This document shows positions 1 through 64,000 of a DNA stretch of 64,000 nucleotides, piece by piece. This DNA is from Podarcis liolepis (Eukaryota). The stretch's first letter is position 1. The number at the start of each line of letters is the position of its first letter. A model generated the notes under the pieces. It saw nothing but the letters and a program-made list of their open reading frames with translations, ran no database searches and was not told where the DNA came from. The DNA is taken from assembly GCA_965112155.1 (NCBI GenBank), contig OZ218101.1; one strand, given 5' to 3'. The position numbers and the translations under genes were made by a program.

Positions 1-587
1 ACCATGTTTGCTTAAATAATGGTTCTTGTGCATATAGACCTCACATGGACATAGAGGCTAATACTGTAACCATATGTATGCAGTCTCCACCATATTGTAT
101 GTCTGTCCACAGAATCTCACATACAATTGTTCAGTCTTACAGACTGAATTAGGGCTTTCCGTGTTATAGATACTGTTGGTGATCAATTCTTCAGCCTTTT
201 TAAACATGATATTCCGCAGTAATTTTTCCAGGACATTGGGTTACTCCTACTGCTATTTTGTATCTAATTTATTGCTGGAAAAGACTCAATCTTTTGCTTT
301 CATTGGAGAGCTTACACAGTAAATCCTGCGGATGTATGCATATGGCAAGTTTTATTGAATGCTAAATCATTTTATGATTACCCTAATGTAAGTTATTATA
401 ATGTGAAGAGTTAGATCAGGTTAACAATATTTTAGAAGAATTCAGATTGATGGGTCTATTTAGAGGGGGAAACTTTTTTTCTTGTATGCACATAGGAAAA
501 TAATTCCAAACCATTAAGTTACAAGAAGCCTACTCATGATAAATTACTTTCGTATCACATGAAGAAAGTGTAAATACATTAATCTAA

Positions 588-740
<153 letters not shown>

Positions 741-1939
741 TGACCTCAGACACAAATTGTACATTTAATTGTGTTTTAATATACATTTACAGAAATTATT
801 GAATATATTTATAGACGTTTTTAAAATGTAAATTGTCCTTATTATTCCAGATCATTCTACACAATGCAGGTTATGTGGTTAATGTTTGAAGATTCTTGTT
901 GACGGTTCATTACCAGTGTCACAAATTGGCAGTTAAGAACAAATTGCCAACTTCTTCTCAATTTTATAAGACCATTCATGATACTATTGCAATTTGATTC
1001 CCAGAGTGAAGCAGCAGGGATGTAATTGAAACTCAACCCTAGCTTTTGAGGAATTTCCCCACACATATTTGAACAACATAATTTAAAATCTTATTATTTC
1101 AATGTCAGTGAAATACTCTTGTGAGAATATATGAGATGTTATAGAATTCATCTTGATAATACGTATTCTTCATATTTGTTTGAGTTCAGTGACACATATT
1201 CCAGGTAAGCTTGGATAAGCCTGAAGCCTAAGAGCCCTTGAAGGCAAGGATCATGTCGGCTGCTGGCTGGCCCTGAGTAGAAGGAGGATGCTTAGGTGGG
1301 CTGGCAGAAGCCTCCTAATAGAGATGAGAAAGCTGTAGTGGTGCAACGAGGGGAGAAAATAAGTTGAGGGTGAGATGAGGAGATCAAATCAGATCTACAG
1401 CTTCTGTTTACTTCTCTCCTCCTCTAGTTTGCACTTGACTGCATAAAGGCAGTCTGCATTCCCCTGTTTTAGAGACCCTTCTTCTTCCTTTTCTTTTTAA
1501 AAAGAATACACAGGTCTGCAAACATTAGGGCTCCCTTGAGTCCTGAATGGTAGCAAATAGATGGAGTGATTGCTATAAGGTTCTCTACTAATGGTACTAT
1601 ATTGCAGCTTGCATACAAAAAAAGTATCCTATAGCTTCAAAGTGAGCTATGATTAATTCCCCCTTTTCCTCATAGTTGATGAGAATATAAAGTTATTTTA
1701 AAAGTTTGAATGAAAATAAGAAACGTTATTCAAGCAAAGACAGAATATACAGTATAGTTTCTATGATTCTCCAAACATTTTTATTGAATTGTTTGCAGAG
1801 CTCGGTTAAGGAATAAAATCAGCTTTCTTTTAACATCACAGTCAGATTCCCATAGTCTATTCTATAGAAACATATTATAGGAAGGTTTGGTCTGAAAAGT
1901 CTGTGTTAAAGCGAGTAGCAGCATTGGAGGCATGTAATA

Positions 1940-2170
1940 CAGTGGTATCTCTGGTTATGTACTTAATTCGTTCCGGAGGTCCTTTCTTAACCTGAAACTG
2001 TTCTTAACCTGAAGCACCACTTTAGCTAATGGGGCCTACCGCTGCTGCCGCATGATTTCTGTTCTCATCCTGAAGCAAAGTTCTTAACCTGAGGTACTAT
2101 TTCTGGGTTAGCGGAGTCTGTAAACTGAAGCATATGTAACCTGAAGCGTATGTAACCCGAGGTACCACTG
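1940..2170. mobile_element. Tc1/mariner (Tigger-like) MITE, family A, copy 1
   Basis: TIRs cagtggtatctc...gaggtaccactg, flanked by TA on both sides; internal aacctgaag subrepeats. Confidence 0.85.
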
Positions 2171-2715
2171 TAGTGGAAGGCATAGAAGTTTGTGGTGCAC
2201 TGGAATACTATCACTCCAAAGTAAGATGCAAGGTTGTGCTGAATTGCTATAGGTGTTTATTGCAATGTAAGATTAACCTTTTCTTTTATGTGGATTTCAG
2301 TTATGTGGTAAAATTCTGCATTTTTATGGATAAATAGCTAAATAACAGCAGGAAGAGATTATAGAGTGAAGCTAACATATAGCTAACTTTATGTTCTAGC
2401 CAAAGCTACAAGTGGATTTATCCATGGATAATGAGAGTTAGCACGAGCCAATGATGCAATATAAGTGTTTGTGTTAAACAGAAGATAGTTTTCAGAATAG
2501 GGTACTCAGTTGCCCTTTGTAGATGTTCTAAACTACTGAACCCTAATATTGTGTAATATTGTGATAAAATAATAAAACCAATACGTACACTGTGCACCAT
2601 TATTTACTGGATTTTATGGTATTAAACATAGAATTTCAGCATTATTGTGTCTTTCAGTCCAATGAAAGACAGGTTTGAAGGCAGGTTGTCCTGATTTCAG
2701 CAAAATATGTCCTGA

Positions 2716-3003
<288 letters not shown>

Positions 3004-4886
3004 TAGTTTACTCTATGTTGATGCTGTTGTTGAGTGACTGACACATCACCATTGGTTGTTTTTTAAATTTTTGGTAAGAAACGAAGCAAAGAAGCCTGGC
3101 ATTTAAGTGTAATTTGCCCTTCAGTTGTATTGAATGATGAGGATAAGAAGCTGGAGGTCATTGCTATATACACCTTTTTTGCAAATTCAATTAGATAAAA
3201 ATAGAATTAAAATGTAAATCATGCAGTCATATTCATATGATCCCTGTTGTTTTCATAACTACTGTGGAAAGATTAGAAAATATAGTCACCAATTTTATTT
3301 TGAATTGAAAATAATGAATTTAGGTAACCACTCAAAAAAGAGCTATTAAAAGACCATTAAAATCCTGCAAAGTGAGGGGAAAGCCAATACTTCCCCACCC
3401 CCAGTGCTCTCTTACTCTTTTTTTTTTTGTGTGAACTAGCAAATGGATTTAAAGACATCCAGTCTTTGTGGGACTTTGTGTTTCTGGCTGTGTCCCAGTT
3501 TCTGTTGTCATTGAGTGTTGTCAAAGCAGATGATTCTCCACTGAGCCCAATTTAAAACCAATGACCTGCTTTTATTCCAGCAAACTCATTTTATTGCTTC
3601 CCTTGAAGCCTGGGTGACTGAAATAACTTAAAGTATTATAGGAACCCAATTCATGGTACATGTGAATTAATAGAATCCCTAGGGCCTGTGGATATTCTTG
3701 TATTTTATTTTCATAGTGAATTGATTCATGTACAGTTGTGGGGAATTTTCTCACATGATAAATTTATTGTCATATATTTAATAATACAGAACAAATCTAT
3801 GGACTGTCATCAGATTCATCCAGGATGATCCAGGATATATGAACAAAAAATGCATTTCTTTTTGTGACATCTGTTTGCCTATATGCACAAAGCAAATCAA
3901 TATAAATAGTTTTGCATATCTTAATCTATTGCATCCATTTAAGACATGGATTTCATTTTTTGTTTTGGGATGTGATGGCTGTCTTTCTTGAAGCTTAGTT
4001 AAATGTTTTGCAACAAGGAAACAGCTGCTTCATAAAATAATTTGTATTAGTGCTATCTTTAAATAAATAGAAATTATCTTCTTAAATTCTGATTTTCTTA
4101 TTGATGGTCTAAGCTATTGTAAAATTTCCTGTAAATACAAAATTTGATACAAACAATTTTCGCTATTTTGGTCTTTAAAAGTAATGAAATTAAATAGGAG
4201 GTGATCCTTGTTTATTTTCCTGAATTGTACACATCAATCAAACAAGAGTCTGAATCGAAGCACTGAAGCCATTTAGTCACTGAAGAATTTAGACATAATA
4301 TCAGTATAAAGAAAGGCAAGGGGGACTTATGCAGGAGCACACCTCATTAACAATATATTGGACTGATATTATGTCTAAATTCTGGCAGGCAAGGCCCATG
4401 CTGCTATAATTGTTCTGTTTTTAATTATTTTAACTGCTTTTAATTTGTGGGGGTTTGTTTTTTGGGGGGGTTGTTTTTACTGAGGGAGGGGAGGGGAGGA
4501 GCCGGAGAGGGCATCAGGGTCCCAATCATAGTGGTTCAGGGGCACATAGCACAGGCAATTAGTGACTGTGCCATGTGCCAGCCCCTCCTCCAACCTGAAC
4601 AATTGCAGTTGTACTACCAGCCAGCCCTCGAGTCTGCAGCTGCTGTTGCTGAATACCAGGTTAGCCCTAAATAAGAGCTCCTTCACCAATGAGTTGATTA
4701 TGGATGATGAGGCCGCTCTGTATCACTTTATCACTGGTCTGTGTCACTGAGACCCGGGTGAGTGAGCAGGGGGGAGTTGGTCTCACTCAGCTGTGCTCAT
4801 TTGGGTACTCTCCCTTTCTTGGGCAACGTTCTTGAGCTTATGGTCTTGGAGGGATCTAATTTTCTAGATCCATCTCAGTTGGCAAG

Positions 4887-5043
4887 AGCATTCTTCTTCT
4901 CCCAGACCTTTGATTAATTACAGCCTTTTAACCTGGGTTTTTCTTTCTTTTATTATGTTATGTGTTTTTATATTGTCAGCTGCCCTGTGATCCTCAAGTG
5001 AAGGGCAGTATAGAAAATGAATGAGTGAATGAATGAATGAATG
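4887..5043 (+). mobile_element. L2-type 3' tail ending in (tgaa)n
   Basis: ctgccctgtgatc..gaagggcagtatagaaaa followed by a microsatellite; related tails at ~29800-29877 (+), 36910-37020 (-), 58910-59085 (-) and 60560-60672 (+). Confidence 0.55.
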
Positions 5044-6033
5044 ACTTGAAGGGACAAGGCATAAGCAACTCGGACCTTCAAAGTCCATCAACATGAAACT
5101 GTTGAAATCTGGTGATAATGCTATCATGAAATTGTCCTATTGAACTATTAGTCTCTAGTCTTCTGAGTTAACATGGCTAGGCAGACATACCCGAATCTTC
5201 TCACAGTTGCCATTACTTTCCATTTAGTTAAAGAGGAAAGTTCACAGAGATAATTGTCATCTTCTACTGTATACTTTTGAAGAATTAACAAAGAGGATTG
5301 ATTAGACTTGGAAGTTGCCGTGTGTGTGTGTGTAGCAGTGTACACATGGGAAATTGTATGCTTTTTCATAATTGGACCAGAAATGCCTTGTTAACTTGTT
5401 GATGGAGCATTGGTGCTCCTCTGTCCATGAAGTGAAAGCATCTATTAGAGCAGCAAACACTGAAAGGTCAAAAGAGCTCTTTCTTTAATATTGGGCCAAT
5501 GCAATCCTTATATTCAGTAAACATGCTTTTGATGTAATGATTTGTCATATTGAACAAAACCAGTAATTGTAGAACTGTTAAAAATGCAGCAAAACAGGAC
5601 AAGAACTTGAAGTCCTGATAGATACCAAGGTATTTCCAGCATACCTTGGCTGTCCATCCCACCCCACCCCACTGCTTTCATTGAAAAATGCAATACCTTT
5701 GCAATTCCTTTCAGTTGTTATGAGCTCTTTTCCCATAGCCACAGGTATGCTATATTCATAGAGAAAAATACTGAAAAATGCCTATCACAACCATCAGCCA
5801 AGGTCTTGACTTTCTGTGCCAGTTATGCTTTCTGAGCTCAACTGTGTCTGTAGGTTTCACAGATAACATTGTTTGGTGGTGACATTGAGCTACTCAGGGA
5901 AATCAGAGGTGGGAATAGGGTTTTGTGTAGCAGATGTTTTCAAGGACAGTCTGAGTGGGTTAATAATGTCAAAACAACAACAAAAAAGGTAATTCATCCC
6001 AGTCTATATCAGGTGCCCTATGCCTGAAATTTA

Positions 6034-6274
6034 CCTTATTTATTGCTCTATAAGGCGCACCTGACCATAAGATGCACCTAGTTTTTAGAGAAGGAAAACA
6101 AGAAAAAAAATATTCTGAATCAAATGTTGTTGAAGAGGCTTTGCGCAGCTATCCCTGAAGCCAGAACAGCAAGAGGGATTGCTATGCAGCCTGCATCTGC
6201 TCCATAAGACGCACACACATTTCCCCTTACTTTTTAGGAGGGAAAAAGTGCATCTTATAGAGTGAAAAATATGG
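6034..6274. mobile_element. Tc1/mariner-type MITE, family B (ccgtattttt..ctctata TIR), degraded copy
   Basis: TA|ccttatttattgctctataagg...cttatagagtgaaaaatatgg|TA. Confidence 0.75.
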
Positions 6275-6572
6275 TACTTTAAAAAGAAATCAATCACACA
6301 ATTACTAACTGGGCAAATCAAAACTTGCTAATTATTCTGTTTTGATAAATCTGACCCTGGTCAAAACAACCTCCATCTCAATTGTTAGGGAAAAGTAAAT
6401 TAACTGCAGGGCCAAGTACACTTATCAGCCATTCCATAACATATTCCATCTGAATAGAGCTTACAGGACACAGTTTAAGAGAACTTCTAGTCTAAAGTTT
6501 GTGTTGTTGTACATGAAGTATTGTGGTGCGATTGGCACACATTAACTAAACTGTTGTGTGTGTTTTTCTTAG

Positions 6573-6621
6573 ACATTTCAACAATCCTCTCTACAGCATA
6601 AGTCTAAAAAGAAGAACAAAG
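6573..6621 (+). CDS. CNKSR2: CNKSR2 coding exon (49 nt): TFQQSSLQHKSKKKNK(G)
   Basis: tttttcttag| acceptor and |gtaact donor; frame continuous with the flanking exons. Confidence 0.93.
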
Positions 6622-6772
6622 GTAACTATTATGTAAAACAGTTTTTACCTTATAGGTCTCGTGAAAAATTAAACATAATTTTATACTGTGTAAACATTTT
6701 TGTCTGCATATAATGTGACAATTCTAAAACAGAAACACTCCAATTTTATAACAGTTAATGCTGCTATGTTCT

Positions 6773-6916
6773 GCTGGGATAGCTCAGTTGGTAGAGCATG
6801 AGTCTTTTAATCTCAGGATCTTGGGTTCAAGCCCCACATTGGGCAAAATATTCCTGCATTGCAGGGGTTGGGCTAGATAACCCTCATGGTCCCATCCAAA
6901 TGCTACGATTCTATGA
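6773..6916 (+). mobile_element. tRNA-Lys-derived SINE with CR1-type 3' tail
   Basis: head gatagctcagttggtagagcat..cttttaatct..ggttcaagccc (A and B boxes, TTT anticodon-like loop) fused to cctgcattgcagggg..ctagat..gattctatga, which matches the CR1 end at ~18245-18304. Confidence 0.75.
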
Positions 6917-7042
6917 AACATCCATAATTTTCTCAGCGCATGTCGCCATTTCCTCCAGTGGTCATTATGACCTTAAGCCAGGGCATCTCCTATGAGAATT
7001 GTATGACCTTAACTAGGCCTTAACTCTGTTTTCCTTCTAAGT

Positions 7043-7178
7043 CAGGCATAGGCAAACTCAGCCCTCCAGATGTTTTGGGACTACAATTCCCATCATCCCT
7101 GACCACTGGTCCTGCTAGCTAGGGATGATGGGAGTTGTAGTCCCAAAACATCTGGAGGACCATGTTTGCCTATGCCTG
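7043..7178. mobile_element. hAT-type palindromic MITE
   Basis: near-perfect 136-bp foldback (caggcataggcaaac...gtttgcctatgcctg); 8-bp TSD ttctaagt/atctaagt. Confidence 0.85.
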
Positions 7179-7331
7179 ATCTAAGTAGTAGATTATGCTT
7201 TAGTCATAGCTACTTATTAGAATGGATGGAGAGAAGTTCCACCCCAAAAGAAACCACAACAATGTATTCCAGCTCAGGACAGAAGTATTATATGGGTACA
7301 TGAATCATCTCTGAAACAACTGTTCTTCTAA

Positions 7332-7514
<183 letters not shown>

Positions 7515-9073
7515 TGATATGTTTGGTGTTCTTCTTGCAGATGGATGTGACTGCACTGAACAATATGGCTACAGTCCAAAAACATGATATATGCATGTGG
7601 TGAAGAACTATATATAACTGCCCAAACTTGATTTGGTCATTACATGACTGTCTGTTTGTACTGGAGAGACAAACTACCTTTAATACTGGCTTTTCCCTTC
7701 GGCAGTGGAAACAAATGTGCAGTTCTGACACTGTGCACAGCTCTCTCCTGTCCATGTTTTAAATTAGTGATTCCAAGAGCCATGCTAAATATTGGTAACA
7801 TAGGTTTTCTTCTTCTTCATTAAAACAAAGATAACCTGGATACACTAAACATTCACCATGCAGAAATATTATATCAGCAGGTGCTATGACCCTGATTCAG
7901 AAGCCATATAATTTCTTTTGTGAGGGAATTGAGTATTGTTAGTTTGATCGGAATTAGAACTCCACATGGGACAAAACAGGATGGAGGAAGATGTCACAAG
8001 AAACAGGCAATATAATGATTCCTGGAGGATGCAAAAAAGATGTAAAGAAGGCAGTTGACTGAGAAAGAAGAATCTGATAGAAATGTAGGTGAAAAGTGAG
8101 GCTTCAGTAAAAGAGCTAAGGAGGTAGAAAATTGAGACAAGAAGGAATTAATGAGAGCTTTGAAGAGCTCTTAGCAGTTAAGATGAGAAGTGAGAAGGAG
8201 GGGAGAGTGTTGGGATGTTGATTAAGATACAGGATGACTAACTGAAGTAAGACAAAGTTGGCAGTGACCTAAGGTCCTGAGGAAACTCTGGGTCATGGAA
8301 ATACGTAGTTGAAAAAAGGAGGAAAATTAGGATCAGGGCAAAAGTATACATAGAACTGGCAAGCACATGTGACTGAGCAGTATTGGCAAAAGGGCTGGGA
8401 AAAGGCAAGGAATAGAAGAAAGGGGATACAGAAATACTAGATCTGAAGTGTAGATGCTAGCAATAGAATTCTGGCAATTGTTGCTTTGGCTGTTACTGCA
8501 AAGTTCTGCTTTTGCAACCCCAAGGAAACAGTGAGGAAGAGACAGCAAGATGACAGTAACAAGAGTAGGCAACTAAATTTCCACATTTTTGGCCCAGTTC
8601 AAATGTAACAATTTTTACTCTGTGTACTCACATTTGTTCATTCTTGCTAGGCCATAGTTTGGCTTAGCATTTTGTACGAACCAGACCACTGTTTTAAACT
8701 AACCAGCCAGTTCTTTCAGCTGCAGACTTCTAGTGGATCCAGATTGCATTGTGCTTCTAATACTATGCTCTATCTTAAAAATGGCATGTTTAAGTTAATT
8801 TTGTTTGCTTCTACTGTACAAGTTATGTGAATTGCCCCAAAAGAGAAATGGTTGAAGACATGGTTTAAGTTGTTCTTAAAAATAATTCTTTTTAAAGTGA
8901 TGTTTTCACCTTTCTGGCAAGATGCTTCCATTAATTTTTGTGGAAGTTTTAATGAAGCAATAAATCAGAAATTGTTATATTGTGACAAGAGATAGTTCAG
9001 TATGCTTGTATTTGTTTTCTTTTTGATTGGCTTCTGGTTTTGCTCTTGTTCTTTAATCTGTTCATCTTCATAG

Positions 9074-9147
9074 GATGAAAAAGCAGAGGGATTCATCAGT
9101 CTGCCAGAATTTAAAATTGATAGAGCTAGTGAATGTCGCAAGAAGTA
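9074..9147 (+). CDS. CNKSR2: CNKSR2 coding exon (74 nt), PH domain: DEKAEGFISLPEFKIDRASECRKK(Y)
   Basis: ttcatag| acceptor and |gtaagt donor; in frame. Confidence 0.95.
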
Positions 9148-9560
9148 GTAAGTACTAGAACAATATTCAAAAATAGATAAAACTGTAAACGTTGACACAA
9201 ACATAATTTTGATAAAATGTTCCATTATTGATGCCTTTGTCTGGTAGTATTTATCTTTGTGGAACTTCAATCACTACTGCTACTACTAATTAATATATAT
9301 TATCATTTGCTACTTTAGATACTCACCAAGTTCATTCCTGGTATTTAGGAATAGGTGTTTAGGAATGGCTACTCACCCCCTTCTCAGGTAGACTATGGTT
9401 GCAGACCTCACTTCTATCCACCATCCCCAGCAGCTAGGGCCCAGTGTGTCTTGGCAGCCCTAAGGGGAATTCCCCAGCCAGCAGAATAAAGGAGCAGGGA
9501 TTCCTTGCCAAAATGCTAGCTTTGAATCGGCCAATAGGAGGCCCTGCCAGATGGGCAGTA

Positions 9561-9802
9561 CAGTGGTAGCTCGGGTTACAAATGCTTCGGGTTACAAACG
9601 CTTCAGGTTACAGACTCCGCTAACCCAGAAATAGTGCTTCAGGTTAAGAACTTTACCTCAGGATGAGAACAGAAATCACGCAGTGGTGGTACAGTGGCAG
9701 TGGGAGGCCCCATTAGCTAAAGTGGTACCTCAGGTTAAGAATGGTTTCAGGTTAAGAACAGACCTCCAGAATGAATTAAGTTCTTAACCAGAGGTACCAC
9801 TG
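9561..9802. mobile_element. Tc1/mariner MITE, family A, copy 2, inverted relative to the copy at 1940
   Basis: TA|cagtggtagctc...gaggtaccactg|TA; internal sequence is approximately the reverse complement of 1940-2170. Confidence 0.85.
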
Positions 9803-10796
9803 TACATTGCTAGCTGGCTGGGCATTGGCTGTGGGCTATGAATGGTCACCCAGCAATACATAGGACATAATTATTTTTTGTTGATGTTCTTGGTTACTGT
9901 TTTTGAGGCTTGGATAGTTCACCTTTACTTTTAACTGATTATATTATCATAATACATTTTAATTCTTAATATGAGATAAAGCAAAATTCACTTTTTCTAA
10001 ACTAATGTTGACTTCAATTTGGAAAAAAATATATAAGATAATTAATAGTAGAATACACAAGAATGTCATTTGGGCATCCAGCCAAATCTTTCACAAAGCT
10101 GTAACTTGGTATGGATGCCAACCTTTATGTGCAGTTAAGTGCCTGTTTAGATTAATAGTGGATTGTGCCAGTGTAATGCCCTGCGGTCTAGAATGTAGAT
10201 CTGATGTTTCAGATGTTGACAGTAATGCTTTTTATAGTTGGTTGAGAGGGAAAGGACCTATGAAATACCTCATTACTGTGAATAACTTCATGATTACAAG
10301 TTCAACAGCTTGTCAGAAATTAAGACACATTTGCTTTTTCTCTTCAACTATTGAGTTTTAAAGTTGAAAGTAAAGCCAGAAACACTGTAGTATGAAAAAT
10401 CATAGGGACTTCCTGTGAAGTATAATTTGGCCAAATGGTATTATATCCAGAAACGTTTATGATATATTTGCCTACTAAATACAAGTGCCCCAGTAAATAA
10501 ACTGCTTCATATTTATCAAAAGTATACTCAGGTAAGATAGTGTTTAACTTGACACCATATGTTCAGATAGATTTAATTAGGATGTAATCCTGTCCACACT
10601 TACATAGGATTAAATACAACTCAGTAGATCTTACCTCCACATAGACATACATAGGATTACATGCTTACTGTATCTTTTCACACAAGTATATCCCAAAATG
10701 TGTATAAAGTGCAAATGTTCTTGATTTCAGAGTAGAATTGAAACATATACAAAATATAGATGATATACAGTGTGGCCCCAAAGTAGTTATACAGTA

Positions 10797-11106
<310 letters not shown>

Positions 11107-11192
11107 TGAGTATTTTTTGTATTTTTATAGTATTCACCACTTTCTTTTATCAGTCCAAAAGGCCAATGAAAAATTTATTCCCTGAATGTGAG

Positions 11193-11198
<6 letters not shown>

Positions 11199-11241
<43 letters not shown>

Positions 11242-11242
11242 G
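11199..11242. repeat. (TA)n then (TATG)n microsatellite
   Basis: direct reading. Confidence 0.95.
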
Positions 11243-11255
11243 TTTTAATTGGTGT

Positions 11256-11447
11256 GTGTGGTGAAGTGGTTAGAGTGTTGGGAGTTCAGGGTTCAAATCC
11301 CCACTCTGTCATGAAACTTAGAGCTTAGGCCAGTCACAGTCTCTCAGCCCAACCTACGTCACAGGGTTGTTGTAAGGATAAACTTTGGAGGAAGAGAGCC
11401 ATGTATGCCACCTTGAGCTCATTGGAGGAATGGTGGGATATAAATGT
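11256..11447 (+). mobile_element. tRNA-derived SINE with L2-like tail
   Basis: tggtgaagtggttagag A box, ggttcaaatcccc B box, ctcagcccaacctac..cagggttgttgt core, gccaccttgag..gggatataaat tail. Confidence 0.7.
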
Positions 11448-11652
11448 TATATCCCTGAATGCGAAGTATACAGTGAGGGGATAATATTGGAGAGGAGCTA
11501 GTGGAGGGTAAAAGGTGGCTTTTGCTAGGATTATGGGAAGTGAGTGGATATGGCAAAGAATAAGGAGAAGGGGTGACTTTGGCAATGAGTAAGGGGAAGG
11601 GTGACTTTGGGGGGAGTAGACAAAGTTGGTGAGTGAAGCAAGCAGTGCATCC

Positions 11653-11704
11653 GTGTGTGTGTGTGTGCGCGCGCGCGCGCGCACGCACGCACACACACAC
11701 ACAC
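11653..11704. repeat. Compound (GT)n(GC)n(AC)n microsatellite
   Basis: direct reading; uninterrupted purine/pyrimidine alternation. Confidence 0.95.
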
Positions 11705-14261
11705 TGACACTGATCCAGCAAGGATCAGTTTTTAAGCATGGATTATTTCCTCTGGAAAAACAAGAAGCTGCTATGAGTGTAAACATCTGTTGAATGCTCT
11801 GATTAATTCTCCTGCCTAGTTCTGGACTTAATCCAGATGCAGTGTTCGATATAATTAGCCAGTTAAGAGCAATTTAAAGGAGCCCAAATTACCTTCAACT
11901 ATTTTGAAACTAAAATCAATTTCATTTTTATCAAAGTGAAAATATATTAAGACAAATCAGTCCATGGAGGGTACTGTACCCCAGTTTCAATTTTCTCTGG
12001 CATTTCTTCGTCAAAAATTGCTTACAATTTTTCACTGTTTCCTGAGTACACCACATATATATATTTCAAGTGTTCAAGGATCACATAAGTGCTTATACAC
12101 ACTAATTGTTCATGAAGTACAACTGGTCTATAAATGTGTTGTTTTCCGTAATGGGGTTCAGTTAGCATTATTTACTTTGAACATCATAGTAATTATTATT
12201 TCCAAATGTTCAGTCACCCTGGAATGTCTTTTGGGGCTCTGATACATGCATTCATACACATGCATTCATACACATGAACAGCATAAGCAGTGGCTGTCCG
12301 TTTTTCTTGAGTGCTAGGAATGCTAGTGAAGACAGGTACACAGAATATTCCTGGCTCTTAAAAAGAACAATTTGTGTACATCGGAGCTCTGAAGAGTACA
12401 TATTAAGGTGAGTGAATGAGTACAATATGTTCTAGTGCAGCCGTATCAAACTGCCAACATAGTAGTTGCCAGAACATAGTTTCCAGTAATTAAGAAACTT
12501 GTGAAATGATCTAGAGGCACAATGAGTCTTTGTGACACATAGCTCATATACATTTTTCAAAGGATACTTAAGTCATTCTTGCAAATTACCATGATTAAAT
12601 GTCAACTTAACTGCAACCATCAAAGATTGTACTGTCTCTTAGATATAGAAATTAATTTAAGTTCATTTTAATTCCTTTCTAGTTACAAAATGCCTCCTTG
12701 TTTCCATCTTCTTTTTTTAAGAAGTCCAACATTGGGGGGGGGGGAATCAACTGTTCCTTTGATTTCAAAATAGTGATGGAAGATCTGAGTCTGGGCAGGG
12801 CTAAATGTGAGGCAGGACTCTGTCTCAAACCTGTTTTCCATGTTGCTGCTTTGCTATGAACTAGCAATAAAAATAGTGCCTATCTAGCTGTGCCAGGAAT
12901 CACATCTGGGATTAAAGCAATAATCAGGCTTTCCTGCCAAGATTATGCACCCATTATTTCACTTGGAAACTAACTATTGGCAGGACTGGCCTGACTGATG
13001 AAATAGACCTCTACTGACTCAAAATGTGGAAATCATCATAACAGAAGCAACTGATTTTAAAGACGGTTTAGTTCTTTTGTTCATACTGCATTATCCATGG
13101 TCCAACATAGACAACCATCTTAACCAAGTAGTCTTCTACCCTGATTTTTTAAAAAAATAAAATAAAAGACGTAGTATGGAGTTTCTGCCACGCTTTCTAA
13201 TGTGTGGTAAAATTGGGAGCCTTATGAAATGGCAAATCTTCGCCCCACCTCCATTTTCCCCTTGGTACTATTTGCCATTTGTTTTCACCTGTGAAAACAC
13301 TTTTGACTTTAGAAACATTTATTTAAAATAAATTATGGCTTCTGACAAGCTGTATCCATTATGCATTTAGAATTCCTGAGCAACACCTGATACTTTCAAC
13401 CTGCTAGTATATATAGGAGTTAAGGTCTTCCTATATGCCTTGGTGGTGGTGGTTGGTGGTGGTGTTTTCAAATTATTTTTATTTGTTTTCCAAATTATTA
13501 CAAATCAAACCAAATTACTTTAATACAATTTCTTCCTATATGCCTTTGTTAATGGGCAATAAAGTGAGAACCCTTTCACTCTGAAATTTGGCAAGTGTTA
13601 TTCCTGGTGGTGGGGTAGTAAGTAGAATGCCTGGAAATTGCATTAAGAAGCACAGATGTTACAGGCAGAATTGCAGCTGGGTCATCTGTTGAAATCAATG
13701 GGAAGAAAAAAGAATGATGAAAATACACCCAGCTTTACCAAGCAGACAGTTCTGTTGGAAGAAGTCTAGGGAATTGGAAGTCTGATTTAGCGTAAGGTTA
13801 GAAATTTTTTTATTTAAAAGAATTATTTTTCCTCTCTCTTCCTTCTTGATGCACACAAAGCTTCTCCTATCTCTTTGTTACACTATATGATATATGTGCT
13901 TCAAAATTGGAGAGTGAACTTTTTCCCTGCTGGTATGACAAATAAGGCTTTAAATGTATTGACAAAAACTTTGTAACAGGATTTGATCTTGGGAAATTGG
14001 AACAGCAAGAATTCTTCAGTAAGATGATGTATTTGTGAGCAATATCTAACAGATATTGGAATACCTTGAAATGTTTCATTTTAAGGACTTCCAGCGTCCT
14101 TGTTCAAGGTTTTCTATTTGAAACAACATTGTATATGTCAAAATAGTTTTACAAGAAAATTCCATCTAACAAGACAGCTGAATGAAACATAGGTCTTACT
14201 TCCTTATCTTGTCAAGAAGCTGTAAATATTCGAATAAAAGACCACATACAAAGTCATGTAA

Positions 14262-14381
<120 letters not shown>

Positions 14382-14801
14382 TAATTATTTTGTTTGCTTC
14401 ACTTAACCTCCCTACTTAAAGGATATGTATTCTGTGCTTTATTGCAGAACCCTTATTTTCTTATTTAAGAATATTCCCTCAGTTACCGCAACTGTTGTTC
14501 TTATACAGTACTTTATTCAAACACATAGGAACTTTAAAAAATATTCAGGGCCATGTTTGACTACAAAAAAGGACCTGTTATATATATGTTGATGATTGAT
14601 GGATCAGGTTTTTTTCCTAAAGCATATTGATTTTATATATTTAACTATGGAAAGTCACTAAAGGCTGATTACATTTTTATTTTTTCTAATTCTTTATTAG
14701 GCCAAAGTGTGCTTAGCAAATGATACAGAGATAAAGAGAGGTGTAATAAAACAGTGTCAATTTGTTTAGTAGATAGCACTGTGAAGGAAGGGAGTGAGAT
14801 A

Positions 14802-15316
14802 CCGTATTTTTTGCTCTATAGGACGCAATTTTCCCCCTCCAAAAATTAAGGGGAAATGTGTGTGTGTCCTATGGAGCGAATGCAGGCTCCTTGGCTTCAG
14901 CAATAGCAATGCGAAGCCTCTGAAGCGCAGAGGGAGTGCTCCCTCCGTGCTCTGGAGGCTTCGCGTTGCTTTCGCTGAAGCCTGGAGAGCGAGAGGGGTC
15001 GGTGCGCACCGACCCCTCTCACTCTCCAGGCTTCAGCGAAAGCAACGCGAAGCCTCGCGCTGTGCTCCAAAGGCTTCGGGTTCCTTTTGCTGAAGCCGGG
15101 AGAACAAGACTCTCCTGGCTTCAGAGAGGGAGAGCTGTGCAGCGCCCCTTCAGCGAAGCGGGAGGAGAAATGGAAGGGGCTCCGTTTCTCCTGCCGCTTC
15201 GCTGAAGGGGCGCTGAGCAGAGAGGGGGAGAATTTTTTTCCCCTGTTCTTCCCCACCTATGGTCCGGTACGTCCTATGTATATGGTCCGGTGCGTCCTAT
15301 AGAGCGAAAAATACGG
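14802..15316. mobile_element. Tc1/mariner-type MITE, family B, young CpG-rich copy with internal subrepeats
   Basis: TA|ccgtattttttgctctataggacgca...tgcgtcctatagagcgaaaaatacgg|TA; repeated gctgaagcc/ggcttcagc units; accounts for the four overlapping ORFs at 14794-15302. Confidence 0.88.
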
Positions 15317-15714
15317 TAACTGAGGATTCAGCAATACAGCAGCTAATATAATGTTTTAAGTGTGTTTTAAGTGCAATATACAATATGACACTAGTTGGCA
15401 ATGGTGAGCCTTATGGAAAATTCACGTATTTTTTTAAAGCTTTTAAAAAAGCATTTTCAGAACTTTTTTATATCTGTCTAGATTCCACCTGAGAGTGCTC
15501 CTGTCTGGAGTGGTTGTTCCTCTAACCAGAAGATTTGGGGTTGACCTGTCAGACTGCCCTGCAGCCTGCTGGTGTTGCTTTTTAATTGCAGGGCAATTCA
15601 TTGCCATTAACAATTATACATGACAAGACTGGTGTGCCATATATAACTGGGATCTCAGTGGGTGATTAAACTGGAAGGATTCTATCCTAGCTATGTATTC
15701 CAGTAGGAACAATC

Positions 15715-15886
15715 CTGTCAGCTAAGGTGGCCTCAATGGCAAGGAGTGCATATTTCCATCTATGGCTGGTTTGGCAGCTATGGTCATTCATGGACCAAGA
15801 TAGATTGTCACCAGTAACACATGCTCTAGTGACCTTAGTGTTTGTTTATTGCAATGTGTTCTGTGTGGGGCTGCCCTTGAAAACTG
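15715..15886 (+). mobile_element. L2 LINE ORF2 C-terminal fragment
   Basis: peptide ARSAYFHLWLV..VTHALVT..YCNVFCVGLPLK resembles the L2 motif HALVTSRLDYCNxLxxGLP. Confidence 0.75.
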
Positions 15887-16245
15887 ACCAGAGCATCTCT
15901 CATTTGTTGTGCTTGGCTAGCTGTTTGCTTTACCAGGAAGCCAAGACCCATGGAACAAGCACAGAGACAATTGTGTACAGAGAACACAAGTATGGATCAT
16001 CATAGTGCCTACTCTATGCCAGTGATGCTGACAAAACATACTTAGTTCTCCACCACCATTATATTCTCAAATAGCAGTCCTGTAGAACTTTGATAAAGGG
16101 ATTATTACAACACAGCTCTAGGATGGTTGTATTAGAACCCTCGAAGGCCTGCTTTTATTCATTAGAATGAATTATGAGGATGGCTCTTAAAGTCCACATT
16201 AACATATATCTTCCATTGCTCCCCTTTTCTGATTATGACACATGA

Positions 16246-16425
<180 letters not shown>

Positions 16426-17521
16426 TAATAACTAGCTGCCATTGACCCAGAGTGAGAATACAGAAATACTTTTAGGGTAGTAGCTCCTATTCAACCTTCA
16501 TCCATTTCAGCTGAGTTTGCACTTTGGGGTGAATTATGTTGGAAGTATCCTGTATAAATGCTTGATGTCAGAGGAATTATGTTTGTATATATTCAGTTTT
16601 TTGGTTCTGTACCAAAATATAATGTAAGAATAAATACCCTGAACCACTGCATAGAGCAACAATCATGACAGGTATATAGGATCTTTATTTATACCTTTAT
16701 TTAGCAGGATCTTACATTTAAAAACATCTTCCAGTTCTCATTAAAACAGTTAAAATAGTAGAACAGCTGCTTTATTAAAAAGATTTGTTAAAAAATAAGC
16801 TCTTTATTAGACTATCCTTCGAGGAACAAATTTAAATCTGTACATTGCAATTATAAATTGAAGCTAAGCCAAGGTAAAATACTGGCAGCATTCCTGCTTT
16901 AACCAACATGAACTAAGTTTCTCACAAAAGCTTATCCTCCTTCAGATAAGAATAGATTCTGTGCTTCCTTTCAAATTCTTTGTGTATTAAAAATAGACTT
17001 TTCTATTACAAAACAAGTAGACCATACAAAAAAATTAATATATAGTTGTACAAATGGCCAGATAATAAAGGGTATCCTTAATATGCCATCAGATGTGAAG
17101 TAATGCTGATGTAAGGAGAGCAAACAATAAGCTTGTATGATAGATGCATTTGAGTACACTCTCCAGTAGATAGAGGTGAATTTTTTCCATACCATAGGAA
17201 ACCTATTTTTCCAGATCCTCTTAAAATCCTCTTCCCAATTTCAGCTATATTCTTTTGGGGTCTATAGGAAGCAGACTGCATATTTAAAATTCTTCCTTAA
17301 GAACTTTAGTTTTTGAAGCTAGTTCAAGTGCCAGAAGAACATTCTAGTTCATCCAAAAAAGTGCTAAGTTCATTTGGGAAGTCTGGATGTGATTGTGTCA
17401 TTTTCAAAAAGAAAAGCTTTTTATTTAATTACAAGAGAATAGGTATCTTAATAGTTAAAGAATCTGTTGAGGTCATATTGAATCCCAATTCTGTCTCCAA
17501 TGCCACTGGGCCCAAACTTAC

Positions 17522-18304
17522 AAAATGAATTTCAGCAGCGACAAATGTCATGTTCTACACTTAGGCTGGAGGAATCAGCTGCACAAATATAAGATGGGGG
17601 ACATCTGACTTGCCAGTAGTACATTTGAAAAGGATCTAGGGGTTTTAGTAGACCACAAGCTTAACATGAGTCAACAGTGTGAGTTGAGTCAGCAGCAAAA
17701 AAAACAAAAAAAACCTGGTGCTATTCTAGGCTGTATCAACAGAAGTATAGCATCCCTATCAAGGGAATCAGTAGTCCCATCCTATTCTGCCTTGGTCAGA
17801 CTATGCCTGAAGTACTGTGTCCAGTTTTGGATACCACAGTTTAAAAAGGATATAGATAAGCTGCAACGTGTTCAAAGGTAGATGACCAAGATAATCAAGG
17901 GGCTGGAAACCAAGCTTATGAAGAACAGTTGAGGGAATTGGGTATGTTTAGCCTGGTAAAGAGGAGACTGAGAGGAGATATGATAGCCACATTCAGATAT
18001 CTAAAGAGCTGTCATATGGAAGATGGAGCAAGCTTGCTTTTTTCAGCCCCAGAAACTAGGACCCGAACCCCAATGGCTTCAAGTTACAAGAAAGGAGATT
18101 CCAATGAAACACCAGGAGGAACTTTCTGACAGGTAGAGCTGTTTGGCAGTGGAATAGGCTCCCACAAGAGGTGGCAAACTCTCCTTCACTGGAGGTTTTT
18201 AAACAGAAGTTCAATAACTATCTGTAATGGATGCTGTAGTTGAGTTTCTTGCATTGCAGGGGGACGGCTAGATGACCCTTGGGGTCCCTTCCAACTCTAT
18301 GATT
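17522..18304 (+). mobile_element. CR1 LINE 3' fragment (degenerate end of ORF2 plus 3' UTR)
   Basis: ORFs 17666 (ILGCINRSIASLSRE..YSALVR..YCVQFW.PQFKKDIDKLQRVQR) and 17929 (ELGMFSLVKRRLRGDMI) are CR1 ORF2 C-terminal motifs, with stops and frameshifts; ends ccttccaactctatgatt. Confidence 0.92.
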
Positions 18305-20330
18305 ATATAAAATAAGTTGTATTTTCCCATGCTAGCTTTGAAGCTCTGACTTTGCCTAGCTGTTTTTCTTTTATTTCCAAGTGTGCTAAAGGAGTCACAG
18401 AATAACGTTTCAAGAGGCATAACTGAAATCATATGAAGTCATCTTTGATCTTACATTAGAATTTCCGTATCCAGCAAAAAGATTTTTTGCAAGCTATCTT
18501 TTGTGTTTGTGCCAACTGTGTGCTGACTGAATGACTGCACTGTGCATGAATGCCAATATGAGTAGCAAGGCATTTCCTCAGCTACAGTCTCATTTTCATC
18601 CCACTACCGCTACACCATTCAGTTTGTGAAGGTGTCAGGGGTGCTATAACACACAGTTGGAAAGGCAAAGTTGATGAATGGTTAATCTCAAAGCTTCTGC
18701 TTAACACCTGCCTCAAAAAATATCATACTTCTTTCAGCAGTATACCAAAAGTGTTATGCTTTGGGTGACTGCTGCTGGTTGTTTCAGCAAGACTTAAGGC
18801 ATGTTAATAAATCTTGCAGCTAGAGACAAAGAAGACTTCTCTGGATCACCCCAGGAGCACTTTGGAAATTTATTATTCCCTCTATCCAGTGCTTACCTGA
18901 CCTTACAAAAGGGAAGGGCCACATGACTTATCCACAGCTGCTTTTTCTTCCTGTATATTGCCTCATTGCCAGGTCTTTTCCAGATCTCACCTTGCAGCCT
19001 GATCCTGATAATCTGTGTGGAAGACCAAGAACATCTTTCTAGCAGTTGATTCATGAGTAGGGACTATGTATTTCATCACTTTGGAACAATAGATTTGTCT
19101 CCAAATGCAACAGGGATAGAGAAATTCTTCAATGGTGCAAACCAAGTAGCTAACCCAGGCAGTTTTTATCTAAAAAGTAGTCAAGGTGACTACTCAGCAT
19201 TTTACCCCTCTGTTCATTTTTGGAAGAGAGCTTTCAACAAGATCCTGGTAAAAGATACATAGGTAATATTTGCGACAGTTTCTGGTTTTTCAAACTGAAA
19301 TAAAACCATTTAATTCTGACATTCATATAATTTGTAGTGTAGGGACTGACACTCCAGATTTTTGTATGCCACAGTAGATCCCATGAAACTGACACAAAGC
19401 ACATATGGAGTTCTCTGGATTATTCTTTAAAGGCTATTCATAAATTCTTATGGCATTCTGTAAATGTCAGTGACTGCATTTTCATAACTTCTTAGGAGAA
19501 AGTTTTTTCCTCTTCTCCAGTGATCTGCAGGGTTTCGCCTAAAATCAGATTTTAGTACTATTAGCTGTAACTGAACCATTATTTGAATCACTTAGTTTGG
19601 TAACACACTGTTTTCTGAATATTTCCTTTATTATTTAGATTAACCTTGCCTTTCAAATGCATTATGAGGGTGACTTTATCATAAAACAGCAACTCTGTTA
19701 ACTGTGGAATCAAGGGATCCTTAAATAGCTAGCTTCATTGTAATAACAGTTGGGAGAATATCAGAGCTGGGCCCAAATATCAGAGAGAATATCAGAGCTG
19801 GAGTGGTAAAAAGACCTTGTAGTTGTTTGACTACAAGTATTGCGAGATACATCTCCTAGGTGTTTATACAAACAGATGTCGCATACACTATTTCTTTACT
19901 GTTTTGAACCTTGAGATTTTGACTGAACGATTTGAAGCTAGATAGAAGCAAATAAAACTATTATTCAAAATGTTTGTCTGGTGTATGTGCAGGAGCATAA
20001 AGCAACAAATAACCACTTCTAAATATTGATGTTTATACCCAATATGAAACACAGAATGGCGAGGAATATAGTGGAACAAAGCCAAATAATGATTGTACTC
20101 AAAGAAATTTGTGCTTCAGATGATCCTCCTAAGATTAATTGCGTGGCTACATATGATGTATTGGGCCTTTTTGGCTGGGGTACTCTATTCTCTTTCTGAT
20201 AGTTCTTTTTCTAAGGCTTATGGTTTTGTAGATAGATTTCAATTTTTTTTCTTTGAAATATCCTTTTATGAACTAGGAGTTGGAAAAATACATAAGTTAA
20301 TAATAAAACCTATATCCTTGCTAGCTGTAG

Positions 20331-20957
<627 letters not shown>

Positions 20958-23900
20958 TAATTATATTTAAAATTGATTAGAAATAAATTGCATGTAGAAA
21001 AGGGAAATTGTTTAATTGCGAATATGACTTTTAATCATATCTTTTTCTGTACATCGTAGAAATAATTAGCTTTTGATACAAAAATTAACTTTTTATGCAT
21101 GCTAACTTGATAAATCAAATTTCAGAACAGCTTTATTTGCAGCACAGTTATTCTTCATGTTTATTATCATTATTTTTTTGGGGGGGGGTTCCATGGAGGG
21201 GTATTTTGCCTATACTAGTGTGCTTCTGTCTTGGATGCTAGTTTCTTTCACAGGCATGAATTTCTTGTTTTGTGATAAGTGTGTTTGTGTTGTTCCTCAA
21301 AATCTTTGATGGTGAATATGAAATATTTATTTCTAGTCCTAGGGCTCTTGCATTCTGGAAGGCTCCAATCCTAATAGTTTGAGTTAGGCAGTAGGTGTCT
21401 TTCCTAATTCAGTTTGCTCCTGCCTTCATCGAAAGCAGCCAGGCTGCCATTAAACTCCCACCTCTGTTCTGCTGAGACAATATTTTTCTTTCTTTGTATG
21501 ACTTTTCAGTCTGTCTTTCTGCCTTTTGCCCTGCTTGCATTTGGCTTATTTTCTCCCCTTTGTGGCTTGCTGGTTCACATTTTCTCTACTCTCTCCTTTA
21601 AAAAAAAAAAAAACACTAAAAAAATTAAAATCAACCCCTTTGCCTCCTCTTTGCCTAGCCTCTTCTCTACACCACTTTTTTCTTCTGGCTCTTTGGTGAA
21701 GAGTGGTGAGAGTGGAATACCAGCCTCTTTAAACACGGCTTTAGCAGGCAGCCTCAGGTCCAGGTGTGAGTGCTGTATCACTGTTTCAGAAGTGCCCCTT
21801 TAGTGGGAATGACAGCAGGGCACCCTTCCTCTGCAGCGTCTCGTGGCTCCAGCCAGCCAGTAGCCCACAAGGCAACAGAGGCTCCTGATTGGATCTTAAG
21901 AGTAGTATTCCATTGCTAGGGTAAAGTAATCCTCCCCCAGTTAGATTTGACTACAATATTTTGTCCTAGATAGGTCCTAGTTTCTCCTTTGTTGCTGTTA
22001 TGGATTTCTTGTACAATTAGGCTGGCCTAAATTTCAACATAGATAGATGCTGATTTAAAAGGGCAACATGCAATGAAAGATTGTTCACTAATACTGCACC
22101 ATTTTCTACTGCATACTGAAAACCCAGTAAACGAATGGGTGTAAAATATAAGCATAATAGCTACTGAGCATACAAGCCAAAACTCAAGTTTCTTGTTACT
22201 ATGGTTATCAGTATTCTGCTCATATTATTGGCACTTTATTTTACAGTATATGTACACGTCCCATATTTTACTGCTCTACTCCTTTGTCATTAACTGCAGC
22301 CTCACATTACAAAAGTGGGTGGAAATTTTCCTGACATAGAGAGATATGGTTTAAAAACTTGTCCTGCTTAATTTCTGCATCTTAAGATACTGTTAAAGGC
22401 ACCAGAAAAGAAAAAAAAATTGATAAGTGTAGATAGCAATACTTTTTCAAAATGTTAAATGGTTTACTGGGAACATTGCATACTTAACATTTATGAAGCA
22501 AAACCTGGTGAACAATAGTTGCCACTTCACAGCTTTCGCTGCTATTTTGTTCATTGCCCTGAGCAGGGATAAAATTCAGACTGGCAATATTTTTTAAAAA
22601 ATAAGTCATAAGGGGAAGTTGATTGAGGAGTACAGGAAGAGAAGTAAACTCTGAGCCTTATATATGTGTTTATATAAAATTATGCTTCCTGTGCTGAGAA
22701 GCCATACTGTGAGCCATACCTGTAATATGCTAGAAGATGCAAGATACTGTTTTCTGGTGCAACATACAAATTTTTGAAGTAGTGTAAAATAGATTCCTTC
22801 ATCTCAGAGGGTTTTGAAGATCCTCTCAGAATTTCTTTCATTTCATTCAGACCTACTTCAGCCATCTCTCATTTTGTAGAATGTGAAGAGAGAAAACTAT
22901 TTTTGCTGTGTATATTCCATTACTAGGTTAAGAAAGGTAATGCTATAGAGAGTAAAGCACATAGCACTGGTGGAAAATACTTAATGCAAGTGCTGAAACT
23001 GGCCATAAATTTTGCCTTAGCTGTTTAACATTCTGAGCAGAATAACAGTGTGTTGCTATCTGCCACAGCGAAAGCTTAAAAGGTCAATGAGAGATGTATT
23101 TCCCTGAACACTTGAGGACCTACAGCAGAATACACAATTGTCTAGTTTCCTGGCTCATATCCAACATGTTTTTGGAGCTGTGTGTGGAAGGAGCTGAAGC
23201 GATTCAAATTATTTATTAGTTAATTTATTAATATATATTTTTAAACACCCTCTTGGTTTAGATATCAGAACAGTGTACAAAATAAGACCAAAGTGGTCAT
23301 GCCACCATAGTAATAGTGAATAACTTGATGCTAATAAGGATAACAGTCTGCACCAGTCATACCTCTACATGCTTTGCACTGTATGCATAATAAACAATCT
23401 GGCAAACATAAGTGTACCTGAAGATTAAATTATACGGTGGCTCTTACAAAGTGACTTAGAACAATCACATGAGACATGCAACTCATGTGTACCAATTAAA
23501 GAAGCTACATTTTAACTTGAAATGGTAGATGTGGCATGGCTTACTATATGCCTAAAAATAATGGATCCTGGGATACAAGTACCATAAGCACTGATAACCG
23601 GGAAACACTGGCCTGCAAGCATTCCAACTGGAGAACAGCCTTTACCAAAGGTGTCACAGACTTTGAAGGAGCATGAACTCAGGGTGAAAAGGAGAAACGA
23701 GCTAAGAGAAAGGCACGTTTGACAACCCCTCACCAAGATCAACTCTCACCTGGAAACCTCTCTCCCCCCTGTGGAAGAATGTGTGGATCCAGAATTGATC
23801 CACAGTCACTTACGGACTCACTGTTAAGATGGTGTTCATGGAAGACAATCTTACTCAGCTACGAGTGATCACCAAAGAAAGAAGGGAAAGAACAAGTACC

Positions 23901-25026
23901 ATACCTCCTACTTTTTATACAGATTATATAATTTATACTTACAGCATTTTTATTGTGGTTCCTTTTTTATCTGGGAAGCATAAAGCAGTGTTGAACATCC
24001 TTTGGTTTAGCTGTGTAAACCTAAGTTGCTGTGTTTTTCCCCAAGGGCTTGCTGGGTAGGATAGACTTCGAAATGATATAGATCACTTGAGTTGTCTGCA
24101 CCAGACAGAATCTATTAAGTATAGTTGATGTTCTGGCTACTTTGTTAGTTCTTTGAATCTTCCCTGGCAGGCAGGCAGAAGGACCATTAACATGTTATAT
24201 TTCTCCCTCTGGAACTCTTCAGTGTAATAAATGCACATGTATCCAGTGGCATCTTGGATGTTCAAAGCTATAAAAAATGGCAAGTGATGTATCACTTTAG
24301 AAATATGAGTTCTGTTGAGTAGTTGAAAGTATACTACAACTGGGAAAGAACTTTCTGTTCTATAACAGCCAACATGTTTTTTATAAGTCATTCATTTGTT
24401 TAAAAAAATGTACCCAGTATAACCTGACATGATCACTCCTTGTATTCTTAACAGAACCAAACATAAGAAATAAAAGTCTAAAAATGAACTGTATAAAATA
24501 TGTATTTTATGCTTGGTTACATTTAAAGCTCCAATACAAATCCTTCCACTGTCAGGTGGCGTTGTGGCCTGGCCACAGCCATGTCTGCAACCTGGGAGCA
24601 TTGTCCGGGTGGATTCCAGCCTGCTCGCAGATTGGCCAATGGTGGGCAGTCATGGGCTGGAGTTCCCCAGGGGGCAGACCCAACTGACCAATAAGCGTCA
24701 CTTTGGGTCCACTCCCAGGGGGGATAAATTGACCAGGTTTTCTTCCCAGTGTGTCAGTCTTTGTTACTGCTTTTGCTGCTTTCAAAGGTTAGTCACTTAA
24801 ATTGATTTCCCAAATTTTCTTTCATTATAAATTTGGTTTCACTTCTAATCCAGTTTCATCACTATTTCTGATACTCCAATTTGATTATTGTTGACATGGG
24901 GCCTATGTGCTGTTGACAGTGTGGGATGCATGTGGTTAGAAGGCCAAAAAGGCAAGCAAGGTAGGGGTTTGATTTAAACTGATTTAAATTAGGCAAAATA
25001 TTTGTCAGTACATTGTTAGCTCTTTT

Positions 25027-26658
25027 GACTTCTGGAGAGGAAAATGGCGGACTAGATATCGCTTGTCAACAGTCTGTCGACAGAGATAATTATGTGGTGA
25101 TTAATGATAGTGAAAGGCATAAATCTTAGTTATTACATTCTCTCTGAGAAGAGAGTGGCCTAGAACAGAGGAATTTCAATCGTGTCCAAACACAACATAA
25201 TAGTCCTGAGGGTCAGTCCTGAGGGCATAAAGTGGGCAAAACCTCCCTTTCTTTAATTACTTTTGAGACTGTTATAAATTATAACTGAAGTGATCTCTCC
25301 GCTTGTTGAAATTTGCATCTGGGATGTGAACTGACTTATGAAGAGATGATCATTGAAAGGCTGAAAGCAAAACAGAATGTTTTAATAGTTTACGACTAAG
25401 AAAGATTTTAAGTGGCTAAGGAGCATTCCAACTGTTAGAAATTTTTATTTTATTCTTAACCTTCCATCCCTTTGATAAAAGTACTGGCTGCAAACTGAAA
25501 CTAGTTTTATTTATGCCTCTGTGGGAAAAGAATGCTGTCTGGAGATAAGGAGATGGGAGAGTCAAGCTGTTAAGGCAGAAAGACTTTAAGGTGGAGAGTG
25601 AGTTATTAATAAGACCAAGAACACTCAGTATGGCAAAAACACTGTTGGACACCCCATTGACTGTTGGCATCATGCAACGATTACTGGATGAGCAATTAAA
25701 ATTTGAGATCAGAGCTGAGATGGCTAAAAGGGTGAATGAAAATAGACCAGTGAAAGATGAGGTTAAAGAAGACACTGAACCCTTGGAAAATAATATTGAT
25801 AAATGACTGCCAGAATAGGAGAGTGGAATGGAAGAAGAGAAAATGGAAGTACTGGTTTTTTTATATATAAATTAGGATGGAAAACCACAACGAACAGGAA
25901 ATTGGAAGATATGGAACTGGGTGTGAATTAATGAATGAATAACTCTTGATTACAGGAAAGAGACTCCTGTATGAATAAAGATGAAGGATTTATTGCTTCT
26001 CAACATTGAAGGTAAAGTTATTGTGCTGGACAGGAGGAAGACTATTCTTGACATTTATCAATGATAATAATTGGAGAACCTCTTTTAGAGTTTGTGTAAG
26101 GAAGGGAAAAGGAATGGACTTGAGATGTCTGGATCTGAAGCCTGGAATAATATTGCCTAGCAGAAGGAGGAAAAGCTGGATACCTTTCTGGAGTGAATAT
26201 TTTGAATAATATTTATATATATAAAACTGACAGATGGAGAAATAGAAGCCCTTTTTATTTCTCTTTTCCTTTATTTTCTTTTTTCAGCCGCTTATTATTT
26301 TTATCTTCTTGCTTTTTTCCCTTCTGTTTCTTCTTGCTTTGTTTTTTTGTTTTGTTTTTGGTGTCCTATACTCTGGGTCACCGAAGGGATTGTATACACA
26401 TGAAGGTGATGGCTGGCTGGTGAAGGACCCCATGTGAGAGTCAGGTAGGGGAAGATCTCCCAGGGTGGGAGGCTGGGGGGAGAAGAAAGGGATGCTCCCA
26501 AGTGAGAGCTGGGAAGGTCCATCCCCTTCTGTGTGAATCAAGGATTAAGATACCTTTGTATTTACTTAACTCTTCCTTTTTCGTTTTCTCTTATTTAGAT
26601 TAGTTTGTTGTTGACTTATTGTATGATGAAAAACTTTTAATAAAAATGATGGAAAAAA
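25027..26658 (+). mobile_element. ~1.6-kb L1-like non-autonomous retroelement (5' UTR plus decayed ORF1-like coiled coil, no RT)
   Basis: starts gacttctgg..aaaatggcgg (YY1-like site); ORF 25591 is E/K-rich and coiled-coil-like; ends aataaaaat..gaaaaaa; flanked by a degenerate 17-bp TSD tacattgttagctcttt/tacattgccagttcttt. Confidence 0.6.
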
Positions 26659-27133
26659 TACATTGCCAGTTCTTTGTTTTGTTTTTCTTCGGTTTTGCTT
26701 GCAATGAAAAAACAACTCCTCTTTGAGCATTCTTTTTTTATATTAGAGATACCATAGTAGATTTGTTGTAATTTATTCCTTAGTGGTGTTTTTCATTATG
26801 GATTACTCTGTTGTTTTCTATTATTGATTTCCTCCCAGTCTTACAATAACTAAATGAAGAGCTTGCTTCATTCCCTGAAGCATATTCTTTCAGTAGTGGT
26901 TGCAGAAACAAGCTTTGTATGACATTCTTTGTGTCACTTAAACCATGTTACTCTTTTGTGTTTCAGCTACAGCCTTATGTAATTACTATATTCATCTGAA
27001 AAAGTTGCTATCTAAAGTGTTTTGAAGCAAGACACCTTTCCTCTGAGATAATATCTGGCTAAACTACAGACTTTTTGTTTTTTAAGCATAAATATTTTCA
27101 TTTTGGGAGTTAAGTGTTTTGATACATTGGTAA

Positions 27134-27312
27134 CATAGCTGTCAACCTTCGCTTTTTTGTGTGGGAAATTCCCTTATTCCAGCGCTGTTTCCCGCTGCTA
27201 TCTCGGATTGTTAGATATCCCGTAGACTGTCCCCGGGACAGGTGAGGCTGCTGATCCCTTATTTTTGAGGCTGCTGGTCCCTTATTTTCAAATCTGAAAG
27301 TTGACAACTATG
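27134..27312. mobile_element. hAT-type MITE
   Basis: TIR catagctgtcaac/gttgacaactatg; perfect 8-bp TSD attggtaa at 27126-27133 and 27313-27320. Confidence 0.88.
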
Positions 27313-30300
27313 ATTGGTAATGAATATGCTCTTCTAGTATGAAGTTCTGTACAAAGAAACAGTCTTCTAGTTGAAAGAACTGTATGTTACTTCTCATTTT
27401 GTGAATACCTTATGGTAGAGGGTTGAGGAGCATTTTTCAGCCAGAGGGTTACATTCCCATGTCCTGAAGTGAAAAGGAAAAAGTGCAATGATGAAGACAA
27501 ATGTAGGAGGAGCAATGAATGTGATTCTCTCATATCTAAGAGGTTTCTACACACACCTGACTCCACCCTTGCAATGAACATACCATATCACAGTACAAGG
27601 AGTGATCTTGGGAGAAAGCCAAGGGCCACACAGGAGGACTGCATTCAGCCTCCATGCCTGCTGTAGTATGTCCTATATTCTCTGCTATCTATATTAGCCA
27701 TATGCTGAAGTATGACAAAAAGCCAACAAGGACTTGAATATGGTGGTAACTTTGCCACACTGCAGCTCTCTGTTCCCAGTTGGGATTGCTTTGTCCATCA
27801 CCTTTCAGCAACTTAAACATTTGTGGTGCCTCTTGTTGAAATGCAAAGTTTCCTTTTTAACTTAGAAACTCAATGAAAGCTTGACATCTGTTCCTAACTA
27901 ATAATAATATTTTATTATATATTTATTAATATTAAACAACAGAGCAAAGCGTATGTGCTAGCTCAATGCAGGTCCATAGGAAGGTATGCATTTACTATAA
28001 GAGTCTATAAATCTTACGGACAGTGCTTGCTGTATGTGTACCATATGTCATATGCCATATTTCAGCACACTCCTTTCTGAATTGAAAGTGTACCTATGCC
28101 ACTTTGAAACTCTTGCTACTTTTGCAGCACCATCACATGCATGTATATTCAGAAGCAGCTCCCACTGTGTTAATGGCTCCTCCATTAAATGTGAATAGGA
28201 TTGTAGCCTTAGCAGTAAGAGAAAGAATAACCTACCCTCAGAGGAGACCATCCCTCCTTGATTCTGCACAAGTTCCTGAATCTGGGCATACGAATTATGC
28301 ATAGATGCAGTGAACTGTCTCTTCACTAAGTGGGTATTTTGAGTTCAGGGGGAACTTGAATTGATTTAATTCGGTTCTCACAGCACACTGAAGTTTCTTT
28401 GCACACAGTGTGGGAATTACTGACCTAATAAAATGAAAAGCAGCATGTTTACCCTAAGTTGCTGTTGAATTCAGAATTAGGTTTATGAAAACATTGTATC
28501 TTCAGAGGTGATCAGCCTGCAGTATCTTCACTACTAATTTAGGGCTTCTGCTCAACGTCTCCTTCCTTAGTCTGTCAAAAACATTATTTAATGAGTATAC
28601 TCTGCCAGGGTATGTCTCCATCAGTTTTTTCAGAGATGAATAGATTTCTTTTTTGAAAAGAGTGGCATTTTGCATTCAAAGCCAACATATTTTTGGTACT
28701 TTTAATAGCTAAGTTTGCTTACTTAATTCCCATTGGTACCACTCCACGCTGCCAGTGGAAATCAGGCAGCTTTGGGGGACCAATTTTAATTGAAACCATG
28801 GTGTAAACGAACAGGGTTAACCCCCTCCCTTTGTGCTGTGATCCTCAATACAATTAGGGGCTCTGCAGCTGCTATTAACATTTTAAAATGTTTCAGTCAC
28901 ACAATTAATGTCCTGTCTTAATGGCATTTCCTGTCTTTTATGCCCATTGTGTTTGTAGAGTATAACCTGGTAGACTACACCTCACAACTCACCATTGTTA
29001 TAACACAGCCTCCCCCTGGGCCTGTTTTTGGCCCAGTCTAAGTACTCATAAACAATAATGTTTCTCCTTTCCTCTTTGAAATGTTGGAGGGTATGAAAAT
29101 GATGAACTGCTTTCACCAATTTTTCATGGAGCTATAGGACTATTTTAGTATGTAGCTCACAGAAACATGGAATATATTTTGATGAGCTTCTGAACAGCTC
29201 CCAGCTGTCCTAGGAAAGCTGTCACAAAACCAAATCTTACATTTTTGACAGCAGTAACAGTGAAGTAGTGAAGCAAGAGGAGCTATTTTTAAATCATCAA
29301 TATCAAGTGTTAAAGTTAATGCCATAAGGATTAGTGAATCAATAAGCTTTTAAAATTAAGATACAGACAAGGTTAGAGACATTTAAGTCTTTGCTGGCAA
29401 GCATGATGCTTACAAGCTGCACAGGCTATATGTATTCTATAACAGCAAATTATAATTGGAGCTGGTATATGTCCTGGCTTTGTATGATTAAAACTAGGGA
29501 TATACTTGTGAGAGGCAAGCATTACTTTTTGTAGGTTTAATGTAAGCAAGCAAGAACACTGACAGCTTGAGATATCCACCCATCTGTGCGATATAGCATG
29601 TAGGTAGGAAACATTTTGCAGGAGAAGATGCACAATTTAAATAAGGTGGAGAGAAATAACACTGGACTAGAGCATGGCTGTGGAGACATTCTGTGATAGT
29701 TATCCCCTATAGATTTCATATATACTATTTCATGTGCATATGGAACCTCTCAAGAGATTGACACTCGATTAAGTGCAACATCAGTAGCATAATTATGATA
29801 TTCTGTAAACCGCACTGAGACCTCTGGGTGTAGGGCAGTATATAAATTCAATAAATAATAATAATAATAATAATAACAAGCTGCACTTACCTTTTTCACA
29901 GACCCAGGTGCATCAATCTCTGTATTTAAGCAGTATTTGGAAGCAGTGCTTGACTAGCTTCATGAAAATGGATTGAACAATCTAGGGTTTAGCCTTCCCT
30001 TTTGATAAGGTACACTGGAATGCCCCTGGAGTGAGCTTTGCTACTAATTTCTGGGGCAATAGTGCCAATTAATTTTTTTTTTAACTGCATTGGAATTTGT
30101 ATCAGCAGCCCTTCATAGAGTGAAAGGGGCCTTTCAAGCTATTCATTTTTTCCCCCTAACTTTGAGGATTGGCCATTTCAGAGCCTCAGTGATAAAATAG
30201 AAACATAGCTAAAGGTTTTTCCCTATAAAAACCTTCCATCTGATTTATTTTGAAAATCATAACTTAATATATTTTATTTAGTCTCATTGTATTGTGTGAA

Positions 30301-30325
30301 GGTACATGAGGCCACCACCTTGCTT

Positions 30326-30425
30326 AAGCTAAGCAGGTCTGATCATTGTCTGGAACAGCGACCACTTGGGAACCACCTTTATGCCACCTTGAGTACCATG
30401 ATGGAAGAAAGGTGGGTTATTAAGA
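30326..30425 (+). mobile_element. Degraded 5S-rRNA-derived (SINE3-like) element with L2-like tail
   Basis: aagctaagcagg..gaccacttgggaac resembles the 5S internal control region; tail gccaccttgag..aaaggtggg is shared with the SINE at 11256. Confidence 0.4.
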
Positions 30426-31690
30426 TTTAAAAACAAATATATGGCCCCGCCTTTGATGAATGTTCAGAATTTAGAACTGGATAGAAGTCATAGCCATGCC
30501 TCCTAACAGTGATAGGGTAACAAGGACATAGTCAGTTAGCTTTTTTCAGCAACTGCACTGGCTGCTTATTAGCATCTGAAATATGTTCAAGGTGCTAGTT
30601 CTAACTTACCAAGTTTGGGAGGGAGGACACACCTTCAATATAAACATTCCTCTCCTTTTAATATTAACGAAGGGGATATTACCCGTGCATAGAATCAAAA
30701 GGATGCAAAAGGGTCTTATTCAGGTGGCCAAAGTAGGGCTACCAGAACACGGCTTAGTCTTTGAAGAAACATACCAGATAAAACAGCAAGTAGCACAGGC
30801 CATATAAAAGTTATTGACAGATAAACCAGTCACTGCTGCAAGCATAGGGAAATAGAATTAAGGTCTTAACCTGCCAGCTAAAATGTAGTACAGGTGAACT
30901 TCTCTAGGGAGCAGATTCTGCTATAGAAAAGCCTCTTTCCTTGGTTGTTACCTGCCTCACTCACACTTCTGAAATAGTTTAAGAACTTCCATGAATCGTG
31001 ATCTGTTAAATTTACCATGATTACTTGGGGGCAGGAAATGAATCAGGAAAATTCACTGCAATCCCACCCCCCTGCCCTGAGTTTTGTGCAAGCAAACAGT
31101 GCTTCATGGTTATCATCTTTGTCATCAAAGAAATATATTCTTGCAATTCATATTCAGTTGTGATTCAAAATTTGGCACATAATAGATTCAGCACGTAGTG
31201 TTGACATCTGTCCATCGCATCAAAACTATTTTCTGTAAAGTGACCTAGGTGCAAGAAATGAAGTTCGGGAAGGTAGATATTTTGTAGTTGTTTTTTTGGT
31301 CACACCAATACTCACGTTTGAGCATTTTCATCCCTTAATGTTATTATGAAAAGCATCCCTTGTTTCCTATCTGTGTTGCTGTGGCAACTTGTGATTAGGT
31401 AGCAGCAGTTGATGGGTTTCAGGCTTTATCATTGCCGAATTCAGAGGCAACACTTCACCCTGCCAGTTTCTGCAGTGAGCTATGAAATATTCTCCTTCCT
31501 GTCCTTCCCACAGACTTTCTCATCACCAAGGCGACGGGTATCTACCCACACAATTGGGATCTGAGATCAGCAGCTTAAAGTGGGATTGTTCAGATTCTGG
31601 CACGCACACTCTGAATTCTGAATTATTTGCTGTGGTAGCACTGTGCTGTCTAAATGCTCTTCCTTTTTTTATTTTAAAACAATCAGGTTA

Positions 31691-31913
31691 GTGGTGTAGG
31701 GATTAGCGTGCTGGATTGGGACCTGGGAGACCAGAGTTCAAATCCACACTCATTTGTGAAGCTCACCAGGTGACCTTGGGCCAGTCACACTTCTCAGCCT
31801 AACTTAGCTCACAGGGTTTCTGTGAGGATAAAATGGGGAGGTGGGTATGTAGGCCACTTTCAGCTCCCTGGAGAATGAATGGGATATAGAGTAATAATAA
31901 ATAAAATAATAAT
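31691..31913 (+). mobile_element. tRNA-derived SINE, same family as the copy at 11256
   Basis: gtggtgtagggattagc A box, gagttcaaatcc B box, shared core, (taa)n tail. Confidence 0.7.
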
Positions 31914-32294
31914 ATCTTATATTTAGATTTAACAGATACTTATATTGATGTAGCATATGGGAGGCATTGACTAATCAGTCCCAAACCTTAGGAGTTGAAT
32001 AGCTGTCTGCATGGTGTATTTTAAAAGGCCTTCAGGCAGGATTAGCAAACTTCTGATGCCAAACATGTTTTCAAGGAGCTAGTCTTTTGATTTAAGATTA
32101 AGATTAACTATATAGAGTTTGTACAGACTTCCTTTTGCATCGTGCTTCAAAGCTCTGTGTCTTGAGTGTTTTTTGTTTGTCCCAGGAAAAACCTTCATTT
32201 TACCTCTGAATCATAGTACGTGACTATCCACTGAAAACCCAATTGCTTTTTGCTCCAATTCAGCGTTGAAACACTGTTGTACCAGGGAAAGTGC

Positions 32295-32327
<33 letters not shown>

Positions 32328-33798
32328 GATACGGAACTTTAATGCCCAAAGGATGTCTGGATGAGCTTCTCTCATGCACCGGTCAAATAGAGAGGGCTCT
32401 GGTTCTTGCCTATACTGGGCACCTAGCTTGCAGAAAGCACCAAATAGGCAGTTGATTAGAGAGAAGGTATCAGAGGAAGGAAAGTGGCACTTGAAATGGG
32501 GAAAATGGACCGCAGAAGGTGCAAAATGATTGTTGTTAAGTGCCTACAAAGTTGCTAAGCCATGTGCAGAATTTTCATAACATCAATCATCATAGACTTC
32601 CCCCACAGTTTAAGATTGTACATGACATGGAAGAGGCAAATGGAGGCAGATCAAGCAGAGAAAGCTTGAGAGAAAGAACAAGGTTTTAGAAGGTTCAGGA
32701 GCCTCAGAATTACAATTATGAGAAGAATTGTGTTTATAGAATAAAGCACAAAAGGTTCTTTTTTGCCGCAATGAACAGATTTACAAAAATAAGAATACAG
32801 TGGGTTCCCTAGTTTGTTTGTTTTGCTTTTCTGTTCCTTTGTTTATTTACTTGGTTATGCAACTAGAAGAGTTTCACATTAAAAAATAACAAACCCATTC
32901 ATGTTCACATATGGAAAGACTGAAACGATAGCAAAGCTGTTGGTTGTTTCTATCTTTAAGCAAAGCTGTAATGCACTAGAGATCTCATAGCATTTGCATC
33001 ACTTGACTTCTGTAATAAGAGCCAGCGTCCTAATGAAATCCCTGTATAGTTCTGATTTTCTCTAATTACACTGGTGAGTGCAGCATATTATGTGTTTAGT
33101 GCCCAGATGCTTTCCTAATAGGCTGAAATCAGAGTTTTCTTTCCAGTTTACACAGCAATAAAAGGACTGAAATCAGTGGCTTGTAGAATATTTAATATAG
33201 TCATGCTTATGTAAGAACACTAGCACAAATGTAATTCTCATCAAAATCTGAAAGCAGTAACATTTTATCTGTTTGAAATTCTGTTGAATGGGTTCTGAAT
33301 TTACTGATGCAAATAGAATGAACAAATATGAAACCATCATTTTAACTGTCAGTTGTTGGCATTTGTCTGTCTCTGGGGGTGAAGTCAAACTGCTGCGTTA
33401 GCAGCACCGAAGTGACTTCCCTGGTCCATACCAAAGTGACCTACTGTGACTCAGTGGAGGCTGCTGCTTTCACTGTGTGTGCCTGAGACTGCCCTTGTTT
33501 CTTGCCTTGGCCCTCTTTCCTGGCTGTTAGGCAAAAGAGTCTTCCTTGCAGTTGGTAGATCTTGAACCTGTGTCCCAGGAGTGTTGCATATGTTCTGTGT
33601 AGCCCCCTATGCAGGTGCTGTGTTTTCTCCTTCCTCCCCTCTGTGTGTTGTGTTCCTAAAGCAGTGTTGTGTTCCTAAAGCAGTGTTTGTTACAGGTAAA
33701 AAGGGATTTGTACTACTCACCTTTCAAAGTCTGCTGGCCCTACCAGGGAATGTCTCACTAGGACTCATTGCTCTCCTTATCCTTTTCCCTCATATATA

Positions 33799-33967
33799 CC
33801 GTATTTTTCACTCTATAACACGCACCCAACCATAACACGCACATAGTTTTTAGAGGAGGAAAATCCGTAGGCATGCCACCTGTAGGCATTCCCTCCATAA
33901 CACGCACAGACATTTCCCCTTACTTTCTAGGAGGAAAAAAGTGAGTGTTGTGGTGCAAAAAATACGG
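33799..33967. mobile_element. Tc1/mariner-type MITE, family B, short copy
   Basis: TA|ccgtatttttcactctataaca...tgcaaaaaatacgg|TA; shares acatttcccctta with the other copies. Confidence 0.8.
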
Positions 33968-35367
33968 TATATATTGACTGCCTCATACCAATACCACCTG
34001 TGTAGCCTGAGATACCTGGTCCATCGCAGTCCAAGAAACCGTATCAGCACATATGAGAAGTCATTGTTACTAGGCTTTCAACCATTGACCCTGAGTCCTG
34101 CATCTCCACTCTCACATAGTGTCATTTGAGGCCTTCTGAAGCTAGATCAAACCAGAGTTTGAAATACCGAGGCAAAAATTTATTATGGGAACTGGTCCAC
34201 ATAAGTTGACGCCATAATAAATTTGTTAGTCTTTCATGTGACACAAGATTCGTCATTGTTTCTGTCAGCATCTGACAGTATTTACCTTGCTTAACCTTTG
34301 CTGTAATCAAGACCAGCAATCCTAGCATCATTCTTCAAATACTTTGCTTTCGTCATCTGACAAGGAACCAGTTGTTGCTCTAATAATTCTCTGCTGTGTT
34401 TGGCCCCTGAACAAAATAAACTTCAGAGAAGATGCATTGAATTGGTTCTAACAGGCGCTTATTTGACATATCCTGTTTCTGATTCTTGGAGTTTTTGAAT
34501 AGCAAAAATATTAAGGGCCTGTCCACATTTCCAATTGTCCTGCACTTATTAGAATTTGCATAGGATCGATAGTACTGATCTGAAAGCTTTCCATTTATAC
34601 CCCGACACTTTATCGGAAGAAATGCAAAACCCCTTAAAAGCTGAATAGAAATTTGTTCCCCTTTTGATCTGATCCTTTTTTTAGCTCCTGAACAGAAAAA
34701 TGTGCACTTTCCCTTGCGGTGCATTGTGTGGGTGGTCCTCTTTCACCTCCAGCCCTTCTGTGCACCTCTGGTTCTCTGCCCCACGCTTTTTAAAAATGTG
34801 TCTGCCTTTTGTGCTCATCACATTGCAATCGATTATATGTGTTTGCAAGTGAGCATGAAAGCAGCTTCCCTTTCCAGTGCCAATAGCGGGCGGACTGTTT
34901 GGGGCAATGCGGAGCCTGCAGGCCCCATGGTGAGTGCCGCCCGCCATTTTGTCACCCCCCTCAGTGGTGACACCGGAAGCAGACCGTCCCCCTTCCTCCG
35001 CCCCTGATGTGTGGCTCTGCTGTGATGCAGGGACAGAGAAAAGGGTGGGGACAAGGAGAAAAGTAGAACAGTGGAATGGACATGTTTCAAGGAATTCACA
35101 GTTAAAAAGATCAGTGTAAAATGCATCGGTGGGGACCTAAAACCCCAGACTAAACTTGAGTTGAGACAAATCTGCAATGGATAAAACACAAACTTTTGTG
35201 AAGTGTGGATGGACCCTAAGGTGGGGAAATTGTTGCAATACAAATTTCTGAAGGGTAGCCATGTTTTTATGGTAGACTAATGCACTGTGACATAAGCTTT
35301 TGTGAGCTAGACCCACTTTGCCACGGCCATGGTCACTTAATTGAGTACTTACAGTATGTGTATGTGT

Positions 35368-35424
<57 letters not shown>
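35368..35424. repeat. (AC)n(AG)n compound microsatellite
   Basis: direct reading. Confidence 0.95.
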
Positions 35425-35426
<2 letters not shown>

Positions 35427-38037
35427 CAGGCAGACAGATAGAAAGACAGTGAGACAGACAGAGAGAGAGTTCAGAAGTAAGGGAGCCAAAAGTTATTTCC
35501 AAATTATTGGAAAAAAGAGTGACAGGCAATGCAAGAGATGATAGCAGCAGGTGTATCAGCACCATACAGAGTACATATGAACACAGAATCTAGTCAGTCT
35601 TTTTCAGTTTAATGACCTGCTTCTCTGATTAGCGCCAGGGTGATGATTGGCATAGCCAGATCAACAGGATAATCAGTTTCTTTGGTGAGCTAGGACATAT
35701 ATAACTTCCACTATGTAAAATGTGCTAGTGAATTCTAATCCAGCAGCTTCATGTTGAAATTTTTAACCCTTTTTCCTGGGAGTTTGGTGACTTTGTCTGT
35801 TACAGAATGTCCTGGAAAACTGAAATGCTTCCTATTAGTTCTCAAGTGTACCAAATCTGCACCTGTATAGGAATAGTTCTTTATCTATTTTTTATTTTTA
35901 TCACTTGTTGTTTGCGACCCTGCGCATAAATTTATGTCTGATTTTGTATGCCTTTATTCTCTTGCATAAAGCATGATGTTTTGGCTTGTGTGAATGGTGA
36001 AAGGGAATTATTGGCAGAGGACAGCATACATCAGGTTAGAAGATGTGCCGGTGAATAACCTCTTGGCGGAATGGCTGAAATTTTCAGGGCTCTAGATGGT
36101 GTTGCTAAAGTAGCAAGGGGACCAAAGTTGGCACCAGGGTTTGCTTAAAAGTTTTCCCCCTGATGGTTCATTGCTGTAGCTGCTTCAGATTGATGGGGCT
36201 GTGTGAAAGGGCAGGCCTACACTGACCCTAGTGAGAGGAAAGGGCCATCTCCCAGGATAGATTGCAGATCTTTGATAACATATTGGAAAAGTTTTTATTT
36301 GGAACCTGAAGGTGACAGAATTAACCAATATAAAATTGGCACCCTAAGCACTCTTATATTTTGCAAAAAGAATGGAATGCCTGGAATCCTTTTCTCTATT
36401 GAAGGCTTTTCTTTGATACCTATCTTTAATATAAATCAGGAAATTTGAAATGAGATGGAAGTACACTGGGCTCTTAATATAATAGCAAAGTTGTTTTGAG
36501 GCTTTAGAGTTCATTTGTTTTACAGATAACGCTGAGAAATGCAGATGATTTGCCAAGCATATAAGAACTGTGATCTGCTTCACATGACACAGTAAGCCAA
36601 ACTATGGCTTTCCAGGATTGCACAAATGTGCAAACTCCCAGAGTGAAGACTCACAACCACTTTGCTCCTCTGCAACTTTTATCGTTAATGAGAAGCAAAC
36701 TTAAATCACAAGCTAAGTCAAACCTTTCCCACTGGTTTCACAAGAGGTACATGATAATAATTTTGTACAGTTAGGAATCGTGTGAATATAGTGAATAGAG
36801 AGACATAGGGTTGGATCTGGGCTTAGGCTGAATTTCTCTAACCTGATTTACTTAGGAGTAAGTAAAAGCTCTAGAGTCTGTTTAGACTTAACCAAAAGGT
36901 GCTTGTTTTTATTTTTTTCATTTTATTGAATTTATATACTGCCCTATGCCTGGAGTTCTCAGGGCGGTTCACAGAACTAAATCAGAATATAAAACCACAA
37001 AATATATAATCAAAATAAAAGCAACAACCCAATTAACCCCCCCCCCCTTTATGGCTCAACAGCCATGGTCTGTCCATTGTAATTGGCATTTTAACTTATT
37101 AATTAATCAAAATTAAAAGGGGGAAATCAGATTATTGTAACCACAATCTACAGTAACCTAATTTTTTGTTAATTAGATACAAACCCTACCTTATCAGGGA
37201 GGGCAGCTTGTGGGTAGGCTCTATGTATATATGAGCTCCCATATCTGTTGATTAAATTACAGTCATATGCATGTGGATGGATAGATAGATGCATCTTATA
37301 TACGTATATGAATGTATGTGTGTTTCTAGGATGTACTTAGTGTTCCTTTAAATTTTTACATAAGCGTGCCAACTCAAGCAGGCATAGGACTCATCAAGTA
37401 TGAAGATTTTTTAAACATTCATGTTGATTTTAATTAGAACAATCATACAGTCATACTGGATATACTGCTGAAGGTGTAAACATAAACAAGACTTCAATTT
37501 TCAGTATCATTTTTTTATTACAGAAATTAATAGGTGGGTGTGTTTTTTAAAAACAAAAACACAAACATGTTGAGAAGGTTAGGTTTTTCAGTCTAAATCA
37601 ATGTTTCCCATTTTCTTAGTACGTAATTTTTGTAATGCATATTAAATAGGAAAATCCTAGTTGATAATTAGATTAAAACTAAATATATGTTGCTTATCAT
37701 TTTTGTTTAGTTTGATTTTATAATTACTGTCACCATTTTAATTTAAATTGAAAAATCTAGAACTGCATCCTACTAATTTTCTTTCTTTCATCAGAGACCG
37801 AGACTTCTAAAGTCTGATACCAGAATAAGTACTATGGGTTTTTTTTCTTGCGCATGTATGCATGCAAATAAAAAAAGAGCACTGTCGAGCTAACATCATA
37901 TGAAAATCTTGCCATATATGCTTTCTCTCTTTATCAAGATTGCATGATTGTATTACTAATGCAATTCTAATATGATATAGTAATAACAGCCCATCACAGT
38001 TCTTTCACCATATTGTATCACTGCTTTATCGTATTAG

Positions 38038-38042
38038 GCTAA
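38038..38042 (+). CDS. CNKSR2: Coding part of the CNKSR2 alternative terminal exon for a short isoform (A|GC TAA = Ser-stop), MAGUIN-2/CNK2B-like and lacking the PDZ ligand
   Basis: ttatcgtattag| acceptor; joining to the phase-1 donor at 20949 gives ...EDES*; followed by repeat-poor UTR-like sequence with AATAAA at 39687, 40718 and 42179; C-terminally truncated CNK2B/MAGUIN-2 isoforms are known in mammals. Confidence 0.7.
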
Positions 38043-41000
38043 AGCACTGCGAGAGTTGATAGAACCTCCCCATGCCAACTCGGATCCACTTCTCTTGGCA
38101 CTGAACCGATTGGACTCAGAGATTGATAAACTATTGGTTAGAGAATTTAGATCGGAGAGAATTGGCACGACGGAGACTCATCTTCAGCCTCTTGCAAGCA
38201 ACCTCTAATGTCCTGCATTCTGAAAGCCAATCAATTCTTCTTGAATAACTGATGTTTTTAAGAAAGAACTGACTTTAAAACATAGACAACCAAATGCCTG
38301 GGTAAGGGGCCTCCAGGAAAGTCTTACAAAGGGCAAACCTGTTGCCAGATCTATTGCTTTTATTTTGAAGAATGCATCCTTTCTACAGAGGGATTAGGCA
38401 CAATATCAGACCCAGGCTACATGGAATACAGTTGCAGAAAATACTGCTCACCAACTTGGGAGAAACAGAAGGGGGAAAGGGTGATGGCAGGGGAAGGGCT
38501 ATGATGATACTCAGGTGTGTTCTGCAGTCTTCAAGGAAGGAAAGAGGGATCAGCTGTGGTAACTATAAAATCATATTTTGAAAATATTTTGAAAACTTCA
38601 GTTACTTCCATTCATCCAAAGCGGCAAAAGCTAATACCATTCTTAGTGTATTTCACAGTAGTGAAGGAAGATAACTTGCTGTATAATACTCATTCAATGT
38701 ATTCTGTCAAGTCCAAGTGTGCACAGACTGTTGCAAGACCTAAAGCCGCATTCTAACTGTGTTTACTTAGGAACAAATCCTATTAATTTCAGTGGGATTT
38801 AGGCTCAAACTACACATGATGGTAGCAGAACCATTTGTTTAAATCCACATCTCTACCAAAAATGTCCACAAAAGATGTGAACAGATTCCTTTTTTAAAGC
38901 AAAGATTGTATGCCTTTGGGGACTGGTGACCCTTTCCTCCATGTGCTGTATCTTCCTGCAGTTTGCCCCATTTTATTCTAAGCTGAGCTCCAATTCCAGA
39001 AGTGAGCTCAATGTGGAGAAGAAAAGGACTGGGGAGAGGCTTTAAGGTGGTTATTAGCAGTGTACATGTGGAAGGTTCAGTTGGCCTAAAAATCACAAAC
39101 CCAACTCCACACTTAAAATGTGATTGAAGCAGACCTGGGTTTAAATACTGTCATGTGTAGCTTAATCCTTGTTTTCAAGTAAGTGTGTTTAGGATTGCAA
39201 CAGAGTTTGTTAAGCAGTTTATAATGATTTATCTGATGGTGCACAAATACTGATTTTATGACAGTGAATATAATGCCTCACTTTGGTGTGTTTCAAACTG
39301 CAGATAGAAATCTTCAATTTCTCCTTACCTTCTAGGATTTAAATGTGAATGATGTTGCCTTGCAGCATAGACATAAGGTATTCTCTGTAAATCCTTCAGG
39401 ATCCCTAGGAGGCAATTTGGAGGGGCCAAGATTTCGATGGAATGTCTCCCTAAGTAGATTCAGATATTGTCTATCATTATGTTTTGGGTCTCCTATGGAT
39501 CTTTTTTTGCCTGTATCTCTGTGATTGGATGTGGGTTTTCTTTCTATTTTTGGCTAAGGGTGTACTGTAATGTCAATGCTAAATTCTTGATATTTCATAC
39601 TAATTATGGAGAGAGAATTTTAAGATGTATTTTGAAATGTTTTATTTCTGTCAGGTCCATGTATGGTATTGCATTATGTTAATACCAATAAAATATATAG
39701 AGTTATTTATATACAAATGCATATATTTCCCTTTTTATAAAGGTGTTGCAATTTTTTCATAAGGAAATAATACACAGCAACTGCTTGACAGCAGTAAGAA
39801 AACTCTAGAAGCTTTAATATGCTTGAATAATAATTTAAAAAAACCTGTATTCTGTAGGCAGACCAGTAGAAAATGCATGTAATTTTTAAACAAGGTTATT
39901 TGACCTGGCATAGGTCTGTCAAGATTTGACTATAAATTCAGCTTCCACTATTTTTATGAGCACAGATCTAATGTTCTTGTTTTATCAAAATATGTTGATT
40001 ATTAGCTGATGTTTAGAAAGTAAAACAATAATCTTTGGACACACTTCATTCAAATATATAATCACTTTAGTCCTGCTGATTAAATAAGGGAGTTAAGTGC
40101 AGGCCTAAATCCCATTGAAATCAATGGGGTTTGAAGTGCTTAACTTTGACTGGATTTAGCTGTTTATGGGCTGTTGTGTCGGTTGACTAAAGATACAATC
40201 TCCCTGCGTTTTTTAAATTAATCATATGTTCTAAGAAATTTACTGTAATTCACTGCTGTTTTGATGCTCGGCAAAAGCAGCCTTCAGTTTTTTATAGAGG
40301 GTCTATTTTTTAGGGTTAATAAACTACTGCTTAGTGCATAAAGATTTGCAAGCCGGAAGATTTATTACTCAAGCCTAGCTGGATTGGGTTGAAACCTTTA
40401 CAGTTTATCATTAAATTCTGTAATTAGACAGAAATGAAATGTTTTAGAAATGAATCAGGGAGCTAAAAGCTGAGATTAGAATTTAAAGTATCTTCCATTA
40501 TCAGTTTTCAGTGATGGCTCATATGTAACACTTTGCCTAAGGCTGAAAGGAGCTGATATTCTGGCACCATTGTGCATTCAAATTTCAGCATGGACGTTTC
40601 TGTCCCAAATAGTGTATTGAATGACCATTTCCATTTTGCAGGGATATTCATGGCAGCAGTTAGCTGTCCAAGACATTAATTGCACATATCTTTGTAAAGC
40701 TTCTCTGTACTACTAAAAATAAAGTTTGTAAAATTCCAGTTATTTTTTCTTAATGCAAACAGGGTTTTTTTAACAAAGGAAAAAAGAGGTGAATTGCTTT
40801 CTACTTTCTTCCTTGGAGACAGATATTTCAGTGGTTCTGCTTTGCCGTTTTTTCTTAAGGCCTTTTCTTGTGATGAACCTGGACATTCACCGAATGATTC
40901 AGAATGGGCATATTTCTTTATTGCTTTCTCATACCATTTCTGATGTTACAAACTCAAGTTATAAGTATGCTGAGGATTTTTTTTTGCAAGGGTTATACCT

Positions 41001-42797
41001 CACTATGAAAAGCAACAGGACGGGCTATACACACAATATATCCAGCATATCATTCAAGTTATTCCTGTGGAAATAACGCACTAAACTCATTGATGCAAAG
41101 CAGCATGCGGCACATTTGGTTTCATTGTAAAGCAATGAAGTTGGTTGGTTATCAATAGCTATTGCCCTCAGTAAAAGTGTGCCCTACCTCTAAAAACAGA
41201 TGCATAATTCAAAACTACATGGAAGAGCATCATGCTGCGTTGATTGCTTTCAGATGGGACATCTATCTGCCATAAAGTAAGAAACCTAACTACCATGGTG
41301 GTAGTCCTGGAAGCATAACTGGGCCTGTGTTGGCACTTGGAGGAGAACTGTGTGGTGCTTAGTAATTTAACCCCTCTATAGAGTTTGCGAAGATATTGCA
41401 CTATTGGGCTATTCAGTGTAAAAGTACATAGATTAGGAGTGCACATTTGTTGGCCTCCTTACAGGGTGCTTTCATGGTTAAATCTATGTACTGTAGTTGC
41501 CATGGTGATACAACTATTGCTGTGGATCACTTCTGATCCATGAACAGAAGGAGATTTTGTTCACAGAAAGAGAATTGCGCTCACGTTGAAAATGCCCGTT
41601 CTGTGAGCACAAGCTTTCTGTGATTACAGAACAAAACGTTACGATCAAAACTGGTACATATATTACATTTGTGATATGAGTAAAGATTGTGTGCTGAGCA
41701 TATCTGTACTGTATTCATAGTTGAATACTTGTCCTAAAACCCTTGGCAGACAAGTGTTACTCAAATTTGACTTGACTAATGTAACTAAGACCAGCCACCT
41801 CCACTATTTGTCATTTAACCTTTAGTACAGCCTCATATATGATAACCACATTTCACGCCACAGATATTTTGCTAAAAGAACAATAATTATGTGTCACTTG
41901 TTGTAGGCTTTTCCATAAGAACAGGATTATCCCCTTCAAAACTGATTTCCCATAAGGTGAAACAAAAAACGAAACAAAGCCCCAACCTATTAATTGCTTA
42001 CCGTGGTTCTGATTCTATCAGAATTAAGTATCAGAGTAGTATTGTATTACCTGATCCCTGAAATAATGAAAACTAAAAACTAATCTGCCATCGAAATGTG
42101 GTAGTGATTTTTTAAAAATTACTTGAGTTCTTTTCCCTACGACTGTAATTGCTTTGTTTACCACCGAAAAATACATGAAATAAACAAGCTGATCTATTTG
42201 TTGTATAGTACTTAAACCAAATGAGTTAGGGTAGATTTATTAATGTTTGCCATTGCACATACATTATTTTGAAGCATATTTGTTTTCTGCTAATTTTCTG
42301 TTGATTTTATTTTTATTATTTTTCTCTTTTCTTTGTACTTTCTGTCAATAGCTACCTCTTATGACCTTCAGGTAAGAAGCTTGCTTAGTTGTTTCTTTCC
42401 TTTGAAATGATGAAGGCTCAGTGTAGTGTCAATCAGACTGTGCCTCTCCATACTGAAAGCCTTTTATGATGCTTTAAAATGGTTGTTAACCGGGTCGTAC
42501 CTCAAACCCTTCAACCAATTGCACATGACATAATCTCAATTAAGGTAGCTTAAGGGACAGTTGTTCTGAAATGCAATAACTTACAATCTGATAAGCAAAT
42601 ATTATTCATTGCATCTTTCATCTTTTCTTCCTGAAACTGGAGAATATGATATATTCTTTATTATTTTATTCAAAATCGTTCAAGAAACTAAAATTCAAGG
42701 CCCAAACTGTATTGTGAAAGTTCCAGTTTTAAGACATGTTGGGATGGAACAAGCCCATTGGACACTGATTTCCACTTAGCAATGATTCCAGCATCCT

Positions 42798-43733
42798 TGT
42801 AAGTGGGAAAAGAACTAAAGGTCAGGGGGTTGGGGGCTGGTAATTTTTCTAGAGATGATTGATTATAATTGCAGTTCCTAAGACCCCAGTCACTGAAGTT
42901 AGAAAGGGGTAAAGTGAGACATAAGGATATGAGGGATAGTTGGGGAAAGAGAAAAGGAGTTTGGCAATGGCCATTTACCTGGTCCAAGGGTGGCCGGCTA
43001 TTGCGATCCAACACAGCCGCTCAGATGCACTTTGGAGCCTTGTCATTGCTTCCCGGCTGTTGGCCGCTCCCCCCAGCTGCCACAGAGCATCACAGATTCC
43101 CGCCTAACCCGTTTTTTAATTCATTCAATCTGCAGCTGCCTGGGGGATTGTTTGTCTTTGGGAGTGGAACTGGAGACCACAGTTTTCACTCTGTTCTGTT
43201 CCCCAGGCATTAAAGCTGGTTGGCACTGCACTCTGAAGATGAGTTGGCCAGAATTATCATGTATAAAGAACCCTGTGGTGGAGCAGAGGGAAGTGAGAAA
43301 GTATGACAGGGCACAGGAAAAAATAAGTGAGCAACACGGGGTGCAGAGAATTCTGACAGTTTTGGAAAGACAGAAGAGGCAACTGTGATGTGATAGACGA
43401 CGTGTGCTATGGAGTGCAGAGAGATAGGAGGGAGTTTGTGCTGTGGTGTAAAAAAAAAAAAAGATGGTTAACGTGAAGGGGACCTTGGGAATTCTGAGAT
43501 TCTGAAAAGTAGAAGATATACAATATGAAGCACAGAGAAAGGGGGTCTTAACTGATAAGGAAAGGACTAAGTTAAAATTGTAGCATAAATGTGTTAAATT
43601 CCGTAACTCAGGAGTCAGCCCTCTTGAGTTAATAAAAATACATAAGCTACCTTCGGTTCTGACCCCTGGCATTTGGCATTTGTGTTTAGTAATACTCCTC
43701 TTTAGCTCAATCAGCTGGGAATGTAGATTAACA
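42798..43733 (+). mobile_element. Possible solo LTR
   Basis: TGT...ACA termini, TATA-like gtataaag at ~43261, AATAAA at 43631, composition distinct from the flanks; TSD unclear. Confidence 0.4.
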
Positions 43734-43757
43734 CATACCGTAAGTAACAGAATAAGT

Positions 43758-44115
43758 AAGGGACACGGGTGGCGCTGTGGGTTAAACCACAGAGCCTAGG
43801 ACTTGCCGATCAGAAGGTTGGTGGTTCAAATCCCTGTGACGGGGTGAGCTCCTGTTGCTCGGTCCCTGTTCCTGCCAACCTAGCAATTCGAAAGCATGTC
43901 AAAGTGCAAGTAGATAAATAGGTACCATTCCGGCGGGAAGGTAAACGGCATTTCCATGCACTGCTCTGGTTCACCAGAAGTGGCTTAGTCCTGCTGGCCA
44001 CGTGATCCAGAAGCTGTACACCGGCTCCCTCAACCAATAAAGTGAGGTGAGCACCGCAACCCCAGAGTTGGCCATGACTGGACCTAATGGTCAGGGGTCC
44101 CTTTACCTTTACATT
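43758..44115 (+). mobile_element. Full-length Sauria (POM-type) SINE
   Basis: gggacacgggtggcgctgtgggttaaaccacag head, aagtagataaataggtacc core, (accttt)n tail; perfect 13-bp TSD taacagaataagt at 43745-43757 and 44116-44128. Confidence 0.92.
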
Positions 44116-44130
44116 TAACAGAATAAGTGG

Positions 44131-44347
44131 AATCATAGACTCTTAGAGTTGGAAGGGACTCAACCCCCCTGCAAAGCAGGAATCTTAGCTAAAGCATCCA
44201 TGACGGATGGCCATCCAACCTCTGTTTAAAACCTCCAAGGAAGGAGAGTCCACCACATCTTGTGGGAGTCTGTTGTACTGTTGAACAGCTCTTATGTCAG
44301 AAAGTTTTTCTGAATGTTTAGTCAGAATCTCTTTTCTTGCAACTGAA
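44131..44347 (-). mobile_element. CR1 3' end fragment
   Basis: reverse complement of the CR1 3' UTR (aatcatagac..agagttggaaggga..cctccaaggaaggagagtccacc). Confidence 0.75.
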
Positions 44348-46865
44348 CTTATTTTATTTTCGTATTATGCCATCCTTGCTCTCATTTGCAATACAGCTAT
44401 TGGGGAAGGATTTAAAAAAAACTGCTATGAAAGAGAGTTAGGGTTGTATCTCAGAGCATTTCCTATCTAAAACAAGTTATTTCTTTTTCTTTCTCAAGTT
44501 TACAACAATTTCTTATTTTCCACATGACAGATTTTACAAATGCTTAGTGCAAAATTCTGAAGTTAAAACTTGCATTGCAGTTCCTGAGTTAAATTCTTGT
44601 CATGTTCACACATGACCAATAAACAAAACTCTAGCAATGGAGCCAAGCTTTACATGTGGGGCAGCCTCAGTTTTTCTGTGGATCAAATGGGACAACAAAA
44701 ACAGGCTATATGAAAAGAGGTGTTAAAGAAGGCACAATCCACTTGCTGCAACTGGTGTCATCAGTGGTCCATACTGTTCTTCTGTGGTGTCTGTAAATAA
44801 TATAAATCACAGAGTAATACTCCTCTGATCATTCCATTGATCAGGCTGGAGATAGCAATATCTGAGGATGGAAAACACTAACAAATCTAGAAGAAAGATA
44901 AAACATGTAGGGCTAATTTTATGCCAATCCTTCCCCACCCCTTCAGTCTTTTGTGATCAGTATCTCTGTCAATCACATCCACAATATGTCACAAACACTT
45001 TCAGTTGAATCCAGAATTAGATGCACAAGCAAAGAGCTCCTCCAGACTATCTTGTTTATGAATCCTGATTTGCTTGTGCAAAGCACAGAAGGTTGGTTAG
45101 ACTGTGTCCAGTTATTATTCAGCATTTCTTCTGATTTGTTTGTGGGGAGATTATATGAAAATCTATTCATCTTCATTTGCTTGTGGGGTGTTTATATGTC
45201 TTTTCATTGATCAGTTGTACATTCCATACTTTTCAATGCATTTCTCTGTCGCTTTCCTAACTGCAAAAAGTCTGTTATTTTTTAAGTGTGGATGGGTTGC
45301 TGCAGGGGGGAAAGTGCTCTAATCTACTTCAGCTGCGCAAACTTATATATCTCACTTTGTACTTCAGTCCTTCCCACAAAATATTGACAATCTGCAGTTA
45401 CCCAAATTTATAAAACTCTTGTCTTCTTGTCTAGGTCTTGGCTAAAAAAGAAACCAACCCTGACATAGAAGATTAGGATAATTTAACATTTATATATTGC
45501 ATTCACATACATTGTCTCAGTGATTCATACAAGATCTCTGAAAGGTAGGCCAGTATTAATATCCCCATATTGCACCTGAAGGTTTGAAGCTAAGAAAATA
45601 GTAGCTTAGCTAGGGCCATCATAGGAGTTCATGGTTATGATTTGAATCAGGAACTTCTCAGCTCACATCGTTAGGCAGTTTTCTACATCAAAATTTTGAA
45701 CGCAAACAAATTCAGTTTCCATTGCATTTTTAGGGAAGCACTCCTAAATTATAAAGATGTAGCCACAGCATATATATGATGGCAAGCTGTGAGGTGCCAT
45801 TAACTCTAACTGTAGACACGTTGAATTGTTGTGGTGGTATATTTTTGAGGCATTTGGTTATGAATCCTGTCAAATCAAAGCAGAAAGACATATTTGCCTG
45901 CCTCTGATTTCAGTAATTTGCACATTTAAAAAAACACACAACTATATTGTATTTGTGCAGACTAGAAAGCAATTCTTGACTTAGATATTTTATTGGAGCA
46001 TTTTCTGTTTGGAGAAGACACTCTTCCTGCAGCAGTGTGTGTGCACTGATATGTATACGGAGCTCCAGTGGCTCATATATTTCAGTTTAAAAGATTTTTG
46101 TGGCAGGAACTCTGTGTGCTCATTGAAGCCTGGTGCCCTCAAAGAGTATAGGATAAAAGTTCTGCAGTGTCATCCTATGTGTGTTTACTTGGAGGTAAAT
46201 TGAGTTTGGTGGAACTTTCCCCTAAGTAAGAGTGTTTAGGAATGCAGACTTGATAGGTTAGTCCTCTTCTATTAGATCTTTTTGCCAAGCACAATGGAAG
46301 GATTCTTTAGACAGCCTCTCTTCTCTCATGGTTTGAATTGTGAGCCAATTATAAAATATATATAGATACATTTAAGCAAACAACACTCCCATTTCAACAT
46401 GCAACAGGGCAATGGGTGTGCCCTTGGAAGTGCACAATACAGTTCTCATCACCTGATTTTATACAGTTTTTGCACGATATAGATGATTGACTTTAAATTT
46501 GATATTAATGTGACAAATTAATTCGGAAGCTGTATATTGATTGTCACATGATTATCTTTTTATATGTACCTGTGCTGGGAATTTGTAACTTACCATGACT
46601 TTTCACGTTATATATGTATATGTATAGAAATATATGTATGGGGGGGAATATATGCATACACATATATAAATATCTGCATGTTGCAAAATACATGTATGCA
46701 TGCATAAGGATTGCTCAAGGATTGCTCAATCTACACATTTCATGCCTTTTCTGTAAGGAAATAATTTCAGTAAAATTTTGCCACATTTGAATAGTTAAAC
46801 TTCTTAAGCCTTGTCATGGACTTTGAAACTAATTTAGGCTGATGTTTTTCAAACTATGCAGTTAA

Positions 46866-47087
<222 letters not shown>

Positions 47088-47930
47088 TAATTAGGCGGTC
47101 AGCAAATTTCACAAAAGGAGAGTATCCTGAATAGAACTCAAGGGATATATTGCACATATTTAAAAATAGATGGACACTGGGAAATGCTGTACACAAAAGA
47201 GGTTCGAAGAAAGAAAGAAAACTTTAGTTTCTCAACAACAACAAACATGTTTAACTCAGTTCCCGTTTTAATGAAGAGTTAATCTGCTTCTGGTCCATTC
47301 TGTGGTAAATGAAGACATTATCCATAAGCCTGGTGATGTCACAGATATTTAGATACTATCATATTGCTTTGTGTACTTCAGAATATGAAATAATTTTGCC
47401 CAGTTTTCAAAATTCTCATAGGAGTACAGAATTTTTTATGTATCCAGGTACCATGCTCTGAGAATTCCCTTTTTGCCAATACATAGTAAATAGTGTAATG
47501 ATAAATTGATTCCTCAGACACCAGAAAGAAATCCATTATGTTCCTTAGCATCTTTCTGTTGATATGGCAGAGATCCTCTTTATGTTCTGTTGCTTGTCAT
47601 TTTCTGTGTCCCCCCACCCCCGCTCCCCACTTTCCTCCCCTTTGTTCTTGGCTTGTTTCTATCACAGCTACATATACACCGCTTTAGGAAAGTTTCTTGG
47701 GGAAGTTCCAAAATCTCAAACCACCACTAATTCAGAGCAAACATTCAAATTAGTCAAAACACCAAACAGAGTGGTTTTCAGATATTTTTTTAGGGAGTTT
47801 CCCACTGGTCTTAAAATGAAGCTATTAGGGTTTTTATCTAGAAATGGCATCTCAAAGTACAATGGTATCTCAGGCATGTTCTTTAAAAGCTAACAGCACA
47901 AGACGAAGGGTACTTTGTTCCTCATTCTGA

Positions 47931-48170
<240 letters not shown>

Positions 48171-51100
48171 AAGAAAATGATTTTGCCTCTTTGTGGCACT
48201 TCAGACCTTTATCAAGTACACTGAGTAGCTTTTATATCGACTGACAGGAGATCTATTTTATTGTTTATGATATGAGTAAAGTAAAAATTCCATTGTCATT
48301 GTGCGAATAAATACTTACATACTTTTTACGCTGCTGATGCTCAGTTTATGTTTACGTTTACAAACACTGGCTACGATCCAAAGGAGGAATATGCACTCGT
48401 GGGACAGAATCCTGCACATTTTGTTTGATATTGGTGCTGAAGAGTCTAAACTACTTTTAAACCGAAGAGAAACACATGCATGTTGCTTTCCTTGGATCGT
48501 GACCATTGTCGTTAAGGATTAAAATATATATATTTTAATGAGTATATATTTTGGAGGATTACATTGATTTATCAAGTGAAAAGATGGCACAAGAACAGTG
48601 TTTTATTACTGATTGTCAAATATGTTTCCTATTTTAATAGTATCTTAACTGTTGTAATGAGTTACACTTTCAAAATACAGCCTTTGTTTTGGCCAGTGTG
48701 GGAATTAAACTTTTATATTTGGTGGAATATTTTAGATATTTTAAAAAACGATAAAAAGTATAATGCTGTGATTAGGATTGCATTTTAAAAAACGGTCAGG
48801 GAATAAGAGGGGTAAACTGGACTTTCATAAGATAGATTATATATTAAACAGTCAAAGTTTCGTTTTTCCAGTCTTTTGAGGGATGGTTAACAGACAACCT
48901 ATAGCACAGATTTAATTTGAGGATAAAGGGCTCTCCTTGTTTCAGTAATGGCAGAGACCTGACTGGACAATATTATTGCCCTATGTTGGCCTCTTCTGAC
49001 TCTTTTGCAGGAAAAAAAATATTGTACTGTTAACCAAAAGTTTCCATTCAGTGATTTTTTTTTAAGTCAAACTTTAAAATGTTTCAAATGTGCCAGCTCA
49101 CGTAAATTTCTGCTTTAAATATGAGATGTTCTGAAAACTCTGGTAAATAGGAAGGGGGCATAGGTGGGTAGGTTCAGCACATTATCAAAATACATAAATT
49201 TCCATACACAATTAATGTGGTTCTCAGTTCCCTTAATAGGCTGCTTTCCTACATAACACAAAAACATGTCATAATGCTCCATGAAAAGGCCCCATGAGCT
49301 TGAGTAAAGAGTTAGGCTCATAGATGCCTCCATCCCTTCTCCTTCTCCTGTAAGCTAGAGGAGGACTTGTGACTAGTTTACTTCCACTTTTAAAGAATCT
49401 TGGATTATAGTCATGTTCAAACCATATATCCTGATTTAAAACAAACTCTGGCCAGTTTCCTAATAGTTCAGCTTCAAACAATGCATTATGAAGCCAGAGT
49501 TTCTTTTAAACTAGGATCCCTGGTTTCAACATAACTATAAGCCTAGATACTTTAAAAATGAAACTATGCTTGCCAGAAGTCATCTTTCCATATGGAGGAG
49601 GTGGGGGAGGTGGAATACATATGCCTGACATCACGCTCGTTAAAGCTTCTCCACACAGCAATAAACTGTGGCTTAGCATTATATGCAAATTCAGTCATAC
49701 AAAATTCCCAGAAATCATTATTTGAGCAGAAAGAAGGCTCAATGGGATATTCCTCTATCCAAAACAAGATCCGTATTGATACAGAATTACTTGCATGCCA
49801 TGTGAAACGGATTATTATGTTAGCACAAGTGGCATGACTGTAACCAGTGGCACTTTAACGTTTCTTCTCATTCATGCGTTCCTCAGAATCCATACAATGT
49901 TTCTCCCAAACTATTGCACTCCTATTTATTTTTCCATTGTCATCCCATTGTCTGATTTGCAGGTAATCTTTGAGTTTCCAGTGCAAGAGGTCCAGTGCAG
50001 GCCTTTCCAGATGTGAAACAGTGCCCTTGCGATGTGGAGGTGTGGCTTGTGATGTGCATGGCGATCGTATGTTATCCCACCCTTCTGTCTCTTCACCATT
50101 AACATTTTGGGGGGAAATACCATCCTTTGCTATGGAGCTCCTGGAGTTGAAAAGGTAGTAAATTTAGCTAGAGAAATTAGGGTTAAATGGACACAGGCCT
50201 TTTCCATTTTATCTTTTTATTTTGGAGTGCACAGATGAAGGGGGTGGTAGCCTTATCAATTTCCACGTTCAATATAAATGCATACACACCTATAGTCTGC
50301 ATCCTTGAGCATGCACTAGAATGCATATACCTTCTGGTGTGTTTTTGAGGGAGGAGATGAAACTGACGCGCTGCTTGTCTAGTTCAGTTCGTTTTGCATT
50401 CTCTCTCGGAGCATATGCGAGCAAGGGTGGGCAGACGAAGGTCAGCAGCAGGAACTGATCTAAACTCTTGGTAACAGGAAGTAGCTTTCCCTCTCCTTGG
50501 AATATCAGGGGAGGTAGTGAGGGAGAGGGTGCTGCTTACAGTGGCCGCTTGTAGTTTCCAAGGCAGCAGTAGCAGCACTGGACACTCCAGTGTTGGGAAA
50601 GGGAAGGTTGAAGTTTCCTTAGCATAGCTAAGCCATCTGAGGAAGGTAATGCATGAGAGCTACATGTTGCCTGTTCACCCTCAGTCAGACTCGCCCTTGA
50701 ATGACATTAGCAAAAATCTTTGTTTTGTGCTGATGATGTTTGGGAGATACTAGGAAGCAAAGTTCATTCCTTACACCTCCAGAAGAATGTTAGGTACCTT
50801 CGTATCATGAGACCCTTGTATTGCAGGGGGTTGGCTGCACTCTACATGCTTGCCACAAAATTGGTCTGGAGATGCCCCATACAGTCAGCTTCCCAATAAG
50901 CAAAAATACTACAGAAGTTGCAGCATTAATGATTAAACCCATCTGTGCCTGCCTAGAGATGCCCTCTATCTATCAGCACCTTAATTTTTGCCAAGACTGA
51001 GCATGACAAAAGAAAAAGTCCTTGTGGCTTCTTAATGCTTTTCTGCAGATGGGAGAAGTTGAGAGATGAGCTGATAAACCCCCAAATGGGATACATCTTT

Positions 51101-51530
51101 TAAAACCATTCTTTCTTATGAATTGTACTCTCTCAGCTAGCTTCCAGCTATAGTCTGTTCAATGCAGTGAATGTACTTATAAACATTTAAGAGCACAATT
51201 ATTTTCTGCTCTTGGGACTAAAAGAAGGATCAAAGGATTGCTTGTTTCTTTTCAGCTGCATTTTGGATTCCAAGCGTCTTGCAAACTTTGCACAACTGTA
51301 CAGGAGAGTGGCCTTTTTACAGCTAATTTTACGTAAATCTGTATTCAATTAAGACTGAATGGCAATTCATACATTAAGATTTGTATGAATTTACAGGTCC
51401 GGTCAACTATTTATATCATCTATAAGAATCTCTTTGTATAAACAAATTATTTGACTGCATGATTTGTTTGTTATAACTTGTGATATTTTGTATATTTCTC
51501 ACATAAAAATGCTTGAACAACGATCGTGTT
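48171..51530 (+). other. CNKSR2: Probable 3' UTR of the long CNKSR2 isoform
   Basis: follows the stop codon; AATAAA at 48306; U/TGTA-rich block at ~51280-51500 ending in variant signal CATAAA at 51502; the end point is inferred. Confidence 0.5.
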
Positions 51531-53854
51531 AATTGTTCCTAATGTTGATTTTTGACTCCTGCTGCATCCCCCCTCTACATTTTATGAATTTATAATGTAC
51601 ATCAAGTGATATTTCTAGACATAACCATAGCCTTATGGTCAAAATCAACCTGCAACAGGATCACTTAATAGTTTAATAAGGACTCCTGCATCGTACCAGA
51701 ATTGCATAGTATCCTGCATAGAAATACGAAATGGCCATAGCCCACCCAGAATCCTGAAACGCCCACTAGTGGGCGGTAGGGACCAGGTTGACAACCTCTG
51801 CTCTAAACCATCTCCTTGTGTTCCTAATTCTTTAATCTGTAGCTTTATAAGATTCTTGTAGGTTGTGGATTACAGCTTTATGTTGTAAATTGCAGGCAAA
51901 CATTTCTCTGGGTAGAAAGGTGAAAGATCAGTGTAGACCTTTACCTCACATGTTTCTCCTACACAGAAAGCCCTTCCTTCATTGATAAAGTATGAAGGTT
52001 ATATCTAGTAGATACATATGCTAATGTTTGTATTTAGTTCAATGTACAGCTGTGAAGCTGGGGCTACTCAAGGCTTTCCAGTAAACAATCTGAAAAGGTG
52101 TGACCAATCATAGCTTCTTTCACACACAGGATTAAATTCACATGTGTGTGATCATCTGACACTGTTGCTCTTATTTTATTAATTGAATTATCCTGCCACA
52201 CTGTCTCACAGTATCCACAGCATGGATCACAGCATAAAATACAATAAAAGCACAGTCCAATACAGCATAATGAACACAAACCAAGAACCTAAAACTTAAA
52301 ATAGAAAAAGGAATATGTATTGCAACAGATAACATTAGACATTCCTGGAATTTTTAAAAATGTCTGTACTATTTTCCTAAAGTTAAAAAAATATATTCAT
52401 GAGCTACATGTTTCTTCCTACACTGAAGCTTCTCTGTGGAAGAAAAGGATTACAAATGCAGTACAGTTAGGAGTCTTTTAAATTTATACAAGGAACTGGT
52501 GAGTTTATGGGAAATTGAGGATCCCCAGAAACTTTAGAATGAGTGCCCCTCCTTGACCCAGTTGGCTGTGCAACACTGGTACAGAGTGAGACCATGCCAA
52601 CAAATTCTTAGGATTGGCCTATAGGGCATCTTATAGAACTGCATCCTGTTGCTATGCAACAGTAATTCTGCCTGCATGTTATCTTGCTGTAGACAGTGTT
52701 TGTGACTTCGTTCCAAGCATAAAATTCAGCCTCATCTTGTAAGACTGTCTGGCATGAAAGAGTGCCATCTTTTTTTCATTGTGCTGCCTTCTTTGTACAT
52801 TAGACTGAGAAGTGCTTCTGTGCATCTTCGGTGCTTTCAAACTAAAGGGATATGCTATAAAATAGATTGTGTTTGAAAGCGAATATTTAAAATTATAAGG
52901 TTAAGTTACAGTCAGATTTCACACTCTGAAATCAAATACCATATCTGCAAGTCTGTGAATGAGGCATGGCTTAAAACTACTAAACCCCATCCTACCCTGG
53001 CAGCAATGCAGAAAGAGGCTGCTGATGCCTTTTTGAAGTCAAAGCAGAAAATTCCTTTACCTCTTCAAACAGAAATGCATCGTGCACAATATACCCATGG
53101 GCAGCTTTTATAAGTGTGCTAAAGCACAGAGTCATTCAGCAACTAGAAACAAACATCTCCATCCCATTTATGGTCCTAAAGGGCACAGAGTACAGGGTGT
53201 TATTTCTCGAATACAAGATACAATTGTTTCATGTTCCACTCAACCTTATAATAGTTAGACCAGCTGCTAACTCTTTGCCTTAGTTTAGAACAACTGTGTC
53301 AAAATTTCACCAATTAAAATGGAAAGCATGACAGAAATTTAAGGAGTGCAAAGTTTTGTTTGCTTTTTTGTGCAGTTTGCAGTGCTTTCCCCCATTCTGA
53401 AGCTTTGGCACGACTAAAAAAATGAACTGGGATCATGTGGACAATACAATAACATCATGCAATTATGCAGCCTCTAATTCCTGTATCAAATGAATACCTG
53501 CTTCAAACATAAAGTGAAGGTATGAAGAAAGAGGCATATAAATGGATTCTTCCATTCTATTTTTTTTACTACAGTATGCCTCTTTCTTCACACCTTCGCT
53601 TTATGTTCTGCAAATCAGGTATTAATTCACAGTTATTACTGAAAACAAAACAGTTGTTTATGTACAGCTCTTATTGGCAACAAGTTCTTAGTCTTTGCCT
53701 GTTTTACTCTGTGATTTGAAATACAAAATTCAAGCCGATTTACTGATTCACAATATTATCTCTTAATATAGAATGGGACAACATTTTTAATATTTAGACA
53801 TTCTGGAGATGTTACGGAATTGTCCTTGCAGATCATTTTATGGTGAGTTGTTAC

Positions 53855-55630
53855 CTAAACAGTTAGTCTCTTTTGTTGTTGAATGTCTTTAGCATCTAGT
53901 AATTCAGAAAGCTCTAGCACAGCACACTGCAATCCATACCAAGGCAACGAAGCTTTGCATATTTCTTCCCAACAGTCATTGTCTATATCATAGCCCACCA
54001 CATCCTGAGTTGGAATCTCCTGGGAATCTTGCCACTTCTTCCCCCCAATGAGAAGGGCAGTTTCCTCCACTACTGCCAAACCATAACTAAATCGATCATA
54101 GACCAATGGCCTTAGACGAGTCCATTGATTTTGGTCAGGATTGTATTTTTCAATTTCAGAGAATGGTTCATAAAGGCCTAAAAATGTAAAGATGCAATCT
54201 CTTATGGTGGCCATCTGATGCCCAAACCGGGCAATGCTCATGGGGGCTTGCTTTCTCCATTGCCCTTCTAGTGTGCTCAAAGAGTACAAATCCTTACTTG
54301 TGTTACTTTGATTTGTGCATTTGCCACCCGATATATAAATGTTATTCTTGCAAACAGTGCCGGCATGACCATGGATTTTGCATGGCAAATCTCGAACTTT
54401 TGTCCATGTGTCTCGGCTAATGTTGTAGGCTTCGACGGATGAATGTAATGATCCATCCTCACCTTGACCGCCAATTGCAATAATGGTGTTTTCTAGGATG
54501 CAACAAGAAAAGTGGCATCTTTTTTCTAGCATCCCGTTGATTTGTATCCACTTGTTAAATCTGGGGTCATAGCGATGGACTTTGTTTGTCACTGTTAAAG
54601 TGGGACTTTTCGTTTCACTTTGCAAATCTTCTATTTCTCCACCTAGCACATACAGAAAGTTTCCAACTGTACACACACAGTGATTTTGTAGTCGATCCTG
54701 CACCTGTGTTAAAATCTGCCATTTGTGATTGTAAACATCAAAAGCCACCACATCCTTGCTGGGCCCTTCATGTTGAATCATACCTCCAAGCAGGATAATC
54801 CGCGTCTTCTGGTTTCTCAGTGTGCTGTACTTATCCTGTAGGATAGGTTGCCTAAAGACGAATGAGTGGTAGTTTATTGCTTTTATGATTAAGCATTTTA
54901 TGGGTGCTGTTAGAGGCACTTCTGATTGAGTGTAGACTTTTCTCAGATTTTCCACAGGAATAAGACCATATCGTATGTGTTCCAATAAGCAAGTTGTATG
55001 TGTCAGTCTCAATTTATCATACTTCAGCCACTTCAGCAATAGATCTAGCAAATTAGATTCTTTCACCATAGGCAGATCTGAACATTCAACTACTGCCTTC
55101 AAAGATCTGAAATTCAGTTCTAGCAGTTCTGCAAAATCCAGGTCTAGGAGTTTCCAGAAATTAAAAATGAGATATTTTTCTACAGCTGACAAAGCATCTG
55201 GAAGATAGAATCTTGCAGCAACATTGGCAGAAAAGCAGCAGTTCTCTAGGGTAAGATTGTTAGCCAAATATTGGCTGCACAAGACAATTGCCTCAGACAC
55301 TTGCAGGTAGGTAGCGGCTTCCAAAGTGTCTTCCAGGCTGGCAAAAGACAAAGGCAACCAAGAAGTATAAATGAAATCCAGAATGTGTTGCAAACCAGTG
55401 GCTGAGATGACTTGCAGGTGAATGATAGCAGCCTTTGATTCTTTGGTATAACTCTTGAACATGGCCCTGAAGTAATCACTGGAGCAGGCCAGCAAAGACT
55501 TGTGAGCAGGGAACTCATTTTCTTTCACCTTCAACAAAATGTCACACAACAAGCCTTCGCTGCGGAGGGTTTGGTACTGAGACAACACAGAACCACAATG
55601 TCCTTTGCAGTAGGACAGAAAGTAACTCAT
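53855..55630 (-). CDS. KLHL34: Kelch-like protein 34 (BTB-BACK-Kelch CUL3 adaptor), single coding exon, 591 aa from MSYFLSYCKGH
   Basis: uninterrupted ORF; BTB motif LCDILL..FPAHKSLLACSSDYFRAMF, BACK region, kelch repeats with GG/Y/W (LYVLGG..RYDPRFNKW); N-terminus MSYFLSYCK matches KLHL34; convergent position 3' of CNKSR2 fits the known synteny; ATG has A at -3. Confidence 0.93.
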   Translation of the reverse strand: MSYFLSYCKGHCGSVLSQYQTLRSEGLLCDILLKVKENEFPAHKSLLACSSDYFRAMFKSYTKESKAAIIHLQVISATGLQHILDFIYTSWLPLSFASLEDTLEAATYLQVSEAIVLCSQYLANNLTLENCCFSANVAARFYLPDALSAVEKYLIFNFWKLLDLDFAELLELNFRSLKAVVECSDLPMVKESNLLDLLLKWLKYDKLRLTHTTCLLEHIRYGLIPVENLRKVYTQSEVPLTAPIKCLIIKAINYHSFVFRQPILQDKYSTLRNQKTRIILLGGMIQHEGPSKDVVAFDVYNHKWQILTQVQDRLQNHCVCTVGNFLYVLGGEIEDLQSETKSPTLTVTNKVHRYDPRFNKWIQINGMLEKRCHFSCCILENTIIAIGGQGEDGSLHSSVEAYNISRDTWTKVRDLPCKIHGHAGTVCKNNIYISGGKCTNQSNTSKDLYSLSTLEGQWRKQAPMSIARFGHQMATIRDCIFTFLGLYEPFSEIEKYNPDQNQWTRLRPLVYDRFSYGLAVVEETALLIGGKKWQDSQEIPTQDVVGYDIDNDCWEEICKASLPWYGLQCAVLELSELLDAKDIQQQKRLTV

Positions 55631-56387
55631 TTTGCAGAAATGCTCTAAAGCCTTTTTGTCAATGAAAAGAAGGAAAGACACTGCAGCTGTGAATTAACTC
55701 AACTGGACGAGGAAGCACTTGAAGAACAACCATCAGCTCTGCTCCTTCAACTTAATAGAGCCCTTCACATCCCTTTCCAGTTTAGCATCCTGCTAGTATA
55801 CATTGTCTCCTGCATTCATTCATTCATAAAGCTGAATTCAGTAACATCCTCCAGACATTTCTCTCACCTCTGTTTCCGGCACAGGAGATGGTCCACAGGA
55901 GATGAGAGCACTTGCTTGGCCAGCATCAGGTGACAATTTGTGCCAGCTCAGATGTCTCCCGTGGCTTTCCTTTCGCTTTAAGCTGATTAAATAGAGCTTC
56001 TGTGGCTGCTGGTGCATCACGAATGGAAGGAGGAGGGCTGAACTTTGCTGCAGCTTTTGCTCGAGCTGTGTATTTCACTCTTAGACAAGTTTAGCTCTTA
56101 TTCCCCCAGGGCCAACAAGCCACGTATGGTGATTTCTCCTCGTAGGAAGTTTCAGCTGAAAATCAAATCAGCACCTACAGATTAGAGTGTTAGGATTTTG
56201 TGGACACACAGACCTTTAGCCTGGGAGCAGAAAGACGAGCAAAATATGAGGATTAGTCAGTGGTTTAATTTGACATGCATTTTGGAACCCTTTAGTTTAT
56301 ATGATATCACCATAACTCACAGTGACCAGAATAGAATGCAAACACTAGACCCCTTGTCATAGCTGTCCAAGCACTGAACTGAGATGG

Positions 56388-56393
<6 letters not shown>

Positions 56394-56439
<46 letters not shown>
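56394..56439. repeat. (GA)n microsatellite upstream of KLHL34
   Basis: direct reading. Confidence 0.95.
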
Positions 56440-56442
<3 letters not shown>

Positions 56443-59344
56443 GGAGGGGAAAGCAGTCATTTTACAAGGAGTGCAAGCCAGAGGATCTGACATTGAGTGA
56501 CCTGGGTGGAAATCATGCGAGCAACACATTTCTTCAAAGGAGTGACAAAAATAGCCCCGAAATTATGTCATATAAAGCAAGCTCTGTTTATTGTGGGATC
56601 CAGGCATAAATGAGTTCCAAGCAATCTTGAACTTCCTTGGACAGTCCATCACATGGCAGATTTGCAATGGGAAAACAAATGTAGTCAAATTAAATACAAG
56701 GAGTAAGAGATTATCAGTCCTTATCGCCTGTGTCTTGGAACATCCAATTCCCCTCGGGGGCTAAAAACAGTCAGATGCACTCACCCCGCTGGCTGGCTGG
56801 CTGGCTGGCTTGTGACAACCTTTGGATCTATTTGATTGAAATGTCTTTTTCACAGCTCTCATTTCTAAGTAAAAAATAAAAAAATGCAGGTATGTGAGTA
56901 TGAAGGCTGACACAATCCTGGGGAAGGTACAAAATGACTTTTGGAAAGAGAACCCTGGTCTGCCTTATTGGTAAGTTTCTGCTTTTGAACAATGGGGGTG
57001 AAATGTTATTATAGTTATATCATATATGCTTGACCTGGTAGTTTACAAAGGGACACAGCTGATTATGCAAAGTGTTTGTGTTTCCTGGGAGGGTCTTGAT
57101 TTCATCCATATTAATTTCTAAGGTATTTTAAGTGGATAAGACATTTGTCGTACACCACAAAGTATGCACCTCCTTTCTGATGTGATCTGTTCCCTGCTAC
57201 TTTATTGTAACAGCATTGAACATGCACTGGCAAAGCAATCAAGGACAAATAGCTATGGAATCTTGTCAGCCAGAGTGGGAACAAATACTCAAAGCAGTGA
57301 CATTTTGCAGCTGTCCAGGCATATCCCATTTTACACTGTAAGTCAAGCTTTCAGTGTTTCTTCTATATATAAAAAATTGCACGTGCGTACGAAACTAGTG
57401 AGCCACAAGAAAGAATTCTAGCCTAGTTTTCTCCCTGACATTTGTTTTGTATGTAGGGGGAGATACGTTTAATATGGGAAATCAGGAGAATTCAAACATA
57501 CTATTTCTCCCCTTTCAGTCTGCATTGGTATGACCCAGGAAAAACTGCACCATGTGACTGCTCTGATTCTATGTTTCTTTCAGCTGGTCCACATACGGTC
57601 ACTTATCAATAGATGATTGCACTATTGAGTTGCGTTTTGCACGTATGAACAAGCCATTATGGATCAGATATTAAAGACAGAAGTTCCTTATCTCATAGCA
57701 CACTGCTGTTCATATGGTGTCAGATCACAGAGCTACAAGTCTTAGAACGCTGAGTCACCTAGTGATAACAGCTCAAATAATGTGTGCACATGGACACACC
57801 TGCTCCTTGCACTTTCAATTTCAGTTGGGGGAAGGGCAGTGTACATTATTTGCATGTAGAAGGCACCAGAGTCAGTCTCTGACATCTCCTGTTAAATGGA
57901 TCAAATAGCAGTTTATGTGAAAGTCTTGACTACCAGAAAGACAGAATAATAGACAAATATTCTGACTGGCCATAAGGCAACTTTCTATATTAATCTGTAA
58001 TTTTGATTCTATAGGTATGGTACTTTTATCAACAGTATGGTACTGTTGTTCGTATACCCTTCTGATGTAGGGTCAGGAGGGTTGAATAGGGAATGCATGC
58101 ATCCTTGCTATACCACCTTTGGGTTTGGGCAAATTGGGCATAGGTACATGCCAAGTTAGTCAGCGCACCTGTGTGATAAAGGATGGATAAAGTTGTCCCA
58201 GCTGTCTGGAACTTGAGTCTTGCTGAAGTTGTAGCTGCCAAGAGGAGTGCAAATAGGCCTTTAAAATAAGGTGTGAAAAACAGGATAGCCTTTTAAAAGA
58301 GGAATCTGACAAAGGATCCCACCAGGAGCATAACTTAATAGATGTTTTGTTTTGTTTTTTAAAATATTTTTTATTAGCCATAGCAATAAACAGAAATGAT
58401 GAAAAATTCAAGAAAATGTTAGCACAATGATGTTACAGAGATAATCGTGGAAATTTCAGGAATTTAATTTTAATTTGAATATATTGCAGGGACAAAGAAT
58501 CTTACAACAGACTCAACTTTCAAGGAAGGCGCTTGAGAATTACAACCTATTATCTAATCATAGGCACTGCAGGACACTGATGTCTGTGTGTGAATGTACC
58601 GCTTTAGAAGAAAGGAGGTGGATTGTACCCAAAATGAGTGGGGATTGAGTTATGCTACAGAGTATGAGGTGAGAATAACTGGATATAGTTAAAGAAATGT
58701 AAAGTATGTAGATATAGAATTATAGGGTAGAATACAATATATGATAAGATAAATGTTTATTATTGGGTTGAAGGGAGATCTTGTTGAAGAAAAAATGATT
58801 AAACAAAGCCAACATTTGGGGAAAATAAGGAATATATAAGATAGATGCAGTAGATGGGGGGAAAGGGAAATTCTGTCTAAATTTTCAATCCAAAAATGTG
58901 TGTGTGCAAAATTTCTATACTGCCCTTCAGCCAAGGATCACAAGGTGGTTTATAATATAAAAACACAAAAATACAAAACATCATAATACACAATACAATA
59001 CTCCCTCAACCAATCATGTATTTTAAAAGGCCATGGATTGTTTGCTTAGCCAAAGGCTGGGACAACGGGATTTTTTTTGCCAGGCACAAAAAAATGCAGA
59101 AGAAAATTCTGTAGATTCCCTGAAGAAACATCCTAAAAATGATGGCAGCGAATGAGAATTGGAATATAACAATTCTTTCTTAATTGTCCTGGAGTGATTG
59201 AATGTACCTGTATGTGATAAATAGGGTGTGTTGCAAATGGCAGAATGGATGCTCCCAGACCCGCACCAAGGCCACGCCAACGCCTTGTTCTTCAAAAATG
59301 TCACAGAAATGTCTGGGAAGACGTCAGCATGTTCAAAATGAGTT

Positions 59345-59576
59345 TCATGAGAATGTAAGAAGAGCCCTGATGGGTCAGGCCAAAGGCCCATATAGTCCAT
59401 TATTCTAGTCCACCAGTGACCAATCAGAAGGCCACAAGCAGAGCCTGAGCTCAGCAGCACTCTCTCCATGTGCACTTCCCAAAAACTGGGTTCAAACGTA
59501 TATTGCCTTCAACAATGGAGGTAGAACACAGCCTCCACGGCTAGATTGATAGTCTTGACCTCTATGGATTTGTCTT
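59345..59576 (-). mobile_element. CR1-type LINE 3' end fragment
   Basis: catgagaatgtaagaagagccctg..tcaggccaaaggcccat pattern typical of reptile CR1 termini read antisense. Confidence 0.6.
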
Positions 59577-60599
59577 CATAACTCTGCAAGCTTTGAGATG
59601 ACACAGAAGCACACCTGGAATCTTTGAGTGGGCCACAGAGATGCCTTGGTGCTCTGGCCCCATCGCTAGTCCAAACAGAAGGATAAATTTATTGAGACAA
59701 ATTAGTGGGGGGGGGGAGACACATCATGGATTCCCTTGAGTCTCTCATAAGGCTGCAATACCAGGGTACTAAGTACATGCCCTGGAGTAAACGTGCTTAG
59801 AACTGAGGTATGCTTTTGTCCTGGGCCACTGCCACCCCTCTTGATCCAACTTGGGCTGCAACTTGAACTACTGACCTTTCAAGAGCCGCTCATATCCACA
59901 GGGACAACTGAAGTATGCCAGATATTCACCGCGTCTGAAGTCTGTGACTGACAGGCTTATTTCAGGTGAGTCCAAAGCCTGAATCCTCCTGGCTGACCCC
60001 ATATAATTGGCAGCCATGAAAAGCAACCACTATGGCATGCTGCAGGAATCCTGCATAAATGGTTCTCGGTGCTGCATGAAAAGGAAGACCTGTGGGCACT
60101 TGGATGGGCTATTAGCAGGCAGAAAACATTGACGCTTTTGTTCCTTCTAAGAAAATTGCTCACAGAAGATGTTGTGCAAAGAAAAAGGGTGCACTGAATG
60201 TTGAGCCTCGTTTTATGCAAACCTCTAGCAACTGTGGTTTTAGCATGTACAATACAGTGCATTCTCTCCTCTCTTTCATTTGTTCATTCTAAACTGAAGT
60301 AGCAAAGAAGTCAGTCAGAGTTGGTTCACTCTTATTTAGCCATAGACTGTGTTTTTGCAAACTTTTTTATATTGGTGTAATGACATCAAAGGTAAGTACC
60401 TCACTTATAGCATCAAATGACTCATTTGTATTGCCCTTGCGTATATCTACATGTACTTCCTCTCCAAGCTACAGCACAAGATAATTTCCTTTCCGTTGTG
60501 TTTCATTCTCGTTGGCTTTTCATGTTTCAATGTTGTTTTCTGCTTTATTTCTGCATACTCAGGTGTCTCTGAATGTAGAGTGGCTTACAAATTTGGGAA

Positions 60600-60640
60600 T
60601 AAGTAAGTAAGTAAGTAAGTAAGTAAATAAATAAATGAAA

Positions 60641-60671
<31 letters not shown>

Positions 60672-60672
60672 A
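60600..60672. repeat. (TAAG)n(TAAA)n microsatellite
   Basis: direct reading. Confidence 0.9.
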
Positions 60673-62420
60673 TGATATTCTAGGAGGCAGGGCTCTGCAT
60701 GTGAGCCTCACAGAGACTATGGCTGCATTCCTATACCTGCAGTACTGGGCATAAGCCATGTTGGACTTACGTCTGAGTCAAAGTGGGTAGGGTTAGGGAA
60801 TAAGCTTCACTTTCTTGTTTCCTCATACTCAGGCAAAAATCCCCCTTAATTCTAGAAGCTGGCCCTGTGCCACTTGCCAGACACTTTAAGTTACACTGTT
60901 AACAATAGGGATTATCTTCTGCACAAGAAGTGAATGTGCACAGCACATAGGTCATTTTGTTTGCAGTGTTTGGCTTTTTGTTACTGTTCCCTCAGTGCAT
61001 TATTTACATTTCCAGACCACATAATTATTCCTAATTTACTCTTCAGGCAATATTCATTGTTATGTGTGAATGGAGAGAGTGAGTCTCACCCCCCTTCCAT
61101 TACTTTCCAAGGCATAGTATAGCTTTTCTAGGTTAGAAAAGAGGGAGACCAGGCCAGAGAGCATACAAACCACCAGCTCCTGACAGAACCATCAACAGCC
61201 TGAGAGAACTGTTGGGGTAGTTCCTCCTACATCTGCCTTGCAGCTCTCTAGGACCTGAGGAAATGCAGAAGTGAGGGAGGCCAGGCTGAGGAGCACCCAT
61301 CAGCTCCCAAAAGAAACATCAGCAGCCTGAGAGGACTGTTGGGGCAGCTGTTTCCCCACCTTCCCACGGGCTGCCAAGAGCTGTGTGTCCTAAGGAAAGA
61401 CAGAAGCAAGGGAGCCCCGTCAGGGAGCACACATACCATCAGTCCTCAGTTGGCCTGAGAGGACTGTGGCACTCTACCTTTTTATATAATGTTTTAGGGT
61501 TTTAAAATTGTAAACTGCCTTGGCCAAAGGTGACATATATATTCAACTGAGAGAAAATTCTGAGATTTCAAGCAATGCCTTCCATCCAATATGGGCAGGG
61601 CAACTGGGGGGGGTCAGACAGGACTGTGGAAACTTGCTGATGCTTGTGAAAGTAAGATTTTTCACAGACCCAGGAAAAAAATGGAGAAATGGTCTGAGCA
61701 AATTCTACAGTGCACCTGTTTTGCTTTCCTCACATTTGGATTGGATGTGATCCCAAGCAATTGCCCTCTATTGAGAAAGGAGTAGTTGGCACACATGATG
61801 AAAACTTACCCTAGATATGTTAAAGGGCAGTTCCCTCAAGGTGCATACTTAAGATGTGATGTGATGTCTTATCACACAGACAAGAACCAAACTCTCCAAA
61901 CTACCTTGGGCAAACGCCAACAAAAAGCTAACCTTTAAAACCCTTTGCATCTTGGGAAAGCCAGCTTTCTCTCCCATCTGAACATTCCTGCATCTTGAGA
62001 TCTAGTAGTGACAATTTATTGCAAGGGCATTTATCACTGTCAGATTACAGGTAACAACTAAGATGACTTTTTCTATCATAGTCCTGGGACAGCGGAACAA
62101 TCTTCTGCAAAAATATTATCCAGATCTAGAACATCTGTCTTTGTTTTTACTGCAATTTTCTTTTGCGTTTTTGAACATGTTATAGTTAGAGCTGCAATGG
62201 CCACTTGCCACTACTGTCTGAAAATGTGGATTTATTTAAAGGTTTTAGATATATAGCATGTCTATATTGGATGCTGGACCCTGTCTTTCTTATAATCAAA
62301 GGATTGAAAGAATCCACACCCACCCACCCAAATTCATAGACAAATTTTCAACCTGATTTCATGACTGGGGCCACAGAAGTGAAGAATGGTGTTTCTTCCA
62401 GATAAATTTGAATGCATGAT

Positions 62421-62422
<2 letters not shown>

Positions 62423-62452
<30 letters not shown>
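62423..62452. repeat. (GT)n microsatellite
   Basis: direct reading. Confidence 0.95.
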
Positions 62453-62454
<2 letters not shown>

Positions 62455-64000
62455 AAGAAAAATGAAATAGTGAAGAAGGAACAACTCTTTGATTATGAAA
62501 ACACCTCCAGTAAAACCCCTTTCTCAATTATCCTTCCATTTTTCCACTTGGCATCTGATGTTTGTCTAAAACACCCCCCAAAACCTTGGGCTTGGAATTA
62601 AGTGGAAAGAAGATAGCCTTTCCTACTGTGTGGCAACCTGAGAAGCACAGCCTGTAGAATATCCTGTGTCTGTATTGAAATCAATACATCAAATCCCTGC
62701 AACTGGATTTGTACACGCTGTCATCTGAGAGTGAATTTTAGACTTATCAGGAGTTTTGTTACATTTGGTTTTATTATAAGTGGTTTCTGCCAAATTAGCT
62801 AAATGAAACTTTTCAGAAAGGTTACCACAAAGGAAAAGGAAAAGAAATGCACTCTCCCACACAGAACAGCCCCACAAAGGAACCCCAGGATGCCTTCTAG
62901 GGCTGCCTAATTATACCCTCCAATAAAGGAAAAGGAAGCATTAACACCTGCAAGTGACTTAAGGCCACCATTTCTTTTTTCCTGCTATTTCTTTCTGAAA
63001 TCAAAAGCGGTAGTTACAAAATGGTCATTAAAGGATTTCAACAGACCTTGTGTCCTGAAACTATTATTAGAAGTTATAGATAACAGCTCAGAAGCTGGAA
63101 GTGGAAAACAGGAGCAAAGCAAGCCATGTGTGCCTATATGGGGTTTGGTGGGGTGGCTTGTCTCATGGCATCTCATCTGTGCCAGTGGCATGCCAATGGC
63201 CTTGTGCACAATGTACAACAGATCCAGGGGCTCTCGTGGATTGTTTACAAGCAGAAGAGTTCACATAAATGAGGGAATCCTGTTGGCACACAAGATCCAA
63301 TATAATTTCCTAAGTCTTTTCCAAAGTATTACTTCTAGTTTTGTGTAAAAACCCTCCAGGCAATATTTATCACAAAATGTGTTCAGTTAAATTATATCCA
63401 TCTTACATGTTGCAAAGATGCAACTTTTGCATGGTTATATCATTTGTACCAGGCGATTTGAAGGGGGGGATCTAAGTAGCATATAATGGTGAAAAATGGC
63501 TCTAAAAGTTTGGTCAACTAACTCAGCCAGTTTCATATTTCTGGCACCTACAAATTAACTGAAAGCAGTCTGCTTAATTTCCTTCAGGGGTCAGTATCTG
63601 GCATCCAACAGCAAATGCCTTCAATTTCACTTTCCTCTTCTCCTTGTTAACCTGCTGTTGTTGCTACTGCTACTACTGTTGCTCATTATATTTCTATACT
63701 ACACCTTAAAACATCAAATAAAGCAATTCAGAATAAATGTTACTGAAGAAAGTCAAATGTAAAGTATACACTCAAAGCAACATAATTAAAAAGAAACTAA
63801 AATATTATCTTAAATATTTTAAAATCAAAACATTGATGTCAACAACTTAACGTAGCCAAGTTAACAAAAAAAATTAAACATTTTAAAAAAAAACACTACA
63901 AGAAGTCAAATATAAAATGCACATTTAAAATAGTATAATTAAGAAGATAATAAAATAGTCAAGTAAAGCATCTCAATTTGTTATACTTGCTTGACATTGT

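Follow-up and report, generated by a model that had tools for sequence, protein, structure and literature searches.

A candidate third last exon with a predicted PDZ-type end in the CNKSR2 gene of a lacertid lizard

Introduction

The closest described system is the gene itself. In the portions of the published accounts available to us, CNKSR2 isoforms arise from alternative last exons, which give CNK2A/MAGUIN-1, ending in ETHV, and CNK2B/MAGUIN-2, which has no PDZ motif (PMC10040811, PMC8774548, PMC10272126, PMC8820740). The same portions report that the two forms are unlike in how they bind PSD scaffolds, in the dendritic localisation of their mRNA and in ARF6 activation (PMC8774548, PMC8820740, PMC10272126), and that the cytohesin-binding region lies in the CNK2A C-terminus (PMC10272126). 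In mouse CA1, about 80% of the junction reads from cell bodies belong to the short form, and the long form is found in dendrites, according to the accessible part of one study (PMC8820740).

Two further bodies of work bear on short regulated exons. Neural microexons have been described, in the passages at hand, as usually preserving the frame and having weak 3' splice sites and distant branch points (PMC12871342, PMC7821500), with a branch-point median of 45-47 nt (PMC12871342). RBFOX is reported to promote inclusion from downstream of an exon and skipping from upstream (available part of PMC10551640), and QKI to repress exons with ACUAA branch sites by competing with SF1 (available parts of PMC13004596 and PMC3983035); located upstream of an exon, both tend toward repression (same portions of PMC10551640 and PMC3983035).

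Here we analyse a window of 64,000 nucleotides from Podarcis liolepis (contig OZ218101.1) that contains the 3' half of CNKSR2. The original prediction held that a short intronic element, either a 17-nt frame-switching microexon controlled by RBFOX and QKI or a mini terminal exon, decides whether the protein ends in S with no ligand, in SKV or in a 56-residue tail ending in ASNL. The locus shares with the CNK2A/CNK2B switch the gene, the common donor after a large exon, an immediate stop in the proximal last exon and distal ETHV exons, and it differs in the acceptor at 37794 and its SKV tip, a third ending that does not figure in the parts of the published accounts we found. Like RAI14 exon 11 and NUMB exon 12, which QKI represses, it has a branch-point-like ACUAAU and a further QKI element nearby; unlike them, as far as the available portions describe them, its motif is single rather than tandem, the exon is probably terminal rather than a cassette, and QKI binding is predicted (PMC13004596, PMC3983035).

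Results

The gene at this site is lacertid CNKSR2: the exons, 11 of which were mapped with tblastn, encode the region from the PH domain to the C-terminus, and the 538-nt exon, which probably corresponds to exon 20 of mammals, is 99% identical to Podarcis/Lacerta CNKSR2. Among the 120 CNKSR2 homologues listed, of 1752 matches, 102 proteins end in YIETHV and 4 in YTETHV. The features discussed below are collected in Table 1.

Table 1. Positions of CNKSR2 exons, candidate exon A and regulatory motifs in the window
Feature	Position	Strand	Remarks
CNKSR2 exon preceding the 538-nt exon	16310-16410	+	ends in phase 0
538-nt CNKSR2 exon	20412-20949	+	phase-1 donor AAA/GTAAGC, common to all endings
Branch-point-like TACTAAT	37771-37777	+	predicted branch A 37776 (-19); also ACUAAU QKI/SF1 motif
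Pyrimidine tract	37778-37791	+	candidate exon A 3' site
Acceptor CAG	37792-37794	+	candidate exon A 3' site
Coding part, candidate exon A	37795-37817	+	K-T-E-T-S-K-V-stop if joined to 20949; splice predicted
Weak donor GTCTGA of the 17-nt cassette originally predicted	37812-37817	+	4/11 U1 matches
GCATG and TGCATG overlapping better donor CAT/GTATGCAT	37852-37864	+	exon end 37855, 61-nt exon
AATAAA	37867-37872	+	49 nt past stop; candidate poly(A) signal, ~95-nt terminal exon
TGCATG at 37941; ACTAAT-N7-TAAT (37955-37971), a bipartite element of QKI type	37941-37971	+
Exon B, expressed alternative last exon (CNK2B/MAGUIN-2 type)	38038-39702	+	AATAAA 39687, long 3'UTR
Phase-0 open frame, 56 aa, ending ASNL-stop	38038-38208	+
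Canonical long-isoform exon	46885-47081	+	phase 1 to 0; TGCATG upstream at 46675, 46697
Canonical last exon, IETHV-stop	47955-48170	+	known PDZ-binding motif

Several features of the surrounding gene were recorded alongside. Directly after the common donor lie ACTAAT (20956) and TGCATG (20989, 21096) on the + strand, and read-through past 20949 would end in SKH-stop; similar read-through ends occur in turtle and snake database models. Chrysemys picta bellii proteins P0102, P0106, P0110, P0111, P0115 and P0119 carry an 8-residue in-frame insert at the counterpart of the 20949/46885 junction, probably added by splicing to an alternative acceptor upstream of the canonical exon; its 24-nt form is present in 5 of the 120 listed proteins, and a search of the lizard intron and window found no counterpart. 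An intronless BTB-BACK-Kelch gene (53855-55693, minus strand), which we take to be KLHL34 from human synteny, converges on the CNKSR2 3' end.

Fourteen sequencing runs that we guessed to be RNA, none being RNA on record, contain 0.34-0.57 of the words of 37600-40000. Four of the 24 listed runs, of unrecorded tissue, were compared with 20700-40600: two contig runs (X1, X5) and two raw-read runs (X21, X23), the latter uninformative, with CNKSR2 barely covered. A GT..AG joint from 20949 to 38038 with nothing inserted occurs in both contig runs (depth 76.6 in X1, 15.6 in X5), and because this spliced joint is present we regard X1 and X5 as RNA-derived. In phase 1, exon B reads S and then a stop (38040-38042), which bears out the ligand-less end that had been predicted; it reaches the X1 contig end at 39702, with X5 coverage to 39650, adjoining the AATAAA at 39687. 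Exon B is thus spliced to the large exon and stops without a PDZ motif, as CNK2B/MAGUIN-2-type last exons do, and we infer, from position and outcome rather than from DNA alignment, that it is the ortholog of the mammalian short last exon. The short form, assembled in both lizard contig runs, is also the dominant one in CA1 cell bodies in the available part of the mouse study (PMC8820740). An unnamed 59-aa protein, P0124, would fit the S-stop junction in a different reading frame, since S-stop results from 24 of 192 back-translations, which is no proof. Of 22 located differences between lacertid contigs, none falls in 38038-38621 (584 nt) and 22 fall in 38622-39702 (1081 nt); one further difference, in X1, has no location.

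The original prediction was right about the identity of the gene and about the S-stop end as one outcome at this locus, but it omitted the main published switch, S-stop versus IETHV-stop, whose distal exons (46885-48170) lie 9 kb beyond the candidate site. It also passed over the AATAAA at 37867, the donor at 37855 and the fact that the branch point is itself ACUAAU. Its description of the sequence is otherwise accurate: the acceptor, branch motif, pyrimidine tract, 17 nt at 37795-37811, AAA/GTCTGA, TGA (37815-37817) and phase-1 donor at 20949 are all where it placed them, and its three translations (KTETSKV-stop, S-stop and the 56-residue ASNL-stop) are reproduced. What is confirmed is this description; use of candidate exon A is a prediction.

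The acceptor at 37794 lies 243 nt ahead of the last exon demonstrably used, and the published isoform switch of this gene turns on a PDZ motif at the C-terminus (PMC10040811, PMC8774548, PMC8820740), both of which favour its use. Only 2 of the 1642 AGs in 24,271 nt of intron share its properties (at least 12 of 14 pyrimidines, YAG, CTAAY 15-45 nt upstream and no nearby AG), a set of criteria chosen post hoc with the site already known, which the gene's real acceptors mostly fail. Of these two, 37794 alone is accompanied by RBFOX motifs, by an AATAAA and by a PDZ-type end. Class-I PDZ ligands have the C-terminal consensus S/T-x-V/I/L, with which S-K-V-stop agrees, so that PDZ binding is predicted from sequence; by chance, such an end follows 69 of the 1642 intronic AGs (4.2%), and an AATAAA is expected at about 8% per 100 nt. 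Exon A has the sequence features of an alternative last exon, namely a strong 3' splice site, an in-frame stop and a poly(A) signal. The region has no Rfam match, and 37760-38060 shows no special RNA fold (z 0.16). TETSK occurs in 0 of the 120 reptile CNKSR2 proteins listed (of 1752 matches), as does the S-stop end (0 of 120), which makes this an insensitive test. Taken together, we tentatively favour the reading that 37794 is a minor, tissue-restricted alternative 3' splice site or mini last exon that would end CNKSR2 in SKV-stop; exon A is a credible but unproven third last exon and not a convincing frame-switching microexon.

The transcript comparison bears on this reading weakly. Neither a joint to 37795 nor a 3' end of exon A was seen in any of the four runs (0/4), where contigs drop rare variants and 382 loose ends are unshown, and depth in the bin 37300-37963 was 0.18, 0, 0 and 0, the 0.18 being about 23 bases, or one stray piece. 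The canonical 20949-46885 branch is also unseen in the contigs, which pass unbroken through the donor at 20949, and depth bookkeeping leaves no room for a 46885-branch piece in X5 and little in X1; since the contigs miss the canonical junction too, the negative for 37795 is weak. Pruning of the contigs could have removed a terminal exon of 95 nt or a short cassette. A run-through form over 37795-38037 at depth 3 would add about 0.76 to the X1 bin, and such a form is likely under about 4% in X1. Exon A lies outside repeats, and raw reads pile on repeats elsewhere, with depth 0 in its bin; interspersed repeats at ~23600-23880, 27150-27312, 33380-33970 and 36920-37020 attract many reads in all four runs. 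An apparent join of 21187 to 37858 (depth 5.1) was rejected for its 22 foreign letters and lack of splice ends.

The predicted motifs hold their positions (GCATG at 37852, TGCATG at 37859 and 37941, ACTAAT at 37955), and the claim that motifs and acceptor stand out from chance is borne out by the 2-in-1642 count given above and by the fact that this is the sole + strand 200-nt window in 64 kb with at least two TGCATG and at least three GCATG (local Markov resampling, P = 0.003). The ACTAAT at 37955, with a TAAT half-site 7 nt later, is one of four such elements on the + strand. Their placement fits activation of exon A and repression of exon B equally, binding being predicted only, and our literature search found no paper on RBFOX or QKI binding, or on the effect of their knock-down, at this site. 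A 14-mer containing TGCATG is repeated identically at 37853-37866 and 46691-46704 on the + strand (E 0.45), 185 and 194 nt ahead of the two used last-exon acceptors.

This equivocal placement sustains the strongest alternative, that the acceptor is a silent decoy and that the RBFOX and QKI motifs upstream of exon B repress it, tuning S-stop (CNK2B) versus IETHV-stop (CNK2A); we regard it as a real but doubtful possibility. It would account for 20949-38038 being the only joint seen, accords with the tendency of upstream RBFOX and QKI sites to repress in the available parts of PMC10551640 and PMC3983035, and agrees with the description of mouse CA1 exon-20 junction reads as short or long only in the accessible part of PMC8820740. 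Pairs of TGCATG are also found after the common donor and ahead of the canonical exon, in the second case with the 14-mer. This recurrence and the ability of exon B alone to explain the RBFOX cluster both count against a mini last exon. A silent acceptor, however, leaves the rare acceptor, the 4% PDZ-type end and the 8% poly(A) signal within 100 nt as coincidence, and the joint evidence is limited by contigs that drop minor branches and miss the canonical junction as well.

By counts of matches to the U1 consensus, used in place of MaxEntScan, the gene's 10 real donors score 6-9 of 11; the donor at 37855 scores 8, a level reached by 9 of 925 intronic GTs, and that at 37812 scores 4, which 659 of 925 random intronic GTs reach or exceed. 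The better donor would permit a poison exon, in which exon A, either as 61 nt that contain a stop or as 17 nt that shift the frame to a stop three codons on, is spliced to 46885 and triggers NMD of the long isoform. Both joins would put the stop more than 50 nt ahead of the 47081/47955 junction, and NMD would account for absence from the contigs. We nevertheless consider this improbable, as it leaves the PDZ-type end and AATAAA unexplained, the donor overlaps RBFOX motifs and recurs within the 14-mer and so may be incidental, and 46885 lies outside the stretch compared with the runs.

A separate short element lies at 42352-42371 on the + strand: a 20-nt candidate cassette with a pyrimidine tract of 25/30 and a donor, CAG/GTAAGA, of 9/11. 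It is the sole such short AG..GT candidate in the intron scan and better formed than the 17-nt microexon, and it lies beyond the stretch examined for transcripts (20700-40600). Placed between 20949 and 46885 it would shift the frame to a stop 10 codons past the donor, and is therefore a predicted poison exon for the ETHV isoform.

The original microexon model, in which 17 nt shift exon B to phase 0 and thereby yield the ASNL tail, appears very unlikely. Its frame arithmetic is correct; at 17 nt between AG and GT the element falls within the 3-27 nt of neural microexons regulated by SRRM4/RBFOX, and it shares with them downstream (U)GCAUG motifs, at 40-130 nt in the activating position, and one TGC (37764). 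It differs from them in its background-level donor, its length, which is not a multiple of three and shifts the frame, and its strong tract and 3' site with a close branch point at -19, these last at odds with neural microexons as the available part of PMC12871342 describes them; neither contig has any letters between 20949 and 38038, and no inclusion was seen in the runs examined. A background-level donor at 37812 is what a terminal exon, not a cassette, would be expected to show. Of the two options originally offered, the terminal SKV-stop exon stands as the likeliest use of the acceptor, and the microexon has little support.

Nor is the ASNL tail supported as a selected protein. Its frame stays open over 56 codons both here and in P0003 of Phrynocephalus (93%), an ab initio model whose N-terminus is unrelated, and over at least 55 in P0124 (69%), but the chance of remaining stop-free is 0.36-0.44. 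Amino-acid changes are one base away in 17/17 and 4/4 cases, several of them radical, and the excess of conservative substitutions over the neutral expectation is slight and marginal (P about 0.07). Conservation of exon B DNA extends 413 nt past the ASNL stop (P about 0.006-0.01, with the boundary set after the fact), as fits constrained 3'UTR DNA; in the short isoform, 38038-38621 is proximal 3'UTR under strong constraint, and the ASNL frame is likely conserved 3'UTR rather than protein. Among 90% cluster representatives we found the tail in no annotated CNKSR2 protein, a protein search at near lengths gave no candidate, and the tail has no Pfam or Atlas match. In metagenome_contigs and genome_contigs, 343 and 78 pattern matches included no confirmed relative, and a 23-nt exon B pattern had 0 exact matches in the DNA collections. 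P0125 was discarded as spurious, being an ankyrin-repeat protein with 0 matched stretches, and origin as a duplicate of the canonical C-terminus was rejected (best E 0.027, over a short stretch). The longest stop-free stretch on the minus strand is 65 aa. The same frame would be reached without any microexon if 16410 were joined to 38038, skipping the 538-nt exon.

Finally, we give very little credence to a form in which the 61-nt exon takes the place of the 538-nt one (16410-37795..37855-46885, in frame to IETHV-stop): both exons run from phase 0 to phase 1, this path is open in translation, and the 61-nt exon has a good acceptor and an 8/11 donor, but the phase match is a 1-in-3 chance, a T run in the exon is prone to indels, and no transcript or protein was seen, in homologue searches that could not reveal it.

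Discussion

Our analysis favours, tentatively, a mini last exon at 37794 as a third ending of CNKSR2. In this model, the donor at 20949 would choose among three acceptors, at 37794, 38037 and 46884. The expressed default in the runs examined skips 37794 and joins to 38038, giving the S-stop end, whereas use of 37794 would bring a stop within 23 nt. The transcript might then end at the AATAAA at 37867, or continue into the exon B 3'UTR, or be spliced on to exon B through the donor at 37855 that closes the 61-nt exon; in the last case the stop would lie 38 nt before the last junction, and escape from NMD is therefore predicted. All three routes would yield the same KTETSKV-stop end, a predicted class-I PDZ ligand. 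By competing with SF1, QKI bound to the ACUAAU of the branch point would probably act as a repressor of the site, and RBFOX bound to the motifs at 37852-37864 would probably promote its use and cover the donor that overlaps them; by these rules the site is expected to be off in many cells. The SKV product would keep a PDZ-type tip and lose the cytohesin-binding C-terminal region of CNK2A.

We found no paper on a third CNKSR2 ending or a microexon here; VastDB, GENCODE and bioRxiv supplements were outside the scope of this search and may list the exon. None of the 14 works listed for ETSKV concerns CNKSR2 by title, the MicroExonator supplements contain neither 'Cnksr2' nor the control 'Cpeb4' and so are uninformative, and the Hale supplement names Cnksr2 in 13 places with no isoform coordinates.

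At its most modest, our work establishes that a last exon of the CNK2B type, whose proximal 3'UTR is highly conserved, is in use in lacertid lizards. A bolder reading, which we consider unlikely at present, is that CNKSR2 has an unannotated, amniote-conserved third C-terminus, in which a mini last exon switched by RBFOX and QKI would replace ETHV with SKV, drop the cytohesin-binding region and, in particular cell types, direct the scaffold toward different PDZ partners. Two functions that CNK2A combines would be pulled apart by a third ending that has its own PDZ-type tip but no cytohesin-binding region. If conserved, this ending would mean that a gene of human neurodevelopmental disease has one more exon, as yet unannotated, and, if the reading is true, the site would present a hidden target inside an intron to variants in CNKSR2 epilepsy and intellectual disability.
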